In this document: piece by piece, positions 1 to 64,000 of the stretch
Numbering within the stretch: the first letter of the stretch is position 1
How the letters are laid out: every line of letters starts with the position of its first letter
From: a phage
Reading direction: 5' to 3' (one strand)
Length of the DNA stretch: 64,000 nucleotides
Sequence record: PZ386965.1
Program-made: the position numbers and the translations under genes
Notes under the pieces: generated by a model
What the model saw: only the letters and a program-made list of their open reading frames with translations
Databases searched by the model: none
Told to the model about the DNA's origin: nothing

Positions 1-128
1 ACACTATGAAGGAATGCATCAGTGTAGTATTCTAATTGAACAGGTTCTTTAATCACTTTAGCCGCTTTGGTTTCAAACAGGCCCATAAGGGCCTTTTTAA
101 GAATTTGTTCGTTAGTGTTCAGTTTCAT
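1..128 (-). CDS. hypothetical protein, N-terminal part only (gene runs off window start)
   Basis: ATG at 128 on minus strand opens a stop-free frame to the window edge (MKLNTNEQILKKALMGLFETKAAK...). Confidence 0.3.
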   Translation of the reverse strand, partial: MKLNTNEQILKKALMGLFETKAAKVIKEPVQLEYYTDAFLHS

Positions 129-175
129 AGTCAAAATCTCTTCGTTAAGTTTATAATTAAAACTTTTTCTAGAAA

Positions 176-1345
176 TCATTCCGGGTACCTCAAAGCGTCA
201 TCAGAGTTAGTTATATCAATAATAGATATGGAGTTTTCTGCTAACCCGTTTTTAGATAATTGACGTTTATAATACCTTTCACAATATGTACACGTTGACC
301 CACAGATTTCATTAGCACAATCAAAATCTGGATGTCTGAACCACCTTTTTTCTAAAAAGCCATCTAACAAAGAGGTTTCAATATTTACTGTATGTGAAAA
401 CTCAGTCTCATTTTCAAGAGTGAAAATAGTCTCTAAAGGCTTCCACAGTTCTAACAAATTACCTTCAAACTTTTCAGAAGCGTATGCTTCAAGAACTTTC
501 AAAATGTAGTCTGTGCTACCTGTACGTCCTGAAACTTTGAATTGAGTGATACCAATATCATTATAAAGTTTCAAATCTTGAGGACGAACAAAACGAGTTC
601 TCAACCAGTTAAATGGGTCTGTATCACGAGCTTTAATACAGTGCTGCATTGGATATCCATTTAAGGATTTAGCATCATCAGCGGTAACATCAGTACTATG
701 GAAAATATAGCAAGAGTCACGATAGCTACAATGTGTTGTATACCCTTTACCAGCATTAGAACAGAACTCATTTACAAGAACTTCAAATATTATATTGTTC
801 TTATTGCAAAACTCTGCTGCACGCTTCAGGAAAGAAACTGAACGGTTCTTATGAATTCCACAGCAGACCTTTTTGATATTATATTGGTCATGCAAGTATT
901 TGATTTGAGTTACGGCATCAACATGTAGAATTGTTGAAACTTCAATCTCAATATCTTTATTGACTTCACGAACAATTTCCATAACAACAGGGTTAGCGAT
1001 AGTAATACGCCATACGCCTATTGACCAAAGATACTGAACATAATCCTGAATAGCTTTCTTCTTCCACTCAACTAGTTCTCTTTTTGAACCAGGATTTATC
1101 GTGTTGAGTGTATAGTTAAAGCAAATACCTAATTCATTACAACGTTTAACATAGTCTTCTAACATCTTTTTGTCAACGTCAGGAAGCCTAAAATCAGGTC
1201 TGGCTGCTACAAAAGCCATTTCTCTTGTAGAACCATATACTTCGTTTATCAAGCTATTAGGATAGGTTTTATTGAGCTCTACGATTTTATCAAGAAGAGC
1301 TAAATCAAAATTCGTTCCGATTTTAAAAGTATTCATTTTTTGCAT
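176..1345 (-). CDS. hypothetical 389-aa protein with C-terminal CxxxCxxC cysteine cluster; first gene of the sugar-nucleotide module
   Basis: Long ORF from track; C-terminal CANEICGSTCTYC cluster; immediately downstream of HAD phosphatase and NTase/kinase genes. Confidence 0.6.
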   Translation of the reverse strand: MQKMNTFKIGTNFDLALLDKIVELNKTYPNSLINEVYGSTREMAFVAARPDFRLPDVDKKMLEDYVKRCNELGICFNYTLNTINPGSKRELVEWKKKAIQDYVQYLWSIGVWRITIANPVVMEIVREVNKDIEIEVSTILHVDAVTQIKYLHDQYNIKKVCCGIHKNRSVSFLKRAAEFCNKNNIIFEVLVNEFCSNAGKGYTTHCSYRDSCYIFHSTDVTADDAKSLNGYPMQHCIKARDTDPFNWLRTRFVRPQDLKLYNDIGITQFKVSGRTGSTDYILKVLEAYASEKFEGNLLELWKPLETIFTLENETEFSHTVNIETSLLDGFLEKRWFRHPDFDCANEICGSTCTYCERYYKRQLSKNGLAENSISIIDITNSDDALRYPE

Positions 1346-1391
1346 CTCGCGTTAATTGATGCGATGGTTTTTACAGGTCTTACTTAAATTA

Positions 1392-1778
1392 TTATAGATT
1401 CGGTTTATATGATTTAAATGTTTCGAATTCGCCTTTATTCATAAGAGTTTTGAATTCGTCAGGACGCATAGCTTTGTCGTCGATAATCCAATCATATACT
1501 GGTTTATGTGTTAGCAAATTATGGTACTTCAAACCAATGTTTTCCAAGTTCTGAATCAGACTTGGGAGAATGTCAATTGCTATACGACCAGGACCTACTG
1601 ACTTCATACCACGAGCAGTGTAAAGCGTTATGGTATGCCCTGCATCATACAGGGCATTAATGGCAGACACCATTTCGACGTCCGGTTTGAAGTTCACGTA
1701 ATCACGATTGTTATTCCACTCTGTTATACAATCATCGACATCAAAACAAAGATTAAGCATGTTTTCTACACGGTGCAT
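1392..1778 (-). CDS. HAD-superfamily phosphatase-like protein
   Basis: Asp-rich DxD motif near N-terminus (FDVDDCIT); ATG overlaps upstream stop (TAATG); track ORF trimmed to internal ATG. Confidence 0.55.
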   Translation of the reverse strand: MHRVENMLNLCFDVDDCITEWNNNRDYVNFKPDVEMVSAINALYDAGHTITLYTARGMKSVGPGRIAIDILPSLIQNLENIGLKYHNLLTHKPVYDWIIDDKAMRPDEFKTLMNKGEFETFKSYKPNL

Positions 1779-3463
1779 TAGATTCGTTCCCATTGATGAG
1801 TGATATCGCCACCGATTGGACGATAGGAAACACCAGTTTCTTTATCAGTTAGTACCCATTTACCAGGATTTTTTGTAATCAGAGTAGCCATTACAGGTTC
1901 TGCTACGTCATAACTAATAGAGCCATCTTGAAGTACACGACCCATGTTACGTAATTGCTTAGTCAGAAGTTCCATACCTTTATAATATGCGGCTACCGCT
2001 TTAAGTGGATTATTCTTGAAATAACCACCTAATGCAATCCAGATAATTGCTACTGCCAAATGATGATACTCGTTAAACGAACTCATCTTTCCATATTTGT
2101 AAACTAATGGATTGATGTTAATAGTCACATTACAAGTTGTTTCATCAATAGTAAACTGTCCCCAGGTCGGATTAGCATTGAATTCATCATAACCTGAAAC
2201 AGCATAAAGCACTTTAGCTTCATCGTACAATTTTGGCCCGTAAATCTTGGTTTCACCAAAATATCCACGAGGGTCGATAAACTTGACTTCGCCGTTATCA
2301 GTAATCATAGTATTACTGAAGTTCGGGTCACCATGAATAACAGAGTACTGTCCCTGAGAACGGTTATGATAACGAATAAGATGTTCTAAAGCTTGTTTCA
2401 ACATTGGCTTCAGACGTCCAATCTTAGTGTAGTTCACGTGTGTGATTTTACCAAATGAATCAATCAATGGCTGAATGCTTTCACAACGATCAATAACTTT
2501 CGTATAGAACTCTTTAGTGAAATCACGGCGAACAGTTTCAGGACTTACAAAATAAGTGTCCGTGCTGAATTTCAGTGCATCTAAAATTGCATCAACAATT
2601 TGTGGACGAGCAAGACTTGATTTGGATTTAATATATTCAAATGCCGGCTTACCTTTAATACGTTCCATTTCAAAATTATTTTCATTTACCGAAACTAACT
2701 GAGGAACTGAATCTGATTTCACTTTCAAGTACCATGAAATCTCATCTTTTTGAAGAGCTCGACCTTGTTCGGTTAACGCGAATTTAGTTACAGTTTCTTC
2801 GCCAATTTCAACTGCATTAAAACTACGATTAAGTTCACGAACTTCATGAGCTTTTTCAAGTTTAGGCATATCACCTAAATCAATTAGATTCATAAGCTCT
2901 GATTTATTGAATGCACTCCCGTAAAGGAATTCTACAAAATCACGTCCTTTGCAGTATTCGTGAATTTCCTCATCAGTAGAACCCATGTAGAATTCCCAGT
3001 CTTTGAACTGATAAATTCCTACAACATTACCGCCTGTTGAACCTACGTTAGTGATATTTTCACCATCGAAATTATATCGACATTCATCACCCTTAACATA
3101 GATTGCGTTAACATTCCAAGACCATGAACCAAAATCAGGAATAATATCACACCAGTTAACAATTACGTTATGTCCATCTAAATCTTTGTATAATTTAGCA
3201 AGAGCATAAGCAGAACCATACGCTTCATCAACTGTACGAATAGTCACATTGAACCCTTCTTGCTCACAATAAGCTCGAACAGTTTCAGCAAATTTTGAAT
3301 GAACTACTACAATAATTTCATCTGCGCCAAGGTCAGAATAAATTGTATACAAATTGCTCAGAATAGTGTCTTGTTTATAGTTAACAAGCACCTTAGGAAT
3401 ATGATGCGTTATTGGATACAAACGAGTTGCCAGTCCAGCACCAAGAATAACAGCTTTTTTCAT
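1778..3463 (-). CDS. bifunctional sugar-1-phosphate nucleotidyltransferase / sugar kinase (APH-like)
   Basis: N-terminal GxGTRLxPIT-type signature (ILGAGLATRLYPIT) of NDP-sugar pyrophosphorylases; C-terminal HGDxxxxN (HGDPNFSN) and IDPRG kinase motifs. Confidence 0.7.
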   Translation of the reverse strand: MKKAVILGAGLATRLYPITHHIPKVLVNYKQDTILSNLYTIYSDLGADEIIVVVHSKFAETVRAYCEQEGFNVTIRTVDEAYGSAYALAKLYKDLDGHNVIVNWCDIIPDFGSWSWNVNAIYVKGDECRYNFDGENITNVGSTGGNVVGIYQFKDWEFYMGSTDEEIHEYCKGRDFVEFLYGSAFNKSELMNLIDLGDMPKLEKAHEVRELNRSFNAVEIGEETVTKFALTEQGRALQKDEISWYLKVKSDSVPQLVSVNENNFEMERIKGKPAFEYIKSKSSLARPQIVDAILDALKFSTDTYFVSPETVRRDFTKEFYTKVIDRCESIQPLIDSFGKITHVNYTKIGRLKPMLKQALEHLIRYHNRSQGQYSVIHGDPNFSNTMITDNGEVKFIDPRGYFGETKIYGPKLYDEAKVLYAVSGYDEFNANPTWGQFTIDETTCNVTININPLVYKYGKMSSFNEYHHLAVAIIWIALGGYFKNNPLKAVAAYYKGMELLTKQLRNMGRVLQDGSISYDVAEPVMATLITKNPGKWVLTDKETGVSYRPIGGDITHQWERI

Positions 3464-3504
3464 GTTGTGGTCCTCATTGGTAAGTAGGTGTATTGTACAC
3501 TATT

Positions 3505-3615
3505 CTAGTTAAAGCATTCATACTTTGCTTGTAGTCCAATCATAATCCATCCGATTATAAGAGTCGGAATCATTACTGGAGCCGTTAAGCTCCAGTAGAT
3601 AGTCATGACAAGCAT
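3505..3615 (-). CDS. possible small hydrophobic protein (36 aa)
   Basis: Short ORF MLVMTIYWSLTAPVMIPTLIIGWIMIGLQAKYECFN in the intergenic gap; no motif support. Confidence 0.2.
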   Translation of the reverse strand: MLVMTIYWSLTAPVMIPTLIIGWIMIGLQAKYECFN

Positions 3616-3644
3616 CAATAGTAAAAGTCCTATTGTTATTGCTT

Positions 3645-4280
3645 TCATTGCTCGCCTCGTAACATGGCACCTAGTGCACCGCCTGGATGGAACTTAAGGA
3701 AGTCATTAGAGGTAAATCCACGTTCAGACGAAAGGTTGATAGCGAACGTATCGATAAGCGCTAACAACAATGTAGTGGACATTGTCGGAGCTAAAGAGTT
3801 CTCGTCAACTTCTACCGCGATACCGGTACAGAACGTATAATCAAAAAGAGCTTCGTATTCTTGCGGAATGTCCGGGTTACAATGCAACAGAATCTGTTTA
3901 ACCTGAGGACGAATCATACGAAGATGTTTAGCAACACCTATCATTTCTTCAGTTTTACCAGAACGACTAATATGAATCAACACGTCATTAGGCGCAATGA
4001 ATCCTGCATCACCGTGAGAATAATGCCCAGTGTTCAAGTACATACTTGGGATACCGAGTGAAGCAAATGTCTCGGAAGCTTTAGTTGCAATATTAGCATT
4101 CTTACCAACACCTGTAATAATTACTCGGCTTTCATAATTACTAAGACCAGGGCGTCGAAGAGTTTCTAGAATAGCATTATAACGAGCAGGGTTTTGACTA
4201 ATTACTTTAGCCATAGCGGCCAAAGAAGAAGCTTGTTTTATGATTGCGTCAATAGCGATATTAATAGGAGTAGTTTTCAT
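3645..4280 (-). CDS. SIS-domain sugar-phosphate isomerase (arabinose-5-P / heptose isomerase-like)
   Basis: SIS-like phosphosugar-binding region (ITGVGKNANIATKASETFASLGI), ~210 aa typical of single-domain SIS isomerases. Confidence 0.65.
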   Translation of the reverse strand: MKTTPINIAIDAIIKQASSLAAMAKVISQNPARYNAILETLRRPGLSNYESRVIITGVGKNANIATKASETFASLGIPSMYLNTGHYSHGDAGFIAPNDVLIHISRSGKTEEMIGVAKHLRMIRPQVKQILLHCNPDIPQEYEALFDYTFCTGIAVEVDENSLAPTMSTTLLLALIDTFAINLSSERGFTSNDFLKFHPGGALGAMLRGEQ

Positions 4281-4320
4281 ATTTCTCTCATTTAATTAGT
4301 TTACCGTCCATGGTATTATA

Positions 4321-7032
4321 TCAAAAATCGAACATATCGAACAGAGATGCTTTCTTCTCGTAATCGAGTTTCGCTGCTGATGTGAATCCTTCAAGTGGTT
4401 TAATAAATGTCTTCTCAAGGAGAACAGTGTAGTCCATCCAATGAAGTACGTCGTCTTTAATTAAATCTGTGATTTCAGTACCAGAAGGCCATGCGATACA
4501 TTTATCACCGAATGGGTTTCCTTCACGTAAAGGCAGAACATATACTTTTTCACCTTCTACAACTTGTGGAGCATCAATATTACCTTTGATAGCCCGGTTA
4601 TACGTCAGAATTCCACGAATATGGAACGGACATTTAGGGCCAGGGAATCCACCAACATCATATTTAGCAATGTTATTCGCAGAAGATACCGACGCGATGC
4701 TAATATAATTCAATTGACGGAATTCTTTTTCAAACTCTTTAAAATATTCTTGTAATGATTCTTCACCTTCTTGAAGCATACGACGAATACATTCCTTAAG
4801 AGCTTTCTGTACTGCTTTAGGAGTCGAAGATTTCTGAGTCTCGAGACCCATGATTTTGAGTTTAGGCTCAGCGTATCTGGTTCCTTCCATATCCCACACG
4901 TTTAATGCATAACGTTTCTTACCAGTCCAAAATCCGCCAATACCTTTAGAACCGAGCGGAGGGCCAGCAATAGCTTCTCGGTCCATGAACATTAAGTGTT
5001 GTTTATTGTTCATGTATTCACACATTTCACGGAAACCTCTATCAATAGCTGGTTCCATACGTTCACGTGCAAACTTATCTAAGAAGTCTACCCAATGGTT
5101 AGTATCACGGAATTTAGATTCACCAACCTTATCAATAATTTTATCTGCAGATACGTAAATAGAGTCTGTATCACCATAAAGAACGAAAGCTTCACCTTCT
5201 GTACCACAAACTTCATTCAGATATTCATTAACTTTACGTTCAATCCACTGTAAAGCCATTTGTCCGAATGTTGTGATTGCAGTAGCATTACGCAAATCAT
5301 AATAACGGAACCAGACGTTGCCAAGTGCACCATAAAGTGAGTTGATAAGCAATTTACGGTTAATTTGTGCAGTCATACCTGCAACTTCAGTACGTTGAGC
5401 TCTAAACAACATTTCATTAAGAGATTTAGCAGACAACTTTTTAATCTTTTCTTTAATCTCATCACTGAAGTCGAAACGATAATCAACATCTAATGGTTCG
5501 TCAACAGAAAGATTAGGATTATGCAATGCCTCTTTAATTATTTCACCGTTACGTTGAGCTGCAAGCATGTAACCTTTATGTTCTTTACGTTGATTAAAGA
5601 CCTTAGTGATTTCAGTTGGAACTACACCATCACGATCTTTATAATACATCATGCCGTTAGGAGAACAACTGTACACATCTGAAGGACGTTCAGCGATTGC
5701 GTTAATATAATCATGCAATGGAGCTACTTTAAACGTTCCTGCTATTGTTTCCGGGCTAATATTCACTTGGCGAATAATACTTGGATACAGAGATGTAAGG
5801 TCGAAACTCATTACATATTTGTATCGATTTGGAATAGGTTCCTTAACAAAAGCGCCAGGATAAGGTTGAACCGGGTGAGAACGACCTTGTGGAATCACCT
5901 TGTTCTGCTCTTTAAGGCTATTAAAAATAATAGCATCCCATGTTTTAATTGGGCTAAACACAGATTGAATCTGTATCTTAGCATAATAACCCATGTCCAA
6001 ACTCAAGTTGATGAACTGACGCTTAGCATCAATTTGCAATACACGATACACGTCGATAATGTTATAAGAAATATATCGTTGGTGATTGCTTTCACGAAGC
6101 TTAGAAATAGGGCCGTCATATTTCAGTTTACCAACGTTCAATTCAAATTCTGAAATGTAATCCAGAGAATACGACGGTTGATTGGTAAAAGAGAATTTTT
6201 TGTAAAGGTCGATATAATCAAGAACAGAGATACCGAACAATGTAATGATTTCACGAGAACCATACATGTTTTCGATAACTTTAACACGAGTTTTACGATG
6301 TGGTGATAAACGTTTCGCAGTAGATTCGCCAAAAATATTCTTGATTCTGTTATACACATATGGAATATCAAATGACTCAACGTTCCATCCAGTCAAAATG
6401 ACAGGAGTTTTCTGTTGCCAGAAGTTGAGATATTCCATCAACAATTCTTTTTCGTTATCGAACGGCATATAAATGATTTTATCGATAATTTCAGATGGAA
6501 CTTCATCACCACCTTGTTCTTGAAGCTTAGCCGCAATTTCGATAGACCATTCTTCTACATTACCATACGGAGAATTCAATAGATCAAATACGTAGAACCT
6601 GTCGTCAATTGAGTCATAATGGGTGATAGCATCAATCGGATGTTTTGCTTGTGACGGCTCAGGGAACCCATCCGGAGATGTTACTTCGATGTCGAAGTTA
6701 GCCACACGAATTTTTGTATGGTCGTATTTGATTTCATAGTTATAAGTGTCAGACAAATACGCCAATTTGAAATCGTCCATGCCAAGTGCTTCAAGTCCGA
6801 TATCTTCCATGCGTTTAATCCATTGGGAGGCATCACGCATATTAGCGAACAACTTACGAGTACACGGCTTACCGTAGATATCGAAATATTTCGTAGCCTG
6901 ACTTTCTGGACAATGAGCAAACAGTGATGGTTTATATTCTACTTCACGAGTACGTTCACGGCCATTAGAATCGATGTAACGTTCAAAAATTGAATCACCA
7001 ATCTGTTCAACCGTTAAGTAAAATTCTTTCAT
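4321..7032 (-). CDS. 43: DNA polymerase (family B, T4 gp43 type)
   Basis: 903 aa; exonuclease FDIEVTS and polymerase YGDTDS motifs; N-terminus MKEFYLTVEQIGDSIFERYID matches RB69/T4 gp43 as I recall it. Confidence 0.97.
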   Translation of the reverse strand: MKEFYLTVEQIGDSIFERYIDSNGRERTREVEYKPSLFAHCPESQATKYFDIYGKPCTRKLFANMRDASQWIKRMEDIGLEALGMDDFKLAYLSDTYNYEIKYDHTKIRVANFDIEVTSPDGFPEPSQAKHPIDAITHYDSIDDRFYVFDLLNSPYGNVEEWSIEIAAKLQEQGGDEVPSEIIDKIIYMPFDNEKELLMEYLNFWQQKTPVILTGWNVESFDIPYVYNRIKNIFGESTAKRLSPHRKTRVKVIENMYGSREIITLFGISVLDYIDLYKKFSFTNQPSYSLDYISEFELNVGKLKYDGPISKLRESNHQRYISYNIIDVYRVLQIDAKRQFINLSLDMGYYAKIQIQSVFSPIKTWDAIIFNSLKEQNKVIPQGRSHPVQPYPGAFVKEPIPNRYKYVMSFDLTSLYPSIIRQVNISPETIAGTFKVAPLHDYINAIAERPSDVYSCSPNGMMYYKDRDGVVPTEITKVFNQRKEHKGYMLAAQRNGEIIKEALHNPNLSVDEPLDVDYRFDFSDEIKEKIKKLSAKSLNEMLFRAQRTEVAGMTAQINRKLLINSLYGALGNVWFRYYDLRNATAITTFGQMALQWIERKVNEYLNEVCGTEGEAFVLYGDTDSIYVSADKIIDKVGESKFRDTNHWVDFLDKFARERMEPAIDRGFREMCEYMNNKQHLMFMDREAIAGPPLGSKGIGGFWTGKKRYALNVWDMEGTRYAEPKLKIMGLETQKSSTPKAVQKALKECIRRMLQEGEESLQEYFKEFEKEFRQLNYISIASVSSANNIAKYDVGGFPGPKCPFHIRGILTYNRAIKGNIDAPQVVEGEKVYVLPLREGNPFGDKCIAWPSGTEITDLIKDDVLHWMDYTVLLEKTFIKPLEGFTSAAKLDYEKKASLFDMFDF

Positions 7033-7090
7033 TTAATTTCCTTTAGACGAGTTATTGTCTTTTGTTTGTTGATGAACTTATTATACTCCA

Positions 7091-7111
7091 AATGGGACCG
7101 AAGTCCCATTG
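7091..7111 (-). terminator. stem-loop with UUCG tetraloop between regA and gene 43
   Basis: GGGAC-TTCG-GTCCC hairpin on transcribed strand. Confidence 0.4.
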
Positions 7112-7113
7112 CT

Positions 7114-7482
7114 TTAATTACCAATTGTATATTTTGCTTTCAAAGTCCAGTCATCTTTCTGTTTAAAAGAGATAACACGGAAGTTATTAGTCAGGCCAAA
7201 CAGATCTTCACGAGCAGAGTCTTCAATAACAATTAATCCCCAGTCTTCAAGCAACTGAGCAATCGAATCACGTCGCTGATAGTCTTCACCATCAATATCA
7301 ACCTGACGTCCATCCATACGCAACATTTCTTTAAAGTGGACGATATAATACTTACCTTGCTTTTGGAGGATATGACAAGACTGGTAAAGGACTTTATCCT
7401 TGTTATTAGCGATGCCCATACGAGTCAAAGTCTCTTTGACTTTCAGAAAATCTTCAGGGTTCTTCAATTTAATTTCAATCAT
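7114..7482 (-). CDS. regA: translational repressor RegA
   Basis: 122 aa from MIEIKLKNPEDFLKVKETLTRMGIANNKDKVLYQSCHILQK, collinear with T4 RegA; start overlaps gene 62 stop. Confidence 0.9.
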   Translation of the reverse strand: MIEIKLKNPEDFLKVKETLTRMGIANNKDKVLYQSCHILQKQGKYYIVHFKEMLRMDGRQVDIDGEDYQRRDSIAQLLEDWGLIVIEDSAREDLFGLTNNFRVISFKQKDDWTLKAKYTIGN

Positions 7483-7484
7483 TT

Positions 7485-8048
7485 TTACCATTCCAATGCT
7501 ATTTTTTTAAATTGTTTTTGTTCTTTCACATTTTTTGTAACTTCTTTGAGAAACTCATCAGTGACCATGGCCTTCAGTTCTTTAAGGACTATTGGCAGCT
7601 TGTTATTTTTTTCAAGGAGCCGCTTATACTCGGTAGCATCATTCATGTTGATTGTGTAACGTTTCATCAACAGTTTGATAACTAGTAACTCTGAAGTGTC
7701 TTCGACTAGTTTAGCCCATTTAGAGAATCGACGACCATGCGGAATTGCCACCATCATATAGTTGAAGTGCGCTTCATCACTTAATTCAGAACCGACTAAG
7801 TTCATCATGTAAACAGCTGGCATACATTCCGGGAACTGTGATAATGAGTTCTCAACCATAAATTTTGAGTAGTCGACCTGAGCAATTGACATAGATTTCT
7901 TTTCATTAATAGCATTAATGATTTTAAAGAATTCATTCTCAGGTTTTTCTTTAAACATATCAGCACATTTTTGAATCGCATCAGCGTCATTAGACTTCCA
8001 TGCAATTTGGTGCTCGTTAAGTTGGACGTCATCATCAAATAAGTTCAT
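7485..8048 (-). CDS. 62: clamp loader small subunit gp62
   Basis: 187 aa, position between 44 and regA as in T4. Confidence 0.85.
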
Positions 8049-8049
8049 A

Positions 8050-9012
8050 TTATTTCCAAGTCAGTTCGCAGGTCAGTTGAAGAAGCATATACATAACATG
8101 TAATTCAATATTACTTGCTAATCCATGAAACTTATTATTTTCGCCTGCAATTTCATAAAGCGAAATAATACTTTTACCAGGTGCAACTTGGTCATAACAT
8201 TCTGAAACTAATTTATCGATGAACCATGAATAATCTGCAGCATATTTTGGAGCTAATGCACGAAGTTGTTTGATATCTTTGTTCTTCATTGCTTCGATAA
8301 CATCAGAGACTGTGCCACGGTCATTAGTTACGATAGACAAAATACCTGCATCAAGAACACCTTTAGACGAGTACTGGTCTAATTGACCAATTGTACGACG
8401 AAAGTCCGGGAAGTTCTTTTTAACCAGAGCTGCAACAACTTTCATATCAGCGATTTCGATATTTTCATTCTTACAGATTTCAACCATACGATGAATCATT
8501 TTCTTCATCATCGAGATTTTATCTTCTTCGGTTGGACGTCCGAATTCGATAACTCGACAACGACTACGTAATGGTTCAATAATTCCATCGATGTTGTTAG
8601 CAGTAATAACAATAGAGCAGTTACTAGAGAATTCTTCCATAAACGTACGAAGGTGACGTTGTGATTCGGCGAGGCCACTACGGTCAAATTCATCAATAAC
8701 AATAACTTTAGGCTTGCCTTCCATTGAGACTGAACGAGCGAATGCAGTTAACGGACCACGCACAAAATCAATCTTACAATCAGAACCGTTGACGAACATC
8801 ATTTCGGCATTGATATCATTACATAATGCTTTTGCTACGGTTGTTTTACCTGTACCAGGAGAAGGAGAGTGCAAAATAATATGAGGAAGTTTTCCTTTAG
8901 ATACTAAAGACTTGAATGTTTCATGGTCATACGCAGGCAGAATACATTCGTCAATGGAAGAAGGACGATATTTCTGTTCTAGAATGTGTTCTTTAGAATT
9001 GATAGTAATCAT
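8050..9012 (-). CDS. 44: clamp loader ATPase gp44
   Basis: Walker [11 protein letters not shown], Walker B VIVIDEFD; [19 protein letters not shown]-terminus as in T4 gp44. Confidence 0.95.
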
Positions 9013-9087
9013 GTAATTTTCCTCATTATCATTAAACTGGAGGATTTCTCCTCCATAATCGTATCACAATAAACGTAAAGCTTTGAC

Positions 9088-9774
9088 TTAGAAGTCGTGA
9101 GTAGAATCGGCTTCCATCGCAATAACATAACTTACTTGAGAGCTTTCAAACTTAGCTGCAACTTTATCACCAGCTCCCCACAACATTACTTTATAGTTAC
9201 CTGGCTGGATTTTCATATTAGCCATATTGATTACGAAGTTAAAGTTGTTAGAACCATCATAATCAGTAAGAGTCAAAGAATACTTAGGACGAGTTAGACC
9301 AGAATCTTCAACTTTATTATAACCATTGATAACAATTTTACCATCTTTATTTGTAATAGCAATTGTATCAATCTGAAGACCACGTGAAACTCGAAGCAAT
9401 TGTTGAAGGTCTTCAGCTTTAATTTCAGTAATCACAGAAGCCACTGGGAATTGAATTGGCTTATTAGGAAAAACAATGGTGCTCTTGTCAGCGGCAGGCC
9501 AATAAACCGTGGAACGTGTATCTGCAATTTTAATATTGCCATCGGTGTGCATTGAAATTTCGGCATCATCAGACACTAGACTCAAAATGCTTAAGAAGCT
9601 ATTCAAATCATAAAGTGCTACGTCAAAATCAATTTCATCAGAGATATTTGCTTCCGCATAAGTGGTGCCATTAACTGCACGAGTCATAATAAATTTACCT
9701 TGACTCAGCAGAATGCCGGAGTTAATAGAGGCAAAGTTTTTCAGAATAGCGATAGTATCTTTAGACAGTTTCAT
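9088..9774 (-). CDS. 45: sliding clamp gp45
   Basis: 228 aa from MKLSKDTIAILKNF; collinear with T4 gp45. Confidence 0.93.
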   Translation of the reverse strand: MKLSKDTIAILKNFASINSGILLSQGKFIMTRAVNGTTYAEANISDEIDFDVALYDLNSFLSILSLVSDDAEISMHTDGNIKIADTRSTVYWPAADKSTIVFPNKPIQFPVASVITEIKAEDLQQLLRVSRGLQIDTIAITNKDGKIVINGYNKVEDSGLTRPKYSLTLTDYDGSNNFNFVINMANMKIQPGNYKVMLWGAGDKVAAKFESSQVSYVIAMEADSTHDF

Positions 9775-9816
9775 TTTATTTCCTTTCAAGACAATTCAAA
9801 GTTTATAACAAATTTA

Positions 9817-10233
9817 TTATGCAGCAACCATTTGCTTTTTGATAGCTTCAGGCAGTGATTCAATATATTCTGGAATTTTAGAAGCAACAATTTCGCCAGC
9901 TGCAATTAGTTGTTCGTCGGCATCAACACAATAGAAATCTTCCAGACGCTCAGAACCATCTTTATCAAGAACGATTTTTCCACCTGCTTCAATAGAATCT
10001 TTATAGTGCTTACGCATCAGATGAATCCACATATCAGATACATCGTTATCAATAAAACCATAAATCATAAAACGAGTTTCTTGTGGCAAAGATTGAAGCT
10101 TTTTAGCACTTGCGTCATCACAATGCAGGACCCATGCTTTACGAACACGATTATGGTTATGCGGGTTAGCGTCAGTACGGATAGAAGTAACTTTCAGATC
10201 AGCAGCGGTAAAACCTTTAGCAGTAGTAAACAT
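9817..10233 (-). CDS. rpbA: RNA polymerase binding protein RpbA
   Basis: Position between 45 and 45.2; size similar to T4 RpbA. Confidence 0.7.
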   Translation of the reverse strand: MFTTAKGFTAADLKVTSIRTDANPHNHNRVRKAWVLHCDDASAKKLQSLPQETRFMIYGFIDNDVSDMWIHLMRKHYKDSIEAGGKIVLDKDGSERLEDFYCVDADEQLIAAGEIVASKIPEYIESLPEAIKKQMVAA

Positions 10234-10245
10234 ATTATTTCTCTC

Positions 10246-10437
10246 TTATTCGTAGAAGTCAGTAACTGTCCATGCGGAATTGCGATTAGACATTATTTTA
10301 TTATACTCATCTTTAAAAGCAGATTTGAGCATTTGTTCAGTAACAATATGTTCTTCACCTGAAAACGTATTGGTCAAAACATATTTTTTAATTTCAGGGA
10401 CAACGAGAAGATGTTGTCCGGTTGAATACTCCGCCAT
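10246..10437 (-). CDS. gp45.2-like small protein
   Basis: 63-aa ORF in T4 45.2 position. Confidence 0.6.
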   Translation of the reverse strand: MAEYSTGQHLLVVPEIKKYVLTNTFSGEEHIVTEQMLKSAFKDEYNKIMSNRNSAWTVTDFYE

Positions 10438-10461
10438 TATAAATCTCCGTGTTTAAAGCAA

Positions 10462-10469
10462 TATAAATA
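10462..10469 (+). promoter_or_regulatory. late promoter TATAAATA upstream of HNH endonuclease gene
   Basis: Exact TATAAATA about 45 nt upstream of ATG at 10515. Confidence 0.5.
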
Positions 10470-10514
10470 GGTTTATCAATTTATCTGTTGCTGTATCAAA
10501 TAAGGATTTAGTAA

Positions 10515-11231
10515 ATGAATTATAACTCAATATACGAAAAGCTTATTACCAATGCTAAATCAAGAAGTTTAGATGGTTATACAGAACGTCATCACATTAT
10601 ACCACAATGTTTAGGTGGAAGTGATGATGCTTCAAACTTAGTAGACTTAACACCAGAAGAACATTATTTGGCACATCAACTGTTGGTAAAAATCTATCCA
10701 GATAATGCCTCTTTAATATACGCTGCTCGTATGATGACCATATCATCTCCTAAAGCAGATAGAAGCAAAAACAAATTATTTGGATGGCTTCGTCGTAAGA
10801 ATCAAGAAGTTCAAAAGAACAAAGAATTCACGGCTGAAACCCGTAAGAAAATGTCCGAGTCTGCAAAAAATAAACCAAAGATTACCTGTCCACATTGTGG
10901 TTTAACTGGAACTGAAGGAAACATGCGTCGTTGGCATTTTGATAATTGTAAACAAGGTCCAACGCCTAAAATAGTAAAATTATCTGATGATGAAAAACAG
11001 AGGATAAGTTCTAAACTTAAAACAATAGAGTGGAAACTCCACACATGTGTACACTGTGGTCTAGAAGGAAAAGCTTGCAATATAGTTCCTCATGAGAAAA
11101 ACTGCAAACTTAATCCTAATAGAATAAAACCTAATGTAACAATAGTGGAATGTCCATACTGCTCTAAAAGTGGTTCTATATCAAATATGAAAAGATGGCA
11201 TTTCGATAATTGTAAATATAAGCCTCATTAA
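10515..11231 (+). CDS. free-standing HNH homing endonuclease with three Cys-rich repeats
   Basis: HNH core HHIIPQCLGGSDDASNLVDLTPEEHYLAH; three repeats of CxxCG...RRWHFDNCK; only plus-strand gene inside a minus-strand block. Confidence 0.85.
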   Translation: MNYNSIYEKLITNAKSRSLDGYTERHHIIPQCLGGSDDASNLVDLTPEEHYLAHQLLVKIYPDNASLIYAARMMTISSPKADRSKNKLFGWLRRKNQEVQKNKEFTAETRKKMSESAKNKPKITCPHCGLTGTEGNMRRWHFDNCKQGPTPKIVKLSDDEKQRISSKLKTIEWKLHTCVHCGLEGKACNIVPHEKNCKLNPNRIKPNVTIVECPYCSKSGSISNMKRWHFDNCKYKPH

Positions 11232-12916
11232 GAGGCTTTCATCACAGTAAATCGTCCAACTTTGCTCATTTGAAGATGTTGTCCATAAGCTTGTGGGTCA
11301 TGGTCTCTGTGACTAATTATAAACACGTTTGCATCGGTTAGAGAGTTAAGAATTGTTGAAATAGCTTTAATACCTTCAGAATCAGTCGCGGAATCCATGA
11401 CTTCGTCCATAATTAATGTATTGATTCTAACACCAGAGACCTTTTCAGCAATATCTCGCCATGTAAACAACAATGCGATATCGATACGTGCCTTTTCACC
11501 TTGACTAAATGAAGCATAACTGAACTCTTCACGGCCACGTGATTTTATAGATTCATTGAATTCTTCATCAATAGAAAACACGTAATCAGCTTCCATGATT
11601 TTAAGGTAATGGTTAATCTGCTTGTTGAACAGAGGCACATATTTTTTAATGATAGCACCTTTAATACCAGAATCTTTTAACATATCTGTGATAATACCAC
11701 GATGGTATTTTTCAAGAACGATATCTGATTTTGTTTTAATGATTTTATCAAGTTCTTTTTGAAGCAAAGCTATCTCATCGGCATGGTCGATAAATTCCGC
11801 CGAGGCTTGTTCTATTGCAGCTTTAACTTTCTTAGCTTTATCAATAGTGGCAATCATTGCTTGTTTCTTGGTACGAATATCAGATGCAAGGTCCTGTTTA
11901 GTCTTAACATTAGCTCTATATTCGTCCACTAGGACACTCAGATTATCTCTGTGACATGTAAGTTGCTCGAATGAGTGATTACATTCATGAAGCTTATCGG
12001 TAATCTTAGAGACAATAGGATCACCCTGGTGCAACTGTGATGCACAAGTAGGACATGTACCGCCATCATGATACATCTTAATAACTTTGTTATATGAGTC
12101 AATTTTAGATTTAATCAAGAATGCTTCTTGTCCGATCTTGTTGAATGCCTCAGTAGGGTCTTCGTCAAGAACGATATTAAGTAGACGCTCATTAGCTTCT
12201 TCGATTTCTGCTTTTAATGAACGAGCTTCTTTGGCTAGGTCGTCATACATATTCTGTAGACGCGCTACATTATCACCAGATAATTTCTTTTGACGTTCGA
12301 TATTCTCGTTATAAATCTTAATTTGTTGGATAACACCATCTTTCTTGGCATCGAGAACTTGTCCCTGGGAATTAAGTTCTCGAACTTGAGACTTATTGAT
12401 TTTATCCATTTCAGCAAGTGTGCCGACTTCTAAAAGGTCTTCGACAAGTTTTCTACGAGCAGGGGTGCTAAGAGCCATGAAAGGGGTATACCCTGCCGTC
12501 CCAAGCACAACGATCTGTTTAAAAGACGCGTATGACATTCCGATGCTACGTTCAAATTCTTCTTGGAAGTCACGACTGCTGGCAGATTCATCGAGACGAA
12601 CACCGTCAACGGAGATTTCGAAAATATTGGGCTTTTGGCCACGTTTAATGAAGTATTTTTTATCATCGAATTCCATCCAAAGCTCAACTAAGAGCTCTTT
12701 CTTGTTCGTGCTATTAATGATTTGTCCTTTCTTAACATCACGAAATGGTTTACCGAAAAGTCCGAAAGTAATGGCTTCTAACATCGTAGATTTACCACCG
12801 CCATTTTTACCAGTGATTAATGTTTTTTGGACTTTATCTAATTGGATATCAATAGGATTCCCACCTACCGACATGATGTTTTGATAACGAACACGATTTA
12901 ATTTAAATGATTTCAT
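11228..12916 (-). CDS. 46: recombination endonuclease subunit gp46 (Rad50/SbcC-like)
   Basis: 562 aa; Walker A GKNGGGKST; coiled-coil middle; T4 order. Confidence 0.93.
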   Translation of the reverse strand: MKSFKLNRVRYQNIMSVGGNPIDIQLDKVQKTLITGKNGGGKSTMLEAITFGLFGKPFRDVKKGQIINSTNKKELLVELWMEFDDKKYFIKRGQKPNIFEISVDGVRLDESASSRDFQEEFERSIGMSYASFKQIVVLGTAGYTPFMALSTPARRKLVEDLLEVGTLAEMDKINKSQVRELNSQGQVLDAKKDGVIQQIKIYNENIERQKKLSGDNVARLQNMYDDLAKEARSLKAEIEEANERLLNIVLDEDPTEAFNKIGQEAFLIKSKIDSYNKVIKMYHDGGTCPTCASQLHQGDPIVSKITDKLHECNHSFEQLTCHRDNLSVLVDEYRANVKTKQDLASDIRTKKQAMIATIDKAKKVKAAIEQASAEFIDHADEIALLQKELDKIIKTKSDIVLEKYHRGIITDMLKDSGIKGAIIKKYVPLFNKQINHYLKIMEADYVFSIDEEFNESIKSRGREEFSYASFSQGEKARIDIALLFTWRDIAEKVSGVRINTLIMDEVMDSATDSEGIKAISTILNSLTDANVFIISHRDHDPQAYGQHLQMSKVGRFTVMKAS

Positions 12917-13152
12917 ATGTATTCTCTTCGAATGAAGTCCTCTACATATTTTAACATGTCATCTCTATCAGCAAAATACTCATCTAGTTCTGCATACATA
13001 ACAACACCTGGTGCGTACTCACAGGTAACATACATTGTTCCAAAGAAACGAGGAGTTGTCTCCTCGTAATTCTCAGTCCATTCAACGATACCAATATAAC
13101 CGTCACCAATACTAAATTCGTGACGATGGATTTCATAGTCAGTCTTCGTCAT
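12913..13152 (-). CDS. gp46.1-like protein
   Basis: ORF trimmed to ATG overlapping upstream stop. Confidence 0.55.
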   Translation of the reverse strand: MTKTDYEIHRHEFSIGDGYIGIVEWTENYEETTPRFFGTMYVTCEYAPGVVMYAELDEYFADRDDMLKYVEDFIRREYI

Positions 13153-13396
13153 TATACGCATCCTCGATACACGCTTCAGCCATTTTAAGAATAGAGCCAG
13201 GAGTATCATTGTCCATTATATTAAAGCTAAATTCAATAGCCCAGTCGGTACAGACATGAACGGCTTTAACTTCATTGCCTTCAACGCGTAATGGCTCAAT
13301 CCAATACTTGATAGTGTTCTCGAATCCATCATCATCTTTAACGTCTATTTCAACTTCAAGCCCGAGCCCAGCATTATTAAATTCATCTAAAGTCAT
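13139..13396 (-). CDS. gp46.2-like protein
   Basis: 85-aa ORF, overlaps gene 47 stop. Confidence 0.55.
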   Translation of the reverse strand: MTLDEFNNAGLGLEVEIDVKDDDGFENTIKYWIEPLRVEGNEVKAVHVCTDWAIEFSFNIMDNDTPGSILKMAEACIEDAYNDED

Positions 13397-14412
13397 TGTG
13401 TTGCCTCAATATAAAGTTCGTTGGAATATTTGACCAGCGCTTCTCTGTCTTCGTCTGAGATATCTGGAATAGCGTCAATATATTCTTTAATGATATCTTG
13501 AAGTGATTTAATCTCGATTTCCTGGTCATCATCAGATTCAACACTGTTATCAACTTTAGAAACCATACGAAGAGAGTGAACTACTTTTTCAAGTTCAGAT
13601 TCAAACTTAGTCAACTCTGAATCAATTTCTGATACTATAACACGTACGGCTAGATTAGTATAATCAGAATAATTGATTTTGCCTTTAAATGGATAAGTGA
13701 TTCGTCGATGCCATGTTGTTTCATTAGGAATAAATTCCATACGTTCAACATCAGTGTCAAATACCCAGAATCCACGTGGGTCGTTCTCGTCACCTGCAGT
13801 AAGGGTCCATGGTGTCCCAATATATTTGACGTTAGCAGCTTCAGAGATTGTGTGGAAGTGGCCGGACCAGACTTGTTTATAGGTCTTTAAGAAATCAGGT
13901 TCAAGCCCATGGGACTTCATTCCTTTATAGAAATAAAAGCCGTTCAGTTCCCAGTGACCAACACAATACGCAGCAGAAGAAGTCTTGATGTGCTCTAAGA
14001 TTTCACCTGTATTTTCTTCACACATCCATGGAACGATATCAATCAGACATCCGTCAAAATCTACAGTAGTTGGATGCTCGTAAATAGTAAAGTTTTCAAA
14101 TTGAGTTAACAATTCAGAAACAGTGTTAGGTGTTATTGTATTCTTAAACGCCATGTCATGGTTTCCTATCGTGACATGAACGTGAATGCCTGCTTTAGAA
14201 ATCATATCAACGATTTCACGATTGAATTCCATTGTACGATGTGTTATTGCTTTACGGACGTCAAACCAATCACCGTACTGAATCCAAGTTTTAATCCCGT
14301 GTTTCTTAGAGTATTCAATTGCTTGTCGAATACCATCACGTTGAATATCTTGAACCCATGGGTCGTCTTGTTTGACTCCGATATGGAAGTCGCCTAAGTG
14401 CAAAATTTTCAT
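13393..14412 (-). CDS. 47: recombination endonuclease subunit gp47 (Mre11/SbcD-like)
   Basis: Phosphoesterase motifs LHLGDFH and GNHD; 339 aa. Confidence 0.93.
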   Translation of the reverse strand: MKILHLGDFHIGVKQDDPWVQDIQRDGIRQAIEYSKKHGIKTWIQYGDWFDVRKAITHRTMEFNREIVDMISKAGIHVHVTIGNHDMAFKNTITPNTVSELLTQFENFTIYEHPTTVDFDGCLIDIVPWMCEENTGEILEHIKTSSAAYCVGHWELNGFYFYKGMKSHGLEPDFLKTYKQVWSGHFHTISEAANVKYIGTPWTLTAGDENDPRGFWVFDTDVERMEFIPNETTWHRRITYPFKGKINYSDYTNLAVRVIVSEIDSELTKFESELEKVVHSLRMVSKVDNSVESDDDQEIEIKSLQDIIKEYIDAIPDISDEDREALVKYSNELYIEATQ

Positions 14413-14460
14413 ATTATTTCCTCATTAGTTAATTCATTCTATCATCCGTTTATAAAGCAA

Positions 14461-14490
14461 AAAAGGAACTCCGAAGAGTTCCTATCCACA
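14461..14490 (-). terminator. rho-independent terminator
   Basis: GGAACTC-TTCG-GAGTTCC hairpin followed by TTTTTTG on minus strand. Confidence 0.75.
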
Positions 14491-14655
14491 TAGTACACCA
14501 TACAGAGGCTCATTTGAACTTTTAAATCGAATTGGCTTGTATGTAATAGTTCCTTCGGCTTTAGCTTTATCATAAGACTCTTTAAAACGTCTCATTCTTT
14601 CTGCTTTGCCTTTACGGATTTTATCAAAATTTTCAGAAGTCGGGATGTTCGTCAT
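14482..14655 (-). CDS. small basic protein (57 aa)
   Basis: ORF MTNIPTSENFDKIRKGKAERMRRFKESYDKAKAEG... ending at terminator hairpin; below track length cutoff. Confidence 0.4.
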   Translation of the reverse strand: MTNIPTSENFDKIRKGKAERMRRFKESYDKAKAEGTITYKPIRFKSSNEPLYGVLCG

Positions 14656-14694
14656 GCATAAGCACCTCTCAGAAAATGCCTAAATCGATTTCTC

Positions 14695-14901
14695 TCATCG
14701 TTTCCACCATTTCTTAACTTGAAATGAATCAACCCACACGAGTTGTTTTGGGTCTGCCTTTACAATAGGCGGACAAATTTCTGTAATAGAACCGTCGTGA
14801 TATTCCTTTTCGGAAATTTTAACACAAAGAGGACCACCCAATTTAATGGTGAACCCTGCGTTCAGCTTCAGACGTTTAAACTTTGTTTGAACTAGCGCCA
14901 T
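14695..14901 (-). CDS. hypothetical protein
   Basis: Track ORF, trimmed start. Confidence 0.45.
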   Translation of the reverse strand: MALVQTKFKRLKLNAGFTIKLGGPLCVKISEKEYHDGSITEICPPIVKADPKQLVWVDSFQVKKWWKR

Positions 14902-15199
14902 TAATGATGTCCTCAATAGCTTGACGAGTAGTAACCCACTGGATTTTAATTAACTTGTCATTATATGGTTGTCGTAGAATATCCCGAGATTTCTTAATAG
15001 CATATTCGTAAGCTTCGAAGTTGTTTTGAATTGCTGCTTCTTGAGCATGAGCATAAAGACGGTTTAGTTCAAAACGGTTCTTTTTAAGAATCTTTTCGGA
15101 TTTTTTACGTGCTTCAGCTTCATTTTTCTTTTGGATTTCTTGTAGCATTTTAGCTACTGCATCTTCTGCTTCTTTATTTTCAATAATCTCGGTAGTCAT
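14876..15199 (-). CDS. hypothetical protein (55.x region)
   Basis: 107-aa ORF, lysine-rich. Confidence 0.5.
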   Translation of the reverse strand: MTTEIIENKEAEDAVAKMLQEIQKKNEAEARKKSEKILKKNRFELNRLYAHAQEAAIQNNFEAYEYAIKKSRDILRQPYNDKLIKIQWVTTRQAIEDIINGASSNKV

Positions 15200-15200
15200 A

Positions 15201-15416
15201 TTATCTCATTAAATTAAAATAAAAACGTCCGTCCTCTTCAATACAGAACTCGTACTCAACTGGAGTCCCATTTATCGAAAATGACACGTCATGCGGGTTC
15301 AAAGGGTCGATGTCAAAATTAATTTTAAATTCTCGACCCAACAGTTTTACCAAATAAGGGATTGCTTCGTCAAAAGGTTCTTCTAAGTAGTTAGAGATGT
15401 CAATTGTCATCCTCAT
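15201..15416 (-). CDS. hypothetical protein
   Basis: ATG overlapping gene 55 stop. Confidence 0.45.
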
Positions 15417-15975
15417 ATAAAAAATCCAAACTAGGCGAATCGCTAACAACTTCCTTCTTTTCAGCCCCAGGAGCTTTATAAGCGGATTCTTCATAATGCG
15501 TCATTTTATCGTAGATGTCTTGAATAAACGTTTCATCTACCAACGCTACCATATCATCGTCATGACTGTCGTAGACATTATGAACGAAGTAACTATATTT
15601 CTTTGCAACTTCCTTACGTTCTTTTTTGATACGTTGGACAAAAGCATTAAAACAAGCTCGAGTTATGTATGCATGTGGGTTATTGTACTTAGTTTCGTCG
15701 AAATTATGAAGTCCCTTAATAGAGGCTTCAATCCCATCTGCAATCATCTCCTGCTTCCAAGACTGGGTATATCCTGAAAAGTTGAAACGTTTGGACAGGC
15801 CTTCGGCGATAAGCATAATTGCTAAACCGATGGTATCATTCTGACGAATAATTTTGTTTGGGTCTTTATTATTTAAGAGCTCCTTTTTCCACTCGATTAT
15901 AGCGGCGAGAAGCTCTTTATTATTCACATAGTTATTTTTAGGTTTTTGTTCAGTCATAAGTACCTCTTGGCTCAA
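15400..15975 (-). CDS. 55: late transcription sigma factor gp55
   Basis: [21 protein letters not shown] region collinear with T4 gp55; ~190 aa. Confidence 0.9.
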
Positions 15976-16029
15976 TTCATAGGTCTATTATATCATAATA
16001 TTTAGAGGCCTATCTTAAAGCACGAGATA

Positions 16030-16299
16030 CTATCGGAGCAAACAATACGCCTGGAATACTTTTTCCATTAAACGTTTGAACTCATGTATATCAATATAAA
16101 GCTCGGTTAATCCAGCTCCATAAAGAAAATCTAAAAAGTTCTCATGTGTTTCGTTATAGTCGCCTTCGTTTAATTGAGATACATGAGTTTCCCAAAAACC
16201 GACACCTTTAACAAATGGAAAATACGTAACTTTCATAAAGTTGTCGACGTAAAATTCGCCCAGCTTTTCTTCAGTTATACTGATTCGAGTTAATTTCAT
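16030..16299 (-). CDS. hypothetical protein
   Basis: Track ORF. Confidence 0.5.
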   Translation of the reverse strand: MKLTRISITEEKLGEFYVDNFMKVTYFPFVKGVGFWETHVSQLNEGDYNETHENFLDFLYGAGLTELYIDIHEFKRLMEKVFQAYCLLR

Positions 16300-16523
16300 T
16301 CTAGTTCCTTTGCCGCTTCAAGAGCAGCATCCAATGAATCAAATTGGTCAACGAAATCAATATTCAACGCATCGTCAACCGTAGCATATAACCACCATTG
16401 TTTGAATTCGTATTCTAGAATAAATCCAAGCCCTTCAATCTGAGAAAGACCTAGACTATTTGTACCAACTTCGTAACCAGCTAGACGCAGGTCATTAATC
16501 AAAGCTTCTGTTAATACGCTCAT
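16296..16523 (-). CDS. hypothetical protein
   Basis: Track ORF, coupled stop/start. Confidence 0.5.
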   Translation of the reverse strand: MSVLTEALINDLRLAGYEVGTNSLGLSQIEGLGFILEYEFKQWWLYATVDDALNIDFVDQFDSLDAALEAAKELE

Positions 16524-16855
16524 TTTACCGCCTTAACAATTTTCAGGTCAACGAATTTTTTCTTACGTTGATTTTTCATACGACGGATAGTCTTTTCAGA
16601 GATTTCATGTTTCTGATAAGCTTTAGATTCAACACCAAATGCAGCAACGTCAAATTCAGAAAGAATATATTGTACTAGAATTTCACGAATAGAATTACGT
16701 CCAATTTTCTGGTCGTGTTTTTGCATGATTTCATAAAGACGGAATTCCCAGGCGTCAAGAACTTGAGGAGTAACAATATTGCCAGATTCCAGAAGAGCAA
16801 CAACTTTATCGAAAGCGAAAGAATTAACTACGTTTTTGATTTTAGTAGACATATT
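16520..16855 (-). CDS. hypothetical protein
   Basis: ATG with GAGGA RBS; downstream of promoter cassette. Confidence 0.5.
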   Translation of the reverse strand, partial: NMSTKIKNVVNSFAFDKVVALLESGNIVTPQVLDAWEFRLYEIMQKHDQKIGRNSIREILVQYILSEFDVAAFGVESKAYQKHEISEKTIRRMKNQRKKKFVDLKIVKAVK

Positions 16856-16880
16856 ATTTTCCTCGGTTATTTTATTATCC

Positions 16881-16922
16881 AACGAGAGAATTATACTCAT
16901 CTCTCAAGAGTTTGTATATTAT
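16881..16922 (-). promoter_or_regulatory. early promoter / stem-loop cassette
   Basis: TATAAT -10 on minus strand embedded in GAGAGA/TCTCTC inverted repeat. Confidence 0.5.
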
Positions 16923-17158
16923 TTTTTAAGCATGAAAAGTAAGTAATTTGTATCACGTGGAGTAATATCAACACCCATATCAAAGATGCCTTTATAGATT
17001 GGGTATTTGTTTTCGGTTGTATCGAAGCTGAAACTATTTCCATCACAACTAACAGTAATAGCATCTGTTAAAATGTCATACTCAATCCTAACAATTGAAT
17101 CCCCAATTTTAACGTCGAGGTGTTTTTTGAATTTGATAAAATCTAATTCTTGGGCCAT
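16919..17158 (-). CDS. hypothetical protein
   Basis: Track ORF. Confidence 0.5.
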   Translation of the reverse strand: MAQELDFIKFKKHLDVKIGDSIVRIEYDILTDAITVSCDGNSFSFDTTENKYPIYKGIFDMGVDITPRDTNYLLFMLKK

Positions 17159-17170
17159 GATATTTTCCTC

Positions 17171-17222
17171 ATTTTAAGACGATAGGAAGATAATAACATG
17201 TCTTCCTATCGTTGTACATTAT
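17171..17222 (-). promoter_or_regulatory. early promoter / stem-loop cassette
   Basis: GATAGGAAGA...TCTTCCTATC inverted repeat plus TGTACA -35-like. Confidence 0.45.
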
Positions 17223-17434
17223 TAACCGAACTTTTTAGCGCCTTTCCAGCCTTCGTACATAACTGCACAAGTCAATAGTACAGCATGTTGGCATTCTTTG
17301 TATTTGTAAATCCAGAACCAGCGTAAGAAGTCTTCATCCTCAACACCATTGAGTTTCATGTTGGCAAAGAATTCGGCACGTTCTTCACGAAGCTTTTGCG
17401 ATAACATAGATTCAGGATTCATTTTATATTCCAT
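17222..17434 (-). CDS. hypothetical protein
   Basis: Track ORF. Confidence 0.45.
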   Translation of the reverse strand: MEYKMNPESMLSQKLREERAEFFANMKLNGVEDEDFLRWFWIYKYKECQHAVLLTCAVMYEGWKGAKKFG

Positions 17435-17646
17435 GCCCCATTTTCATCGATGAACTTAATCCAGTCATTTACAGACCATTTAGTTGTATCACCCTTTGGA
17501 TTAACATTTAAAGTATATAATCCCTGCTTAAAAAGCATTCGTTTGATATTCATAATTTCCTCAACTGTAACGATAACATTCGTTAGCTTTACGTTTGGCT
17601 TCAGTATGAGAAGTATTATAATCATACTCTTCTTTACTGTAAACAT
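17419..17646 (-). CDS. hypothetical protein
   Basis: Track ORF. Confidence 0.4.
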   Translation of the reverse strand: MFTVKKSMIIILLILKPNVKLTNVIVTVEEIMNIKRMLFKQGLYTLNVNPKGDTTKWSVNDWIKFIDENGAWNIK

Positions 17647-17854
17647 CTTTTTTCAACTTACGAACTTCTTTGCGGAGTTGTCGATTCATTTCATTCTTGA
17701 CTTCAGAATCAACACCTTTCATACGTTTCCATTTATCTGAGCGGAAGATGTTTTCAACCATGTCTTTGTGGCTAACACCATCAGGAGCTTTACGCTTACC
17801 AAAATAGTCGTAATCGCGAACTTTCAAATCTTTACGACGATATGTTTTACCCAT
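17561..17854 (-). CDS. hypothetical basic protein
   Basis: Track ORF trimmed; overlaps neighbour in another frame so one of the pair may be spurious. Confidence 0.35.
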   Translation of the reverse strand: MGKTYRRKDLKVRDYDYFGKRKAPDGVSHKDMVENIFRSDKWKRMKGVDSEVKNEMNRQLRKEVRKLKKDVYSKEEYDYNTSHTEAKRKANECYRYS

Positions 17855-17861
17855 AAGTACC

Positions 17862-18110
17862 TCAGAGGTTGATTGATACAATGCGTTTGATAAAATTCAC
17901 TTCACTTACTGAAAGGTCTTTAAGACCGATTGATTCTAAACGCTGAGTAAGCGTCAACATCGGGATATAATCCCAATGAGTTTTATTTGCTTGATAAGTA
18001 CGAACGCCATTAGCAATTTCAACATGCAAATCTGAAATGGTAACGAATACCAGACGCTCATCATTAACTTTAAGGGTTAGAACAACTTTCTTTGAATCTA
18101 AACTAATCAT
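17862..18110 (-). CDS. hypothetical protein
   Basis: Track ORF. Confidence 0.45.
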   Translation of the reverse strand: MISLDSKKVVLTLKVNDERLVFVTISDLHVEIANGVRTYQANKTHWDYIPMLTLTQRLESIGLKDLSVSEVNFIKRIVSINL

Positions 18111-18289
18111 AGTTTAATTTCCTTCGCGATTGAACAGAAGATACCACGGTCACAAAGCAGTTCACCAATTTCTGGATATTTGATTGAACGGTACCAAACA
18201 TCCAGGCTTGAAATTCTGGTTATCTGTATTGCATTACCGTTGACAGAATAGTACTGGTCAACCTTAATTTCTTTATCTTCAATTGACAT
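18107..18289 (-). CDS. hypothetical protein
   Basis: ATG with AGGAAA RBS. Confidence 0.4.
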   Translation of the reverse strand: MSIEDKEIKVDQYYSVNGNAIQITRISSLDVWYRSIKYPEIGELLCDRGIFCSIAKEIKL

Positions 18290-18456
18290 TTTGTTTTCCT
18301 CTGTGGTAGATGATGCTAATCTTAACATATCTATCGAGGATGTAAACTGTTTTATGAAAATATTTTTGATTTGAGAGGGGCACAAGGAGATAGTGAAGTG
18401 AAGATTCTAATGGATTATATTAGAAATAAGGATAAAGAAGACCAGGCGGCACCTGG

Positions 18457-18780
18457 TCAATCTTCTATGATATCAGAGTCGTATCCTAATGAAATCAAGG
18501 ACTTTTTAAACTCTGCAATATTCTTTTGTTTCTTATCATTTAAAAATATGACAGGATAACGAATATTAAGTGAAGTGAATCCTGCACGTTTAGCAAGAGA
18601 TACGATTAAAGGACGATCATATTCAATCTTACCATTATTAGTGAGGACTTTATAAAATGTATAAGGAGCATTGAGCTCCTTTAAAAGTTTTGTAACGGTA
18701 TAACATCCTGGACAACGTCCAACTTCTTCAGGGATGCCATAGACTTCAATCTTATTCTTTAAGTTCGAGTTTTGTTCCAC
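18457..18780 (-). CDS. nrdH: glutaredoxin-like protein (NrdH-like), probable GTG start
   Basis: CPGC redox motif after KIEVYG strand; T4 nrdH position; GTG with AAGGAA RBS. Confidence 0.65.
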   Translation of the reverse strand: MEQNSNLKNKIEVYGIPEEVGRCPGCYTVTKLLKELNAPYTFYKVLTNNGKIEYDRPLIVSLAKRAGFTSLNIRYPVIFLNDKKQKNIAEFKKSLISLGYDSDIIED

Positions 18781-19063
18781 GAGAAATAATTCCTTGGTAA
18801 GCCCAATAAGGAGGATTAACAGAATCATCACCAGAATTTTCTTCAGGGAAATAAACCTGGATAACGAAGCCGGATTCATCAAAGGTGAAATAAGTAGTAG
18901 GCAGTTCACCTAACAAATCGGCACGAGCGTTGATTTCTTCGAGGTCTTGTTCACGTCCAGCCCAGAAGCTTGGGTTCAGACTACATTCATAGAAATAATA
19001 GTCATTACCGAACATATCAAACCCCTTCCAACTCTCTACCACGTACTGCTCAAAACTAATCAT
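18752..19063 (-). CDS. hypothetical protein
   Basis: 103-aa ORF. Confidence 0.5.
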   Translation of the reverse strand: MISFEQYVVESWKGFDMFGNDYYFYECSLNPSFWAGREQDLEEINARADLLGELPTTYFTFDESGFVIQVYFPEENSGDDSVNPPYWAYQGIISRGTKLELKE

Positions 19064-19065
19064 AA

Positions 19066-19281
19066 TTAAGCCTTTTTATCAAGAACAGAATTCAGTTTGT
19101 TAGTAATTTTGTCCAGACGCTCATTGAACTCACTAGAAGATAAGCCCTTTTCTGGAGAAATTAAACTAATCACGAAAAATACACCAGTAAAAGGAATAAG
19201 AAAAATAGCTCCAACTGCCATAAACAAAAAGAACGTTACAGTTGTAAGAAAATCAGCTAAACCTTTACGAAATTTATACAT
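19066..19281 (-). CDS. small membrane protein
   Basis: Hydrophobic core FFLFMAVGAIFLIPFTGVFFVISLI. Confidence 0.5.
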   Translation of the reverse strand: MYKFRKGLADFLTTVTFFLFMAVGAIFLIPFTGVFFVISLISPEKGLSSSEFNERLDKITNKLNSVLDKKA

Positions 19282-19392
19282 ATTTACCCTTAATTAATTA
19301 ACCAAGCGTTGATAAGCAAACAATATTGCGAATAAAATTCTGGACCAAAATGAAAAATCATATCATTTATAGTGTCCATAATGTAATTCAAT

Positions 19393-19863
19393 TTAATCAT
19401 GTTTCCACACCCCATCGGTATTTGACCAAAGTCGCTGATTATCTGATCCTCGCCACAACTTTTTGGTCGGAAGATTTTTCTCATACTTACCATCAATAAT
19501 AACATCAACATATTTAAGCATTTCTAGTTGTTTAATATCTTCAAACTTATATCCTGTCCACAACCAAATGCTTTTACTGGGATAAAGATTTTTAATAGTT
19601 TGAACCACAGAGTGAATCACATCTCTGTTATCAGGATAGAGAGGGTCACCTCCGGTTATAGTCAATCCTTCTATATAATCATTATTCAAACATTCAATTA
19701 ATTGTTCTAGTGTCTCTCCGGTGAATGGAGCACCATTTCTAGCGTTCCATGTTGATTTATTATAACACCCTTCGCATTTATGCAAACAACCTGTAACGAA
19801 AAGAACGACCCTGCAACCAGGGCCATTAACAAAATCGCAAGGATAAAATCTATCATAATTCAT
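19393..19863 (-). CDS. nrdG: anaerobic ribonucleotide reductase activating protein NrdG
   Basis: Radical-SAM CxxxCxxC (CLHKCEGC); 156 aa. Confidence 0.93.
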   Translation of the reverse strand: MNYDRFYPCDFVNGPGCRVVLFVTGCLHKCEGCYNKSTWNARNGAPFTGETLEQLIECLNNDYIEGLTITGGDPLYPDNRDVIHSVVQTIKNLYPSKSIWLWTGYKFEDIKQLEMLKYVDVIIDGKYEKNLPTKKLWRGSDNQRLWSNTDGVWKHD

Positions 19864-21677
19864 TGGTGTTTAACCCTATGCATGATTTCTTTATTTTTAC
19901 CGAGATTAAATCCGCGTTCGTTCGGATTTCCAAGATAACCGCATGTTCTTCTTATGGTGTTCATCTTTTTAGGATCAGTTTCTCCACAAACTGAACAAAC
20001 AAATCCATTTTCAGTAGGAGTCATTTCATGAGTACTTCCGCATGTAAAACATTTATCCACTGGCATATTAACACCAAAATAATCTAAATGTTGCGCAGCA
20101 TAATCCCAGACAGCCTCAAGTCCCTTTAAATTGTTTTTCATATCTGGAAGTTCAACATAAGAAATGTGACCACCTGTCGCAATGAAATGATACGGCGCTT
20201 CACGAGAAATCTTTTCAAACGGAGTAATATTTTCTTCTACTGAAACATGGAAACTATTAGTGTACCAGCCTTTATCGGTAACATCTTTTACGCTTCCATA
20301 TTTTTCAGTATCAAGTTTACAGAAGCGATAACAAAGGTTTTCAGCAGGAGTAGAATATAAACTAAAAGCAAATCCAGTTCTTTCGGTCCACTGTTTAAGA
20401 TGAGCATTCATTTTAGTTAAAATTTCTTGTCCAATATCACGACCAACAAGAATATTCAATTCATGAATACCAATGTATCCTAAAGACACTGAACTTCTGC
20501 CGTTTTTAAATAACTCAATTATATCGTCATCAGGTTTAAGACGAACCCCGAATGCACCTTCTTGGTAAAGAATAGGAGCAACAGTCGCTTTAACTCCTTT
20601 TAAAGAACTAATTCTACACATCAAGGCTTCAAAACACAGATCCATTCGTTCATTAAATAGCTCAACAAATTTCTGTTCATTGAACTGTGTTCCAATATAA
20701 GAATCTAACGCGATACGAGGAAGATTCAGTGTTACAACACCAAGATTATTACGTCCATCAAGAATTTCATTACCAGTCGAATCTTTCCATACGCTCAAGA
20801 AACTACGGCAACCCATTGGAGAAACAGGAACTGAAGAACCGGTAATAGCTTTATTATTCTTAACAGAAATAATGTCAGGATACATTCTTTTGCTTGCACA
20901 TTCTAACGCAAGTTGTTTAATATCATAGTTTGGATCATCTTTATAAAGATTAACACCTTCTTCAACAAACATAACAAGTTTAGGAAAAATAGGAGTTATT
21001 CCATCACGACCAAGACCTTTAATGCGGTTTTTAAGAATTGCCTTCTGAATCATTCGTTCAGTCCAGTCGGTTCCTGTTCCAAATGTTATAGTAACAAAAG
21101 GAGTTTGCCCGTTTGAACTAAAAAGAGTATTTACTTCATATTCATAAGCTTGGAATGCATCGTATACGTCTTTTTCCGTTTTAGATTGAGCATAATTCAA
21201 CGCATCAGCGATTTGCCATTTTTCTGCATCCTCAATATGTTTTGCATAGGTGCGTTTAACATAGGGAGAAAGTACTTTATCTACATTAGCAAAAGTCGTT
21301 CCGCCGTATTGATGGGAAGCAACTTGTGCAGTAATTTGTGCCATAATTGCAGTAGCAACACCAATCGATTTAGGCGTTTCGATTTGAGCATTGCCTAATT
21401 TAAAACCATTCTCAAGCATCCCCTTTAAATCGACTAAACAGCAATTAGTAAACGGAAGAGCAGGAGAATAATCAATATCATGCATGTGGATAATTCCACT
21501 TTCATGCGCATTCATAATAAAAGACGGGACCGTATTTTTGGCAATGTGCTTAGACACAATACCAGCCATAAGGTCCCGTTGAGTTGGAAAAACACGAGAA
21601 TCTTTATTAGCATTCTCGTTCAAAAGATCTTTATTAGTTTTACGAATTAATCCTTCAATTTCTTTTTCAATTTTCAT
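19860..21677 (-). CDS. nrdD: anaerobic ribonucleoside-triphosphate reductase NrdD
   Basis: 605 aa continuous; C-terminal glycyl radical motif RRTCGYLG and Zn-ribbon cysteines. Confidence 0.95.
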   Translation of the reverse strand: MKIEKEIEGLIRKTNKDLLNENANKDSRVFPTQRDLMAGIVSKHIAKNTVPSFIMNAHESGIIHMHDIDYSPALPFTNCCLVDLKGMLENGFKLGNAQIETPKSIGVATAIMAQITAQVASHQYGGTTFANVDKVLSPYVKRTYAKHIEDAEKWQIADALNYAQSKTEKDVYDAFQAYEYEVNTLFSSNGQTPFVTITFGTGTDWTERMIQKAILKNRIKGLGRDGITPIFPKLVMFVEEGVNLYKDDPNYDIKQLALECASKRMYPDIISVKNNKAITGSSVPVSPMGCRSFLSVWKDSTGNEILDGRNNLGVVTLNLPRIALDSYIGTQFNEQKFVELFNERMDLCFEALMCRISSLKGVKATVAPILYQEGAFGVRLKPDDDIIELFKNGRSSVSLGYIGIHELNILVGRDIGQEILTKMNAHLKQWTERTGFAFSLYSTPAENLCYRFCKLDTEKYGSVKDVTDKGWYTNSFHVSVEENITPFEKISREAPYHFIATGGHISYVELPDMKNNLKGLEAVWDYAAQHLDYFGVNMPVDKCFTCGSTHEMTPTENGFVCSVCGETDPKKMNTIRRTCGYLGNPNERGFNLGKNKEIMHRVKHQ

Positions 21678-22147
21678 TTTAAACTCTTTCTAAGCTGCTT
21701 TTTGAATGAAGCTATTAATTGTGTTTTAGTATCAGATTCATTATATTCAAATCCTCTTTGAAGCATCTCGGCCATCATTTCCTCTTTACCTAGTCTTGAG
21801 AACTCTTTAGTTTTGTCTGGAACAAAATTAGGATGGATATTATTATCAGAATAATCTTGTTTCAAATAAGCAAGAAGAGCTTCAAGCCATTCTAAGTAGT
21901 CAACGTTTTGACCTTTCAAACCGGAACGGTTGAACTTATGCTTCATTTGACCTTCTGCTGCGTTGCACAGATTACAGAGTAATCCACGAACTCTACCGGC
22001 TTTTGGCCCATTTAATTCGTGGTCATGGTCAAGATGGTTACCTTGAACATCAGGGTCTAATTCACGGTGGCAAATAGGACACTTACCGTTCTGTGCATCA
22101 TAAAATTTTTGTTTTTCTTCTTTATATTTTGCGCCTGATAATAACAT
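21674..22147 (-). CDS. 49: endonuclease VII (Holliday junction resolvase) gp49
   Basis: 157 aa; CPICHRELD and HLDHDHELNG motifs as in T4 EndoVII. Confidence 0.93.
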   Translation of the reverse strand: MLLSGAKYKEEKQKFYDAQNGKCPICHRELDPDVQGNHLDHDHELNGPKAGRVRGLLCNLCNAAEGQMKHKFNRSGLKGQNVDYLEWLEALLAYLKQDYSDNNIHPNFVPDKTKEFSRLGKEEMMAEMLQRGFEYNESDTKTQLIASFKKQLRKSLK

Positions 22148-22166
22148 GATAAACCCTTACCTTAAA

Positions 22167-22175
22167 TAGATAAGG
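22167..22175 (-). promoter_or_regulatory. late promoter TATAAATA upstream of gene 49
   Basis: Plus-strand tatttata at 22168 = TATAAATA on minus. Confidence 0.5.
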
Positions 22176-22185
22176 GTATTTATAA

Positions 22186-22365
22186 TTTAGTAAACGTTAT
22201 AAAAGTCTCGATGGAAACGCTTATACTGACGAATCATTCTTTTAGTAGGACGAGTTTCTGAAATAATTGAAGTCCTCATATTTGGATTGTTTGGGGCCCC
22301 AATCATAATAAATTTCCAAGATTTTTGACCGTTTGTTCTTTCGCCAAAAAATAACGCAGTTTTCA
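22186..22365 (-). CDS. small hypothetical protein (59 aa)
   Basis: ORF MKTALFFGERTNGQKSWKFIMIGAPNNPNM... below track cutoff. Confidence 0.35.
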
Positions 22366-22375
22366 TAATAAGCCC

Positions 22376-22789
22376 TTAACTTAAACGTCTTTCTAAATAT
22401 TCAATGTATTCCGCTGCGGCTTGCATCAGATTGCCTTCATAACCGTCATTATTTTCTTGACCAGCTAATTTAGCTAAAGCATAAGAAATACGTTCACCTT
22501 CGAATTCGCCAAGTCCACCATCACAAACTACTTGGTCAATTTCTTCGAGTTCGTCTATTGAATGGGATTCCCAGAAGCACCAAAGAGAAGTATCACGGTC
22601 ATAGATGCAAAGTTTCTCACCTGTGTTCAACATCACTTCGATAATGCCATGGTCGCCATAACCATCTTCGGTAGTAGTACCAATTACCTTGATGATTGTT
22701 CCTTTCTTTAATTCAGGAAACTTGTCTTGTAGTTCTTCGTCTTCTTTAACAATCTTGAACCATTTACCGCGAGTTTCAGAAATATTCAT
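22376..22789 (-). CDS. hypothetical acidic protein
   Basis: Track ORF trimmed to internal ATG. Confidence 0.5.
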   Translation of the reverse strand: MNISETRGKWFKIVKEDEELQDKFPELKKGTIIKVIGTTTEDGYGDHGIIEVMLNTGEKLCIYDRDTSLWCFWESHSIDELEEIDQVVCDGGLGEFEGERISYALAKLAGQENNDGYEGNLMQAAAEYIEYLERRLS

Positions 22790-22790
22790 A

Positions 22791-22988
22791 TCAATATTCT
22801 CTATAAAAGTTACGATGAGAACGTTTAGCTTTGCGAAGCTGACGTTTAGTAGGACGAACTGTAAATGGTTGTCCAGAGAAAAAATTCGGATCGGTTTTAA
22901 TAAGCAAACACCAATCATGCTTGCCATTTTTTAATAAACGGTACAATAATTTAACTTGCATAATAATCTCTTCCCATTTCCATATCAA
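22791..22988 (-). CDS. hypothetical basic protein
   Basis: Track ORF. Confidence 0.4.
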   Translation of the reverse strand: MIWKWEEIIMQVKLLYRLLKNGKHDWCLLIKTDPNFFSGQPFTVRPTKRQLRKAKRSHRNFYREY

Positions 22989-23089
22989 TTAATTCATTTA
23001 TTGAAGGTTCATCATAACATGGTTCTTCGTCGTTGTAAACCGTTTCGACGTCTGGCTCGACAGTCTCCCATCGAGCCGAATACCACGGT

Positions 23090-23446
23090 TTAACCCCGGA
23101 GTTTATTGAGCTCTTCATAATCAATCCAGGATTCTAGCCCTGATGGCAGGTCACATTCAATGTTCCACAGAAGCTCTTCAATGGCTTGCAGGCGATTATA
23201 TTCTTCAACGGTAATGGTAACCATTGGTGCAACCGGTTCTGCCTTTTTAACCATCATATCGTTCATCAGGACGTAAAGGTCATCACGAACGACAGTGTCG
23301 TTCCAACCCCATGATTTGGCTTCGTAAGCTAATGACGAAGGGAGCACATTTAAAACTTCAATAATAGATGGAGATTCAGGACCAAGCTCTGATACACAAA
23401 CTTCGTATGCATCTTGGAAATCTTTAAGATTTAATGAATATGTCAT
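23090..23446 (-). CDS. hypothetical protein
   Basis: Track ORF. Confidence 0.5.
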   Translation of the reverse strand: MTYSLNLKDFQDAYEVCVSELGPESPSIIEVLNVLPSSLAYEAKSWGWNDTVVRDDLYVLMNDMMVKKAEPVAPMVTITVEEYNRLQAIEELLWNIECDLPSGLESWIDYEELNKLRG

Positions 23447-23464
23447 TTAAAATATTCTCGCAGT

Positions 23465-23761
23465 TTATTGTTCTACCCAGGCACAGGAAACTTCGAAATC
23501 AGGACCACCGTATTCCCAGTGATATTCACCAACAGGAATCCAGTCACCGTGCTCGTTTTCTTCGTAGTCTTCAGGTTCAAGACCAACGAATCGCCATTGA
23601 ACACCTATGATTCGATTACCCATTAATATACGAAATTCACCCCATGGATTATCGATAGCATATTGGATATCGTTCTTAGCACGAGAACACATTTCTTGAT
23701 ATAACAAAGCTTCTAATTCGCCCTGATCATAAGGGCCCGGGAAAGTTAAATCAATACTCAT
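23465..23761 (-). CDS. hypothetical protein
   Basis: Track ORF. Confidence 0.5.
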   Translation of the reverse strand: MSIDLTFPGPYDQGELEALLYQEMCSRAKNDIQYAIDNPWGEFRILMGNRIIGVQWRFVGLEPEDYEENEHGDWIPVGEYHWEYGGPDFEVSCAWVEQ

Positions 23762-24021
23762 TTAAAATATTCTCGCAGTTGGTCAAATCCACCAATATGA
23801 CTTCCGTCAGGAGCAAATACTTGAGGCATAGTCAATCCAACTTGTGATTCACGTCCAAGCTTAACCAGAAGCTCAGCAATTTTTTCTTCATCGAATACAC
23901 CTTTTTCTGGCATAATGTTGATAAATTCAAACGGCTGTTTCTTAACAGTCAGCAATCGTTTCGCATTATCGCAATAAATGCATTTATGAATAGTAGAGTC
24001 ATACCCGTACACTTTAAACAT
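23758..24021 (-). CDS. nrdC: thioredoxin/glutaredoxin NrdC
   Basis: MFKVYGYDSTIHKCIYCDNAKRLL... collinear with T4 NrdC (87 aa), CIYC redox site. Confidence 0.93.
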   Translation of the reverse strand: MFKVYGYDSTIHKCIYCDNAKRLLTVKKQPFEFINIMPEKGVFDEEKIAELLVKLGRESQVGLTMPQVFAPDGSHIGGFDQLREYFK

Positions 24022-24427
24022 TATTTTTCCTTTCATCGATTAAATATGCAACGCCAAATACAATACATGTAATAAAACCTGTGATACAGATAGAAACCAA
24101 CAACACTGTACCAAAGAACCAAATCAAGTTATCTTTAGTAGTTTGTTTGATATCCATCTCACGAATTTCTATAGCTATCGTATCACCTTTATTCAGAAGC
24201 GTATAAAATGACGGTGATACACGCCTGTCAAAAACTCGTCCTTGCTCATCTTTATAGACTGCAATAAATTCTAATTTAGAATATTTTCCTGTAGATTGGC
24301 CTGAGATTAATTCCACTACCTCCACAGGAATTACTTTAGTTTCCATGTAAGTATTCTGGCTGTTCCAAATGAATGGAATAATAGCAAAAACTAAAGCTGC
24401 GATAAAACAACGAAGGCTATATCTCAT
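24014..24427 (-). CDS. membrane protein (nrdC.1-like position)
   Basis: N- and C-terminal hydrophobic segments. Confidence 0.55.
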   Translation of the reverse strand: MRYSLRCFIAALVFAIIPFIWNSQNTYMETKVIPVEVVELISGQSTGKYSKLEFIAVYKDEQGRVFDRRVSPSFYTLLNKGDTIAIEIREMDIKQTTKDNLIWFFGTVLLVSICITGFITCIVFGVAYLIDERKNNV

Positions 24428-24732
24428 TATAATGTTCTCTCAAATTTGTGGAAGCATTTACGGCATTTCAATTTCAAGTTATCAGTGGTCCAGTTAACCA
24501 GTTGGACTTGGATAGTTCCACATTCCGGGCATGGATGTTTTGCTGCCGATTTGGCAGCATTTTCACGTCGTTCAACCATTTTCATTATTTCGTTCCATGC
24601 TGGAGGAACGAACTCTTCTTCACCGTGGATTTTATCTCGCTGAACAAATTCAATCTTTGAACTATCGTCAATAAACTTAACCAAGCCATGATTAGTGCTC
24701 ATATCAATATCCTCTAAAAGACGTAGGTTCAT
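24427..24732 (-). CDS. zinc-ribbon protein
   Basis: CPECG ... CRKC cysteine pairs at C-terminus. Confidence 0.55.
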   Translation of the reverse strand: MNLRLLEDIDMSTNHGLVKFIDDSSKIEFVQRDKIHGEEEFVPPAWNEIMKMVERRENAAKSAAKHPCPECGTIQVQLVNWTTDNLKLKCRKCFHKFERTL

Positions 24733-25673
24733 TATAACACCTCAATGGCATTTCGTAAACCGTCCGCTTTCGCATTCAGAGCTTTTAACGATTTAGTCTG
24801 TTCTTTAATCTGAGCTTCGACTTCTTTCAGACGAGATTTGAGATATTCACGTTCTTCGCTCAGGTTATCAACCTTTTCAACTTTAGGTTCTTTAGGCTTA
24901 TACTCGTTAGGATTCTTCAGTTTAATTCGAATTCGAGAACTGAATAACATTGAACCGTTATCTTCGGTTTCGTCGAACATTTCAACAACATCCATAGTCT
25001 GTAACATCACGCAGAGTTTATAAGACAACGAACGAATAGTTTTGTTGTGCTTATTAATTTCTTCGGCTTTCATGGCACCGAGATTACGTGAGTAGTAATA
25101 AGGAACCTGGATATCAATTGATAATGATGCGTTACCATTACCTGTTGGTTTGAATACTGCAGTAACCCAATCTTTAACATGAACTTTATTTGTACGATCA
25201 TCGCCGCCTGTGAATAATTTACGAGAATGTTTAAAAAGCATATTCACTTGGTTATTGAATTCACAAGCAAATTTATCAGCAAATTTAGTTTCAGGAATGG
25301 TAGATAACCAATCAGCCAAATGAGTCTTTTTAACATCATTAACAATAGTGAATTCAACCAAATCGGTTTTAGATGTCACAGATTTAATAAAGCTCGGTTT
25401 CATAAAGTTTTTAATGTTATCGCGAGCTACAGTAGAAGATAATAAACGAGAACGTTTGAACCATTGAAGCAGCGTCCCTAATGAATGAGAATATGCATTT
25501 TGAGTATCTTTACAGATATGATTTTCTTGGTCCGTGTATGTACCAAAATCTCGAAGAATACCACTTACTACATCTCGGTGTGGAATATCAAATCCTAGTG
25601 CACCAGAAGCGCGCTGAGCATGAACGTTAGCGATAAGACCGGCAAAGTATTCAATGTAATGTGAACGTGTCAT
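24732..25673 (-). CDS. hypothetical 313-aa protein with C-terminal coiled coil
   Basis: Long ORF; heptad-like tail; own upstream promoter cassette. Confidence 0.65.
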   Translation of the reverse strand: MTRSHYIEYFAGLIANVHAQRASGALGFDIPHRDVVSGILRDFGTYTDQENHICKDTQNAYSHSLGTLLQWFKRSRLLSSTVARDNIKNFMKPSFIKSVTSKTDLVEFTIVNDVKKTHLADWLSTIPETKFADKFACEFNNQVNMLFKHSRKLFTGGDDRTNKVHVKDWVTAVFKPTGNGNASLSIDIQVPYYYSRNLGAMKAEEINKHNKTIRSLSYKLCVMLQTMDVVEMFDETEDNGSMLFSSRIRIKLKNPNEYKPKEPKVEKVDNLSEEREYLKSRLKEVEAQIKEQTKSLKALNAKADGLRNAIEVL

Positions 25674-25698
25674 AATATTTTCCTCTCGTTAAGATAGA

Positions 25699-25738
25699 AA
25701 GATTATACTCTAACCATCCTTGGTTGTAAACTGATTTA
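25699..25738 (-). promoter_or_regulatory. early promoter / stem-loop cassette
   Basis: Minus strand GTTTACA-N17-TATAAT with AACCA..TGGTT hairpin in spacer. Confidence 0.55.
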
Positions 25739-26695
25739 TGATTTTAATGCATTCATTGCGTTAAAAAGTTTAGAGTATTGCAACTGGAGATTGGTCACCA
25801 CCTGTTGAGCATCACGAAGCTTAGCTTGTGCCTTATCAAGTTCAGCAGACAGTTGGTCTACAGTAGCCTTGATTTGATTGTAATAATAATCTTCAGCCGG
25901 AAGAAGGTCATTAGAAACATTTAGTTTTACTGCCGACAGTTTGCACACATTTGGCAAACCTTTAAACATACCAGATTGTGCTGGAGAATATGCACCTAGA
26001 ACCTCTGCATTACCGACTGGTGTTGCTGTAATATTGCCTTCAAACAATGCATTTTCCTTTTTAAGATTTTGATAGTATTCAGAGTCTTTGTGCCACCATG
26101 GTGCAGGAACCTTTTTACCAATAGATACACGAGCTTGGATAGCGATATGGCCCTTATTCTTGATAAGGTCGACAATATTAAGCTCACGAGAATAAATTGC
26201 TTTAATCTGGTGGATATTATCACCTAAAACTTCCAACGCTTGGTGGAATACACGAGCAACGTTATCATTCTTAGGTTTATACGTAAGAGTGAACTCATTC
26301 TCACTGATAACCATGATTTCCAACTTATCGTAAGTATATTTCAAATGTTTCATGTTAATTGCTTGAGGACGAATACGAGAAGCAATGGCCATCAGATTGT
26401 TAAGGTTATTCCGGAACTGCTTAGCGAAATATTGTCCTTCACCGCCAATACAAAAATTACGAAGTTTCTGTTTGGCCAGTAAACGACTGAACTCGCCATT
26501 TTTAATGAACTCTTTAACGGGTGTGTTAGTAACGCATTCAAATTGAGTAAACTTACGAGAATTAATCCCATAATACGAACAGATTTCTTCAATCTCTTCA
26601 GGAGTCTTTACAGGCATACGGATAGGATTAGGTCCTGGGGTATATGCGTTCGAGGTAAATTCTTTGATAAGTTCTCTACGTGTAATAAAAGCCAT
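25736..26695 (-). CDS. hypothetical 319-aa protein with C-terminal coiled coil
   Basis: Long ORF; same architecture as neighbours. Confidence 0.65.
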   Translation of the reverse strand: MAFITRRELIKEFTSNAYTPGPNPIRMPVKTPEEIEEICSYYGINSRKFTQFECVTNTPVKEFIKNGEFSRLLAKQKLRNFCIGGEGQYFAKQFRNNLNNLMAIASRIRPQAINMKHLKYTYDKLEIMVISENEFTLTYKPKNDNVARVFHQALEVLGDNIHQIKAIYSRELNIVDLIKNKGHIAIQARVSIGKKVPAPWWHKDSEYYQNLKKENALFEGNITATPVGNAEVLGAYSPAQSGMFKGLPNVCKLSAVKLNVSNDLLPAEDYYYNQIKATVDQLSAELDKAQAKLRDAQQVVTNLQLQYSKLFNAMNALKS

Positions 26696-26718
26696 TTTAT
26701 ATTCCTCATGTTGAAAAA

Positions 26719-26758
26719 TTTATTATACTCCAACCATCCTTGGTTGTACATCATTCCT
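26719..26758 (-). promoter_or_regulatory. early promoter / stem-loop cassette
   Basis: Near-identical to cassette at 25699. Confidence 0.55.
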
Positions 26759-27746
26759 TAAGAAGTTTTACTACTTGAATAAGATTAGCTCGTTCTGTTT
26801 TATTTTTACCATTTAAGCCTGCTAATCGTGAGATTTCATCGTCAGTCTGTTGAATAGTTACATTAAGTTCGTTAATCAAAGCTTCAAAGTATTTGATTTG
26901 CTCAGCATGTTTTGATTCAAATTTCTGAACCGGAATAACGTCTTGGTTTAGTTCGTCAATAAGGTCTTTAAGAGCATCTTCTTGGTTGATATCGTATTCA
27001 ACTTCTTTTATTTCTTCAACTAGCTCGTCTTTATATCTAACGTCTTTTAGTCCTGGTGCTGGTCCTGAAATCTCTTCTTTAAGAGTACAAACATACCCAA
27101 TACGGTATCCAGTGCCGTCTCGCTTGATATCAACTTCGTCGATAAATCCACAATGTTTGAGACCAGAGCCGATTAGGTCAAAATATCCTTGACGACGTCC
27201 TTCAAACGTTACACGAACTACTAAGACAGTTTTGCCTGCAATCTTTTGAAGCTCACATTTATAAAAGTCAGTTGAACCTGAATAACGTGGATGAGTTTTA
27301 AAGTTCATCTGACGATCTAGGCCCATTTGTAAACGTGCTGTTACGGCCATAAAACGTGTTTGGTTCTCGTTAAGATGAGCAACAATCCATTTCAAAGGCA
27401 TTTTACACTGTTCACGACCGAACAAATCAGTACGTCCTAGATTACGCAGGATGTTGTTAGAGTTAATCATCGACAGAACGTTAAGTTTATTCAGCGCGCT
27501 GAAGATTCCATCAGCCATTGATTTTCCGTAGCCTTTACACGCTTTAATAAGCGCTCGCGGTAGATTAGTATAGATTTCAGACGGCATATGAAAATCAAAT
27601 TTACTAACCAGTAATTGATGAACTTGGATAGCAATTCGTTCATAATTAAGCGCTCTGCGATCATTATGGTCTTTAAACCACACTTTAATCTGTGAAGCAC
27701 ATAAACCGTTAATTTCATGTTTTATCGCATCAGATGTAATGCTCAT
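26751..27746 (-). CDS. hypothetical 331-aa protein with C-terminal coiled coil
   Basis: Long ORF; acidic then coiled-coil tail. Confidence 0.65.
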   Translation of the reverse strand: MSITSDAIKHEINGLCASQIKVWFKDHNDRRALNYERIAIQVHQLLVSKFDFHMPSEIYTNLPRALIKACKGYGKSMADGIFSALNKLNVLSMINSNNILRNLGRTDLFGREQCKMPLKWIVAHLNENQTRFMAVTARLQMGLDRQMNFKTHPRYSGSTDFYKCELQKIAGKTVLVVRVTFEGRRQGYFDLIGSGLKHCGFIDEVDIKRDGTGYRIGYVCTLKEEISGPAPGLKDVRYKDELVEEIKEVEYDINQEDALKDLIDELNQDVIPVQKFESKHAEQIKYFEALINELNVTIQQTDDEISRLAGLNGKNKTERANLIQVVKLLKE

Positions 27747-27808
27747 AACTATTTCCTCAGATTGAATTGGAACTCAAAACCATTATAACCCGTCCTTGGG
27801 TAAAGCGT

Positions 27809-28336
27809 TTATGCGTGAACCGTCTTTAAACGTTCTTCAAATTTCCGAAGAGTACTAATACGTTCTGCTTTCTGTTTTGTATAGTTTGCAATACGTTCTG
27901 AAGTGAGAGCGTATCGTTCGTTTACTGTTTCTTTCATGAAGTCAGGGATTTCACGAGAAGCTTTAATTTCATCAAACTTGTCGAGTACTGCCTGGTCTTC
28001 AGCGATTAAATTTTCATACATCTCGATATCTTTCTTGATAAACTCGATATCTTCCTGAGTTACTTTGGATAAACGAGATGCTTTATCCTTTTTGTACTGC
28101 TCGTTAGTTTCACGAGACCAGAATAATGTACGTTTTTTGTTAGTGTTTTTGTAGACTTCCACAATTCCAACTGAATCGATGATAACAATCCAATTCCAGC
28201 GAGATTTGAAAATCTGACCTCCATCCACAGTAATCTCGTTACCATAAGCAACGTCATTAAAGAACTTGCTCTGTGCTTCAGATTTAAATTTACCGTCGTT
28301 ATAATTTACCAGGTTGAAAATATCTTTAGCGTTCAT
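27809..28336 (-). CDS. hypothetical protein
   Basis: 175-aa ORF. Confidence 0.55.
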   Translation of the reverse strand: MNAKDIFNLVNYNDGKFKSEAQSKFFNDVAYGNEITVDGGQIFKSRWNWIVIIDSVGIVEVYKNTNKKRTLFWSRETNEQYKKDKASRLSKVTQEDIEFIKKDIEMYENLIAEDQAVLDKFDEIKASREIPDFMKETVNERYALTSERIANYTKQKAERISTLRKFEERLKTVHA

Positions 28337-28350
28337 GTTTTACCTCCAGT

Positions 28351-28398
28351 AGTTGATAGGTCTATAATAACATAACCATAGACCTTGTAAACAACTAA
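28351..28398 (-). promoter_or_regulatory. early promoter / stem-loop cassette
   Basis: GTTTACA -35 and TAGGTCTAT/ATAGACCT palindrome. Confidence 0.5.
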
Positions 28399-28682
28399 AA
28401 GAAACTTTTTTCGGTATTTTTTCCACTGAACCAAACAGACTTCGGGATTTTTTGTAATTTTTCAGATTTAAGTTTCTCTTCCTGTTCTTTCTTATATACA
28501 CTCTTGTCGTACTGGAGCATCTCTATGGCATTCTTTTGCAAATGATCTAAGGTAATTAAGGCTTTAGTTTTTCCTTTCAAGGAAGAGTCCTGGCGAACCT
28601 CCTCGCTATATTGCATTGTAGAACTAACCATACGATGTGCATAGAGTTCGACTGCGGCTTTAATTTTTTGCATAAAATCCAT
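28395..28682 (-). CDS. hypothetical protein
   Basis: 95-aa ORF. Confidence 0.45.
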   Translation of the reverse strand: MDFMQKIKAAVELYAHRMVSSTMQYSEEVRQDSSLKGKTKALITLDHLQKNAIEMLQYDKSVYKKEQEEKLKSEKLQKIPKSVWFSGKNTEKSFF

Positions 28683-28820
28683 AACATATCCTCTTTGATT
28701 TGTACATCATTATTTTTAAATATTTCTATGCCCTCAGTAGGTTCCTGGTGTCCTTCTTTGAGGTAAGCCATATGATTATTCATCTTTATGGCTTTTGTTA
28801 CCTCAGAACTTCCTATAAGC

Positions 28821-29822
28821 TTATTTCAGTAAAGTAACTTCCGAGATTTCTTCCCAACCATCTTTATCAGTTGAAATAAAATCTGCTACATAAAGAGCCG
28901 TACGTAATGATACATTGCGAAGACGAGATACGTTAGCCTTCATCCAGGACAATGCTTTATACGTTTCTGCATCCGTCAGACCACGTTTCTGCATCATGTC
29001 AGTAGATAATATTACATCTTCAACTCGAACCATAATCTCTTCATTAGAGTGTACTCCAAGGTCGAGATACACTGAACGAGATACTAAAGCTTGAAGGTGT
29101 GGAGCAAGTTTCGAACCCCGTTCTAACTCTTTATCGATATCAACGTTTGTAATGAAAACGATAGTACCTTCAAACTCAAATTCTTTATCAATACCCTTAT
29201 CCTCGAGATAAGATGACGCAGTGCTCCAACAAACTTTGCGTTTATCTCCGGTATCTAATGCGGCTTTAAGAAGGTTCAGGATGTCCATATCTGAGAATAC
29301 GTCAACGTCATCGATTAAGAGAACGCTGTCTGCATCACGGTTGAGCCAAAGTTGTTCGTAAAGGCCAATACCAGAGATTTTACCATTAATGCTTTTGTAT
29401 TTGATGAAACCATTATCATTAGCATTACTAAGTGCTTTATCCAGAGAATACGTCTTACCAATACCAGCTGCACCTGAAATAATGAGTGAACGAATTTTGC
29501 CATCGATAATGCCATTCGTCATCATGTTCATTACTTTAAAGCGTTTGTTGATACGAGTTTTCATATCTTCAGTGCTTTCAACAACTGCAACTGGTGATGT
29601 CTCAACTCCTTCCATTACGATGTCTGATTTGAAGACCCATACTCCACGTTCAGAACCATCAATCATAACGAAAATTTTACCGTCACCTAAGTGAGAACAT
29701 TCAGGATTAAGCTTTGCCGGGAACCAGGTCTTTGTGGCAACATAAGAACCAGAGATTTCGTTATTACGATAGATACCTTTTTTGATTTGAACGTTGAACA
29801 TTTTATTCTCCAATTTACTCAT
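28821..29822 (-). CDS. P-loop NTPase (Walker A/B ATPase)
   Basis: Walker A SGAAGIGKT, Walker B VLLIDDVD; 333 aa. Confidence 0.7.
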   Translation of the reverse strand: MSKLENKMFNVQIKKGIYRNNEISGSYVATKTWFPAKLNPECSHLGDGKIFVMIDGSERGVWVFKSDIVMEGVETSPVAVVESTEDMKTRINKRFKVMNMMTNGIIDGKIRSLIISGAAGIGKTYSLDKALSNANDNGFIKYKSINGKISGIGLYEQLWLNRDADSVLLIDDVDVFSDMDILNLLKAALDTGDKRKVCWSTASSYLEDKGIDKEFEFEGTIVFITNVDIDKELERGSKLAPHLQALVSRSVYLDLGVHSNEEIMVRVEDVILSTDMMQKRGLTDAETYKALSWMKANVSRLRNVSLRTALYVADFISTDKDGWEEISEVTLLK

Positions 29823-29889
29823 TTCGTTTCGATAGGTCTATAGTATCATATCCTAAAAGCATGTACACTACTTTTTAAAAATATTTTAA

Positions 29890-29918
29890 CCCCCTAAAGG
29901 GACCCGAAGGTCCCCACA
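29890..29918 (-). terminator. stem-loop with UUCG tetraloop after secreted-protein gene
   Basis: GGGACC-TTCG-GGTCCC hairpin right after stop. Confidence 0.45.
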
Positions 29919-29919
29919 T

Positions 29920-30186
29920 TTACTTATCACACTTAGCAACATAATTAGGCATATCACAGAATACGGAGCGTGTAACTACTCGACCCTTTGACCATGCTTC
30001 AGTTGCTTGTCCGGCCGTGCTATTAATATAGCTTGATTTGATATTCTCAATACCCTGAGAATGTGATGCATTTACCGAACCGTTAGAAGGCGCAGAAGAC
30101 TGGTTACCACCAGCTCCTGTACCTGTGGTAGCACCAACAGAGAATGCCATCATTACTGCGAATAAACCAATTACTAATTTTTTCAT
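29920..30186 (-). CDS. small secreted protein (signal peptide)
   Basis: N-terminal MKKLVIGLFAVMMAFSVGA signal-like segment, Gly/Ser-rich mature part. Confidence 0.6.
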   Translation of the reverse strand: MKKLVIGLFAVMMAFSVGATTGTGAGGNQSSAPSNGSVNASHSQGIENIKSSYINSTAGQATEAWSKGRVVTRSVFCDMPNYVAKCDK

Positions 30187-30217
30187 ATTTACCTCAAGTT
30201 AATGGTTATTTATCTAC

Positions 30218-31207
30218 TTATTTATAGTAAGAATTATGATTTTCGAGATAGACTTGCTCAAGGAAATCATCCCAGAAACTCATATCTACTTTTTGTTGCA
30301 TACCATTCTTGGCAGCTTGTTCTGACGCATGTTCAACTTGGTCAACGATATCTTCTAGGAATTCTTGTACAGTTTTAAACGTATGTTTACCAAGCTTAAC
30401 ATCGAGAATAAATGGAGCATCTTGAAGTGGGTAAACCAGGTCGCCGGTTTTGTAAATTTCCAATAATTGAAGTCCACCACGACATGCATGACTCAATGCT
30501 TTCCAGTCAATACCTTCGTTAGCTTCTGCCTTACGAGCACGTTCACCATAGTTCTCTTCTAGTTTAACCAGGATGGCATTGAACTCTTTATTGGTTAACG
30601 TGTCTTGGAATTTACGGTCTAACAGATTATAGAATGTTTGCTTACCTGTTTTCTCGTTTTCGGTTTCAACCCACGAAGCAAATTCACCTACAGGCAGAAC
30701 ATTCTTCATATGTGATAAACGAATTACTGCACCATTATCAAAGTATTGTCCCCATTCATTAGAACGTTTAAGGGCTTGACGAAGAACAGCCAGTCGAGAA
30801 CCCTTGACACCGTATTTAGAAGCTTGCTTACGGACATACCCTAAATAAGATTTCATGTTAGTGGTATAGAAACGAGACCTGTTATCTTGAATATACTTCC
30901 ATACATCAGGCAAATCAGATTTAACTACTAGACTTGGTGGAGTGTGAAGCATATCTAATGCGACGGTTTCACCATCCGCAGCTAGTTTAAAGAAATATTT
31001 GAGACTATACAACTCATGGTCTACGTCGTCTTTTGTGTTCTTAGAAGATGTGTTATTCGTGTTCTTGCTCATGTGTTCTTTAACGTTACCGGTCAAGATA
31101 TCACGAGCATGAGGGACATAAATTTCTTTAAAATCGACGTCAGATTCAGGAGTAGACGTTCCATAAAGGTGGCTACCAAAGTAGCTTTTCATAATTGTTT
31201 TCATCAT
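30218..31207 (-). CDS. Pol-beta-superfamily nucleotidyltransferase-like protein
   Basis: GS-x11-DxD at N-terminus (YFGSHLYGTSTPESDVDF) typical of minimal nucleotidyltransferases; 329 aa with helical C-terminal domain. Confidence 0.6.
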   Translation of the reverse strand: MMKTIMKSYFGSHLYGTSTPESDVDFKEIYVPHARDILTGNVKEHMSKNTNNTSSKNTKDDVDHELYSLKYFFKLAADGETVALDMLHTPPSLVVKSDLPDVWKYIQDNRSRFYTTNMKSYLGYVRKQASKYGVKGSRLAVLRQALKRSNEWGQYFDNGAVIRLSHMKNVLPVGEFASWVETENEKTGKQTFYNLLDRKFQDTLTNKEFNAILVKLEENYGERARKAEANEGIDWKALSHACRGGLQLLEIYKTGDLVYPLQDAPFILDVKLGKHTFKTVQEFLEDIVDQVEHASEQAAKNGMQQKVDMSFWDDFLEQVYLENHNSYYK

Positions 31208-31677
31208 TTAGCCTTATATTCAAGAGTAGGACAGACTTTTTCTTTACGAGCTTTAAGGTATTCACCTATTAATGATTTCTTACGTTCAATAGGTTCAAGT
31301 CCATTTTTAATTCGTTCTTGGTTTTGCGCAATGAGCTCAATTTCTTTATAATATTTTCTGTCGTTATATTTGTCTAATAACCAAGATGGACCAATTACCG
31401 CCCCGACAGCAATAAGAACCATTACTGATATTGTTAAAATGCCTATACCAATTGAAGCAGGAACTAATGTCCATAAACTACTAAAGACAAAGAATTTAGT
31501 TAAAATTTCTTGGCCAATGATTGCGGCACCTGCTAAAGTTGCAAATCCAACAATTGAAACAGCCAATACCGGAATAAACGTTTTCCAAAAATAAGCACAT
31601 AATGTTTTCGGACGATTCCATGTACTATTGAACGTGGCATAAATTTTAAAGTGCCAAGAGTTTTCATTGATAATCAT
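31204..31677 (-). CDS. membrane protein
   Basis: Two long hydrophobic segments. Confidence 0.55.
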   Translation of the reverse strand: MIINENSWHFKIYATFNSTWNRPKTLCAYFWKTFIPVLAVSIVGFATLAGAAIIGQEILTKFFVFSSLWTLVPASIGIGILTISVMVLIAVGAVIGPSWLLDKYNDRKYYKEIELIAQNQERIKNGLEPIERKKSLIGEYLKARKEKVCPTLEYKAK

Positions 31678-31686
31678 AATAATTCC

Positions 31687-32229
31687 TTATTTCAAAGTCG
31701 GGATAATAGAATCGAGATAAGCTTTAAGAGCAACTGCTTCATCTTTGTCTAATGTAATGATATGTTGACGAAGGTCGTCAATTTGACGAATAACTACAAC
31801 ATCACCGTCTTCATAAGAAGGATTAACGCTCAGGACTGTTGTATAGTCAGGGTTGTCCTGATTTGTAATAAAAGCATTACGACATTTAGCCCATTGAAGT
31901 TTGGCCTTTTTGGCTGTTTCAGATTCCATGAATTCTTTCACTTTAGCGACGAATGTTTTCCAATTATTAATAGAAAAACATTCGTCTTCTGTTTCGATAT
32001 TAACCCCACTATAAAGTCCGTGATAAAAACGAACTTGAAGGTCTTCATCAATGTTAATTACAGATGCATGGCCTGGTGGATTGAGTTTCAAAATCTTGTC
32101 CAGTTCCATAGGAAGAATAGTAACAGCATCATCTTCTTGCGTCAGAACGTAAGCATAACCGCGTTTTTCAATACATAAATCACCAAACAATTCAGTTGTT
32201 TCAATTACAGTTTTCATATTATTCACCAA
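31687..32229 (-). CDS. hypothetical protein
   Basis: 180-aa ORF. Confidence 0.55.
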   Translation of the reverse strand: MVNNMKTVIETTELFGDLCIEKRGYAYVLTQEDDAVTILPMELDKILKLNPPGHASVINIDEDLQVRFYHGLYSGVNIETEDECFSINNWKTFVAKVKEFMESETAKKAKLQWAKCRNAFITNQDNPDYTTVLSVNPSYEDGDVVVIRQIDDLRQHIITLDKDEAVALKAYLDSIIPTLK

Positions 32230-32399
32230 TTAAAGTTTCAACAAAATTCACCAAAGCATTCTGGCAAGCGTCAACCTGATTTTCATAAAAGTCTCCGTTA
32301 TCATTTACCGCATGATAAGCTACATCATTCAAATCTGAATCGGCTTCACGTAAGTCATGGATAAGGTCCATCAATTTATTAGCTTGTTCACGGGTCATT
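32222..32399 (-). CDS. small acidic protein (~59 aa)
   Basis: ORF MTREQANKLMDLIHDLREADSDLN... below track cutoff; coordinates approximate. Confidence 0.3.
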
Positions 32400-32520
32400 T
32401 TACCATACTCGTTTCAATAAGATTCACTATGCCGTTTACCATGTTATAAGTAAACATCGGATAATTGTATTGTACTACAACATAAGCGATAAGCAAAAGT
32501 TTCATTTTGTTCTCCGTTCG

Positions 32521-32566
32521 TTTTGATAGGACTACTATAACATAGTCCTATCAAGTTGTAAACTAC
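32521..32566 (-). promoter_or_regulatory. early promoter / stem-loop cassette (high-identity copy)
   Basis: TTGATAGGACTACTATAACATAGTCCTATC + GTTGTAAAC. Confidence 0.55.
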
Positions 32567-32799
32567 CGATTGTGTTTTAAATGTTGATAAAGTTCTTCAA
32601 CTTGTTTAGGGTCCAAAACAATTAAGTCATTTTCTTGACGAAGATAAATCCATCCCTTATCCCCAGGGCCATTTTTACAAAACATCACCGTCGTCATATC
32701 GTCATCTTCAGCGCTTTCAGGTAAAAGTTCAAGTACACCATCTTCAGATTTTCCAGTATAATCGTAAAGCATAATATCCTCACATAATCTCGTTAACAT
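32563..32799 (-). CDS. hypothetical protein
   Basis: 78-aa ORF. Confidence 0.5.
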   Translation of the reverse strand: MLTRLCEDIMLYDYTGKSEDGVLELLPESAEDDDMTTVMFCKNGPGDKGWIYLRQENDLIVLDPKQVEELYQHLKHNR

Positions 32800-32959
32800 A
32801 CATTTGCAATTCGGTGTGCGTATCAGCCATCTTTTTCATAGCTCTGTTAATGTCGATGTCTCCATCTTCGCAACCATGAGCATTTTCCCAATCAGATACC
32901 GCATTAGCGTACTCTTCAATCAAAAACATTAACTTAGAAATTTTTTCTTTACGTGACAT
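32780..32959 (-). CDS. hypothetical protein
   Basis: ATG with GAGGAGAA RBS just downstream of cassette. Confidence 0.45.
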   Translation of the reverse strand: MSRKEKISKLMFLIEEYANAVSDWENAHGCEDGDIDINRAMKKMADTHTELQMYVNEIM

Positions 32960-33030
32960 AACGTTCTCCTCTAGTAAGTAAGGTCTACTATAACACAACC
33001 TGAGGAAAAGTAAACTGCTAAATGCCAAAA

Positions 33031-33058
33031 AGCCCCAACCTTTCGGAAGGGGCTATTA
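33031..33058 (-). terminator. rho-independent terminator after rI
   Basis: AGCCCCTTCCGAAAGGTTGGGGCT hairpin followed by TTTTTGG. Confidence 0.7.
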
Positions 33059-33060
33059 AA

Positions 33061-33363
33061 TTAGATAGATGTAGGCTCTAATTTTATTTTCATGAACTCA
33101 GCAAATTGTCTGGCGGTTTTTATGCCTTGTTCATGACATTCAAATGCATCATCACAGGGACTATTTTTGTAATGCTTTGCCATATACTTATAGAATTTTT
33201 CAGAATTCTCGACATTTTGAATTTCAAACAAAGTATATACGTTTTTAATCCCTGATTCCATAAAGTTATCAAAATATGGGTCGATATGTGCAGTACCAAC
33301 GATAGGAGTTGTTGCTGCAAAAAACCCCAGCATCGCTATGACAGCTATCGCTCTTAAGGCCAT
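33061..33363 (-). CDS. rI: lysis inhibition regulator RI (antiholin)
   Basis: MALRAIAVIAMLGFFAATTP signal-anchor then DPYFDNFMESGIKNVYTLFE, collinear with T4 RI. Confidence 0.85.
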   Translation of the reverse strand: MALRAIAVIAMLGFFAATTPIVGTAHIDPYFDNFMESGIKNVYTLFEIQNVENSEKFYKYMAKHYKNSPCDDAFECHEQGIKTARQFAEFMKIKLEPTSI

Positions 33364-33375
33364 ATAGGCCTCCTG

Positions 33376-33588
33376 TTAATTTTGGCCAGTATTTATTTTT
33401 CGCCTTTGGACGGCCTTAACATCTGTGAGGTATTTTTCCAGCTTGCGCTTGCGTGTATAATCAGCTTTAGAACCAGTTTGACGGATATCCTCATTTAAAT
33501 GAGAAATAGAATGTCCTAATTCTCTTCGGATTTCATCCAATTGGGTTACAGTAAGATTACGAAGTTGTCTTTCGTTTAATTGCTGCAT
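33376..33588 (-). CDS. hypothetical protein
   Basis: 70-aa ORF. Confidence 0.5.
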
Positions 33589-33615
33589 ATATACCTCTTG
33601 GTTAGATATTAGTAT

Positions 33616-34197
33616 TTATAACAACCCTGTCAAATCATTCCAATGCTTCCGGCATAATGACACGTATCTATCAGTATCACCAATTTCAATTTGACTGCCA
33701 TCTGTAATTGGAAGTCCGTCTTCCGTGACTCTAGCTACCATTGTGGCCTTTTTACCACAATGACAGACACCTTTAAGTTCAACAAGCTTATCGGCAATAG
33801 CCATTAATGCTTGAGAACCTTCAAATAGATTACCTTTAAAATCTGTTCGTAGTCCATATGCCATTACTGGCACATTGTATACGTCAACAATACGACTAAG
33901 TTGATACACCTTTTCAGTAGTTAAGAACTGAGCTTCGTCAACAAATACACAATGAATATCCTTTTGTGCTGCAGCCCATTTATAGAATTCAAAGATGTCC
34001 ATGTCTTTTGTAATTATATTGGCATCCTGACGAATACCAATACGAGAGACTATTTCACCTTTTGAATCACGAGTATCAATAGCCGGTTTAAGAACTAATA
34101 CACCCATGCCACGTTCTTTATAGTTATGTGCAGCAGTAAGTAATGAAGCAGACTTACCGGCATTCATAGCGGCATATGTAAAAATTAAACTAGCCAT
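33616..34197 (-). CDS. tk: thymidine kinase
   Basis: 193 aa; P-loop YAAMNAGKS; C-terminal zinc cysteines. Confidence 0.95.
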   Translation of the reverse strand: MASLIFTYAAMNAGKSASLLTAAHNYKERGMGVLVLKPAIDTRDSKGEIVSRIGIRQDANIITKDMDIFEFYKWAAAQKDIHCVFVDEAQFLTTEKVYQLSRIVDVYNVPVMAYGLRTDFKGNLFEGSQALMAIADKLVELKGVCHCGKKATMVARVTEDGLPITDGSQIEIGDTDRYVSLCRKHWNDLTGLL

Positions 34198-34206
34198 AAG
34201 AGTCCC

Positions 34207-34389
34207 TTATAGTGAATTCACGTAGTCAATGAGTTCTTGTTCTTTCCTGTCAAATGATTCCATCAATGCGTGATATTCTTCGTCCGTCAAAGGAGCATAT
34301 TCATCGTACGCATTGGTGGCTGCTTGTTCATCCAATAGGTCATGGATAAGTTCGAACAGTTTAGCTTTCTCTTCTTTAGTTAATTTCAT
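34207..34389 (-). CDS. hypothetical protein (tk.x)
   Basis: Track ORF. Confidence 0.45.
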   Translation of the reverse strand: MKLTKEEKAKLFELIHDLLDEQAATNAYDEYAPLTDEEYHALMESFDRKEQELIDYVNSL

Positions 34390-34598
34390 TTAGGTTCACC
34401 TTCTTTAACGAAATCTGGGTAAGGGTAAAATCCTGAGTAAAATCCTTCACCTTTATGATTGCTACAACCTTTGTTCGAACAGTAACACCAATAATCAAAA
34501 TCACAAGCCATTTCGTCATTGCATAAAGCAAAAACTACAGGCCATTCGCATTTTTCGCATTTAGCACCTGTAAGAATTTTTGTTTGGCTCATAACCAT
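34386..34598 (-). CDS. cysteine-rich small protein (tk.x)
   Basis: CEKCEW...CDFDYWCYC...CSNH. Confidence 0.5.
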   Translation of the reverse strand: MVMSQTKILTGAKCEKCEWPVVFALCNDEMACDFDYWCYCSNKGCSNHKGEGFYSGFYPYPDFVKEGEPK

Positions 34599-34816
34599 GT
34601 CACCTTTAAGCAGTATTCTTCTACATGCTGTTTACGACCTTTCTTATCAATAAAGGTATATTCAACGAATGTTCCAATGTAGTCTTTATCTACGTCATGT
34701 GGACTATTAATTGGACATTTAGTACGACAAATGCGTTCCCATTGACGAATAATTACTGCTTTATTTTTAGGATCAAACGGATGTGGGTAATGCACATTCA
34801 TAATAATGGTTCCCAA
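34589..34816 (-). CDS. hypothetical protein (tk.x)
   Basis: Track ORF. Confidence 0.45.
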   Translation of the reverse strand: MGTIIMNVHYPHPFDPKNKAVIIRQWERICRTKCPINSPHDVDKDYIGTFVEYTFIDKKGRKQHVEEYCLKVTWL

Positions 34817-35265
34817 TCAACAATCACAATTTCTAGTTTAGTGGAATATGTATCAAGAATTTCTTCAATGATATCCCAGTTTCCACCACCTATACCTGCA
34901 CCAATTCTTGGCATATAAATTACAGGCTTTGTTATCTTATTTTTTCCGAATTCATTTAATTCTATTATACAATTCATTAAAGCATAGTACTCAAAATTAG
35001 GTCCCGGCTCAAACTGTGTATAAAGATTAAAGCAATAAGCTTTATGGGTCTTAAAATATTTTTCATAAACCGAATAAGTCCCGAGTTTAGACTCATCTCC
35101 GAATTCGGTTTGAAGTTTATCGGCTTCTAAAATTTTTGGATAAGCCTTTGCCAATTGACCTGCTACACCGGCGCCCATTGTATGAAAACAATTGCACCCA
35201 TGAGCAATATTATTACCTTTAGAAAACAGGGCGATATTGTCGCCCTTGATATAGTTTTTAATCAC
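34798..35265 (-). CDS. macro-domain protein (ADP-ribose binding / hydrolase-like)
   Basis: Aligns by eye to macro motifs: NIAHGCNC..MGAGVAGQLAKAYP (cf NAAN..GGGVxGAI..AAG) and RIGAGIGGG (cf ISTGIYGYP). Confidence 0.6.
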   Translation of the reverse strand: MIKNYIKGDNIALFSKGNNIAHGCNCFHTMGAGVAGQLAKAYPKILEADKLQTEFGDESKLGTYSVYEKYFKTHKAYCFNLYTQFEPGPNFEYYALMNCIIELNEFGKNKITKPVIYMPRIGAGIGGGNWDIIEEILDTYSTKLEIVIVDWEPLL

Positions 35266-35605
35266 TTGCTACAAGTCCTCTAGTATAAGAGTCAACTAGA
35301 CGGTCCACCATAGAATTGCATGCTGCCTTATCTTTAGGTTCCGCCACCGAGCATTCTAATATTTGCCATTTTTTATAGTATCTTTTAATTAAAGTAGACG
35401 CCTTGAACCTACTAGACGCCCCATCTTTTTCTCCGTCTTTATATGCATATAACAATTTTTGTGAAAAATCTACTTTACACTCTTGACTTTTACCACAATA
35501 ATCAGACGCCGTTCTGTTTGTATACTCCGTTACATCAGTATATGTAGTATTAGCAAGAGCGTTAAATGAAACCAAGCCAACTATTAAAGCCAACATTTTG
35601 GTCAT
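35258..35605 (-). CDS. secreted protein in vs position (115 aa)
   Basis: Signal peptide; same length and position as T4 Vs, identity not verifiable from memory. Confidence 0.5.
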   Translation of the reverse strand: MTKMLALIVGLVSFNALANTTYTDVTEYTNRTASDYCGKSQECKVDFSQKLLYAYKDGEKDGASSRFKASTLIKRYYKKWQILECSVAEPKDKAACNSMVDRLVDSYTRGLVASD

Positions 35606-36144
35606 TCTTTTATTTCCAGTAGTTTATTTGATTTAAGGTAATTAGCCTTTTCTAGGACTTCAGAAGCATATTTACTTCCAGCACTTGTCTTCCATCCCGC
35701 ATTATATGAGGATATAGCTTTTCTTATATCCCCGTTATGTATATTTAACCAATAAGAAAATTCGATATAAGCCCATCTGGTTGAATTAGACCGCTTAGAT
35801 AGCATTTTCTTAATTTGGGCATCAGACATATTATAACCAAGCTGGTTAATTCTTGCCCTCATTGTTGGTAGATAATTTTGGAACATTCCATACGCATGGT
35901 GACCTTTCTTATCTTTAAGATTAATACCGGCAGATGATTCCTGCCATAGTATTGCGGCCATTATGTATCCAAGTCCTTTCTTATGCATATTTTCATGCGT
36001 TTTAAATTTTCCATCCTTAGAAAACTGTTCCCCAAACTGATAAGCATAATTCAAGTTATCGAGTTGGACATTACTAAAAGTATGCTCGGAGCTATGTGCT
36101 GATAATGAAAGAGCAAATAGACCAGCGAGTAGTGCTTTTCTCAT
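35602..36144 (-). CDS. secreted lytic transglycosylase-like protein (SLT domain)
   Basis: Signal peptide; SLT motifs WQESSAG, AYGMFQ, YNAGW. Confidence 0.6.
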   Translation of the reverse strand: MRKALLAGLFALSLSAHSSEHTFSNVQLDNLNYAYQFGEQFSKDGKFKTHENMHKKGLGYIMAAILWQESSAGINLKDKKGHHAYGMFQNYLPTMRARINQLGYNMSDAQIKKMLSKRSNSTRWAYIEFSYWLNIHNGDIRKAISSYNAGWKTSAGSKYASEVLEKANYLKSNKLLEIKE

Positions 36145-36152
36145 GTTTACCT

Positions 36153-36611
36153 CTAGATTTTAATCACTGCTTTAGAAGCTTTTCCTGGTAGTCGTTTATT
36201 GTTAATAATAGCCATTCTGCATTGAAGAGTCTTCATTTTGAATGCTGGATTTTCGCGACAAACTGTAAGTCCTAACCAAAGATTTCCATCAGTTATTTCT
36301 AAACGGCCTGGGCGATATTCGACACCTTCGACAAAATCTTCATCAACATCTGGACGTGCCGGCATTGATAAAAATTCTGCAACTTCTTTAACATGATTTT
36401 TTACTTTACGAAATAATTCAAAAACGTAATTCTCATCTATTTCTCTCTGGATGGCACGATCTAAGAGATGTTGAGAATACTTGATATGAAAGCCCGGTAG
36501 TCCAAGAGACTTTGCAGCATCTTTTATACTGGCATTTATTTTGCGGAACTCCGTTTCAAAGATTCGACGGAGTTTATTGCGGCGGATAAAAACGTCTGAA
36601 TTGATAGTCAT
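36153..36611 (-). CDS. regB: endoribonuclease RegB
   Basis: 152 aa in T4 regB position and size. Confidence 0.7.
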   Translation of the reverse strand: MTINSDVFIRRNKLRRIFETEFRKINASIKDAAKSLGLPGFHIKYSQHLLDRAIQREIDENYVFELFRKVKNHVKEVAEFLSMPARPDVDEDFVEGVEYRPGRLEITDGNLWLGLTVCRENPAFKMKTLQCRMAIINNKRLPGKASKAVIKI

Positions 36612-36623
36612 TTTGATTTCTCC

Positions 36624-36668
36624 TCTAGTTGACAGGTCTATAGTAACACAACTAGAGGAGAAGTAAAC
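36624..36668 (-). promoter_or_regulatory. early promoter / stem-loop cassette
   Basis: TCTAGTTG..CAACTAGA inverted repeat, GTTTAC -35 on minus. Confidence 0.5.
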
Positions 36669-36967
36669 TACTCTTTGAAAGGAATTAACTTTTTAACTGC
36701 TTTAGATACTTCGTCACGAACCTGGTGGAAGTTCTTGAGCTGTTCAAGGCGTTGTTCGTAATACGCAATCTCATCTTCTTCAAGACAATCGTCAGCGTCT
36801 TCTTTCAGATATGCCTTGTACTCATTAAAGAGGGCCCATAGGCGATTCTCAAAGTCATCAAGGCTTTGAATTTTCTTGTGCTTCGGAACAAGGCCAAAAG
36901 GATTGCTTTCAGTTATGCGTCGAGATGCTTCATAATGAGTTCCAAAGCCTGATAGGATTTGAGCCAT
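36668..36967 (-). CDS. hypothetical protein (vs.x)
   Basis: ATG overlapping upstream stop (TAATG). Confidence 0.45.
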
Positions 36968-37212
36968 TAGTATTTTTCCTCTGGTTGAAATACCGCACGA
37001 CAAGCCCACATACTAGCTTCCTTTAGGCGTTCTTTAGCACAGTTCAATTGGGACAAAGCCGTCAGAGCTTCAGGAGTATTTGCTGATAATGCTTCTTCTG
37101 CCAGGGCGTCTAGAATAAGTCCTAAACGAACTTCGGCATCTTTAATAGCGTTCACTTTACCGATTTTATCATCGGTATGCGGCTTGTAGCCTTTGATGTC
37201 TTCAATCGACAT
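36967..37212 (-). CDS. small helical protein (vs.4 position; possible Acb2-like sponge)
   Basis: 81-aa ORF with coupled start; position only. Confidence 0.4.
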
Positions 37213-37426
37213 AAGGAATTTCCTCATCTGTGGCAAGGTCATATTCGACCAATTGGATAGGCTCATTAATACCATATCCACGTACAGTGATATCAGTTGT
37301 CGGATAGTTTCCAGTAATATCACCCATTCTAAATGCTTCAATGAATGATTGCTCGCCTGAGCAACTAAACCAGGCGGCAAAACATTTTAAAACATCTTCA
37401 GACCCTTCTATAATCAATTTAGTCAT
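37202..37426 (-). CDS. hypothetical protein (vs.x)
   Basis: 74-aa ORF. Confidence 0.45.
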   Translation of the reverse strand: MTKLIIEGSEDVLKCFAAWFSCSGEQSFIEAFRMGDITGNYPTTDITVRGYGINEPIQLVEYDLATDEEIPYVD

Positions 37427-37788
37427 TATAGACTCTCGGTAAAGGTACGAGCGATAACGTCGCGCTGCTGTTCCGGAGTCAGAGAGTTAAAGCGAACTGC
37501 ATAACCGGATACACGGATGGTCAGCTGCGGATATTTTTCCGGATGCTTAACTGCATCTTCCAGAGTTTCACGACGCAGAACGTTAACGTTCAGGTGCTGA
37601 CCACCTTCAATTTTAACTTTAGGTTGATGTTCAATTTCAATTTCACGAGCATTCAAACCGTAGAAAATTTCTGGATCTACAATAGCGTCTTCTTTAAAAG
37701 TCTTAGAGACAATAATCCGGGCTTGAGTACCGTCTTCAAAATAAATAGTGCCTTTATGTTCACCTTCAAGAATTTGATATGCTTTCAT
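37426..37788 (-). CDS. autonomous glycyl radical cofactor (GrcA/YfiD-like)
   Basis: C-terminal glycyl radical motif RVSGYAVRF in ...[60 protein letters not shown]. Confidence 0.9.
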
Positions 37789-37794
37789 ATAACC

Positions 37795-38103
37795 TCAATT
37801 AGAAAATAAATTTATCCAAGTTTTTTCTTTAATCAAAAATGGGTCGGAATTAAACGCCATTAAACTTTGGGTGATTAATCCTTTAAATGGCCCATCAATA
37901 AATTCCATTTTGAAATGCGGAATACTAGTCATCAACCGTGCATTAGGAGCGGTACAAAGAACCTGCTGCCCTGCGAACGGACCTTTAGTCAAACGGTATC
38001 GTTTAGGTTTAAAATGGTAAATCTCATAATTTTCTACAAGTGCCCTTTTATTGCATACTGGACTGTTATAACAATATTCAAAAACTTCAATAGTTGTCAT
38101 CAT
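37795..38103 (-). CDS. hypothetical protein (vs.x)
   Basis: ATGA-coupled start. Confidence 0.45.
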   Translation of the reverse strand: MMTTIEVFEYCYNSPVCNKRALVENYEIYHFKPKRYRLTKGPFAGQQVLCTAPNARLMTSIPHFKMEFIDGPFKGLITQSLMAFNSDPFLIKEKTWINLFSN

Positions 38104-38639
38104 TGCATTCCAATCACAAAAAATTGAGGACGAGCAATACCACCGATGCAATATTTGCTTTTGCAACAGTGTTGGACTGTTTTAATATGGATGTCGTAAA
38201 TCTTATCCATATCAGGAGCTTTAATAGGCTCGTCAATTATGTACAGAATACGAGAAAGTGTTAATCCACGGAATTTATGTCCTTCATTACCAATAAAACT
38301 ACGGACAGAATCAGTAAATAAACGGAATCGAATATCATCGCTAGAATATCGAGAAAATTCTTTTTCAATGTTGCCAGCAGAAATTTTAGCATAAGCTGAA
38401 GTATTAGAAAGAACAATAACCGTTCCGCCATCATACAACCAATTAGCAGCAAAATTAGTCACAGCAATTGATTTACCTGATTGTCGGCCGCCGTCTAAAC
38501 GAAGTGTACAGTACTGCTTGAGTACGTCTTCAAATGGTGGGACATAACCGTTCTTACAAATTTCTTCTACTCTAGCATCAGAATGGTGTGTAAAAGCATT
38601 CATCAGGGATAGATAAGGTCCAGTTAAAAATGTTCTCAT
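38100..38639 (-). CDS. P-loop-containing hypothetical protein (vs.x)
   Basis: GGRQSGKS Walker-A-like. Confidence 0.5.
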   Translation of the reverse strand: MRTFLTGPYLSLMNAFTHHSDARVEEICKNGYVPPFEDVLKQYCTLRLDGGRQSGKSIAVTNFAANWLYDGGTVIVLSNTSAYAKISAGNIEKEFSRYSSDDIRFRLFTDSVRSFIGNEGHKFRGLTLSRILYIIDEPIKAPDMDKIYDIHIKTVQHCCKSKYCIGGIARPQFFVIGMQ

Positions 38640-38811
38640 ATTATTTCTCTTAAGGTTTGGGCCATTCCGTGGCACATGTTAGGTCCTTCGACTCGCTATG
38701 TAAACCCATTACCGCATTGCGCTCGACCTTATTACAGGTTGGAAAAGGTACATCACTCAGAGGACTCGACGTTCATGAGGAGAGGTTGCGTTTCCCTTTA
38801 TTAGGCAAGAA

Positions 38812-39141
38812 TTATACTCTAGGCTTTTGAGCTTGTTTGGTATTGGATTCCCATGCGGCTTTGGTAATTTTGTTAGCGGCATAACCAAAGGCATTAGATA
38901 GAACACCTTTAGAGTTGAATACATCCAATCCAATAAGTACACCGGCTGCGTTAAATTTAGGAGCAAAGTACGCATTAGTTTTAGAAAGAGCTTTTTTCAA
39001 TTCAGGGTCTTGAACCAAGCCATCAAAAACGCCTTTACTATTTACTTTATATGTTACTTTGGGATTCTTACCTTCTTCGATAGCAGCTTTCTGTTCCGCA
39101 GATAATGTAACTTCAGTGATAAACTCCTGATATGTTTTCAT
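38812..39141 (-). CDS. internal head protein (capsid-targeting MKTYQEF N-terminus)
   Basis: MKTYQEFITE start like T4 IP capsid targeting sequence. Confidence 0.7.
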   Translation of the reverse strand: MKTYQEFITEVTLSAEQKAAIEEGKNPKVTYKVNSKGVFDGLVQDPELKKALSKTNAYFAPKFNAAGVLIGLDVFNSKGVLSNAFGYAANKITKAAWESNTKQAQKPRV

Positions 39142-39166
39142 TTTGTTCCTATTGTTTTAATTTATG

Positions 39167-39481
39167 TTATTCTTTAGGGAAGTTTTTAGAGTATGCATCA
39201 TAAAGTTTATTACCAATACGACGGAAGACTTTAGCTGCAAAACGGTTTTCAGGGTTTTTAATCATGATTTGCATCATGTAAGTTCCTGCATCCGAAAGAG
39301 CTTCTTCATAGTACCCATTAATTTCTTTAAGAGTCCTACGTTTACCACCAGGACCGTCAACAGTAATTTTCCATTTACCTGTAGAAGTGCGGCTCGGTGG
39401 CTCAACTTGTTCAATCCAAATATAACCACCTTCAACGCGTTGGTTGGCGGATTCTGCAATAAATTCTTTATACGTTTTCAT
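39167..39481 (-). CDS. internal head protein (capsid-targeting N-terminus)
   Basis: MKTYKEFIAE start. Confidence 0.7.
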   Translation of the reverse strand: MKTYKEFIAESANQRVEGGYIWIEQVEPPSRTSTGKWKITVDGPGGKRRTLKEINGYYEEALSDAGTYMMQIMIKNPENRFAAKVFRRIGNKLYDAYSKNFPKE

Positions 39482-39545
39482 TTTTTGTTTCCTTGTTTGT
39501 TTTGATAGAGTAATTATACCATATTAATACTTAAGCGTAAACAAT

Positions 39546-39806
39546 TTAAGCTTTACCTCCAGAAATAATTCCGAAGTTGTTAAAATCGTATCCAATATCG
39601 TCAACATCTACTTTAGGACTTACTACAACATAAGCAATTTCACTACGTTTTGCATAGGTGTTGATTTCTTTACCATCGCCACCTAAGAAAGAATACCCAT
39701 TACGTTTTAATGAGCCAAAGTCTTCCGCATCACCAATGAAAGCTTTAACTTTAAATTTGGGGTCTTTGGCATCTGCTTCAATGATAAATTCTTGATACAT
39801 TTTCAT
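39546..39806 (-). CDS. internal head protein (capsid-targeting N-terminus)
   Basis: MKMYQEFIIE start with AAGGA RBS. Confidence 0.6.
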   Translation of the reverse strand: MKMYQEFIIEADAKDPKFKVKAFIGDAEDFGSLKRNGYSFLGGDGKEINTYAKRSEIAYVVVSPKVDVDDIGYDFNNFGIISGGKA

Positions 39807-39813
39807 TTTTTCC

Positions 39814-40227
39814 TTAGTAAATTGATTTACCATAGTATTTGTACCAAGACGGCCGTTGAGCAATTTTTTCATCTAAGCGTGCTTGACTTATCGCAATGGA
39901 CGCTTCGGACGGGACGTAATTATTACGAAATTCTACAGGAATGTCGGAAATATCCTGGACAGTCGTGTCCTTGATTTTGAAACCACGTTTCAAGCATTCA
40001 GCGATTAGCTCGATTTGACGTAAACGTAAAAATTCGAGTTTGTCGTAAAAGAATGTTACGTGACCTGTGCCTAAGATAAATGTTGGAGAGATTTTAAAAT
40101 CCTTTACACGTTTACCGTTTTGAACATGTTTACGGACTGCACCAAATACGCGTGGTAATTCACGATACTCGGCCATAAGATGTTGGTCGGCCAGTTCAGA
40201 AACAAGTGTTAAATTGATACGGGTCAT
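39814..40227 (-). CDS. denV: pyrimidine dimer DNA glycosylase DenV (endonuclease V)
   Basis: [34 protein letters not shown] collinear with T4 DenV; 137 aa. Confidence 0.95.
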
Positions 40228-40230
40228 AAT

Positions 40231-40280
40231 TTCCTCCAAGTAGTTGATGAATGTATAGTATCAAAACTCTTGGAGGAAGT
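40231..40280 (-). promoter_or_regulatory. early promoter / stem-loop cassette
   Basis: TTCCTCCAAG..CTTGGAGGAA inverted repeat around -10, GTTTAC -35 on minus. Confidence 0.5.
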
Positions 40281-40285
40281 AAACA

Positions 40286-40567
40286 CTATTTTTCTGAAGC
40301 GCCTGAAATATATTTTTCAAGACGTTGTTTCATCAGCGAGCCGTTCTTAGCAATTTCTTCCGGTTTATCGCACATGCGCAACAATGCTTCAAGCTTAACG
40401 ATATCACTGGTACGTTCAAATTTGCGAGTATCTATCTTACTAGCAAGTTCAGAAATACGTGCTAATAGACTTTCAGCTTCAACCAAAGCTGCACCTAGCT
40501 TAGTTGCAAATGTGTCAGTAGCTTCGTTAAGAATAGATTCTGATAAAAATTCACTATATGTTTTCAT
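40286..40567 (-). CDS. internal head protein (capsid-targeting N-terminus)
   Basis: [10 protein letters not shown] start. Confidence 0.65.
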
Positions 40568-41052
40568 ATATACGCTTTCCAAGTTCCTGTTTTAAATGTT
40601 GAGATTACGCGTTTCGCTCGATTAGGTGTCTGACGATACCATTTAGATTGGGCTAGATTTACTGCCGCCTCGTCCCAACGTTTCTGTTGAAGCATACGAA
40701 GAGAATTAGTAAAACCGGCAACGCCTGCTACACCCATTTGGAAGACCATATTGATCAATGCACATCGACGAACCGCATCTAAAGAATCATATACCGGTTT
40801 AAGTTTAGCATTACCCAAGATTCCTCGAACGGCTTTATCAACGTCTTCATTAAATAGCTTTTCAGCCTCATCAAGGGTAATTGTACCGTTGCATTTACGA
40901 CCGATCATTCTGTCAAGTTCAGCTTTAGCTACGGCTAAAGACGGGTTCTTTGTTACTAAATGGCCTATGCCAATCGTCCAAAAGCCTTCAGTGTCTTTAT
41001 ATAAAGTCAGTCTAAGACCTTCGTCATTACGAAGCATTTCAAATATATTCAT
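40564..41052 (-). CDS. e: endolysin (T4 lysozyme)
   Basis: [32 protein letters not shown] with catalytic Glu/Asp/Thr positions as in T4 lysozyme. Confidence 0.96.
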
Positions 41053-41080
41053 AATACCTCCCACGTTTATAGGAGGTATT
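41053..41080 (-). promoter_or_regulatory. RBS-sequestering hairpin with embedded late-promoter-like TATAAACG upstream of e
   Basis: Minus RNA ACCUCC-UAUAAACGU-GGGAGGU-AUU-AUG: SD paired in stem. Confidence 0.6.
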
Positions 41081-41086
41081 TATTAC

Positions 41087-41545
41087 TTATAGGATGGTAG
41101 TGAGCACCTTATATAACGATTTGCCCATTACATATTCCCATTGAGAAGGTTTAATTAAAGCGAATGCATCAAATTCAGGAATCTGACGTCCGTCTGGGAA
41201 TGTATGATAGGAATTACAAACACTGTTTCTGAATTGCTCGTGCTCTACAGGGATGGTATATAGGAACAGATGAATATTCTTATTGTCTGAGTAATGATGT
41301 TCACCTAGGTCTTTCAGGAAGGCAGGGTCATATTGTGTAAACCCAGTTTCTTCTTCGCATTCACGAATAGCGGCTTCGATAGGAGATTCACCTGGCTCGA
41401 CACGGCCTTTAGGAATATCCCACCGATGAGCTAAAGAACCTTTAGGACGAGAACCAGTTACACGCCCCATGAATAATTCTTTATCTTCGGTAAGGAAAAT
41501 AATACCGGCTGATAGTTCTTTCACTTTATTTTTCTTACTCATCAT
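41087..41545 (-). CDS. nudE: Nudix hydrolase NudE
   Basis: Nudix box GRVEPGESPIEAAIRECEEETG. Confidence 0.9.
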   Translation of the reverse strand: MMSKKNKVKELSAGIIFLTEDKELFMGRVTGSRPKGSLAHRWDIPKGRVEPGESPIEAAIRECEEETGFTQYDPAFLKDLGEHHYSDNKNIHLFLYTIPVEHEQFRNSVCNSYHTFPDGRQIPEFDAFALIKPSQWEYVMGKSLYKVLTTIL

Positions 41546-41786
41546 CTCGGTCCCATGATTTAGCCATTAATTCGGACATAAATTCTTCAATGCGCGTTTC
41601 TTTAGATGGACTTTCACTATTAGAGACCGCAAGTTTGTAATCTGCAATAGGACAGAACATATCAAGGTCCGTATTAAGGTCGTCTTTGATTTTTTCTTCT
41701 GACACATCTTTATCGTATGTGTACAGATAACTATCACATGATTCTGATTTAATGTAAATTGCTATACTCATCTCAAATTCCTGCAT
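41535..41786 (-). CDS. hypothetical acidic protein
   Basis: Track ORF. Confidence 0.45.
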   Translation of the reverse strand: MQEFEMSIAIYIKSESCDSYLYTYDKDVSEEKIKDDLNTDLDMFCPIADYKLAVSNSESPSKETRIEEFMSELMAKSWDRDDE

Positions 41787-42259
41787 TCGGTAATAAAACG
41801 TTCAACTTCATTATTCTTGGCCTTTATCTTGTCTTTACGTTCCTGTAAACTACTTTTAACAAGATTAATAATGATGGCGGCGGTACCGCCGCCAATGATG
41901 CCACCAACAACACTTATGATACTAGATGCTAATAAGATAGCAATAATATCAACAAAACCGAAAGAACTCACCTTAGTACTGAAAAACCATACCGACGGTA
42001 CAAATATAATCCATCCTGTTATCCATTGGCACTTATTGAAAAACTTTTCAAGCTCAGCTTGAGTTGTTCGTATTACTTCATCGATAGGTTGATATCCATT
42101 AATGTATCTGTTCACGATAATACCTGCTGGCTGGTCGATTTTAAATTCTTGGCAAATACGTTTCACTAAGTAGGATGGACATCCTGTCCAATCTACTGAA
42201 TAGTATGAAATACCTTCGTTGCCATCGTCTATATTAGACCAATATGTTTTGTTAATCAT
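41768..42259 (-). CDS. membrane protein
   Basis: Hydrophobic segments plus Gly-rich IGGGTAAIII. Confidence 0.5.
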   Translation of the reverse strand: MINKTYWSNIDDGNEGISYYSVDWTGCPSYLVKRICQEFKIDQPAGIIVNRYINGYQPIDEVIRTTQAELEKFFNKCQWITGWIIFVPSVWFFSTKVSSFGFVDIIAILLASSIISVVGGIIGGGTAAIIINLVKSSLQERKDKIKAKNNEVERFITECRNLR

Positions 42260-42945
42260 TACCAGCCTTCCATAGGGAATTCTAGATAAACTTGAGCGTT
42301 GACACGAATTTCATTGGTAATCTTTTTAACTCGGTCTGTATTACGAGATACACGTCCGAACCAACGCCATCCATTACTAATTGCACGAGAACCAGTGTGC
42401 CATGTTTGCCAATCAAACTGAAGAAGAGTACGGTCTGGAGCTTCCCATTTCTCTAGTTCACCTTTTTCAATTTTTTCGAGGACTTCTTTGTGCCACTGGC
42501 GATAGATAAGTTCGCCATCAGGAATCTGACTGAACTCTGCAGTTCCTGTTGCAAAATGAGTAGGACACACGTCAGCGTTAACAAGACCAAGAATATGTTC
42601 AGAATGGTAACGAGGGTTATCATAGTCAGGTTGTCCTGCAGTAATAAAGTGTTGGCCGACTGGAATATCAGGGCGAGGAACATCGTCATGGTGGTATCCA
42701 GGAATAGCAGGATACCAACCAGGCATAAGCATATGAACACGTGAATCGAATACTACTTCATTAGTGTTCCAGTCATCAGGCAGATTCATGATGAAAGAAC
42801 GAGTGATAGGACCGCCGTTATCAAAAGCAAACTTCAGGTTGCAGTTGAAGAACATAGGCTCATTTTTAATTTTATCATTACTGATACGGCCAGCGAAACC
42901 ACCTACTGCACGAGCTTGACTATTAAACACTTTAGAACTATTCAT
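42259..42945 (-). CDS. hypothetical protein (Trp-rich, 228 aa)
   Basis: Track ORF. Confidence 0.55.
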   Translation of the reverse strand: MNSSKVFNSQARAVGGFAGRISNDKIKNEPMFFNCNLKFAFDNGGPITRSFIMNLPDDWNTNEVVFDSRVHMLMPGWYPAIPGYHHDDVPRPDIPVGQHFITAGQPDYDNPRYHSEHILGLVNADVCPTHFATGTAEFSQIPDGELIYRQWHKEVLEKIEKGELEKWEAPDRTLLQFDWQTWHTGSRAISNGWRWFGRVSRNTDRVKKITNEIRVNAQVYLEFPMEGW

Positions 42946-42946
42946 A

Positions 42947-43252
42947 TTATTTTCCTCGACATTCTTTAATGAAATTTTCTAGATTGGTAGATTCAATAGC
43001 TTTTTTACGAGCTTCAGCGTGTTCTTCTTCAGTTAATCTACGTTTAAACTTGACCCAAACATTATGGTCGAAACCTGTTGTCGCGTATAATAACAGAGCA
43101 CCAACGAATAACAAAAACGGTGATAAAAATACACAACCAGGAACACCATCCATATCGTAAGCCTTTTGTAATACTGCAACAGAAAGAGCTGCGTAAAAAG
43201 GTGATGCAAATATTGTTAAAAGACCAATTCGGTTGGTTTCGCCTAATTTCAT
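42947..43252 (-). CDS. membrane protein
   Basis: Two hydrophobic helices. Confidence 0.5.
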   Translation of the reverse strand: MKLGETNRIGLLTIFASPFYAALSVAVLQKAYDMDGVPGCVFLSPFLLFVGALLLYATTGFDHNVWVKFKRRLTEEEHAEARKKAIESTNLENFIKECRGK

Positions 43253-43267
43253 AATATTCTCCTCATG

Positions 43268-43316
43268 TTTTAATAGGACTACTATAACATAGTCCTATCT
43301 TGTTGTAAACAGTTTT
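43268..43316 (-). promoter_or_regulatory. early promoter / stem-loop cassette (high-identity copy)
   Basis: TAATAGGACTACTATAACATAGTCCTATCTTGTTGTAAAC. Confidence 0.55.
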
Positions 43317-43322
43317 GTGAAG

Positions 43323-44279
43323 TTATTTGAAAGGTTTTACCATATGAAAATTTTGTTTGAAACGCTTGACGTAATCGTCGTGTCCTAAGCTTTGATACAT
43401 ACTTACTACTTTGCCATAGTTCTCCCAGGCATACTCACGGAACCAGCCTGATGTGATTGAAGTACAGACCTTTTCTAATGCCATCATAAAACTATCACGA
43501 GGATGGATTTCAAAGCCATTAGGAATCTGAGAACGTTCTAATGCTAGTACACATGATTCTTCGTATACGCCGGCCAATTTGACCATTTCCGGTAATGATT
43601 CGAACTTCTCGCGTGAGGTCATGACTTCAGAACCATCTTTCATATAAAATGTATACGCTGGACGGTCTGTTAGTGCAATGGCTTCGTGAATAGTATCATG
43701 GTCATACGTATAGATGTCATCTTTAAAGAATGCGCTTTTAGAAGTGTCAAGAACCGGGTGAGCATAGTTCAAGGTTTCTTTCTGGCGTTTCAGCATAATT
43801 TCAGTAAGTTCATCGTCCAGTGTAACACCTTTACCACGAAGATACTGAATATGGTTCATAGTCTTTAAAAAGAATGGATTATTTTTCTTGAAACGATGAG
43901 ACATCTTAATTGCAAGACACATCTCAGGAGTTGCCCAGTAAAACCCGTTCAAACGGTCTTTAGTCAAATTTTTCTTGGCGTATTTTAAAAGGTCATAAGA
44001 AGACGTGAAATCTTCAGGAGTGAGTTCACCGACTAATTCACGGACATTAGTGATTGCCGGAACAATGTATGCTTCAAAATGAGTTTCGCGTCCGTTATGG
44101 AAGCATTTGAAAACTTGGACATCAGGGTTATCTTGGTGAACATATACACCCATCATTTGATTTTTGAATACATTCCAAGAACCTTGGTCCGCAATAAAGT
44201 CCCAATCACTATTTTTGATAGCGCTAGAATCAATAAGGCCGTGATAGTGAAGTGCACGAGAACCAATAACCAACATCAT
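43323..44279 (-). CDS. hypothetical 318-aa protein
   Basis: Long ORF. Confidence 0.6.
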   Translation of the reverse strand: MMLVIGSRALHYHGLIDSSAIKNSDWDFIADQGSWNVFKNQMMGVYVHQDNPDVQVFKCFHNGRETHFEAYIVPAITNVRELVGELTPEDFTSSYDLLKYAKKNLTKDRLNGFYWATPEMCLAIKMSHRFKKNNPFFLKTMNHIQYLRGKGVTLDDELTEIMLKRQKETLNYAHPVLDTSKSAFFKDDIYTYDHDTIHEAIALTDRPAYTFYMKDGSEVMTSREKFESLPEMVKLAGVYEESCVLALERSQIPNGFEIHPRDSFMMALEKVCTSITSGWFREYAWENYGKVVSMYQSLGHDDYVKRFKQNFHMVKPFK

Positions 44280-44304
44280 AATAATTTCCTCGAATTTAGA
44301 TTAC

Positions 44305-44556
44305 TTAAATTTCGCGACATGCGATATTATATTCATCCCAGAGGTCGTCATGTGAAGCCTCTACCAATGGAACGATTGTGCCGTTTATGTCTTCATTATA
44401 AGGGCAAATTGTACAGTGCGCATCTTCGAATCGGATGCCTTTGTGTTCAGATTTTTTATAACGCATATCGAATATCTTTGCAAACTTTTCACGAGTAATA
44501 GTTTTAGCAACTACTTCGGTTCCGATACTTTCGTAATAAATCATTGTAGACTCCAT
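44305..44556 (-). CDS. hypothetical cysteine-containing protein
   Basis: Track ORF. Confidence 0.5.
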   Translation of the reverse strand: MESTMIYYESIGTEVVAKTITREKFAKIFDMRYKKSEHKGIRFEDAHCTICPYNEDINGTIVPLVEASHDDLWDEYNIACREI

Positions 44557-44557
44557 T

Positions 44558-44602
44558 TAATTTGATAGGACTACTATAACATAGCCCTATCTTGTTGTAA
44601 AC
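44558..44602 (-). promoter_or_regulatory. early promoter / stem-loop cassette (high-identity copy)
   Basis: TTGATAGGACTACTATAACATAGCCCTATCTTGTTGTAAAC. Confidence 0.55.
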
Positions 44603-44606
44603 TGTT

Positions 44607-44804
44607 TTAGCAAGAATAACTAGATGATACCCAGCCTTGAACAGTAATACTATTATTTGATAACGAGATTGCGTCCTGGAGATTAAGACCTGCGTTATCT
44701 TCAATCCACAATGTAACTTCTTCACGCTCTTCGGTTGCAATCTGGAACAGGTTTTCTAGGGCAGCTACTGCTGTACGTACAGCACAATCTAATTCACGAG
44801 ACAT
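44607..44804 (-). CDS. small protein, WVSSSxxC C-terminal family member A
   Basis: Ends ...QGWVSSSYSC. Confidence 0.55.
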   Translation of the reverse strand: MSRELDCAVRTAVAALENLFQIATEEREEVTLWIEDNAGLNLQDAISLSNNSITVQGWVSSSYSC

Positions 44805-44813
44805 ATGATTTCC

Positions 44814-45086
44814 TTAACAAGTGTGAGAAGATGCAACCCAACCGCCATCTTCAAGGCTCAAGTTGTAGTCGTATTGGTAAACATCGGCCCATTCAGCATA
44901 ACCGTTTTTTGTACAACGTTCAAGATCGGCTTTAAGATGTCCTGGCGAATGATAGGTTCCACCCATGCCATAAGCTGGATACAAGTCGAATGTTGTGTTT
45001 TGTTTATCAGCAATTTCTTTGGCAGCCTCAATAGCTGCATAGATTTTTGCTACGGCTTCAGCCAGTTCGGTTTGTTCTTTAGACAT
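44814..45086 (-). CDS. small protein, WVSSSxxC C-terminal family member B
   Basis: Ends ...GGWVASSHTC; shares YGxGxTY motif with member C. Confidence 0.6.
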   Translation of the reverse strand: MSKEQTELAEAVAKIYAAIEAAKEIADKQNTTFDLYPAYGMGGTYHSPGHLKADLERCTKNGYAEWADVYQYDYNLSLEDGGWVASSHTC

Positions 45087-45095
45087 AATGATTCC

Positions 45096-45401
45096 TTAGC
45101 ACAACGCAGAAGACGAAACCCAAGCACCTTCAGTAATAACGTAACCATTACCTTCACGCTTAACGTCGCCACCATTATTTTCAATTTCATTTTTCATCCA
45201 CTGGGATACGATTTCACCCTTAGGATAATAAGTACGACCGCTACCATAATCACCTACAGAAAACGATACAGCGTATTGGTCTGCGATCTTTGTTGCTTCT
45301 TCTTCGATACGTTCAGCTTGATTCAGAAGTTTATAAATTGCATCTGAAGCGGATTTGGCATCATTAAACTCTGGTACTTTAATTTCAATAATCTTACTCA
45401 T
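45096..45401 (-). CDS. small protein, WVSSSxxC C-terminal family member C
   Basis: Ends ...GAWVSSSALC. Confidence 0.6.
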   Translation of the reverse strand: MSKIIEIKVPEFNDAKSASDAIYKLLNQAERIEEEATKIADQYAVSFSVGDYGSGRTYYPKGEIVSQWMKNEIENNGGDVKREGNGYVITEGAWVSSSALC

Positions 45402-45757
45402 TTTCTACATTCCTTAATAAAGTTTTCGATTGTTTCATTTTCACGTCTAGCTAGGAGTTCATTATAACTAATCATTTGAGAAGCGTAAACCTTTTTATTT
45501 TTCTTGTTATGGTTTATAAAATCGTAGTAAAAATAGACTACAGTACAAAAGGATGCTATTGATGCAAAGGCTTGGGTATACCGTAAGTCCTGCCATTGGT
45601 CTGTGAATCCACCGGTGTTACCTATAAATCCTAACACAACGCCATCAATAAGAAATCCAACTAATCCAAAGGCAAATCCCATGCCAATACTCATAATAAA
45701 AATTAGAATGTTCTCGCCAAGAGAAGGCCATACGGTTAAGAGTTGAGGCTTTTGCAT
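45398..45757 (-). CDS. membrane protein
   Basis: Multiple hydrophobic helices. Confidence 0.5.
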   Translation of the reverse strand: MQKPQLLTVWPSLGENILIFIMSIGMGFAFGLVGFLIDGVVLGFIGNTGGFTDQWQDLRYTQAFASIASFCTVVYFYYDFINHNKKNKKVYASQMISYNELLARRENETIENFIKECRK

Positions 45758-46131
45758 CTTATTTCCTTAACGAATTCCATAGCTTCTTCATATTCATACT
45801 TTTTAACAGCTTCAACATACTGAGCTTGGGCTTTTGCGCACTGAACTTTCCACTCGCGAACTCGAGCTCTGTGATGACGGCCTTGGTGCCAATATCCTGC
45901 CCAATTAATAGGCATTAATAAAAACGGTACAATAAGTGGTGCGACGAACATTAATGAAAACGCTGCATCAGACGATATAACTTTATTGGAATCTAAAATA
46001 GCTCCTATAATCATAAAGATTAAAAATGCTAAAGCTAAAATAGGGCCAAATAGTACTTCGTTTGGGATTAATTTACGTTTGTATTCGTATGCCCAGGGCT
46101 TAATTGGCATGTACAGGGTTGGCTTTGACAT
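45736..46131 (-). CDS. membrane protein
   Basis: Hydrophobic helices; start uncertain (track start is non-ATG). Confidence 0.45.
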   Translation of the reverse strand: MSKPTLYMPIKPWAYEYKRKLIPNEVLFGPILALAFLIFMIIGAILDSNKVISSDAAFSLMFVAPLIVPFLLMPINWAGYWHQGRHHRARVREWKVQCAKAQAQYVEAVKKYEYEEAMEFVKEIRCKSLNS

Positions 46132-46696
46132 ATTCTCTACATTCCATAATAAATTGCTCAAGGATTAAATTGTTAGTGAAATTAGGACTAACAACCATAG
46201 TTTCATAAAGCGCATCAATAGCACTTAAAGCATCAACTCTTTTAAGCAAAGGCTTGCCTTCATACATAGTTTCAGAATCGATGATTAACGTAAAGTAATA
46301 TTTTTTATTATCGACTAGAACTTCTGTATCGATATAAAACATATTAGACCTCAGAAGCTTATCTCTAAAACCATAATAATCTTCTGAACGTTCGCTGATA
46401 TATTCCCATTCAGTGTTTAAACAACAAACAGACCATGTAGGAGCAACGAAATCAGTGAATCTAATATCATGGTCTGCAACTAGTTTAGCAATAGCTCCGA
46501 TATCATGAATCATAATACCTGGGGCTAATAAAGATTTTCGGCGATTTGCGTATTCAGTTGTCTCATAAGAAGCTGACCAGTACCATTTACGTCCAGTTGC
46601 AACATATCGTAATGAATCAACTAAAGACGTAGGTGGATTTACCTTATCTCGGAACTCTTCGAACATTGAGTCAATATCATTATTTTGGTTTCGCAT
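46100..46696 (-). CDS. hypothetical protein
   Basis: ATG with AAAGGAG RBS. Confidence 0.55.
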   Translation of the reverse strand: MRNQNNDIDSMFEEFRDKVNPPTSLVDSLRYVATGRKWYWSASYETTEYANRRKSLLAPGIMIHDIGAIAKLVADHDIRFTDFVAPTWSVCCLNTEWEYISERSEDYYGFRDKLLRSNMFYIDTEVLVDNKKYYFTLIIDSETMYEGKPLLKRVDALSAIDALYETMVVSPNFTNNLILEQFIMECREYVKANPVHAN

Positions 46697-46745
46697 GTTA
46701 ACTCCTTTATTATCCAAAAGGAGGACCGGAGTCCTCCGTATTATT

Positions 46746-47339
46746 TTATTTCAAAGAGTTAATATATTCTTGTACATCAGCAGAAGTGGTTTCGACACCG
46801 GCTGGAGTACCATTGAACGTTTCAACACGAGTCAGAGTGTCTTCGATATCAACCTTGGTCAGTGCAGCAATTTCGATCACATCATCGGCCGTAGAGATAC
46901 CAAGGGCATTGGCTGCTCGAGTTTCGCGGATGTATTCAAGTTTGATTGCCAGATTCTGACGAGCATCGTCAAGTTCAACCACCTTACGAGCAATTTCAAT
47001 TCGCATAGCGGCATAACCGTCAGCTTTTGTATTAAGTTGTTCGGCAGTTCGACGATACAGAAGACCAAGCTTAGCATGCATGGTAACATCTTGTCCTTCA
47101 GCCAGGAGCTTACGAATTTCACGTTCCTTAGAAGCGGCTTGCTTGTTCTTTTCATTAACAAGTTCGCGAATACGTTTTTCTTCATTAATAGATTTAACAG
47201 AAGCCGTTTTTAGTTCTTTGATTTGGGTAATCAACTTATCTGCGGCTGCGTTATACTGTTCTTCGACAGTCAGATTTTTAGCCATAGCAGTACCCAGTTT
47301 AGTGCGGATGAATTCAACAAGTTTCTTCAGTGTGTTCAT
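46746..47339 (-). CDS. coiled-coil protein (PspA/IM30-like architecture?)
   Basis: ~197 aa, mostly helical heptad repeats. Confidence 0.5.
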
Positions 47340-47364
47340 ATTATTACCTTTCAATTGGTGGTTT

Positions 47365-47410
47365 ATTATCCATGAGAGCATTATACTCTGCTCTCAAGAG
47401 TTTGTACACT
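47365..47410 (-). promoter_or_regulatory. early promoter / stem-loop cassette
   Basis: GAGAGC..GCTCTC inverted repeat around TATAAT, TGTACA -35 on minus. Confidence 0.5.
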
Positions 47411-47691
47411 TATTTGTACGAATTAATAATCTCTTCCATTTTATCCAGAACATGGATATCGATTATACGAGGAAGTGCCGAAAGATTAGAACCGTCGAAA
47501 GATTTAAGGTCTTCCAAAATAATATTTTCAATGGCCTTTAAAGCTTCCGCAGATTCTGATGCAGAATTAAATTCAGGAATTTCTCCAAAAAGACGTAAGA
47601 ATGAACCAAAGTATTCTGCGGCGATTTCTTTAGCTTGTTCGATATCAGACTTAAACATTTTGTTTTCCTCATTTGTTGGTGGAGTAATCAT
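47410..47691 (-). CDS. hypothetical acidic protein
   Basis: 93-aa ORF. Confidence 0.5.
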   Translation of the reverse strand: MITPPTNEENKMFKSDIEQAKEIAAEYFGSFLRLFGEIPEFNSASESAEALKAIENIILEDLKSFDGSNLSALPRIIDIHVLDKMEEIINSYK

Positions 47692-47715
47692 ATCACCATC
47701 CTTGGCGTTTGTACA

Positions 47716-47943
47716 TTATTTTTTAATCAAGTTGACATAAAATTCTGCATCTTCAGGGTGCATGCCTTCGCAGTATTCTTCAACCATGAACTTCTTAACA
47801 GCTTCATAAGGACCGCTCAGATTAAGTTCAGTTGTCCAGAACTTGGAATCTTGAACCGAATCGATACGAACTTCAGGGTGTCGGTTGCGAATAACTTCTT
47901 CGGTGTATTCATAATCAACTACATCAATACTAACTTTAGCCAT
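47716..47943 (-). CDS. hypothetical protein
   Basis: 75-aa ORF. Confidence 0.5.
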   Translation of the reverse strand: MAKVSIDVVDYEYTEEVIRNRHPEVRIDSVQDSKFWTTELNLSGPYEAVKKFMVEEYCEGMHPEDAEFYVNLIKK

Positions 47944-47989
47944 TTTGTTTTCCTCTTGATTTGATGTGATTACTATAACATAAACTTAC

Positions 47990-48154
47990 TTAGATGTAAA
48001 TTATTTCAACGTCACCTTTAGCTGCTTTATAACCTTCAGCCCAAGATACAACAGAGTTTTTATCTGAGGATTCAAATTCAGGCATTGGACTTTCACCAAT
48101 ATTCACACAGTATGTTTCTTCATTTTCATCGAACCAAATAATTAAAGTAGTCAT
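47990..48154 (-). CDS. small hypothetical protein
   Basis: ATG with AGAGGAG RBS directly downstream of cassette at 48171. Confidence 0.4.
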   Translation of the reverse strand: MTTLIIWFDENEETYCVNIGESPMPEFESSDKNSVVSWAEGYKAAKGDVEIIYI

Positions 48155-48170
48155 TTTGTTTACTCCTCTG

Positions 48171-48220
48171 TAGTTGATAAGTCTATAGTAACACCGTCCT
48201 TGGTGTTTGTACATCATTTA
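48171..48220 (-). promoter_or_regulatory. early promoter / stem-loop cassette
   Basis: GATAAGTCTATAGTAACACC...TTTGTACA. Confidence 0.45.
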
Positions 48221-48223
48221 TTT

Positions 48224-48529
48224 TTAATTTTTCCAACTTAACAACTTGTAGTGTCCTTCATTCGTACGAGGTTTATCCCAAGAAATACTAATATATGATT
48301 CGCCATCAATAGAAGTCGCCGGGTTTTTCTCTACTGTAAGACCTTCACTTTCCAGCCATTCAATAGTATTTGCGCATAAATCGGAAGAACACCTCATCGG
48401 AAACTGGCAAGATTTTTCACCTTTAGCTGCAGTGTTATACATCTTTTCTAAAATACGCTTTTGCACGTTTTTAAAAATAGTTTCAGCAGATTCTTCAGAT
48501 TTTTTATTCAGTTCAGTGTAAAGACTCAT
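48224..48529 (-). CDS. hypothetical protein
   Basis: 101-aa ORF. Confidence 0.5.
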   Translation of the reverse strand: MSLYTELNKKSEESAETIFKNVQKRILEKMYNTAAKGEKSCQFPMRCSSDLCANTIEWLESEGLTVEKNPATSIDGESYISISWDKPRTNEGHYKLLSWKN

Positions 48530-48540
48530 AACATTTTCCT

Positions 48541-48590
48541 CATGTTTTGATAGGTCTATAGTAACACATCTATGGAAGAAGTAAACAACT
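48541..48590 (-). promoter_or_regulatory. early promoter / stem-loop cassette
   Basis: Minus strand GTTTAC-N17-TACTAT with GATAGGTCTATAG element. Confidence 0.5.
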
Positions 48591-48610
48591 TTTTCAGTAA
48601 GTTATAGACC

Positions 48611-48636
48611 CCCTAATGGGGACCGAAGTCCCCATT
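48611..48636 (-). terminator. stem-loop with UUCG tetraloop
   Basis: GGGGAC-TTCG-GTCCCC directly after stop of 48639..49259. Confidence 0.4.
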
Positions 48637-48638
48637 CT

Positions 48639-49259
48639 TTACTTACGAGTTTTTGCATACTGAGCAGCGTCAGCAGCCAAACGACCTGCCTGACGAAGTT
48701 TTTCTTTAATCTCATCATGAAGTGGTTGAGTATACTTCAAACCTTCGATAGTCAAATAAAGACGATAAAGGTCTGGGGTGTCAAGGTTGTTGATATGTTG
48801 GCCATTACGAAGAATATTGAATTCACGAACGAGTGAAGATGTATCAGATTCAATATCACGAACAAGCGAAGATAGTTGTTTATATTTTTTTTCCAGGCTA
48901 GAAGTATCAAACTTAAGAGCAGGAGCTTTAGGAGCTGCTTTTACTTCCGGCTTAGGCTCAGGTTTTGCTTTAGGGGTCGCAGGTTTAGGAATGGTAGGAG
49001 CAGGTTTTACTTTAGGCGAACCAGATTTAGCAGAAACACCACCACTAACAATATCTTTGAATGCTTTAGAAGCTCTGTAATATTCTTTTTGGCTGGAAGT
49101 GTCGATACCATACATGGCTTGAACGTTTTTGAAAAACTCTGTACTAGTTTTTGTACCAGAAATAGCATCGTAAGCAGCTTGCCATTTCTCTTTTGTCATG
49201 CGTACACCGGCTTCGGTGATTACTTCCGTTTCGGCTAAAAATTCATTAAAAGTATACAT
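48639..49259 (-). CDS. internal-protein-like protein with Pro/Lys-rich linker (variant capsid-targeting N-terminus)
   Basis: MYTFNEFLAE start; PKPATPKAKPEPKPEVKAAPKAP linker; late promoter TATAAATA upstream. Confidence 0.6.
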   Translation of the reverse strand: MYTFNEFLAETEVITEAGVRMTKEKWQAAYDAISGTKTSTEFFKNVQAMYGIDTSSQKEYYRASKAFKDIVSGGVSAKSGSPKVKPAPTIPKPATPKAKPEPKPEVKAAPKAPALKFDTSSLEKKYKQLSSLVRDIESDTSSLVREFNILRNGQHINNLDTPDLYRLYLTIEGLKYTQPLHDEIKEKLRQAGRLAADAAQYAKTRK

Positions 49260-49286
49260 TGATGGTCCTTAGAAAGTAGGTTTATT

Positions 49287-49296
49287 GTTTACTATA
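49287..49296 (-). promoter_or_regulatory. late promoter TATAAATA
   Basis: Plus-strand tatttata = TATAAATA on minus about 30 nt upstream of ATG at 49259. Confidence 0.55.
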
Positions 49297-49304
49297 TTTA
49301 TACA

Positions 49305-49337
49305 AAAAAGCCCCAACCTTTCGGAAGGGGCTTTATA
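49305..49337 (-). terminator. rho-independent terminator
   Basis: AGCCCCTTCCGAAAGGTTGGGGCT hairpin followed by TTTTTTG on minus. Confidence 0.75.
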
Positions 49338-49339
49338 CC

Positions 49340-49634
49340 TTGTTGGGGTTTCCACCTACTAGGTAAGTGTTTGTACGAAACGCCGGGATTTGAACCCGGT
49401 TATTAAGTAGTTGACGCTACTCAATATTTTTAAAAGGCCATATCTCGACCATATCCGAACGTTCCGTCAAAAACGCTACTCGGCTTACGGCAAAGATATT
49501 TCCTCGAATCGTTAATTAGGTGCGCCGTTTCTGCTGTGATGTAAGGGGATATTAACAAATCGTAAAGATTTATTAAGACCAGTCCTTACTCAGGGAACAT
49601 CAGTCCGACGACTTGCCGGTAGCGACCCGGCTTC
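49340..49634 (-). ncRNA. candidate structured stable RNA region with tRNA-like T-arm
   Basis: ~300 nt non-coding, GC-rich; CCGGG-TTCAAAT-CCCGG T-arm-like hairpin at 49392..49410; no full cloverleaf found. Confidence 0.3.
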
Positions 49635-49979
49635 TTATTTTGGCATATCATCAATTTGCTCTCGACGCCGACGCCATAGATTAATCGCTTCATAAACACA
49701 TTCAGCATTTGGTATATGGCGACAATAGTATAGTGATTCGCGTTTCTGGAACCGATGTTGTAATGGAATTTCGTTTAAAAGGTCTTTACGGTCAAAGTAT
49801 TCAAAACTAGTTAACCCGGAACGGTTTTTAAGAAACTTCCAATGTCCGAATTCATTTTTAAAATAAACGTAATCAGCGTGTTGATATAACGAATTAATCA
49901 ACCGGTCGGAAATAACTGTATCTTGTTCGTTAAAATAAAACGTTAAATCATGAACTACTAAGTAAACATTACCTTTCAT
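49635..49979 (-). CDS. hypothetical protein adjacent to tRNA genes
   Basis: ATG with GAGGAAAA RBS; track ORF trimmed because its 5' end overlaps tRNA-Arg. Confidence 0.5.
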   Translation of the reverse strand: MKGNVYLVVHDLTFYFNEQDTVISDRLINSLYQHADYVYFKNEFGHWKFLKNRSGLTSFEYFDRKDLLNEIPLQHRFQKRESLYYCRHIPNAECVYEAINLWRRRREQIDDMPK

Positions 49980-49997
49980 ATTTTCCTCACTTAAAGT

Positions 49998-50074
<77 letters not shown>

Positions 50075-50080
50075 AATATA

Positions 50081-50154
50081 TGACCCAGACCAGATTCGAA
50101 CTGGTAACCTTTCCCTTATGAGGGGACTGCTGCTAACCATTGAGCTACAGGGCC
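50081..50154 (-). tRNA. tRNA with CAU anticodon (Met or lysidine-Ile)
   Basis: Hand-folded: D-arm TAGCTCAATGGTTAGC, anticodon loop CTCATAA, T-arm ACCAG-TTCGAAT-CTGGT, acceptor with one mismatch. Confidence 0.7.
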
Positions 50155-50250
50155 TAAATAACTTTCTATTATGAAAGGCACTTGAGGGAGCACCTTTGGT
50201 AATAGAGGGTAGATTAATAATAACACATAATTCTTAAAGCAAATTACGTT

Positions 50251-50541
50251 TTACCGTACCATATTAATGTAGTTATATTCAATGCAACGTAATTTCAAAG
50301 GGTTCTTGAAAATATCATATTCAAGAGGGCCTGATTCAGTTTCAATAAAGAAATCAAAGTTCACACTATTAAATTTGCGGTCTTCCCAAAGTAATTTAAC
50401 CTGTGAAGATGAACGGTCGACGTAAACCTTTTCAACCTCAAAGTTAGTCAGAATACCGTAGTCATCGACTAGTGCTTTAGCTGCACGTCGGTCACTTTCA
50501 TATCCATTCTCAACGGATTTTACCTTAGCATAAAGAATCAT
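50251..50541 (-). CDS. hypothetical protein
   Basis: 96-aa ORF. Confidence 0.5.
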   Translation of the reverse strand: MILYAKVKSVENGYESDRRAAKALVDDYGILTNFEVEKVYVDRSSSQVKLLWEDRKFNSVNFDFFIETESGPLEYDIFKNPLKLRCIEYNYINMVR

Positions 50542-50900
50542 GAATGTTCCACCACTTCGAAGGTATGAGCATCAACAATATGATACCAGTCAAAATTTTC
50601 TTCTGCGTTTTTATAAATTTCGCGAAGAGCATCCACAGTTTTTCCTGTAGCAACAAGGTCGTCAATACCACCAAGAGGATAACAGTCATAACCAGCAAAC
50701 AGAAGGAAATTAATAGTTTCTGTAGGTTCTGGATGCAGTGTACCATTGTCATCGACTACTTCAAAGAACATATAACCAGGCGATTTAGTTTTAATCCAAG
50801 CCCATGCTTGAGCCGCTGAATCAAATGGTCTGCGTATCAAACGACAATCAGTGTCTTTAGAAGGATTTGCTTCAAAATCCGCATATACATGATATTTCAT
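50538..50900 (-). CDS. hypothetical protein
   Basis: 120-aa ORF. Confidence 0.5.
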   Translation of the reverse strand: MKYHVYADFEANPSKDTDCRLIRRPFDSAAQAWAWIKTKSPGYMFFEVVDDNGTLHPEPTETINFLLFAGYDCYPLGGIDDLVATGKTVDALREIYKNAEENFDWYHIVDAHTFEVVEHS

Positions 50901-51107
50901 TTACTCACCTTTTGCAATTTTATCCATAACGATAGCGATTAAGCCGATTAGAAATGCTACTACCAATGAGATAGAATTTTCGGTTGTTGTCAGTAGTCCG
51001 CAAATGAATCCTACAAACATCGAAAAACTAAAAGCCATTGAAGCAATTACTACAGCAACATTACGAATCAGTTCAGCGCGTTTCATTTTATTTCTCCATT
51101 TACTCAT
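50901..51107 (-). CDS. small membrane protein
   Basis: Two hydrophobic segments. Confidence 0.5.
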   Translation of the reverse strand: MSKWRNKMKRAELIRNVAVVIASMAFSFSMFVGFICGLLTTTENSISLVVAFLIGLIAIVMDKIAKGE

Positions 51108-51152
51108 TTGTTTTGATAGGACTACTATAACATAGTCCTATCGGCATGTAAA
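51108..51152 (-). promoter_or_regulatory. early promoter / stem-loop cassette (high-identity copy)
   Basis: TTGATAGGACTACTATAACATAGTCCTATCGGCATGTAAAC. Confidence 0.55.
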
Positions 51153-51156
51153 CTAC

Positions 51157-51444
51157 TTACAGAAGAGTTTTTGCAATAATTTTAAGTTGAGCTACAGAAA
51201 TATGCTTAGCTTTAAACAGTGCGGTCTCTTCAGCCGGAGAGATAACAATAGTAGCGCCATCTTTCTTAGCAGACCATCCATCCCCTAAGTAAACAGTACC
51301 TTTTACTTCTTCGCCGTCAACCAGACTAATCATTGGTTTACCCTCACGGCCTTTGTTTGCTTTAATAACTTCGGAAGTAAGGGTTGCTTCGGTCAGAGTA
51401 GAAACGTTAGCAACAGGTGATATAAATTCTTTATAGGTTTTCAT
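51157..51444 (-). CDS. internal head protein (capsid-targeting N-terminus; ipI position)
   Basis: MKTYKEFISP start; 95 aa; adjacent to 57B as T4 ipI. Confidence 0.7.
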   Translation of the reverse strand: MKTYKEFISPVANVSTLTEATLTSEVIKANKGREGKPMISLVDGEEVKGTVYLGDGWSAKKDGATIVISPAEETALFKAKHISVAQLKIIAKTLL

Positions 51445-51460
51445 TTTATTTCCTTGAGGT

Positions 51461-51510
51461 TGTTTATTTGATAGGATGATAGTAACACACCATCATCCTT
51501 ATGTAAACCA
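51461..51510 (-). promoter_or_regulatory. early promoter / stem-loop cassette
   Basis: AGGATGAT..ATCATCCT inverted repeat, GTAAAC element. Confidence 0.5.
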
Positions 51511-51521
51511 TTTTGTGAAAA

Positions 51522-52207
<686 letters not shown>

Positions 52208-52211
52208 TTTA

Positions 52212-52946
52212 TTACCTTAAGATTGTTTCAATTTTAGAATAAAGCTCTTCTAAAGAGCCGTCGTTTGTAATAACTAAATCGCCTTCTTCAATAGGCAACC
52301 CAGCTTCTGTAATATGTTTATCAGTGGATTCCGTACCAGAGCGAACCACATGAATAACTGTAGCACCCATCGCTCTAGCGGTTTCCATTTCATGGACTTG
52401 GCGTGTATCGGTTACAACATAGTAATCGAAATCACTTCCAATATAATCCATATAATTTAATGCAAAAAGTTTAACCCAATACATACGGTCAAATAAATTA
52501 ACGACAACATCCGTACCGAGGGCTTGCATAAGACGGCGGATTGACCATGTGTCGTTGATATTATTTATAGCTTCACGCAGGGCTTCATATGGTTTAATAT
52601 CTAGATACGAATATCCACCTTCTAACGATGATAATACTTTAACATTATTAATTGGTAAATATTGACTTTGTAAATAAATTAACGCTTCTTCCAATAATTC
52701 AATAACATCCAACTTATTGAGATTTAATGGCGTTTCACGGTCGTATCCAATGCCTTCAAAGTATTCGTATTTCAACTCTGTGAATACATCAGGATTTTCA
52801 GCATGCCTACGTCCCCAGGCTATTGCTAGAGCGTCTTTAATCGGATATGCCAATTGGTATTTTACGGATTTAAAGTTTGAATTGATGTAATCAGCAGTAG
52901 TGTCTTTACCACTACGTTTGATGCCGCTTAAAAAGATTAGCTCCAT
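52212..52946 (-). CDS. 1: deoxynucleoside monophosphate kinase gp1
   Basis: FLSGIKRSGKDTTADY P-loop; GATVIHVVR..ITNDGSLEEL collinear with T4 gp1. Confidence 0.93.
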   Translation of the reverse strand: MELIFLSGIKRSGKDTTADYINSNFKSVKYQLAYPIKDALAIAWGRRHAENPDVFTELKYEYFEGIGYDRETPLNLNKLDVIELLEEALIYLQSQYLPINNVKVLSSLEGGYSYLDIKPYEALREAINNINDTWSIRRLMQALGTDVVVNLFDRMYWVKLFALNYMDYIGSDFDYYVVTDTRQVHEMETARAMGATVIHVVRSGTESTDKHITEAGLPIEEGDLVITNDGSLEELYSKIETILR

Positions 52947-52999
52947 AGGTTTTCCTCATATAATTTATGAGTGATTATAACATACGGAGCTAGAAGCGA

Positions 53000-53590
53000 T
53001 TATCGCAAGGAAGGGTGTCTAGAAATGGATTTAGATTCGACTGCTTGACGTGGTTGTTGAGATACAATGACTTCGCCATCCTTTTCTATCGTCATATACG
53101 CGTAGTGAATAGTTGCTACGCACGTAACGGCAGGGTCAGAGTCTTCAGTGTAACTAAATTCAATTTCACTCAAATCAGAAATCCATGGTTTATAGAAATT
53201 TGCCGTCAAAACTACTTCGGTCTTATTGTTGTTTAAAATGTGCAAAGTAACAAACTCAGGACCATCTGAGTGGGCCGTATTATGTCCGGTTATATAGTTA
53301 TTAGTGCTGAGCATCCATTTATACATGTTCATCCAGGACGTCATGTCTTCATCAACTATAAATCGTACAACAAAAGGGTCATATTCAAATGTGGTGCCTG
53401 CACGCATTGCACGTCCTAACCCCATTGTGCCTGTCACAGTTTCAACAACAGGAATTCTCACACCTGGCAATGGTGCCGTTTGGGCATTGAGCACAAAACC
53501 TGAAGTTCGTGTACTATCCGGGATATCCACAACAAAGTTTGTTATATTTGTTTGGTTAAAAATCTGTCTCGCTGGACGAGTCATAAGCAC
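53000..53590 (-). CDS. 3: tail completion / sheath stabilizer gp3 (by position)
   Basis: ORF between genes 1 and 2 as in T4; start uncertain. Confidence 0.65.
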   Translation of the reverse strand: MLMTRPARQIFNQTNITNFVVDIPDSTRTSGFVLNAQTAPLPGVRIPVVETVTGTMGLGRAMRAGTTFEYDPFVVRFIVDEDMTSWMNMYKWMLSTNNYITGHNTAHSDGPEFVTLHILNNNKTEVVLTANFYKPWISDLSEIEFSYTEDSDPAVTCVATIHYAYMTIEKDGEVIVSQQPRQAVESKSISRHPSLR

Positions 53591-53686
53591 CTCAAAAACG
53601 CTTTAATAAAAATGCAGTATAATGGTTTTAGGTCTCTTCCATTAATCCGGTTCAACAGAATATCAGAAGAACGGAAGAGAATAGAA

Positions 53687-54508
53687 TTAAGATTTCCAAA
53701 CAGTATTCGCGGAGAAACGTTTTCCTTTTGACATAAACTGCTGAGTAGGTAACATGATTATGTTAGCCCAGTCTTTAGGAGCTATTTCTGTTATTGTTCC
53801 TCTAATGTGGCCTGGCAGGTATGCTTTAATCATTTTGTCAGCACCTTGAAATCCTTTCACCTTGCTCCAGTCTATCTTCAACTTCGTGTTATTAGTAATA
53901 GTAGTTGTGCTAGCATATTGCTTCAGCAATTCTTCAAGAAACTGTTGTCGTGCTTTAGGTGGGATATAGTGCAAGTTTAACCCATACATCAAATTATGTT
54001 TACCCAATCCTAAATAAATAATCAAAGGATATCTGTCCCAATACGGCAGAGTATCTTTATGTTTAGCATCATACACGTAAGTATAAATTTTGCCTGGCGT
54101 AGGCTTGACTACTTTATGACCTTTTACACTTTTCTTAATTGTTTCAACAAACCACTTAGATGATTTGTTGTTTACTGCTGCGCCTTCATTTCTAATCTTT
54201 TCTCGTATTGAACTGCGAAACGAGTTTATCATCAGAAGTTGACGTTCTTGCTTATTAAGTTTATTTTTAGGTTTAGATTCAAGCGTTTCAATTTTCTGTG
54301 CAGTCTTAATAGATGATGCATATCTAGACATTGCAGATGTAAACGACGAGTATTTTATTCCTTTTGATTCTGCAAATGCTTTTGCAGTGATTCCTTTCTC
54401 TTTAGCTTTCTTGTATTCTAATCCTATCTCAATCCATTTTCTTTCATTCATAGACTGAGCAATCTTAGGGGCTTGTACGCCTTCAGATATAATTTGGAAT
54501 ATGCTCAT
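53687..54508 (-). CDS. 2: DNA end protector gp2
   Basis: 273 aa; [39 protein letters not shown] collinear with T4 gp2. Confidence 0.9.
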
Positions 54509-55155
54509 TCAACTTTCCTCATTTTACAATTATCACCATGCCAACGTTTATAAGGCGCAGGTTTACATTCTATACCGCAGTATTGGCATATCTTATTAGG
54601 AGTATTTAAGTATCCTAATCTCATGTTTTCCTTTTCTTCAGGAGTTCTATTTCGTCCCGTAAGAGTATTTTTTATTTTGTCTCTAATCTCTTTAGGCATT
54701 ATCCTGCCTCGGCCTGCTTTACCTATTTTAGCTTTATGCTCTTCGGATAATTTCTTACCCTTCTTAGCTAAACTCATTTTCTTTTTAGATTCTTCGGAAA
54801 TAGGACCTAATTTTCTACCTCTGGATGAATCGCCTATTCTTTTTCGCACATCAATAGAACGGCCTCGTCCTCCCTTTCCTCCTAGGTCTATATTATATGT
54901 ATCTTCTCTATCCACAAAAGATTGATCAACTAATTCTGCTTCCTTTTGGAAAGCCATTTCTTCATTTAGTAATTCGTCACCGGTATCATACACATATAAT
55001 ACTTCTTTTACAAAATTATCTAATCCGTATTTAGCATGGGCTTTTAAGATAATTTTACCTGTTCCTTTATAAGAATCATCCGGGTTATTAGTTTTATGAA
55101 CACCTATATAAATTTTATTATTTACGATGTTAGTTATTTTATATACAGTATACAT
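54505..55155 (-). CDS. free-standing GIY-YIG homing endonuclease (Seg-like)
   Basis: [27 protein letters not shown] motif; basic linker; C-terminal [22 protein letters not shown]; inserted between genes 2 and 4. Confidence 0.85.
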
Positions 55156-55156
55156 A

Positions 55157-55606
55157 TCATCCCTTATATCCTAAACGACGTAAACCGTCTTCTGTGAGAA
55201 TTCTGAATTTAATATTTCTTTTAGCCGCTAATGCTGACGCAGCTTTCCATTTGTCGCAGTTCACAGACCACACGTAGATCTCGTTCATATAACGTTTCTT
55301 TGCTGCAGTAGTAAGATTTGCAGGCTTAATAGGCGGTTGAGTTTCTTTCTTTGGTTTTATTTCTACAAAAAACTCTTGACCTGATGCATCTTTCATCCAT
55401 ATGTCCATATAGTATCGACGTTTCTTACCTTCTGCGTTACAGAAATATGGAATTACTGCTGTTTCACTACCCCATGCAATAATTTCTGGATTTTTATCTA
55501 ACCATTCGAAAAAGAATTTTTCCCAGTTTGAACGATACGTTATTTTGGTATGGTCTCCACGGTATTTTTTTAAATTTTTCGGGACCCATTTACCAGAGTA
55601 GGCCAT
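55157..55606 (-). CDS. 4: head completion protein gp4
   Basis: MAYSGKWVPKNLKKYRGDHTKITYRSNWEKFFFEWLDKNPEIIAWGSETAVIPYFC collinear with T4 gp4. Confidence 0.93.
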   Translation of the reverse strand: MAYSGKWVPKNLKKYRGDHTKITYRSNWEKFFFEWLDKNPEIIAWGSETAVIPYFCNAEGKKRRYYMDIWMKDASGQEFFVEIKPKKETQPPIKPANLTTAAKKRYMNEIYVWSVNCDKWKAASALAAKRNIKFRILTEDGLRRLGYKG

Positions 55607-55617
55607 GTTGTCCTCCT

Positions 55618-55625
55618 TATAAATA
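55618..55625 (+). promoter_or_regulatory. late promoter TATAAATA for gene 53
   Basis: Exact TATAAATA 43 nt upstream of gene 53 ATG. Confidence 0.6.
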
Positions 55626-55633
55626 GTATTATT

Positions 55634-55641
55634 ATTTATAC
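55634..55641 (-). promoter_or_regulatory. late promoter TATAAATA for gene 4
   Basis: Plus tatttata = TATAAATA on minus, ~28 nt upstream of gene 4 ATG. Confidence 0.55.
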
Positions 55642-55667
55642 CAATTTCATATTGGAAGGAGACTATC

Positions 55668-56243
55668 TTGTTATTTACATTCTTCGACCCAATAGGATAT
55701 AGTGCTAAAACAGTTGATAAGAATGCACCTACTATTCCTATGACAGACATATTTCGTAACTATAAAGAGTACTTTAAGCGTGTGGCTGCCAATTATAGAT
55801 TACGTTCTTATTACATTAAAGGCTCTCCACGTCCTGAAGAACTAGCAAACATAATTTATGGCAACCCGCAATTATACTGGGTTCTTTTGATGTGCAACGA
55901 TAACTACGACCCGTATTATGGTTGGATTACATCTCAGGAAGCAGCGTATCAAGCGTCTATTCAGAAATATGCAAATGCTGGTGGAGACCAAATTCTTTAC
56001 CATATTAACGAGAACCGTGAGAAATTTTACAATTTAGTTTCATATCCGGATGAGCCTTTAGTGTGGTATGATAAAGGTGATGAAGCTCGTAAGTATCCAC
56101 AATATAAAGGACCTTTAGCTGCAGTAGATACTTATGAAGCGGCAGTATTAGATAATGAAAAACTTCGTAAAATAAAAATTGTTGCAAAAGAAGATATAAA
56201 CTCGTTTATTACTGATTTGATTCGTGAGATGGAGATTGCATAA
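55668..56243 (+). CDS. 53: baseplate wedge protein gp53
   Basis: MLFTFFDPIGYSAKTVDKNAPTIPMTDIFRNYKEYFKR... near-identical to T4 gp53 as recalled. Confidence 0.95.
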   Translation: MLFTFFDPIGYSAKTVDKNAPTIPMTDIFRNYKEYFKRVAANYRLRSYYIKGSPRPEELANIIYGNPQLYWVLLMCNDNYDPYYGWITSQEAAYQASIQKYANAGGDQILYHINENREKFYNLVSYPDEPLVWYDKGDEARKYPQYKGPLAAVDTYEAAVLDNEKLRKIKIVAKEDINSFITDLIREMEIA

Positions 56244-57976
56244 TGGAAATGATTAGCAGTAGCCTTAATTGGTTCGTGGGTGTTGTCGAGGACAGAATGG
56301 ACCCATTAAAACAAGGACGAGTTCGAGTTCGAGTCGTTGGTCTTCATCCGGCACAGAGAGCACAAGGTGATGTACAAGGTATTCCTACAGAAAAACTTCC
56401 ATGGATGACTGTTATTCAACCTATTACGTCTGCGTCAATGTCAGGTATTGGTGGTTCTGTTACAGGTCCTGTTGAAGGAACTCGAGTATATGGTCATTTC
56501 TTAGACAAATGGAAAACAAACGGGATTGTACTTGGTACATACGGCGGGATTGTACGTGAAAAGCCTAATAGACTTGAAGGTTTTTCTGACCCTACAGGTC
56601 AATATCCACGACGTTTAGGTAATGATACGAACGTATTAAACCAAGGTGGTGAAGCTGGTTATTATTCAAACTCTAACGTAATTCAAGATAACAACTTGGA
56701 TTATGGTATAAACCCAGATGATACAGATTTAGCAAATATTCCAGAAGATGACGACCCTAATTTTACAATAACAGAAATGTTACGTCGTGACGAAGGTCTT
56801 CGTGATAAAGTGTATTGGGACCATCTCGGGTATCCTACAGTAGGTATTGGACACCTTATCGTAATGGAAAAGACCCGAGATATGTCTCGAATTAATAAAT
56901 TGTTATCCGATCAAGTAGGGCGTGAAGTAACAGGAAATCCCGGGACTATTACATTAGAAGAAGCAACAGCGTTATTTGAGAAAGACCTTGCTAAGATGCA
57001 GAAAGACATTCGTTCTAATTCTAAAGTAGGTCCTGTTTATGCTAAAATGAACAGGTCTCGCCAAATGGCATTAGAAAACATGTGTTTCCAAATGGGCGTT
57101 GGTGGTGTAGCAAAATTCAATACTATGCTTAAAGCAATGGCCACAGGTGATTGGAAAACAGCATACAAATCTGGGCGTGATTCATTATGGTTCCAACAGA
57201 CTAAAGGTCGTGCTTCACGCGTAACAACAATTATTTTAACTGGTAACATGGAATCGTACGGTGTTCCTGTTAAAACACCACCTTCACCAGGAGTCGGTGC
57301 CGATTTAGTTACTAGAAATACCGATTCAGAAGACCCGGCCGGTCCTCCTGTTCCATTAGATTCACGTATCCTTTTTAAAGAACCGGAATCAAGTTATCGC
57401 GGTGAGTATCCATACGTTCATGCTATGGAAACAGAAAGTGGTCATATCCAAGAATTTGACGATACTCCAGGTAATGAACGTTATCGATTAGTTCATCCAA
57501 CAGGGTCATATGAGGAAGTTTCTCCGTCTGGGCGTCGTACTCGTAAAACTGTAGAAGACCTTTTTGACATCACTAATGGTGATGGGAACTTCTTGATTTC
57601 CGGTGATAAACTTGTTAACGTTGGTGCTAATGAAATATATTATAACATGGCAGACCGCCTCCATCAAATAGACGGCAATGACACAATCTTTATTCGTGGT
57701 AACCAAACTAAAACTGTTGAAGGCGATGGAACTCTTTACGTTAAGGGCAATATCAAAATAGTTGTTGACGGAAATGCAGATATTCTTGTTAAAGGTGATG
57801 CTAAAACTCAGGTTGAAGGGAACCATGATTACACCGTCAACGGAAACGTTAAATGGACTGTTAATGGTAATGTTGATATGACTGTTGCCGGGGATTGGGC
57901 AGAAACGATGTCCACAATGAGCTCAGTAGCTTCAGGACAATACACTGTTGACGGATCTCGTATTGATATTGGGTAA
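56243..57976 (+). CDS. 5: baseplate hub / tail lysozyme gp5
   Basis: 577 aa; internal lysozyme domain EMLRRDEGLRDKVYWDHLGYPTVGIGHL; C-terminal beta-helix octapeptide repeats. Confidence 0.95.
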   Translation: MEMISSSLNWFVGVVEDRMDPLKQGRVRVRVVGLHPAQRAQGDVQGIPTEKLPWMTVIQPITSASMSGIGGSVTGPVEGTRVYGHFLDKWKTNGIVLGTYGGIVREKPNRLEGFSDPTGQYPRRLGNDTNVLNQGGEAGYYSNSNVIQDNNLDYGINPDDTDLANIPEDDDPNFTITEMLRRDEGLRDKVYWDHLGYPTVGIGHLIVMEKTRDMSRINKLLSDQVGREVTGNPGTITLEEATALFEKDLAKMQKDIRSNSKVGPVYAKMNRSRQMALENMCFQMGVGGVAKFNTMLKAMATGDWKTAYKSGRDSLWFQQTKGRASRVTTIILTGNMESYGVPVKTPPSPGVGADLVTRNTDSEDPAGPPVPLDSRILFKEPESSYRGEYPYVHAMETESGHIQEFDDTPGNERYRLVHPTGSYEEVSPSGRRTRKTVEDLFDITNGDGNFLISGDKLVNVGANEIYYNMADRLHQIDGNDTIFIRGNQTKTVEGDGTLYVKGNIKIVVDGNADILVKGDAKTQVEGNHDYTVNGNVKWTVNGNVDMTVAGDWAETMSTMSSVASGQYTVDGSRIDIG

Positions 57977-57979
57977 TAT

Positions 57980-58495
57980 ATGGCACAAATACTTCCTTTA
58001 AATACCGACTTAGGAGAAGACATGGAAGGGGCGTCTATTGACGTCCTTTTTACTCCACAGTTAGAAACAACCGAAACTTTAGTGTCAATAAATATAACAG
58101 ATTATGAACCGACACAAGGCATTACGGTAGATGGTAATCGTTTATATGGAACATATGAAAGTGTGTTTAGCTTTTCTTCGGATGCATTGAAATACCGATT
58201 AAATGATGATTTTGAAACCGCATCTTCATGGGATGATTTACCGAAAGATGAATCCACACAGTTATATTTGTGGAGAGCTCCTCAGAATCTTCGTAAAGTG
58301 TTTAGTTATACGGTTGAAATGATTTATAACTACCAAGAAGAAAGTTCATCAGGCGGCACAAGAAGTGACTCTGGTACAGAACCTCCACCGGCTCCAGTAC
58401 AAAAAACTCTTACTAAGGTTTATACAAAAACTATAGTAGGAAATTGGAGCAAATGGGCACAACAATTACGAAACTATGTTTATATGAGGCCATAA
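57980..58495 (+). CDS. gp5.1-like protein
   Basis: 171-aa ORF between 5 and 5.4. Confidence 0.6.
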
Positions 58496-58497
58496 AA

Positions 58498-58791
58498 ATG
58501 TCTGGCTTAAGTTACGACCAGTGCGTTACAACAGGTCATGAAGCATGGCCTCCTACGGTAATTAACGCTTCTCAATCTAAAGTATTCACCGGTGGTATTC
58601 CTGTTCTTGTAGCAGGAGACCAAATAACACCTCATACAGAAATTAAAAAACCATACGAGACTCATGGAGGTGTTACTGAACCTCGTACATCTAAAGTATA
58701 CGTCACCGGTAAAAAGGCCGTTCAAATGGCTGACCCAATTTCATGCGGGGATACTGTTTCTCAGGCCTCGTCAAAAGTCTTTATAAAATAG
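58498..58791 (+). CDS. 5.4: PAAR-like spike tip protein gp5.4
   Basis: 97 aa from [41 protein letters not shown]. Confidence 0.75.
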
Positions 58792-58799
58792 GAATTAAA

Positions 58800-60773
58800 A
58801 TGGCAAACACTCCTGTAAATTATCAATTAACCCGAACAGCGAATGCTATTCCCGAGATTTTTATCGGGGGCACATTTGCCGAAATCAAACAAAACATTAT
58901 CGAATGGCTCCACGGGCAGAATGAATTTCTTGATTATGATTTTGAAGGTTCACGCTTAAACGTATTGTGCGACCTTTTAGCATATAACACTCTTTACATC
59001 CAACAGTTCAGTAATAGTGCAGTGTATGAAAGTTTTATGCGTACGGCAAACTTGCGTAGTTCTGTTGTACAAGCGGCTCAAGATAACGGATATCTGCCTT
59101 CATCTAAATCAGCAGCACAAACAGAAATTATGCTCACATGTACGGATGCATTAAATAGAAACTATATCACCATTCCACGTGGCACTCGTTTCTTAGCATA
59201 CGCTAAAGATACTTCTGTTAACCCGTATAACTTTGTTTCTACTGAAGATGTCATTGTAGTTAAAGACAAAAATAATCAATATTTCCCACGTCTTCGATTA
59301 GCTCAGGGTCGTATTGTTCGCACTGAATTAACATTTGATAAATTAAAACCTATCATTATTCGTGATAAGAACATTGACCGTAATTTGGTTAAGTTGTATG
59401 TTGACGGGGCAGAATGGATTAACTGGACTCGTAAGTCGATGGTTCACGCCGGTTCTACATCAACAATCTATTATATGCGTGAAACTGTTGATGGTAACAC
59501 CGAATTTTATTTTGGTGAAGGCGAAATCTCTATTAACACATCAGAGGGTGCGTTAACATCTAACTATATTGGTGGCCTTAAACCTGTTCAGGGTTCTAAA
59601 ATCGTAATTGAGTATATTTCTACTAATGGTGCAGATGCTAACGGAGCTGTAGGATTTTCTTATGCTGATACATTAGCTAATATCACGGTAATCGATATTA
59701 ACGAGAACCCTAGCAATAACCCAGACTTTGTTGGGGCTGACGGTGGTGGTGACCCTGAAGATATTGAACGTATCCGCGAATTAGGCACAATTAAACGCGA
59801 AACTCAACAACGTTGTGTAACCGCTTCCGACTATGACACATTCGTTTCTGAGCGGTTTGGTTCTATTATTCAAGCAGTTCAAACATTCACAGATTCATCT
59901 AAACCAGGGTACGCATATATTGCCGCTAAGCCTAAATCTGGATTGTATTTGACTTCTGTCCAACGTGATGATATCAAAAATTATTTGAATGATTATAACT
60001 TAGGGACTATTACACCTGTTGTTATTTCGCCTGATTATTTGTTTATCAAAATGAATATCAAAGTTACATACGCGTTGAATAAACTTCAAGAATCAGAGCA
60101 ATACCTTGAAGGACAGATTATTAATAAAATTGACCGTTATTATATCGAAGATGTAGAAATTTTTAACTCATCGTTTGCAAAATCTAAAATGCTAACTTAT
60201 GTCGATGATGCAGATATTTCTATTATTGGTTCTTCGGCTACTATTCAAATGGTTCGCGAAGTACAGAACTTTTATAAAACGCCTGAGGCCGGTATTAAAT
60301 ACAATAATCAGATTAAAGATAGATCGATGGAATCTAATATATTCTCGTTTGATTCACACAGACCTAATCCAGAAAATGCAAACGAAACTATTAAATACGG
60401 CGTTCGCATAGTATCTTCTGACCGTAATGACCGTGGCATAGGTCAAGTTATTATTGGTCCATTTGCAGACGGTGATGTTGTTGAAAACGAAAATATACAA
60501 CCTTATACAGGTAATGATTTTAATAAACTTGCTGTTACTGACGGACGAAACAAATACTATTCAATTGGTGAAGTGAATTATCCTGCCGATTCGATTTATT
60601 GGAACATTGCTAAAATTGACCTCACTTCAGACCGTTTTGAAGTTCAAACAATTGAACTTTATTCCGACCCTGCAGATGATATTATTTTTACAAAGGATGG
60701 TTCTTTAATCGTATTTGAAAATGACTTACGTCCTCAGTACTTAACTATAGATTTGGAGCCTATTTCACAATGA
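58800..60773 (+). CDS. 6: baseplate wedge protein gp6
   Basis: 657 aa from MANTPVNYQL; T4 order. Confidence 0.9.
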   Translation: MANTPVNYQLTRTANAIPEIFIGGTFAEIKQNIIEWLHGQNEFLDYDFEGSRLNVLCDLLAYNTLYIQQFSNSAVYESFMRTANLRSSVVQAAQDNGYLPSSKSAAQTEIMLTCTDALNRNYITIPRGTRFLAYAKDTSVNPYNFVSTEDVIVVKDKNNQYFPRLRLAQGRIVRTELTFDKLKPIIIRDKNIDRNLVKLYVDGAEWINWTRKSMVHAGSTSTIYYMRETVDGNTEFYFGEGEISINTSEGALTSNYIGGLKPVQGSKIVIEYISTNGADANGAVGFSYADTLANITVIDINENPSNNPDFVGADGGGDPEDIERIRELGTIKRETQQRCVTASDYDTFVSERFGSIIQAVQTFTDSSKPGYAYIAAKPKSGLYLTSVQRDDIKNYLNDYNLGTITPVVISPDYLFIKMNIKVTYALNKLQESEQYLEGQIINKIDRYYIEDVEIFNSSFAKSKMLTYVDDADISIIGSSATIQMVREVQNFYKTPEAGIKYNNQIKDRSMESNIFSFDSHRPNPENANETIKYGVRIVSSDRNDRGIGQVIIGPFADGDVVENENIQPYTGNDFNKLAVTDGRNKYYSIGEVNYPADSIYWNIAKIDLTSDRFEVQTIELYSDPADDIIFTKDGSLIVFENDLRPQYLTIDLEPISQ

Positions 60774-63700
60774 CAGTAAAAGCGCCAGCAGTCACAAGTC
60801 TCAGAATATCCAAGTTGTCCGCTAACCAAGTTCAAATACGCTGGGATGACGTTGGTGCTAATTTCTACTATTTCGTAGAAATCGCTGAGACTAAAACGGC
60901 AGACGGGGAAACAATTCCTCCTGCCAGCTACAGATGGATAAATTTAGGATATACTCCTAATAGCAACTGGTTCGAAAGTAGCTTAGACCCATTAACTTCT
61001 TATATTATTCGTGTATCAACTGCCGCTGAAGGCTTCGAGAGATCTGATTGGGTATATACCGAAATATTTGAATCATTTCAGACTAACGCGTATACATTTC
61101 AACATATGATTGAAATGCAATTGGCTAACACTTTTATTAGAGAAAAATTTACAAATAACAACACGGCTTATGTCGATTTTAATAACGACACTATAATGGC
61201 AGCTCTAATGAATGAATCGTTCCAATTTAGCCCTGCTTATGCGGATATTTCATCTATTAAAAATTTCATTATTGGCGAAAATGAGTATCATGAAATTCAA
61301 GGTTCGATTCAACAGGTGTGTCATGATATAAACCGTGTTTATTTGATGGAATCTGAAGGAATTCTTTATTTGTTTGAACGGTATCAGCCTGTGGTTAAAG
61401 TCTCTAATGATAAGGGACAAACCTGGAAATCGGTTAAATTGTTTAATGACCGTGTAGGGTACCCTGTATCAAGAACAGTGTATTACCAAACAGGTTATAC
61501 CACGTATGTTCTTGGGTATGATAAATTATTTTACGGCCGTAAATCAACTGACGTTCGTTGGTCTGCTGATGATGTGAGATTTAGTTCTCAAGATATAACA
61601 TTTGCTAAAATTGGTGACCAGTTAAATTTAGGATTTGATGTAGAAATATTTGGTAACTACGCATCATTACCTGCTAACGTATCACGTATTGCAGAAGCTA
61701 TCGTTTGCAACGACGATTATGTATACGTTGCTGCTCGAGATAAAGTTCGTTTTATTAAAACTAGCAATGCCCCTATTGATTCAGACCCGTTATCTCCGAC
61801 ATATTCCGAACGTTTGTTTGAACAAGAAACATTTAACATCACAGGTAACCCTAAGGCAGTTTGCTATAAAATGGATTCTGTTGGCGGTAAAATATTTGCA
61901 CTGATTATCGGCGAAGTTGTTAATCTTAATGACGACCCGAGGACCACTCCTATTGTTGATTCTGCTGATAAGGGCGTTTACGTTCTAGACCATGATGCTG
62001 GCACATTTAAACGTGTGTTTGGTAATACTGAAGAAGAACGCCGTCGTATTGAACCTGGGTACACCAGTATGTCTACTGATGGTGTTGAGTTATCTATTTC
62101 ATCTAGTAATTTTAAATTTCTAGAATCGGATATTGTTGATGACCCAAAAACACAAATCAAGTACGGTTTAATCGGTGCTGTTAAATATGAGTATCCTCGC
62201 GAATGGTTGGCTGATAAACATTATCATATGATGGCATTTATTTCAACTGAAGACTCTCAATGGGAATCGTTCACTCCCCAACCAATGGAATACTACGCTG
62301 AGCCATTCTTTAGTTATTCTAGAAAGTCTGGTACTCGTTGTTGGATTAATAACTCGGACAAGGCCGTTGTAATTTATTCTGATTTACTTTACACTAAGGT
62401 TATTGAGAATCATCCACTTAGTTCTTCAGACCGTGAAGTTCATGAATATTGGAAGGACGGTGACTGTACAATAGTGATGCCTAACGTGGATTTCACCGGA
62501 TTTAAAAAATATGCATCCGGCATGATTTTCTATAAATCATCGGGTGAGATTATTTCTTATTATGATTTTAGTTATCGTGTTAGAGATAATGTTTCTATAA
62601 TTTGGAAGCCTACTAATATATTCTTAACAGCATCGTTACAAAACCAAGAAAAAGATACCACATGGACTCCTGTAGAAGAGAACGGCATTGCGGACCCAGA
62701 TTTACGACCATTGCTCACTACAATGATGCCGGAGTCTTATCTTTTAGATAATACAAACTTCGAAGCATTCTGCGAGGCTTATATTCAGTATCTTTCTGAC
62801 GGTTATGGGACCCATTATAACAACCTTTTGAATCTTATTAAAAATCAATATCCGCGAGAAGAACATGCGTGGGAATATTTATGGTCTGAGATTTATAAAC
62901 GAAACATTTACTTAAACGCCGAAAAACGCGATTTAGTGTCTCGTTTCTTTGAATCAAGAAGTTATGACTTCTATTCAACTAAAGGAACTGAAGCGTCATA
63001 TAAATTCTTGTTTAAAGTGCTTTATAATGAAGATGTTGAAATTGAAATTGAATCTAGTTCCGGGACCGAATATGATATCATCATTGAATCTGATTCGTTG
63101 ACAGAAGATTTGGTCGGACAAACCATATACACCGCTACAGGACGTTGTAATGTGACGTATATCGAGAGAAGTTACTCTAAAGGTAAATTACAATGGACTG
63201 TAACAATTCACAACCTCTTAGGTCGTTTAATCCAAGGACAGGAAGTTAAAGCTGAAAGACTCCCGGGTTTTGAAGGTGAAATTGTTCGTGGTATTAAAGG
63301 TAAAGAGCTTTCTCAGAACAACATCGATTACATAAATCGTGGTAGAGCATACTACGTAATGAAGATTAAATCTAAACTTCCATCATCTCGTTGGAAATCA
63401 GACGTATTACGTTTTGTTCATCCGGTTGGATTTGGATTTATCGCAATTACCCTTCTCACAATGTTTATTAACACCGGATTAACACTTAAACATGTTGAAA
63501 CCATTATTAATAAATACAAAAACTATAAGTGGGATTCTGGATTACCGACTAAATATGCAGACCGAGTGGCTAAATTAGACCCACAAGGAAATGTTGAGTT
63601 TGACCCTATTACAGGTAAAGCGATATATGAAATAGGCCCTATGGCCGGTCAAGATTATCCATTGCCTGAAGATTATAACGCTGAAAACAATAACTCCATA

Positions 63701-63868
63701 TTTCAAGGTCAACTTCCATCGGAACGACGTAAACTGATGAGCCCATTATTTGATGCGTCCGGAACAACATTCTCTAGATTTAGAGATTTGGTTGAACAAC
63801 GGTTAATCGATAATGTAGGAAATCCAAGAGACCCCGTGAATCCACCACAGGTTAAATTAGATGAATGA
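60770..63868 (+). CDS. 7: baseplate wedge protein gp7
   Basis: 1032 aa, same length as T4 gp7; ATGA-coupled to gene 6. Confidence 0.9.
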   Translation: MTVKAPAVTSLRISKLSANQVQIRWDDVGANFYYFVEIAETKTADGETIPPASYRWINLGYTPNSNWFESSLDPLTSYIIRVSTAAEGFERSDWVYTEIFESFQTNAYTFQHMIEMQLANTFIREKFTNNNTAYVDFNNDTIMAALMNESFQFSPAYADISSIKNFIIGENEYHEIQGSIQQVCHDINRVYLMESEGILYLFERYQPVVKVSNDKGQTWKSVKLFNDRVGYPVSRTVYYQTGYTTYVLGYDKLFYGRKSTDVRWSADDVRFSSQDITFAKIGDQLNLGFDVEIFGNYASLPANVSRIAEAIVCNDDYVYVAARDKVRFIKTSNAPIDSDPLSPTYSERLFEQETFNITGNPKAVCYKMDSVGGKIFALIIGEVVNLNDDPRTTPIVDSADKGVYVLDHDAGTFKRVFGNTEEERRRIEPGYTSMSTDGVELSISSSNFKFLESDIVDDPKTQIKYGLIGAVKYEYPREWLADKHYHMMAFISTEDSQWESFTPQPMEYYAEPFFSYSRKSGTRCWINNSDKAVVIYSDLLYTKVIENHPLSSSDREVHEYWKDGDCTIVMPNVDFTGFKKYASGMIFYKSSGEIISYYDFSYRVRDNVSIIWKPTNIFLTASLQNQEKDTTWTPVEENGIADPDLRPLLTTMMPESYLLDNTNFEAFCEAYIQYLSDGYGTHYNNLLNLIKNQYPREEHAWEYLWSEIYKRNIYLNAEKRDLVSRFFESRSYDFYSTKGTEASYKFLFKVLYNEDVEIEIESSSGTEYDIIIESDSLTEDLVGQTIYTATGRCNVTYIERSYSKGKLQWTVTIHNLLGRLIQGQEVKAERLPGFEGEIVRGIKGKELSQNNIDYINRGRAYYVMKIKSKLPSSRWKSDVLRFVHPVGFGFIAITLLTMFINTGLTLKHVETIINKYKNYKWDSGLPTKYADRVAKLDPQGNVEFDPITGKAIYEIGPMAGQDYPLPEDYNAENNNSIFQGQLPSERRKLMSPLFDASGTTFSRFRDLVEQRLIDNVGNPRDPVNPPQVKLDE

Positions 63869-64000
63869 TTCAAGTGTTATCTATCGTGCAATAGTTACAT
63901 CAAAATTTAGAACAGAGAAAATGCTGAATTTTTATAATTCGGTTGGGGATGGAGATGATAAGAACTCCATTTATATTACGTTTGGGCGTTCAGAGCCTTG
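63861..64000 (+). CDS. 8: baseplate wedge protein gp8 (N-terminal part, runs off window)
   Basis: MNDSSVIYRAIVTSKFRTEKMLNFYNS matches T4 gp8 N-terminus. Confidence 0.85.
   Translation, partial: MNDSSVIYRAIVTSKFRTEKMLNFYNSVGDGDDKNSIYITFGRSEP

What the first reader, a model, noticed from the sequence alone, without database searches (positions are those of the whole stretch)
176..4280. Sugar-nucleotide biosynthesis module beside the DNA polymerase gene
In the place where T4 carries gene 42, beta-gt and imm, four co-oriented genes encode a SIS-domain sugar-phosphate isomerase (3645..4280), a fused NDP-sugar pyrophosphorylase plus APH-like sugar kinase (1778..3463; ILGAGLATRLYPIT and HGDPNFSN), a HAD-like phosphatase (1392..1778) and a 389-aa Cys-cluster protein (176..1345). 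Together they read as a complete route from a pentose/heptose phosphate to an activated NDP-sugar. No alpha-glucosyltransferase gene follows gene 47 here. The simplest interpretation is a phage-encoded pathway making a non-glucose donor for glycosylating hydroxymethylated cytosine in phage DNA; arabinosyl-hmC has been reported for RB69-like phages. The 389-aa protein is a candidate for the transferase or an accessory enzyme.
Basis: partly seen in the sequence, partly recalled or inferred. Interest (0 to 1): 0.8.

Follow-up and report, generated by a model that had tools for sequence, protein, structure and literature searches.

The report
Phage DNA-arabinosylation module, unexplained U32 gene
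These genes are the already published RB69-type pathway that makes activated arabinose for decorating the phage's own DNA cytosines, but the fourth gene, which has no assigned role, looks like an oxygen-independent enzyme that puts the hydroxyl handle on the cytosine.

Summary
The four co-oriented ORFs are real and sit at the stated coordinates. The window comes from a Mosigvirus about 97.6% identical in DNA to RB69. Three genes are the published UDP-arabinofuranose route: the SIS arabinose-5-phosphate isomerase (gp55), the nucleotidyltransferase+kinase fusion (gp52:53, AfhE-like) and the HAD phosphatase (gp51, AfhF-like). This was proposed in 2018 and studied biochemically in 2025-2026, so the finding is already known. 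The acceptor base is now reported as 5-hydroxycytosine, not hydroxymethylcytosine. The 389-aa protein is not a transferase: it is a U32-family Fe-S TIM-barrel protein, and the real transferases and the hydroxylase gp48 lie off-window.

The new lead concerns that U32 protein (gp50), which has no role in the literature I could read. It keeps three of the four [4Fe-4S] ligands of UbiU, RlhA and TrhP in register. Its partners across phages are a nucleotide kinase and the Aat1-like DNA glycosyltransferase. All 10 T4-like clusters pair it with the O2-dependent ThyA-type hydroxylase, whereas none of 27 non-T4 clusters has that enzyme. It was not found in phages of the strict aerobe Acinetobacter. I infer an O2-independent pyrimidine-dNMP C5 hydroxylase (probability about 0.45).

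The parts
3645..4280 (-). SIS-domain arabinose-5-phosphate isomerase (RB69 gp55 homolog): Ru5P to Ara5P. Single SIS domain, without the tandem CBS domains of KdsD/GutQ.
   Evidence: ORF. Pfam SIS 4e-10. NCBIfam KpsF/GutQ 5e-32 and KdsD 2e-30, matching only profile positions 47-202 of 328. phrog_5670 at 2e-116. Function assigned by structure comparison in PMC13326640.
3505..3648 (-). 47-aa very hydrophobic small ORF (RB69 ORF054c region), start overlapping the isomerase stop; function unknown.
   Evidence: phrog_3610 at 4.5e-27. No Pfam hit.
1778..3463 (-). Bifunctional AfhE-like enzyme (RB69 gp52:53): N-terminal sugar-1-phosphate nucleotidyltransferase (about residues 1-110, GxGxRL motif at 6-19) and C-terminal APH/choline-kinase-type sugar kinase (HGDPNFSN 377-384, IDPRG 396-400). 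Intact here as 561 aa.
   Evidence: phrog_4098 at 4e-294. The extra base that splits the gene in the RB69 GenBank record is absent here, matching the resequencing in PMC6024577. Biochemistry of the HY126 AfhE homolog is summarised in PMC13326640.
1392..1793 (-). HAD-IIIA-type phosphatase (RB69 gp51, AfhF-like): Ara-1,5-P2 to Ara-1-P. The start is either ATG 1793 or ATG 1778.
   Evidence: DVDDC motif I. NCBIfam TIGR01689 'capsule biosynthesis phosphatase' 2e-13. phrog_1238 (its label 'phosphoheptose isomerase' is a mis-annotation). AfhF role as summarised in PMC13326640.
176..1345 (-). U32-family Fe-S TIM-barrel protein (RB69 gp50), 389 aa. Predicted U32-domain [4Fe-4S] site at C206/C212/C236 (plus probably C195), and a C-terminal CX4CX3CX2C cluster (C343, C348, C352, C355). 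Inferred to be an O2-independent pyrimidine-dNMP C5 hydroxylase.
   Evidence: PF01136 at 7e-11. 99% identical to NP_861740. Cys conservation. Ligand register against UbiU/UbiV/RlhA/TrhP. AF2 pLDDT 87.6, with top PDB match the U32 structure 5D88. Gene-neighbourhood statistics.
3..179 (-). 5' part (59 codons) of the gp49-like small gene, whose start overlaps the U32 stop codon (ATGA). Cut by the window's left edge. Function unknown.
   Evidence: tblastn to AlbertHofmann gp49 gives 91.5% over 59 aa. Junction. No Pfam hit. A small ORF with an overlapping start follows U32 in the Klebsiella and Shewanella phages too, but its sequence is not conserved beyond close relatives.

Best explanation
The region is the sugar-activation half of the RB69-type cytosine hypermodification module, plus one accessory gene.

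Shown elsewhere for near-identical proteins: gp55 isomerises ribulose-5-P to arabinose-5-P. The C-terminal kinase of the gp52:53 fusion makes arabinose-1,5-bisphosphate. The HAD phosphatase gp51 removes the 5-phosphate. The N-terminal nucleotidyltransferase of gp52:53 makes UDP-arabinofuranose. In relatives 97% identical, the genes just left of the window encode the dCMP 5-hydroxylase gp48 (a flavin- and O2-dependent ThyA homolog), a TMK-like kinase, and arabinosyltransferase gp46:47. Together these put arabinose on 5-hydroxycytosine in replicated DNA and so protect it from restriction.

Inferred here: the 389-aa U32 protein (gp50) is neither part of sugar synthesis nor a transferase. It is an Fe-S hydroxylase of the RlhA/TrhP/UbiU-V kind that makes the 5-hydroxy-pyrimidine deoxynucleotide without O2, probably using prephenate as the oxygen donor. 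It would give phages of facultative anaerobes an anaerobic twin of gp48, in the way TrhP pairs with TrhO and UbiU-V pair with UbiI/H/F. It would serve as the only hydroxylase in many uncultured non-T4 phages.

Confidence is about 0.9 for the module identity and about 0.45-0.5 for the gp50 mechanism.
For: Module identity:
- ORFs, motifs and domains are as described.
- The window is 97.6% identical in DNA to RB69 over 9.7 kb, and gp50 is 99% identical.
- The same gene order is found in 153 phage records.
- The pathway and the 5hoC chemistry are published (PMC6024577; PMC13326640; PMC13390438).

gp50 as a U32 Fe-S enzyme:
- PF01136 above the gathering score.
- The confident AF2 model has the U32 structure 5D88 as its best PDB match.
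- C206, C212 and C236 align with UbiU C169/C176/C193, UbiV C180/C193, RlhA C169/C176/C192 and TrhP C170/C177/C193, which include the experimentally defined ligands.
- R49, E188, K270-x-x-G273-R274 and Y280 are shared with the E. coli enzymes.
- The best profile match is RlhA, the 5-hydroxycytidine synthase (E = 8e-5).
- Distant family members hit the TrhP and UbiU equivalog models (4e-8 and 2e-7).

gp50 is not a sugar enzyme:
- Acinetobacter phages DLP1 and Ac42 and E. coli phage Bp7 have every other module gene but no U32 or gp49. DLP3 makes tri-arabinosyl-5hoC without it.
- In 11 of 27 non-T4 clusters U32 directly follows the Aat1-like GT with no sugar-activation genes nearby.

gp50 in the hydroxylase slot:
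- Across 37 de-duplicated clusters, all 10 T4-like ones have both U32 and the gp48-type ThyA homolog.
- Of the 27 others, none has a gp48-type ThyA homolog, while 21 have the GT and 24 a TMK-like kinase.
- The ThyA profile does detect E. coli ThyA at 7e-13.
- A 30%-identical member sits between a SurE nucleotidase and a TMK/dCMP-deaminase fusion followed by dCTP-deaminase/dUTPase.

Oxygen logic:
- gp48's oxygen comes from O2.
- U32 enzymes are linked to O2-independent, prephenate-dependent hydroxylation.
- The phage carries anaerobic nrdD/nrdG.
- All 222 phage records with U32 are at least 80% identical, and those listed come from Enterobacterales or Shewanella phages, while 57 Acinetobacter records have AfhE.
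- nrdD likewise does not reach the by-genus top ten for Acinetobacter.
- gp50 is the most conserved module protein: 82-86% identical where the DNA polymerase is 65-69%.
Against: - Nothing was measured on this genome. The hydroxylase gp48 and both transferases are outside the window and are inferred from relatives.
- For gp50, no U32 protein has yet been shown in vitro to be a hydroxylase (PMC10990095), so the chemistry is a family-level inference.
- The fourth canonical Cys ligand is not in register. gp50 has R240 there, like UbiU, and C195 is only a guess.
- The similarity to characterised U32 enzymes is remote, at 16-18% identity.
- Roughly 40 or more Escherichia phage records (Dhakavirus such as Bp7) have the 5hoC-type module without U32 although their host is a facultative anaerobe.
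- The metagenomic loci cover only 8-10 kb either side, so a ThyA-type hydroxylase could sit elsewhere in those genomes.
- One non-T4 locus (L037) has a canonical dUMP-type ThyA next to its GT.
- In 10 of 27 non-T4 clusters U32 does lie beside SIS/AfhE-like sugar genes, and in 6 beside a KdsA/DAHP-synthase-family gene.
- The host-lifestyle correlation rests on few independent lineages, and the full by-genus lists could not be seen.
- I could not read He et al. 2026 or Mahler et al. 2025, which may already assign or exclude a role for gp50.
Confidence: 0.8

Rival explanations
1. gp50 is an accessory enzyme of the sugar branch, for example the 'sugar or heterocycle reductase' suggested in a table of PMC13326640. 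It would act on arabinose phosphate or UDP-arabinose rather than on the base.
For: It lies between the HAD phosphatase and gp49 in this window. In 10 of 27 non-T4 clusters it follows SIS and AfhE-like genes, and in 6 it neighbours a KdsA/DAHP-synthase-family gene that could use arabinose-5-P. The label appears in the published table, and the record for phage AlbertHofmann annotates it as UDP-arabinose biosynthesis.
Against: The published route from Ru5P to UDP-Araf is complete without it. DLP3/DLP1, Ac42 and Bp7 encode the whole module without it. Eleven non-T4 clusters have only TMK-like, GT and U32 beside the polymerase, with no sugar genes. A distant member sits among dNMP enzymes only. No characterised U32 protein acts on a sugar.
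Confidence: 0.12
2. gp50 is an RNA hydroxylase, a phage copy of RlhA/TrhP activity that modifies host or phage rRNA or tRNA (ho5C, ho5U) to tune translation, and is unrelated to DNA modification.
For: The only characterised pyrimidine-directed U32 enzymes act on RNA, and RlhA is the best profile match. T4-like phages encode tRNAs (general knowledge).
Against: gp50 lacks the extra C-terminal domains of RlhA (653 aa) and TrhP (453 aa). Its gene is embedded in the DNA-modification module in every T4-like locus. It is linked on the same strand within 6.5 kb to the DNA GT in 21 of 27 other clusters and has a nucleotide kinase in the same locus in 24 of 27. Distant members sit next to dCMP deaminase, dUTPase and SurE.
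Confidence: 0.06
3. gp50 is a helper of gp48, for example an electron-transfer or flavin-reducing partner or a maturation factor, rather than a hydroxylase itself.
For: The gp50, gp49 and gp48 genes are adjacent in most T4-like loci. Fe-S clusters suit electron transfer. gp48 needs reduced flavin.
Against: gp48 with a dNMP kinase is sufficient in E. coli. gp48-bearing Acinetobacter and Dhakavirus phages lack gp50. None of 27 non-T4 clusters with gp50 homologs has a gp48-type enzyme to help.
Confidence: 0.06
4. The four genes are a capsule/LPS-type 'moron' that alters the host surface (KpsF-like isomerase, capsule-type phosphatase, GlmU-like enzyme, collagenase-like peptidase) and have nothing to do with DNA.
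For: The best curated-family names are capsule-related (KpsF/GutQ; TIGR01689 capsule biosynthesis phosphatase; GlmU-like). GenBank records use such names. No transferase is present in the window.
Against: RB69-type virion DNA contains arabosylated 5-hydroxycytosine. The homologous AfhE and AfhF make UDP-arabinose, and the adjacent GTs act on DNA. The module is fixed between gene 43 and uvsX next to the dCMP hydroxylase in every relative. Inactivating the AfhE homolog in phage Thanatos nearly abolishes propagation.
Confidence: 0.02

Closest known systems
RB69 gp45-gp55 / HY126 Afh / DLP3 gp76-83 arabinosyl-5-hydroxycytosine clusters (Thomas 2018, PMC6024577; Lee et al. 2026, PMC13326640; He et al. 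2026 and Mahler et al. 2025, neither readable here)
   Same: Same genes in the same order between DNA polymerase and uvsX. Proteins are 97-99% identical to RB69 (gp50 99%). Same isomerase, kinase/pyrophosphorylase fusion and phosphatase.
   Different: The window stops inside gp49, so gp48, gp46:47, gp45 and gp3 are not in it. The 561-aa fusion is intact here, whereas the RB69 GenBank record splits it through a sequencing error. DLP3-type (Acinetobacter) and Dhakavirus clusters lack the U32/gp49 pair.
E. coli U32 Fe-S hydroxylases: RlhA (23S rRNA ho5C2501), TrhP (tRNA ho5U34), UbiU-UbiV (anaerobic ubiquinone)
   Same: PF01136 domain and TIM-barrel fold. Three [4Fe-4S] Cys ligands are in register, and the R, E, KxxGR and Y positions are shared. 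Like UbiU, it has Arg at the position of the fourth Cys of the CX3C type. If the inference holds, it performs the same C5-pyrimidine hydroxylation as RlhA/TrhP and pairs with an O2/flavin enzyme as UbiU-V and TrhP do.
   Different: Only 16-18% identical. It carries a 10-residue insertion bearing C195, which is 99% conserved. It has an extra C-terminal CX4CX3CX2C cluster conserved in 93-95% of the family. It has no RNA-binding extensions and no UbiV-like partner. The family is found in phages and mobile elements, with dNMP-metabolism and DNA-GT neighbours.
T4 hmC glucosylation system (gene 42 dCMP hydroxymethylase, gp1 kinase, alpha-/beta-glucosyltransferases)
   Same: Same logic and the same genomic region: a base is modified at the dNMP level by a ThyA homolog, phosphorylated, incorporated, and then glycosylated on DNA.
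   Different: The acceptor is 5-hydroxy- rather than 5-hydroxymethyl-cytosine. The donor is UDP-arabinofuranose made by the phage rather than host UDP-glucose. There are no a-gt or b-gt genes, and there is an additional U32 gene.
KdsD/GutQ/KpsF arabinose-5-phosphate isomerases
   Same: The SIS catalytic domain matches at 5e-32 to 2e-22.
   Different: 211 aa with only the SIS domain; the match covers positions 47-202 of the 328-residue KdsD profile, so the tandem CBS domains are missing, and the score is below the equivalog cut-offs.
Dual O2-dependent / O2-independent enzyme pairs in T4-like phages (NrdAB versus NrdDG) and in E. coli (TrhO/TrhP, UbiIHF/UbiUV)
   Same: A proposed gp48 (flavin, O2) and gp50 (U32) pair would be the same design. 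nrdD/nrdG are in this window. nrdD, like U32, does not reach the top ten genera for Acinetobacter phages.
   Different: The gp48/gp50 pairing is inferred, not demonstrated. Some enteric phages have gp48 alone.

Membership tests
Phage UDP-arabinofuranose / arabinosyl-5-hydroxycytosine module (RB69/HY126/DLP3 type) | SIS-type arabinose-5-phosphate isomerase | tested here: met
   Window 3645-4280: KpsF/GutQ 5e-32, phrog_5670 at 2e-116.
Phage UDP-arabinofuranose / arabinosyl-5-hydroxycytosine module (RB69/HY126/DLP3 type) | Bifunctional N-terminal nucleotidyltransferase + C-terminal sugar kinase (AfhE type), one polypeptide of about 560 aa | tested here: met
   561-aa ORF. NTP_transferase 1e-9 at residues 3-99. 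Kinase Brenner-type motif HGDPNFSN at 377-384 with weak APH/choline-kinase-type hits. phrog_4098 full length.
Phage UDP-arabinofuranose / arabinosyl-5-hydroxycytosine module (RB69/HY126/DLP3 type) | HAD-type phosphatase (AfhF type) | tested here: met
   DVDDC motif I; TIGR01689 at 2e-13; HAD-IIIA.
Phage UDP-arabinofuranose / arabinosyl-5-hydroxycytosine module (RB69/HY126/DLP3 type) | Linked ThyA-type 5hodCMP synthase (D169N, N177D signature) and DNA arabinosyltransferase | tested here: inconclusive
   Neither is in the 64-kb window. The window edge cuts gp49, and in relatives 97% identical the next genes are gp48 (RSQN/QLD signature), GT gp46:47 and TMK-like gp45.
Phage UDP-arabinofuranose / arabinosyl-5-hydroxycytosine module (RB69/HY126/DLP3 type) | Virion DNA carries arabinosylated 5-hydroxycytosine; the enzymes make UDP-Araf | not testable with these tools
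   Shown for RB69, NP, DLP3 and HY126 in the literature, not for this genome.
U32 Fe-S hydroxylases (RlhA / TrhP / UbiU-UbiV) | Peptidase_U32 (PF01136) domain and TIM-barrel fold | tested here: met
   PF01136 at 42.2 bits against a cut-off of 22.4. AF2 pLDDT 87.6, top PDB hit 5D88.
U32 Fe-S hydroxylases (RlhA / TrhP / UbiU-UbiV) | Four conserved Cys that ligate a [4Fe-4S] cluster (CX6CX15-16CX3/4C, or CX6CX16CX38C in UbiU) | tested here: inconclusive
   Three are in register: C206, C212 and C236 align with UbiU C169, C176 and C193. The fourth position is R240, as in UbiU (R197), and no Cys lies at UbiU C232. The candidate fourth ligand, C195, is 99% conserved. Metal binding was not measured.
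U32 Fe-S hydroxylases (RlhA / TrhP / UbiU-UbiV) | Membership of a named equivalog (RlhA, TrhP, UbiU or UbiV) | tested here: not met
   The only hit is a weak one to UbiU, 18 bits against a cut-off of 440. hhalign E-values range from 8e-5 to 0.11. This is a separate subfamily found in phages and mobile elements: 1,186 representatives at E <= 1e-3.
U32 Fe-S hydroxylases (RlhA / TrhP / UbiU-UbiV) | O2-independent, prephenate-dependent C-hydroxylation of an aromatic or pyrimidine ring | not testable with these tools
   Family property taken from PMC10990095, PMC6599085 and PMC5727448. Supported here only by gene context and host distribution.
   No GT family hit. The fold is a U32 TIM barrel. There is no similarity to gp46:47 or gp3.
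KdsD/GutQ arabinose-5-phosphate isomerase equivalogs | SIS domain followed by tandem CBS domains, scoring above the equivalog cut-off | tested here: not met
   106 bits against a cut-off of 505. Only profile positions 47-202 of 328 are matched, and the protein is 211 aa. It works like an A5P isomerase but is a truncated, SIS-only form.

The most novel reading that the evidence does not exclude
The gp50-type U32 proteins are a large family, found in phages and mobile elements, of O2-independent (probably prephenate-dependent) hydroxylases that act on pyrimidine deoxynucleoside monophosphates. In RB69-like phages of facultative anaerobes, gp50 would be the anaerobic twin of the flavin/O2-dependent 5hodCMP synthase gp48. 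In many uncultured DnaE-type and jumbo phages that carry the TMK-like kinase and the Aat1-like glycosyltransferase but no ThyA-type enzyme, it would be the sole source of the 5-hydroxyl acceptor. It would be the first U32 enzyme shown to work on DNA precursors, and the first with a small soluble substrate.
Probability: 0.45. Interest if true: 0.8.

Novelty: already known. Interest (0 to 1): 0.42.

Why it matters
The sugar-nucleotide module itself is published, so re-finding it adds nothing beyond confirming that this window belongs to the arabinosyl-5-hydroxycytosine phages.

The value is in the fourth gene. The only known route to 5-hydroxy-dCMP needs molecular oxygen, yet these phages infect gut bacteria and carry anaerobic ribonucleotide reductase. 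An O2-independent hydroxylase in the same cluster would explain how the DNA stays protected in anoxic habitats.

It would also give a function to a gene conserved in about 220 sequenced phages and about a thousand metagenomic protein clusters. It would predict 5-hydroxy-pyrimidine-based DNA modifications in uncultured jumbo phages.

Finally, it would give the U32 field something it lacks. Direct hydroxylase activity has not been shown in vitro for any U32 protein, and a soluble single-polypeptide enzyme with a simple nucleotide substrate would let the prephenate-as-oxygen-donor chemistry be tested directly.

Tried and rejected
- **Unreadable papers.** He et al. 2026 and Mahler et al. 2025 are not held. 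A search for other Afh gene names returned only acronym collisions. No paper in the library links U32 proteins to phage DNA modification.
- **Sequence search of solved structures with gp50.** Nothing found.
- **Foldseek against afdb50.** Library unavailable, so I could not rank gp50 against the AlphaFold models of RlhA, TrhP or UbiU.
- **Promoter and terminator scan of 1-7200.** At chance level: 24 promoter-like sites against 28 expected, so no operon claims are made.
- **Radical-SAM neighbour as a general partner of U32.** Found in only 2 of 27 clusters, so dropped.
- **gp49 as an obligatory partner.** A small overlapping ORF follows U32 in several genera, but its sequence is conserved only among close relatives, it is absent from non-T4 loci, and it has no Pfam hit. 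Left open.
- **The 248-254-aa downstream neighbour in L003/L005.** Only a sub-threshold Epimerase hit. Not pursued.
- **L037 as a counter-example.** It has a ThyA-family ORF, but that ORF keeps D169 and N177, so it is a dUMP-type enzyme and not a 5hodCMP synthase.
- **Organism names for the MAG copies.** None on record.
- **Base composition.** No anomaly across the region, GC 0.34-0.41, so there is no sign of recent foreign origin.
- **Scan of genome contigs.** Considered, but not run, as too costly for indirect evidence.

Full report
**What is there.** The window's first 4.3 kb carries, on the minus strand and immediately downstream of a T4-type DNA polymerase gene (4321-7032), five complete ORFs and one truncated ORF:
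- 3645-4280 (211 aa)
- 3505-3648 (47 aa, very hydrophobic)
- 1778-3463 (561 aa)
- 1392-1793 (133 aa; or 128 aa from the second ATG at 1778)
- 176-1345 (389 aa)
- 3-179, the 5' part of a small gene whose ATG overlaps the 389-aa gene's stop codon as ATGA

ILGAGLATRLYPIT is at residues 6-19 and HGDPNFSN at 377-384 of the 561-aa protein, and the phosphatase has HAD motif I, DVDDC. Base composition is unremarkable. Consensus promoter and terminator matches are at chance level.

**Where it comes from.** The DNA is 97.6% identical to phage RB69 over 9.7 kb and 97.2% identical to phage AlbertHofmann/Bas47. 153 phage records, almost all Mosigvirus, cover at least 80% of the region, essentially all at 95% identity or more. 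The 389-aa protein is 99% identical to RB69 gp50. The extra base that splits ORF052/053 in the RB69 GenBank record is absent here. That agrees with the resequencing reported by Thomas et al. (PMC6024577).

**What the three sugar genes are.** Profile searches give the following:
- A single SIS domain of the KpsF/GutQ/KdsD kind (5e-32), without the CBS domains.
- An N-terminal sugar-1-phosphate nucleotidyltransferase with a C-terminal APH/choline-kinase-type kinase.
- A HAD-IIIA phosphatase (TIGR01689, 2e-13).

This is the set that Thomas et al. 2018 proposed for UDP-arabinose synthesis. Lee et al. 2026 (PMC13326640) describe it for RB69 gp55, gp52:53 and gp51, citing biochemical work on the HY126 homologs AfhE and AfhF. 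The route is Ru5P to Ara5P, then Ara-1,5-P2, then Ara-1-P, then UDP-Araf. The database labels 'phosphoheptose isomerase', 'GlmU' and 'peptidase' seen in many records are mis-annotations. So the finding is real but already known.

- *Acceptor base.* It is now reported as 5-hydroxycytosine, made as 5hodCMP by the ThyA homolog gp48 with a flavin and with oxygen from O2. It is not hydroxymethylcytosine.
- *Transferases.* They are gp46:47 and gp3. tblastn finds no homolog of either, or of gp48, anywhere in the 64-kb window. In the 97%-identical relatives, gp49, gp48, gp46:47 and a TMK-like kinase lie immediately beyond the window's left edge.
- *Gene 42.* Its homolog has therefore not been replaced; it is just off-window.

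**The 389-aa protein is a U32 Fe-S protein, not a transferase.**
- It matches Peptidase_U32 above the gathering score.
- An AlphaFold model built on 26 homologs is confident (pLDDT 87.6, pTM 0.88). Its best solved-structure match is the U32 protein Mk0906, 5D88; the remaining hits are generic TIM barrels.
- In an alignment with the four characterised E. coli U32 enzymes, C206, C212 and C236 fall on UbiU C169/C176/C193, UbiV C180/C193, RlhA C169/C176/C192 and TrhP C170/C177/C193. These are the residues shown to bind the [4Fe-4S] clusters of UbiU and UbiV (10.1101/587956).
- At the fourth position gp50 has Arg, as UbiU does. C195, sitting in a short insertion, is 99% conserved across the family and is the likely fourth ligand.
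- A C-terminal CX4CX3CX2C cluster is conserved in 93-95% of members, which suggests a second metal site.
- The best single-profile match is RlhA, the 23S rRNA 5-hydroxycytidine synthase (E = 8e-5).
- Remote family members hit NCBI's TrhP and UbiU equivalog models.
- It is a separate subfamily. An exhaustive search finds 1,186 cluster representatives at E <= 1e-3, and those I could place are in phages or mobile elements.

**What gp50 is associated with.**

*In sequenced phages.* The gene occurs in 222 records, all at least 80% identical, and those listed are from phages of Enterobacterales and Shewanella. The AfhE-like enzyme occurs in 374 records, including 57 Acinetobacter phages. I checked Acinetobacter phages DLP1 and Ac42 and E. 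coli phage Bp7 directly. They have the isomerase (absent in Bp7), AfhE, AfhF, the RSQN/QLD-type ThyA homolog, the GT and the TMK-like kinase, but no U32 or gp49. In the two Acinetobacter phages the phosphatase abuts the ThyA homolog at exactly the position where U32 and gp49 sit here. gp50 is therefore dispensable for making and transferring arabinose.

*Conservation.* gp50 is nevertheless the most conserved protein in the module. It is 82-86% identical in Klebsiella, Proteus and Shewanella phages, where the DNA polymerase is 65-69% identical and AfhE 42-54%.

*In metagenomic and IMG/VR contigs.* I ran iterated profiles over 59 loci. Of these, 53 contain U32, forming 37 clusters at 95% U32 identity.

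| Gene | T4-like clusters (10) | Other clusters (27) |
|---|---|---|
| gp48-type ThyA homolog | 10 | 0 |
| Aat1-like GT | 10 | 21 |
| TMK-like kinase | 10 | 24 |
| AfhE-like | 10 | 10 |
| SIS isomerase | 8 | 8 |
| HAD phosphatase (AfhF) | 10 | 0 |

The 27 other clusters are mostly DnaE-polymerase phages on contigs up to 466 kb. In 11 of the 21 with a GT, the GT reading frame lies directly upstream of and overlaps U32, and in all 21 the two are on the same strand within 6.5 kb. In three clusters the TMK-like and GT parts lie in a single 562-606-aa stop-to-stop reading frame, apparently fused.

*Controls and exceptions.* The ThyA profile detects E. coli ThyA at 7e-13. The single ThyA-family ORF in a non-T4 locus (L037) keeps D169 and N177, so it is a dUMP-type enzyme.

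*More distant members.* A 30%-identical member lies between a SurE nucleotidase and a TMK/dCMP-deaminase fusion followed by dCTP-deaminase/dUTPase. Others follow a dCMP deaminase. In bacterial MAG mobile elements, others follow a guanylate-kinase-like gene.

**Inference for gp50.** In T4-type systems three functions define the base branch: an enzyme that modifies the dNMP, a kinase that accepts the modified dNMP, and a DNA glycosyltransferase. In the non-T4 phages the kinase and the GT are present, and the only candidate for the first function within reach is the U32 protein.

Every U32 protein with a supported function is linked to O2-independent hydroxylation of an aromatic or pyrimidine carbon. 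Two of them act at C5 of cytidine or uridine, and prephenate has been shown to be the oxygen donor for UbiU-V (PMC10990095).

The known phage route (gp48) takes its oxygen from O2. These phages infect facultative anaerobes and carry anaerobic ribonucleotide reductase (19393-21677). U32 was not found in phages of the strict aerobe Acinetobacter. nrdD, which encodes an anaerobic-only enzyme, shows the same pattern at the coarse level I could see: Acinetobacter is not among the top ten genera of 2,914 records, where the cut-off is 41 records.

I therefore propose that gp50 is an O2-independent pyrimidine-dNMP C5 hydroxylase. It would be the anaerobic twin of gp48 here and the sole hydroxylase in many uncultured phages. 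The pairing would mirror TrhO/TrhP and UbiIHF/UbiUV.

**What is shown and what is inferred.** The fold, the Cys register, the neighbourhood statistics and the distribution are shown here. The chemistry, the substrate (dCMP or dUMP; nucleotide or DNA) and the oxygen donor are inferred.

**Weaknesses.**
- No U32 enzyme has been reconstituted in vitro.
- The fourth ligand is uncertain.
- The similarity to characterised members is remote.
- Dhakaviruses infect E. coli without U32.
- In some non-T4 loci U32 sits among sugar genes, including a KdsA/DAHP-synthase-family gene.
- The metagenomic loci cover only about 10 kb either side.
- The aerobe/anaerobe contrast rests on few lineages.
- Two key papers could not be read. 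Within the searchable library no paper connects U32 proteins with phage DNA modification. The RB69 paper lists gp50 only as 'sugar or heterocycle reductase' in a table and cites the RlhA and TrhP papers without linking them to gp50. The Thanatos authors state that they have no hypothesis for the origin of the hydroxyl group.

**Verdict.** The module is already known. The residual interest lies in a specific, testable prediction for gp50.

Noticed in passing
window 10432-11239 (ORF 10515-11231, + strand): An ~0.8-kb insertion relative to RB69 between rpbA/45.2 and gene 46, carrying a 238-aa ORF on the opposite strand with only weak HNH and zinc-ribbon hits (E about 0.01). Probably a homing endonuclease.
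   Followed up: partly
window 176-1345 compared with L014, L015, L016: The U32 protein is more conserved across phage genera (82-86% identical) than the DNA polymerase (65-69%), the clamp loader (57-65%) or any other module protein. This indicates unusually strong constraint or recent exchange of this gene.
   Followed up: partly
L044 2591-4408; L052/L058 5237-7054; L055 5318-7003: Single stop-to-stop ORFs of 562-606 aa match both the TMK-like kinase and the Aat1-like glycosyltransferase profiles at E < 1e-100. This is an apparent kinase-GT fusion in uncultured phages, linking the two functions.
   Followed up: partly
L062, L063, L064 (bacterial MAG contigs GCA_949048225.1, GCA_947632195.1): A conserved four-gene cassette, GP88 (PF17338) - 400-aa guanylate-kinase-like - ~265-aa unknown - U32 (about 33% identical to gp50), sits next to integrase/resolvase/TraG genes. 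It is a mobile-element version of unknown purpose, either modification or defence.
   Followed up: no
L004 9145-9891; also L035, L046, L047/L049, L051, L053: A DAHP_synth_1-family gene (KdsA/AroG type, 6e-44 in L004) lies next to or near U32 in 6 of 27 non-T4 clusters. It could use arabinose-5-P (a KDO-type sugar) or feed the shikimate-to-prephenate pathway, which supplies the proposed oxygen donor.
   Followed up: no
L017 7777-16179: In this locus U32 is surrounded by a Gly_transf_sug GT, an Aat1-like GT, a TET-associated-glycosyltransferase-family protein (4e-8), a dUTPase/dCTP deaminase and a UDP-galactopyranose mutase. This suggests a multi-sugar (galactofuranose?) DNA hypermodification in an uncultured phage.
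   Followed up: no
L037 5491-6357: A canonical ThyA-like ORF (E 4e-41 to E. coli ThyA; D169 and N177 retained) sits directly upstream of the Aat1-like GT in a 230-kb viral contig that also has U32. This is possibly a dUMP-based (5hmU or dTMP) branch alongside the U32 branch.
   Followed up: partly
window 2700-2900 compared with RB69 NC_004928 29116: The RB69 reference record still carries the single-base insertion that splits the 561-aa gene into ORF052c and ORF053c. This window and most relatives have the intact gene.
   Followed up: yes
L011, L014, L015, L016 (Bp7, Klebsiella AmPh_EK29, Proteus PM2, Shewanella Thanatos-2): No SIS isomerase homolog was detected in these fetched module regions, so these phages presumably rely on host KdsD/GutQ for arabinose-5-P. 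The isomerase is an optional part of the module (8 of 10 T4-like clusters have it).
   Followed up: partly
window 3505-3648 (- strand): A 47-aa ORF made almost entirely of hydrophobic residues (phrog_3610) is wedged between the isomerase and the fusion enzyme, at the position RB69 annotates as similar to the T4 42-imm intercistronic region. It may be a small membrane peptide, with no known link to the pathway.
   Followed up: no

Follow-up and report, generated by a model that had tools for sequence, protein, structure and literature searches.

The locus between genes 45.2 and 46 of this phage raises the question of what a single plus-strand reading frame is doing within a long block of minus-strand genes. 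The window (the whole 64,000-nucleotide stretch analysed, sequence record PZ386965.1) belongs to a Mosigvirus, an RB69-like phage, and the reading frame occupies 10515..11231 on the plus strand, flanked by 45.2 and gene 46, with an ATG start and a product of 238 aa. The first-pass annotation began the feature at 10438, the base immediately following the 45.2 start codon, and not where the reading frame starts. Its description of the only plus-strand gene in the block stands for the scope checked here, open reading frames of at least 90 aa within the minus-strand block 176..55750, among which this is the only family-supported one on the plus strand. The other long plus-strand reading frames in the block have no PHROG match and were dropped as genes, and the minus-strand reading frames that overlap them match a PHROG wherever they were scanned. 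The gene converges on gene 46 with the predicted 3' overlap, which measures 4 nt (11228..11231), its TTAA providing both stop codons. As 45.2 and gene 46 are both still intact reading frames, the gene is free-standing, outside any intron or intein. GenBank already labels it "homing endonuclease", and it is an uncharacterised but fairly ordinary example of a well-known family of selfish, mobile phage nucleases, the one to which T4 MobE and I-TevIII are related.

Protein family, domains and known relatives

The 238-aa protein matches PHROG 655 ("homing endonuclease") with an E-value of 3e-66 and T4 MobE over its full length (34% identity, E 3e-35, BLASTP), and has 2909 homologs at E <= 1e-5. Its AlphaFold2 model has a mean pLDDT of 94.2, and matches to this fold in BFVD, down to E 4e-15, include T4 MobB (E 6e-10), MobC (E 4e-8), MobE-like proteins and I-TevIII, a protein of 269 aa. 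Together with the finger match to I-TevIII described below, these results bear out the first-pass assignment to the HNH homing endonuclease family and support classification as a Mob-type HNH endonuclease, with nuclease activity predicted from sequence and model. The Pfam matches to HNH, HNH_5 and zinc-ribbon models are all below threshold, and a search of NCBIfam gave nothing meaningful. A search of the PDB by sequence gave no relative below E 0.001, the only alignment being of the 30-residue HNH core to the HNH motif of EcoKMcrA (6ghc, E 0.005), and no close solved structure was found. The Pfam shortfall for HNH and the want of a close structure both count against the homing interpretation.

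The predicted nuclease domain, of the HNH (beta-beta-alpha-metal) type, spans residues ~1-100 (10515..10814, plus strand) and has the core H26, H27, N41, H50 and H54; the motif runs ERHHIIPQCLGG...N41...H50, and the core sequence quoted in the first-pass annotation was found in it. All five core residues are invariant among 103 homologs; the copy in ESCO47 carries H27Y, a change within the catalytic HH pair that counts against homing. Next comes a NUMOD3-like helix, FTAETRKKMSESAK (residues 105-118, 10827..10868, plus strand), of which motif search finds one copy; Pfam NUMOD3 (PF07460) is present in many homologs. The rest of the protein holds three candidate zinc fingers, all encoded on the plus strand: finger 1, CX2CX12HX3C, residues 125-145 (C125, C128, H141, C145; 10887..10949); finger 2, CX2CX11HX3C, residues 178-197 (C178, C181, H193, C197; 11046..11105); and finger 3, CX2CX12HX3C, residues 213-233 (C213, C216, H229, C233; 11151..11213). 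The three Cys-rich repeats of the first-pass annotation are therefore real as Cys/His repeats, but they are not strictly tandem, being separated by linkers of ~32 residues (fingers 1-2) and ~15 residues (fingers 2-3). The ligands of fingers 1 and 2 are invariant in an alignment of the 10-sequence clade; finger 1 has beta-beta-alpha topology in the AlphaFold2 model, in which finger 2 is also seen. Finger 3, invariant in the 103 homologs, is the only finger kept across the whole Mob-like family, and aligns both to the one finger present in T4 MobE and to the second finger of I-TevIII, the first finger of which is homologous to finger 2. Relatives carry one to seven fingers plus NUMOD3 repeats. 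The C-terminal part, in which a single NUMOD3-like helix and the three CCHC fingers are arranged as "beads on a string", is modular and is predicted to bind DNA.

With T4 MobE the protein shares the N-terminal HNH domain (MNY...HHIIP.C.GG...N...EH) and the C-terminal finger (CPHC...RWH.D.CK), and both genes are free-standing between conserved genes and patchily distributed. MobE, however, combines NUMOD3 repeats with a single finger, in contrast to one NUMOD3-like helix with three fingers here, and lies between nrdA and nrdB rather than between 45.2 and 46. It is also promoterless, runs in the direction of its neighbours and is curtailed by an internal terminator (PMC2790892), whereas the present gene runs against its neighbours and has a conserved, predicted late promoter of its own. 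MobE nicks the nrdB gene of T2 and is inherited at high frequency (PMC2790892); that its activity could not be shown in vitro (PMC2790892) counts against a homing interpretation of its relative here.

The likeness to I-TevIII of phages RB3 and U5 comprises an N-terminal HNH domain in both proteins, homology of fingers 2-3 and the CK.NPNRI linker to its tandem fingers (44% over 90 columns, E 5e-15), and the possession of an own promoter, middle or late in I-TevIII (PMC2988022). In I-TevIII, which cuts as a dimer, the CX2CX12-13HX3C fingers bind zinc, and DNA binding depends on them (PMC1865063); the spacings here are X2/X12/X3, X2/X11/X3 and X2/X12/X3, which leaves finger 2 one residue under the published X12-13 (PMC1865063). 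I-TevIII has two fingers and resides in the nrdB group I intron, unlike the present three-finger, free-standing protein. Since the gene stands free at 45.2/46, it shares a domain with I-TevIII rather than being its ortholog. The U5 copy of I-TevIII is split into two reading frames.

The inverted orientation is paralleled by segD, the only T4 homing endonuclease gene that runs against its neighbours (PMC2988022). segD, however, encodes a GIY-YIG enzyme, not one of the HNH family, is located between genes 23 and 24, and has no specific promoter that could be found (PMC2988022), whereas TATAAATA is conserved upstream of the present gene. T4 MobB and MobC likewise have a variable DNA-binding tail behind an HNH domain, but they and other Mob-like proteins differ from the present gene in C-terminal modules and insertion sites. 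Indeed, 45.2/46 is none of the 15 endonuclease sites of T4 (Table 1, PMC2988022).

Cassette boundaries, rewritten neighbours and distribution

Genomes with and without the endonuclease cassette (HE+ and HE-, respectively) were compared across eight HE+ Mosigvirus loci, the window included, and four HE- loci. Junctions were read from this alignment; those against RB69 were placed by direct inspection, the MAFFT gap being misplaced. The complete segment specific to the cassette, which HE+ Mosigvirus genomes have and RB69-type genomes lack, extends over 10432..11239 (plus strand): ~808 nt stand in place of ~67 nt of RB69 that include its 54-nt intergenic spacer, and the BLAST spans (2201 vs 1462 nt) agree with the net size difference of 739 nt. 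The junctions are identical in all eight HE+ loci. The gene does lie between 45.2 and 46, as first described, but not as a clean insertion: the cassette is a replacement that covers the ends of both neighbouring genes.

On the 45.2 side, the cassette supplies the ATG and an extra Ala codon (10432..10437, minus strand; MAEY... vs MEY...), and the 45.2 ribosome-binding site, GGAG, lies at 10445..10448 on the same strand; the extra Ala also follows the 45.2 start in HE+ Tequatrovirus (GTG GCA GAA) and HE+ Dhakavirus (ATG GCT). On the other side, the last three codons and the stop of gene 46 come from the cassette (11228..11239, minus strand), so that the product ends ...VMKAS where that of RB69 ends ...VMTVS, and HE+ Tequatrovirus, Klebsiella-phage and Cronobacter-phage loci also show a changed C-terminus of gp46. 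Such foreign ends of the two neighbouring genes travel with the cassette in HE+ genomes of three genera, and the cassette accounts for the differences between close phages at the gp46 C-terminus or the 45.2 N-terminus that are met in annotation. A divergent block in ESCO47 (76-93% identity) stops exactly at the left junction of the cassette. A search of the Mosigvirus flanks for co-conversion tracts or protective SNPs found none, and flank identity does not follow cassette presence. Outside the replaced segment no fixed SNPs separate HE+ from HE- genomes, which counts against homing; there is accordingly no visible co-conversion tract, and the position of the target is only bracketed.

The comparison with relatives lacking the gene, which the first-pass annotation had proposed as a check, found it in 14 of 263 flank-matching phage records; RB69 and ~90% of Mosigvirus records are without it, and 1 of ~41 T4-like loci in IMG/VR is occupied. 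All ten three-finger orthologs examined, which are 45-81% identical and come from at least five genera, are at the 45.2/46 site; orthologs there occur in Dhakavirus, Tequatrovirus, Pseudotevenvirus, a Klebsiella phage, a Yersinia phage and metagenomic contigs. Within Mosigvirus, three endonuclease insertion sites fall within ~4 kb: between 45 and rpbA (FL31), between 45.2 and 46 (the window), and upstream of 46 (F2, G2469). Patchy presence and absence with exact junctions, at the same site across genera, supports the earlier proposal that the gene is mobile, and its patchy recurrence at one position in different genera is the signature of ongoing horizontal spread.

Promoter motifs, 5' UTR and 3' hairpin

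An exact T4-type late promoter consensus, TATAAATA, is located at 10462..10469 on the plus strand, 46 nt before the ATG, where the first-pass annotation had placed it. Among 10 aligned loci (the window included), the consensus is exact in seven, 27-53 nt before the ATG, and has one mismatch in the other three. The motif occurs 8 times in the 64-kb window against 8.3 expected, a chance level that counts against homing; weight is therefore placed on its conservation across genera, which supports a late promoter, its activity being inferred. Alignment of the sequences upstream of the gene at 10 loci, drawn from several genera, reveals further conserved elements in the 5' UTR (10470..10514, plus strand): TTTATC at 10472..10477 and again at 10480..10485, and GTATCAAA at 10493..10500. 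The ribosome-binding site is AGGA at 10503..10506, with GGA 8 nt upstream of the ATG. The predicted RNA folding of the 5' UTR is unremarkable (z -1.5), and any role of its elements as an operator or translational element is speculative. An operator in the style of I-TevI, for which the 5' UTR would resemble the empty site, was considered and rejected, as the only matches are short (GTTTAT..AA, GTGTT(T)AAAGC) and too weak.

At the other end, a palindromic hairpin, AAGCCTC-ATTAA-GAGGCTT (11220..11238), holds the stop codons of both convergent genes. Its folding energy is -13.8 kcal/mol on the plus strand and -14.2 kcal/mol on the minus strand (z -5.4 and -5.5, respectively), and Dhakavirus IME281 has the same hairpin stem. 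A scan for consensus terminators left the hairpin uncalled because it is missing a clean T-run; the structure is significant, and its role as a terminator is putative. On the minus strand, a MotA-box middle-promoter-like motif, TGCTTTAAACACGGAGATTTATAAT (10436..10460), faces 45.2, rpbA and 45, with a -10 box that shares bases with the ATG of 45.2. The window has 13 matches to TGCTTNA-N11-13-TANNNT where 3.4 would be expected, most of them on the minus strand, and HE- genomes have an equivalent MotA-box motif in the 46/45.2 spacer. We infer a middle-promoter function for TGCTTTAAACACGGAGATTTATAAT.

Homing, its alternatives and the two alleles

The interpretation that we favour, with a probability of roughly 85%, is that of a free-standing T-even "Mob" HNH homing cassette at the 46/45.2 junction, oriented against both genes. 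According to this proposal, gp55-directed RNA polymerase would transcribe the endonuclease gene from TATAAATA late in infection, and in a mixed infection the enzyme would bind the 46/45.2 junction of a cassette-free genome, the fingers serving as the DNA-binding module by analogy with I-TevIII. It would then either nick the DNA like MobE or cut both strands as a dimer like I-TevIII, and phage recombination repair would copy from the cassette-bearing genome, installing the cassette along with a few flanking bases, among them those that rewrite the final codons of gene 46 and the beginning of 45.2. A genome that already carries the cassette would be immune because ~67 nt around the junction are replaced. 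Our search of the literature yielded no activity data for the 238-aa protein or any ortholog, which counts against homing.

The substitution pattern indicates that the gene is under purifying selection: the N-terminal part differs between a20 and FL31 at 20 synonymous and 0 nonsynonymous sites, and omega against Dhakavirus IME281 is ~0.17-0.20, a dN/dS far below 1. Such selection would also fit a benefit to the host phage, and an improbable alternative is that a former homing endonuclease, now immobile or domesticated, is kept for the gene 46 end, the 45.2 start and ribosome-binding site or the promoter motif that it supplies, or for a regulatory or DNA-metabolism role. The cassette has rewritten both neighbouring gene ends and its MotA-box/-10 motif faces 45.2; embedded host promoters favour the keeping of endonuclease genes in T4, and I-TevI doubles as an autorepressor (both PMC2988022). 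However, with ~90% of Mosigvirus records lacking it, the gene is not needed, and its patchy occurrence at one site in several genera and the invariance of the HNH catalytic residues argue against domestication.

The Mosigvirus copies of the gene fall into two alleles that differ in a block at 10980..11195 (plus strand) that takes in the linker and fingers 2 and 3. In this block the window has only ~40-60% nucleotide identity to the common Mosigvirus allele, compared with ~98% in the rest of the reading frame, and dS is ~2.1 as against 0.09 in the N-terminal part. The allele of the window was found in 1 of 50,697 phage records and the other in 13; by these comparisons the window carries a rare allele with a swapped finger 2-3 module. 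As the best match to this module, in P0003, has only 69% amino-acid identity, the databases hold no recent donor. That the CCHC fingers of the three-finger clade are exchangeable recognition modules, such that the finger 2-3 swap is a natural change of specificity, is a conjecture that we would bet against. If it were true, one endonuclease allele could follow variants of the target site, or attack and replace a rival allele, and the relatives with 1-7 fingers would be a natural toolkit of HNH nickases and zinc fingers.

That a single phage population has, at one site, two deeply diverged finger 2-3 modules on a gene otherwise 98% identical also invites the reading that the enzyme serves chiefly as an inter-phage weapon, one that cuts the 46/45 region of a co-infecting relative (marker exclusion) or replaces a rival endonuclease allele, as opposed to simple self-copying into empty sites. 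The coincidence of recombination-block boundaries with the cassette and the crowding of three endonuclease insertion sites into ~4 kb of Mosigvirus point the same way. Nevertheless, ordinary homing is known to bring about marker exclusion as a side effect, so that this is not really a separate mechanism; nothing indicates that either allele cuts the other, and ordinary recombination between diverged alleles explains the module swap equally well. We give it very little credence. The notion of a chance reading frame or annotation artefact, suggested by a strand opposite to that of all neighbours, is already refuted by the 2909 homologs, the strong PHROG match, a dN/dS far below 1, the high-confidence fold (pLDDT 94) and the fact that no competing minus-strand gene fills 10438..11227.

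If homing is the correct interpretation, the locus adds an uncharacterised putative homing site, where the 3' end of gene 46 meets the start of 45.2, to the T-even catalogue, with the unusual layout of a gene inverted relative to its neighbours yet having its own conserved late promoter motif. Natural near-identical pairs with and without the cassette exist (a20 or mar005p1-type vs RB69), as do two alleles distinguished solely by their finger 2-3 modules, and these phage pairs and alleles could address how Mob enzymes choose their targets and whether they nick or cut.

Gene locus, protein family and predicted fold

The window is a genome segment of Mosigvirus (RB69-like T-even phage), positions 9800-12000 of which match Mosigvirus mar005p1 (OZ035759.1) at 98.8% and RB69 at 98.6% (shared parts); the minus-strand genes run, from right to left, 47, 46.2, 46.1, 46, 45.2, rpbA, 45, 44, 62. 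Between gene 46 (11228..12916, minus) and 45.2 (10246..10437, minus), the plus strand carries an ORF of 238 aa (10515..11231) with an ATG start, a ribosome-binding site (AGGA) 8 nt upstream, and a slightly low GC content (33.9% vs 37.1 +/- 1.9%). The first-pass annotation described this ORF as an HNH homing endonuclease with three Cys-rich repeats, a late promoter and a 3' overlap with gene 46, and each feature was located: the HNH core (ERHHIIPQCLGG...N41...EH50); the Cys/His repeats (residues 125-145, 178-197 and 213-233); the promoter motif TATAAATA (10462..10469); and a 4-nt overlap of the convergent stop codons (TTAA, 11228..11231). Among ORFs of 90 aa or more, it is the only plus-strand gene of its block: none of the other long plus-strand ORFs in 176..55750 has a PHROG match, and the minus-strand ORFs overlapping them matched a PHROG wherever scanned. 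In the same gene order, the match of the 46.1 ORF (98 aa; 12913..13209, minus) to its PHROG profile begins no earlier than residue 27, and translation probably starts beyond the first ATG; the RB69 46.1 CDS is 240 nt.

The protein matches PHROG 655 'homing endonuclease' (E 3e-66) and is 34% identical to T4 MobE across its full length (BLASTP, E 3e-35), most strongly in the first ~100 residues and the last zinc finger; Pfam matches to HNH and HNH_5 were sub-threshold. A database search returned 2909 homologs at E <= 1e-5, many of which possess NUMOD3 (PF07460). In an alignment of 103 homologs, Y3, Y7, E24, H26, H27, P30, C32, G35, N41, H50 and H54 are invariant, as are the ligands of finger 3 (C213, C216, H229 and C233); a profile of this alignment places residues 23-52 on the HNH motif of EcoKMcrA (6ghc, E 0.005) and found no closer solved structure. 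The AlphaFold2 model (pLDDT 94.2, pTM 0.60) consists of an HNH domain, a helical linker and three beta-beta-alpha fingers; this elongated model has only weak matches in the PDB, and among predicted viral structures it matches T4 MobB (6e-10), MobC (4e-8), I-TevIII (3e-7) and MobE-like proteins. The gene thus shows every property of a Mob-type free-standing HNH endonuclease that can be checked in silico, and family, fold, presence/absence and a conserved late promoter all support the original reading. On the evidence of its sequence, it is an uncharacterised addition to this group: GenBank already names close relatives 'homing endonuclease' or 'Mob-like HNH homing endonuclease', and no paper describing or testing an endonuclease locus between 45.2 and 46 was found in the literature searched. 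Three traits are modestly unusual: inversion with its own late promoter, three fingers, and a naturally swapped finger module.

Insertion site and flanking sequence

Comparison with relatives, proposed in the first-pass annotation, found the gene absent from most: 14 of 263 phage records matching the flanks are occupied, and the remaining matches listed have 63% query cover and span 1462 nt vs 2201 nt. In RB69 the spacer between 45.2 and 46 is only 54 nt (2136..2189 of the RB69 locus record); it contains a stable hairpin (GATGTGGT...ACCACATC, z -3.75) enclosing a TATAAT box, which is lost where the cassette is present. The junctions are the same in all eight occupied Mosigvirus loci examined, including the window: on the left, ...GAATACTCC continues as GCCATTATAAATC in occupied loci vs ATGTTGTTCTCC in empty ones, and on the right, homology restarts at (T)CAT(C/T)ACAGTAAATCG. 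Therefore ~808 nt (10432..11239) stand in place of ~67 nt, a replacement that changes the C-terminus of gp46 from ...VMTVS* to ...VMKAS* and the N-terminus of 45.2 from MEY to MAEY. The same position, convergent with gene 46, is occupied by all 10 orthologs examined (45-81% identity), which come from Mosigvirus a20, Dhakavirus IME281, Tequatrovirus fFiEco06, Klebsiella phage RCIP0009, Cronobacter phage leB (Pseudotevenvirus), Yersinia phage MHG19 and four metagenomic contigs. Of the ~41 T4-like loci in IMG/VR where 46 and 45.2 are neighbours, only 1 is occupied.

Occupied genomes of three genera have an additional Ala codon behind the 45.2 start as well as an altered gp46 tail, and some empty loci (L019 and L021) natively carry TAA followed directly by TGCTTTAAAC...TATAAT...ATGGCT, closely resembling the left flank in the window. 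This likeness suggests that the cassette moves together with a sliver of sequence from an earlier host; in that case, the inserted unit could be as small as ~10461..11227, starting one base ahead of the late promoter and ending directly before the gene 46 stop codon. In Escherichia phage ESCO47, genes 45, rpbA and 45.2 lie in a divergent block (76-93% identity) whose end coincides exactly with the left edge of the cassette, beyond which identity rises to 97-100%.

Other endonuclease candidates lie nearby. Phage F2 has an annotated 'MobD-like homing endonuclease' (4604..5201 of its locus record, minus) directly upstream of gene 46, at the position of 46.1/46.2 in the window and RB69, and phage G2469 has a 'hypothetical protein' CDS at these coordinates; this locus would be a second endonuclease site <2 kb from the 45.2/46 site. 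Phage FL31 has an extra 296-aa ORF between gene 45 and rpbA (608..1498 of its record, minus) that matches PHROG 7504 'homing endonuclease' (E 3e-16). Taken together, these loci make the 45-47 region of Mosigvirus a hot spot, with endonuclease insertions at three different sites. In G2469, the annotation splits gene 45 (sliding clamp; 734..1475) into two overlapping CDS (734..1270 and 1254..1475), which may reflect a frameshift or sequencing error.

Expression signals and proposed homing mechanism

Across the window, TATAAATA occurs at chance level (8 observed vs 8.3 expected); an exact copy lies 27-53 nt before the ATG in 7 of 10 aligned loci, including the window, and the other three have one-mismatch variants (CATAAATA, CTTAAATA and CCTAAATA). 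By the window's own frequency, an exact copy would turn up within 80 nt with a probability of ~0.005. The 5' UTR that follows (10472..10500) has conserved elements TTTATC, TTTATC and GTATCAAA; TTTATC...GTATCAAA is common to orthologous cassettes of several genera despite saturated synonymous sites, and could be an operator or translational control element. At the 3' end, both stop codons fall inside a palindrome (AAGCCTC-ATTAA-GAGGCTT, 11220..11238) that folds stably on both strands (z about -5.4) and has its stem also in IME281; a terminator scan did not call this hairpin, which has no clean T-run. On the minus strand, the left end of the cassette carries a middle-promoter-like motif (MotA box and -10; TGCTTTAAACACGGAGATTTATAAT, 10460..10436), a generic pattern enriched in the window (13 observed vs 3.4 expected) and arranged likewise in empty spacers. 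Its -10 box overlaps the 45.2 ATG; therefore transcripts from this putative promoter would miss full-length 45.2, and could serve rpbA and gene 45.

Of the T4 endonuclease genes, segD alone points against its neighbours, and promoters dedicated to endonuclease genes are of the middle or late class, none being early (PMC2988022). The present gene is inverted like segD, but segD has no identifiable promoter (PMC2988022), in contrast to the conserved late-promoter consensus here; thus none of T4's fifteen combines inversion with a conserved late promoter of its own.

With MobE and I-TevIII as models, the protein is expected late in infection; it would attach to the 46/45.2 junction of a co-infecting genome without the cassette and nick or cut there, after which recombinational repair would copy the cassette in. 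Sequence comparison only brackets the putative target: fixed differences between occupied and empty Mosigvirus genomes lie solely in the replaced ~67 nt, and the last few gene 46 codons differ between occupied and empty relatives in three genera. For MobE, the site proposed is bipartite: the enzyme would bind a conserved coding block and cut in a polymorphic stretch (PMC2790892). A similar site is plausible here, because the replaced stretch and the end of gene 46 are polymorphic, whereas the conserved ...AAAGTTGGNCGATTTAC... just inside gene 46 is kept in both forms.

Selection, alleles and zinc fingers

Purifying selection acts on the gene: between a20 and FL31 the N-terminal part has 20 synonymous and 0 nonsynonymous changes, and omega versus IME281 is about 0.17-0.20. 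Within Mosigvirus the gene has two forms, ~98% identical over ORF nt 1-465 (HNH domain, NUMOD3-like helix and finger 1) and without any difference in the last 36 nt, whereas nt 466-681 (linker, finger 2 and finger 3) are only ~40-60% identical, or 39% as protein. Since dS between the two forms is 0.09 in the N-terminal part vs ~2.1 in the C-terminal part, the finger 2-3 block is an old diverged module brought in by recombination, as opposed to one that evolved rapidly in place. Among 50,697 phage records, the allele in the window has a single representative (OZ035759.1) and the other allele 13; the nearest relative of the window's module is in P0003, a metagenomic ortholog at the same site (69%). 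The ESCO47 copy (2215..2931 of its record), in which H27Y alters the catalytic HH pair, may be inactive.

The fingers are spaced CX2CX11-12HX3C. Fingers 2-3 and the CK.NPNRI linker align with the C-terminus of I-TevIII (44% identity, E 5e-15), an enzyme that cuts as a dimer and whose CX2CX12-13HX3C pair binds two zinc ions and is needed for substrate binding (PMC1865063). Although the finger domain is common to both, I-TevIII is intron-encoded and the present gene free-standing, and therefore not its ortholog. The 120 best homologs carry between 1 and 7 fingers each, the three-finger plan being that of the 26 closest. In the nrdB intron of phage U5, the I-TevIII frame (960..1767 of that record) is divided into two overlapping ORFs (960..1157 and 1105..1767), an arrangement that suggests a frameshifted copy.

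Follow-up and report, generated by a model that had tools for sequence, protein, structure and literature searches.

In this work, we analysed a 64-kb stretch of phage DNA (hereafter the window) and found that the interval between genes 47 and 55, where T4 carries its a-gt gene, contains no a-gt. The interval holds four small ORFs, orthologous to T4 genes that occupy the same neighbourhood, and these are followed in the direction of transcription by a UUCG hairpin with a U-run and by a sequence that fits the middle-promoter consensus. Taken as a whole, these features are very probably explained by an RB69-like Mosigvirus with arabinosyl modification of its DNA, in which the 47-55 interval would be an ordinary T-even transcription unit equipped with a terminator and a middle promoter, and we saw no conflict with this explanation in the sequence. 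For RB69 and its relatives, the literature already documents the lack of a-gt, the alternative sugar pathway, the terminator and the promoter. The only small addition made here concerns the hairpin-promoter cassettes, two of which flank a-gt in T4, RB18 and Roth67, as opposed to a single, hybrid-looking one in the window.

The window represents 64 kb out of the roughly 169 kb of the genome, and its sequence similarities place the source among the RB69-like T-even phages of the genus Mosigvirus. A sequence search using the 47-55 region as query matched 708 phage records, 147 of which covered at least 80% of the query in one contiguous stretch and thus have the uninterrupted a-gt-less interval in common with the window; the best matches were Mosigvirus phages (99% identity). 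The 47-55 interval of RB69 displays the same gene order and the same length (987 nt in both), with 97.8% nucleotide identity and 95-100% identity for the small ORFs. Only point differences separate the two intervals, including one in the -10 element (TAGAAT in the window, TAAAAT in RB69). The layout 47, a-gt.2, a-gt.3, a-gt.4, a-gt.5, 55 is annotated in RB69, ATK47 and mar005P1. Among complete genomes, the closest was that of Escherichia phage p000y, which is 96-98% identical to the whole window apart from interruptions by a few indels, and whose full genome was used as a stand-in for the parts located beyond the window. Two homing-endonuclease insertions found elsewhere in the window are absent from both RB69 and p000y.

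Orthologues of T4 genes were identified by tblastn of the T4 proteins against the window (Table 1). In this part of the window, every gene lies on the - strand, in the transcription order 55, 71-aa ORF, 107-aa ORF, 68-aa ORF, 57-aa ORF, a 69-nt intergenic region and 47, after which come 46.2, 46.1 and 46. The a-gt.5 ORF overlaps the 3' end of gene 55, and the reading frames from 55 to a-gt.2 overlap or abut one another, save for one 39-nt gap that contains a ribosome-binding site. On the + strand of the interval, we observed only ORFs of 31-50 aa and one terminator-like match devoid of a T-run (14752-14774), which were taken as chance.

Table 1. Position and supporting evidence of the features of the window discussed in the text.
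Feature	Position	Strand	Evidence
HAD-like sugar phosphatase (RB69 gp51 homologue)	1392-1793	-	97.7% identity to RB69 gp51; phrog_1238
U32-peptidase-like protein (RB69 gp50 homologue), same module	176-1345	-	99.2% identity to RB69 gp50; Pfam Peptidase_U32
Bifunctional sugar kinase/nucleotidyltransferase (RB69 gp52:53 homologue), one 561-aa ORF	1778-3463	-	99.4-100% identity; Pfam NTP_transferase, weak kinase matches
Arabinose-5-phosphate isomerase (RB69 gp55 homologue)	3645-4280	-	97.6% identity to RB69 gp55; Pfam SIS
Gene 47 (SbcD-like recombination nuclease subunit; downstream boundary), 339 aa	13393-14412	-	100% identity to RB69 gp47, 76% to T4 gp47
Predicted MotA-type middle promoter	14436-14462	-	Mot box TTTTGCTTTA (14462-14453), 11-nt spacer, -10 TAGAAT (14441-14436)
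Predicted intrinsic terminator	14459-14483	-	Terminator scan; 8-bp stem and C(UUCG)G tetraloop 14464-14483, U-run 14459-14463
a-gt.2 orthologue, 57 aa, basic (pI 9.8)	14482-14655	-	76% identity to T4, 95% to RB69; Pfam DUF5486 (E=4.5e-28)
a-gt.3 orthologue, 68 aa, basic (pI 9.75)	14695-14901	-	71% identity to T4; phrog_1648 (E=5e-34); no Pfam family
a-gt.4 orthologue, 107 aa, basic (pI 9.1)	14876-15199	-	58% identity to T4, 100% to RB69; Pfam DUF2654 (E=1e-27)
a-gt.5 orthologue, 71 aa, acidic (pI 4.3)	15201-15416	-	47% identity to T4, 100% to RB69; Pfam DUF5491 (E=5.8e-13)
Gene 55 (late sigma factor; upstream boundary)	15400-15957	-	91% identity to T4 gp55, 99.5% to RB69

The T4 record gives the order 55, a-gt.5, a-gt.4, a-gt.3, a-gt.2, mobB, a-gt, 47.1, 47, in agreement with the placement of a-gt between 47 and 55 by an earlier reading of the window (hereafter the sequence-only reading). 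Gene 55, the four a-gt.N ORFs and gene 47 of T4 are orthologous to those of the window (47-91% identity), and in both phages a-gt.2 is followed by a UUCG hairpin and a Mot-box promoter. The two differ between a-gt.2 and 47, where T4 has 2283 nt, encompassing mobB (a homing endonuclease), a-gt (the glucosyltransferase), 47.1 (a 46-codon ORF) and a second hairpin/promoter cassette, versus 69 nt in the window, from whose interval all three genes are missing. As T4 carries the same four small ORFs between 55 and a-gt, these are not a replacement for a-gt, and the proposal of the sequence-only reading that they hold the a-gt slot had to be abandoned. Its mention of three small basic ORFs was accurate for three of them (pI 9.1-9.8) but left out that there are four in all, a-gt.5 being acidic.

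All four small ORFs matched PHROG families without function annotation, and three of them Pfam DUF families. A PDB sequence search with the four ORFs returned nothing below E=0.7. For a-gt.3, the homologue search gave 4 clusters, and the resulting alignment yielded an AlphaFold2 model of low quality (mean pLDDT 46.8). The main text of an early-protein screen of Mosigvirus AV110 (45 proteins) is silent on a-gt.N homologues. The small ORFs persist in phages devoid of any glucosyltransferase; their role is therefore unlikely to depend on glucosylation, and the 'a-gt.N' names indicate position only.

Just upstream of gene 47, the - strand contains the hairpin AGGAACUC-UUCG-GAGUUCCU (14483-14464), the foot of which overlaps the a-gt.2 stop codon (14482-14484). 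Its predicted folding energy is -13.9 kcal/mol (z=-3.9), a value that none of 200 shuffled sequences equalled, and U accounts for 6 of the first 8 bases directly after the stem. The sequence thus displays the pattern of an intrinsic terminator, i.e. a G+C-containing stem-loop immediately followed by a U-run and located downstream of a stop codon. A UUCG-loop terminator had been announced at 14461..14490, and the predicted hairpin was indeed recovered inside that span. The Mot-box promoter, which shares sequence with the U-tail of the terminator, is oriented toward gene 47 and lies 24 nt upstream of its ATG. The arrangement TTTTGCTTTA-N11-TAGAAT fits the middle-promoter consensus of T4 and RB69, (a/t)(a/t)(a/t)TGCTTtA-N11-13-TAnnnT (PMC1524935), and a strict search for this consensus over the 64 kb retrieved 3 sites versus 0.4 expected, all of them intergenic and on the - strand. 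Both signals are predicted at the same place in RB69 by the 2006 RB69 genome comparison (supplementary tables), which gives the promoter as Pm:40046 (score 22) and the TransTerm terminator '47<--a-gt.2' as 40044-40061 (confidence 100). The T4 records NC_000866 and AF158101 have no promoter or terminator features annotated for this region. With regard to the activator, motA and asiA are annotated in p000y, neither of them falling within the window, and RB69 has a motA orthologue (PMC1524935).

From these signals, we infer that gene 55 and then a-gt.5, a-gt.4, a-gt.3 and a-gt.2 would be co-transcribed in this phage, that their transcripts would end at the C(UUCG)G hairpin, and that MotA-dependent transcription would restart about 30 nt further on, into 47-46.2-46.1-46, from the promoter that overlaps the terminator U-tail.

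Cassettes were compared in the window, RB69, T4, RB18, Klebsiella phage Roth67, Serratia phage CHI14 and Acinetobacter phage KARL-1. At the equivalent junctions of T4, RB18, Roth67, CHI14 and KARL-1, we found the same succession of a C(UUCG)G hairpin and a Mot-box-like promoter, with stems that differ in sequence and keep 5-8 pairs. Hairpin pairing was likewise conserved, despite variation of the stem sequence, across the equivalent junctions of 7 distinct cassettes. When a-gt is present (T4, RB18, Roth67), a cassette lies on each side of it, and when it is absent (window, RB69, CHI14, KARL-1) only one cassette is found. This organisation recalls the PeSL/PmSL elements, i.e. composite mobile cassettes of T4-like phages made of a stem-loop and a promoter (Arbiol 2010; Comeau 2014, PMC4122927). 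The window cassette shares with them the succession of a stem-loop, an immediately adjacent promoter, a Shine-Dalgarno sequence and a start codon; moreover, PeSL/PmSL cassettes are located at indel boundaries between related phages, as is the case at the a-gt locus. The Mot-box version, PmSL, has been described, the published examples being those of Vibrio phage nt-1 (PMC4122927), and we found no paper naming the a-gt locus as a PeSL/PmSL-bounded module.

The history of the locus was considered on five taxa and very short sequences. Over its left half, the window cassette is closer to T4 cassette 1, on the a-gt.2 side (18/26 versus 14/26 for cassette 2), and over its right half to T4 cassette 2, on the 47 side (17/25 versus 12/22 for cassette 1), both alignments being too short for statistics. 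The single cassette therefore looks like a hybrid of two T4-type cassettes, which suggests a deletion of a-gt. Between T4 and Roth67, identity is 66% for a-gt, 70% for gp47 and 77% for gp55; a-gt has thus diverged in line with its flanking genes, which fits vertical descent from an ancestor that was also ancestral to Mosigvirus. Tentatively, and to judge from sequence resemblance, the single cassette may be a recombination scar, a-gt having been bracketed in an ancestor by two such cassettes and then excised in the Mosigvirus lineage via the shared Mot box, around the time of the switch from glucosylated hydroxymethylcytosine to arabinosyl-5-hydroxycytosine. As 47.1 is also missing, one crossover would not suffice to account for the whole difference. 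The empty slot may instead be ancestral, a-gt having been inserted into the Tequatrovirus lineage while the Mosigvirus lineage lost nothing; this scenario, conceivable if somewhat doubtful, would account for the lack of a-gt between 55 and 47 in the Winklervirus CHI14 and in KARL-1, and mobile regulatory cassettes could equally mediate insertion. It fits less well with the two-sided resemblance of the window cassette to T4 cassettes 1 and 2, with the presence of a-gt in the same slot both in Tequatrovirus (T4, RB18) and in the more distant Roth67, and with its divergence between T4 and Roth67 at the pace of gp47 and gp55.

The function of the hairpin was also considered. C(UUCG)G tetraloop hairpins were reportedly described in T4 intercistronic regions by Tuerk and colleagues in 1988. 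Their loop and closing pair are the same as here, and both were invariant in the 9 cassettes out of 9 that we compared. The window hairpin can be regarded as a textbook intrinsic terminator because, unlike these T4 intercistronic hairpins, it is followed by a canonical U-run. Conversely, at the a-gt.2 junction of T4, the homologous hairpin precedes AUAUUGCUUU, which is a poor U-tract, so that part of the role of such hairpins may lie in stabilising or processing RNA rather than in termination. Extending such a role to the window, with a hairpin serving mainly RNA stability or processing rather than efficient termination and genes 55 to 46 read through as one unit, would be consistent with the role proposed for other T4 C(UUCG)G hairpins, with the recurrence of these hairpins in T-even intergenic regions, and with the occurrence of four strong ones on the - strand of the window, a U-run being found at this one only. 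We nevertheless consider it unlikely, given the U-run directly after the stem, the maximal TransTerm confidence of the identical RB69 site, and the promoter located immediately downstream, which makes sense if upstream transcripts stop at the hairpin. The predicted terminator followed by a middle promoter is thus retained as the preferred reading of this junction.

Searches for glucosyltransferases were performed by tblastn using T4 a-gt and b-gt as queries. No homologue was detected in the 64-kb window (best E=0.5), which upholds the claim that a-gt is absent between 47 and 55, and the same search extended to the complete p000y genome gave nothing significant for either gene (best E=0.04). 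The latter value corresponds to an a-gt match at p000y positions 21321-21500 (69 aa; about window 46100-46717), which was rejected as chance, since it falls in a 205-aa window ORF that has no Pfam domain and gave no match in the window search. Ten large uncharacterised window ORFs were searched against Pfam, and a glycosyltransferase domain was found in none of them. No homologue of a gp42-type dCMP hydroxymethylase was found by tblastn in the window; just left of it, p000y carries a gene of the thymidylate-synthase family that shares 25% identity with T4 gp42 and 98.7% with RB69 gp48. As the RB69 counterpart of gene 42 makes 5-hydroxy-dCMP, not hydroxymethyl-dCMP, the substrate of a-gt would not exist. 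A simple relocation of a-gt (or b-gt) elsewhere in the genome, with DNA still glucosylated as in T4, might be entertained insofar as the window covers only part of that genome, but is hardly credible and already close to refuted by the lack of any a-gt or b-gt match in the whole of the near-identical p000y, by the arabinose content of RB69 DNA and the lack of an identified glucosyltransferase homologue in that phage, and by the low similarity of the p000y gene 42 homologue to T4 gp42.

The sequence-only reading had linked the missing a-gt to the sugar-nucleotide module at the left end of the window and to a DNA modification different from T4 glucosylation. This link was corroborated, as the module comprises homologues of RB69 gp50, gp51, gp52:53 and gp55 (97.6-100% identity) and corresponds to a published arabinose pathway. 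The presence of arabinose in RB69 DNA was reported by Thomas et al. 2018, who identified no glucosyltransferase homologue in this phage (PMC6024577). According to Lee et al. 2026 (PMC13326640), the RB69 base is mono- and di-arabinofuranosyl-5-hydroxycytosine, the arabinosyl-5-hydroxy-dC ions being detected at m/z 376.13 and 508.18. In the same study, 5-hydroxy-dCMP is made by gp48, UDP-arabinofuranose synthesis is assigned to gp55 (the arabinose-5-phosphate isomerase, i.e. the first step of the donor pathway), gp52:53 and gp51, and sugar transfer is assigned to gp46:47 and gp3, as proposed arabinosyltransferases. The nucleosides of RB69 also occur in NP, another Mosigvirus (PMC13390438). The T4 combination of hydroxymethylcytosine and glucose is replaced in the Mosigvirus group by 5-hydroxycytosine and arabinose.

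The UDP-arabinose supply genes (isomerase, kinase/nucleotidyltransferase and HAD phosphatase) are all present in the window (Table 1). The homologues of RB69 gp48, gp46:47 and gp3 were found in p000y with 97-100% identity, and all map outside the window, those of gp46:47 and gp48 just past its left edge and that of gp3 (99.2% identity) between gene 39 and rIIA. Because these genes fall outside the window, the presence of the synthase and of the putative transferases in this phage is deduced from its relatives. For gp3, homologues with at least 95% identity were retrieved from 156 phage records, among them the one Mosigvirus mar005p1 record; this number is close to that of the records having the a-gt-less interval (147).

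Given its near-identity to RB69, we infer that this phage has DNA of the RB69 type, i.e. containing arabinosyl-5-hydroxycytosine. If the chemistry and enzyme roles described in the RB69 and NP literature apply, cytosines would be replaced by 5-hydroxycytosine bearing arabinofuranose, either one unit or two, and the enzymes whose genes lie at the left end of the window (the isomerase, the kinase/nucleotidyltransferase and the HAD phosphatase) would supply the activated sugar. The 5-hydroxy-dCMP synthase and one putative arabinosyltransferase would be encoded just past the left edge, and the other putative transferase between rIIA and gene 39. The lack of a-gt in the 47-55 interval of Mosigvirus would then reflect the absence of hydroxymethylcytosine glucosylation in the phage.

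That RB69-type phages lack a-gt could be seen as soon as the RB69 genome was annotated, and the chemical explanation was provided in 2018 and again in 2026, so that the present finding matters little beyond correct annotation. If true, the excision of a-gt through a shared Mot box would make this locus a worked example of the PmSL-mediated loss of a DNA-modification gene. More generally, arabinosylated-cytosine DNA can be reliably recognised from an empty a-gt slot combined with an isomerase/kinase-nucleotidyltransferase/phosphatase module located beside gene 43, and this signature predicts resistance or sensitivity toward modification-dependent restriction systems.

Coding sequences and regulatory elements were also noted elsewhere in the window (listed below), and some of them were compared with RB69 and other Mosigvirus phages, in particular with p000y, the nearest complete genome.

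Additional features identified in the window
Feature	Coordinates	Strand	Details
RB69 ORF049c homologue	1-263		cut by window start
C(UUCG)G hairpin	7091-7110	-	strong; between regA and gene 43
HNH homing endonuclease	10515-11231	+	238 aa; phrog_655, E=3e-66
Conserved phage protein	28821-29822	-	333 aa; phrog_1250
C(UUCG)G hairpin	29898-29915	-	strong
Nucleotidyltransferase, RlaP / DNA polymerase beta-like family	30218-31207	-	329 aa; Pfam E=6e-13; phrog_388
C(UUCG)G hairpin	48615-48636	-	strong
ORF	within 48592-49298		206 aa; phrog_2280
tRNA-Arg-tct and tRNA-Met-cat	49998-50154	-	only two tRNA genes in the window
MotA-type promoter, third strict match	50244	-	ATTTGCTTTA-N12-TATTAT
Homing endonuclease	54505-55155	-	216 aa; phrog_314, E=1.7e-50

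In p000y, the genes for gp48 (5-hydroxy-dCMP synthase) and gp46:47 (putative arabinosyltransferase) lie about 100 nt to the left of the point at which the window begins, and the boundary therefore cuts off the key enzymes of the modification pathway. The nucleotidyltransferase adjoining the nrdC.11 region is the second in the window and lies outside the published arabinose pathway, i.e. the RB69-type route to arabinosyl-5-hydroxycytosine DNA. For the 333-aa conserved protein, matches to P-loop NTPase (AAA_22/AAA_16/nSTAND3) and HTH_37 domains were below threshold.

The three tabulated hairpins, with stems of 7-9 bp, are all on the transcribed strand, and none of them (0/3) is followed by a U-run or a Mot box.

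Two homing endonuclease genes were found. The HNH gene, located between gene 45.2 and gene 46 and on the strand opposite to both, encodes a protein whose N-terminus shares 44% identity with T4 MobB. This endonuclease was found in none of the three genomes compared (RB69, ATK47 and p000y), and the segment holding it was covered at 80% or more in only 14 of 182 related records, the top match being OZ035759.1 (Mosigvirus mar005p1; 99.5%). A strict Mot-box promoter match at 10463 (- strand) directly adjoins this insertion. The segment carrying the second endonuclease gene (54508-55185) has no counterpart in p000y, and short segments at 23465-23743, 47415-47707 and 48592-49298 likewise lack a match in that genome.

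The same applies to 50077-50856, in the tRNA region, where p000y carries ten tRNA genes at the corresponding place whereas the window carries two, the number reported for RB69 and NP. The third MotA-type promoter match is located immediately upstream of these tRNA genes.
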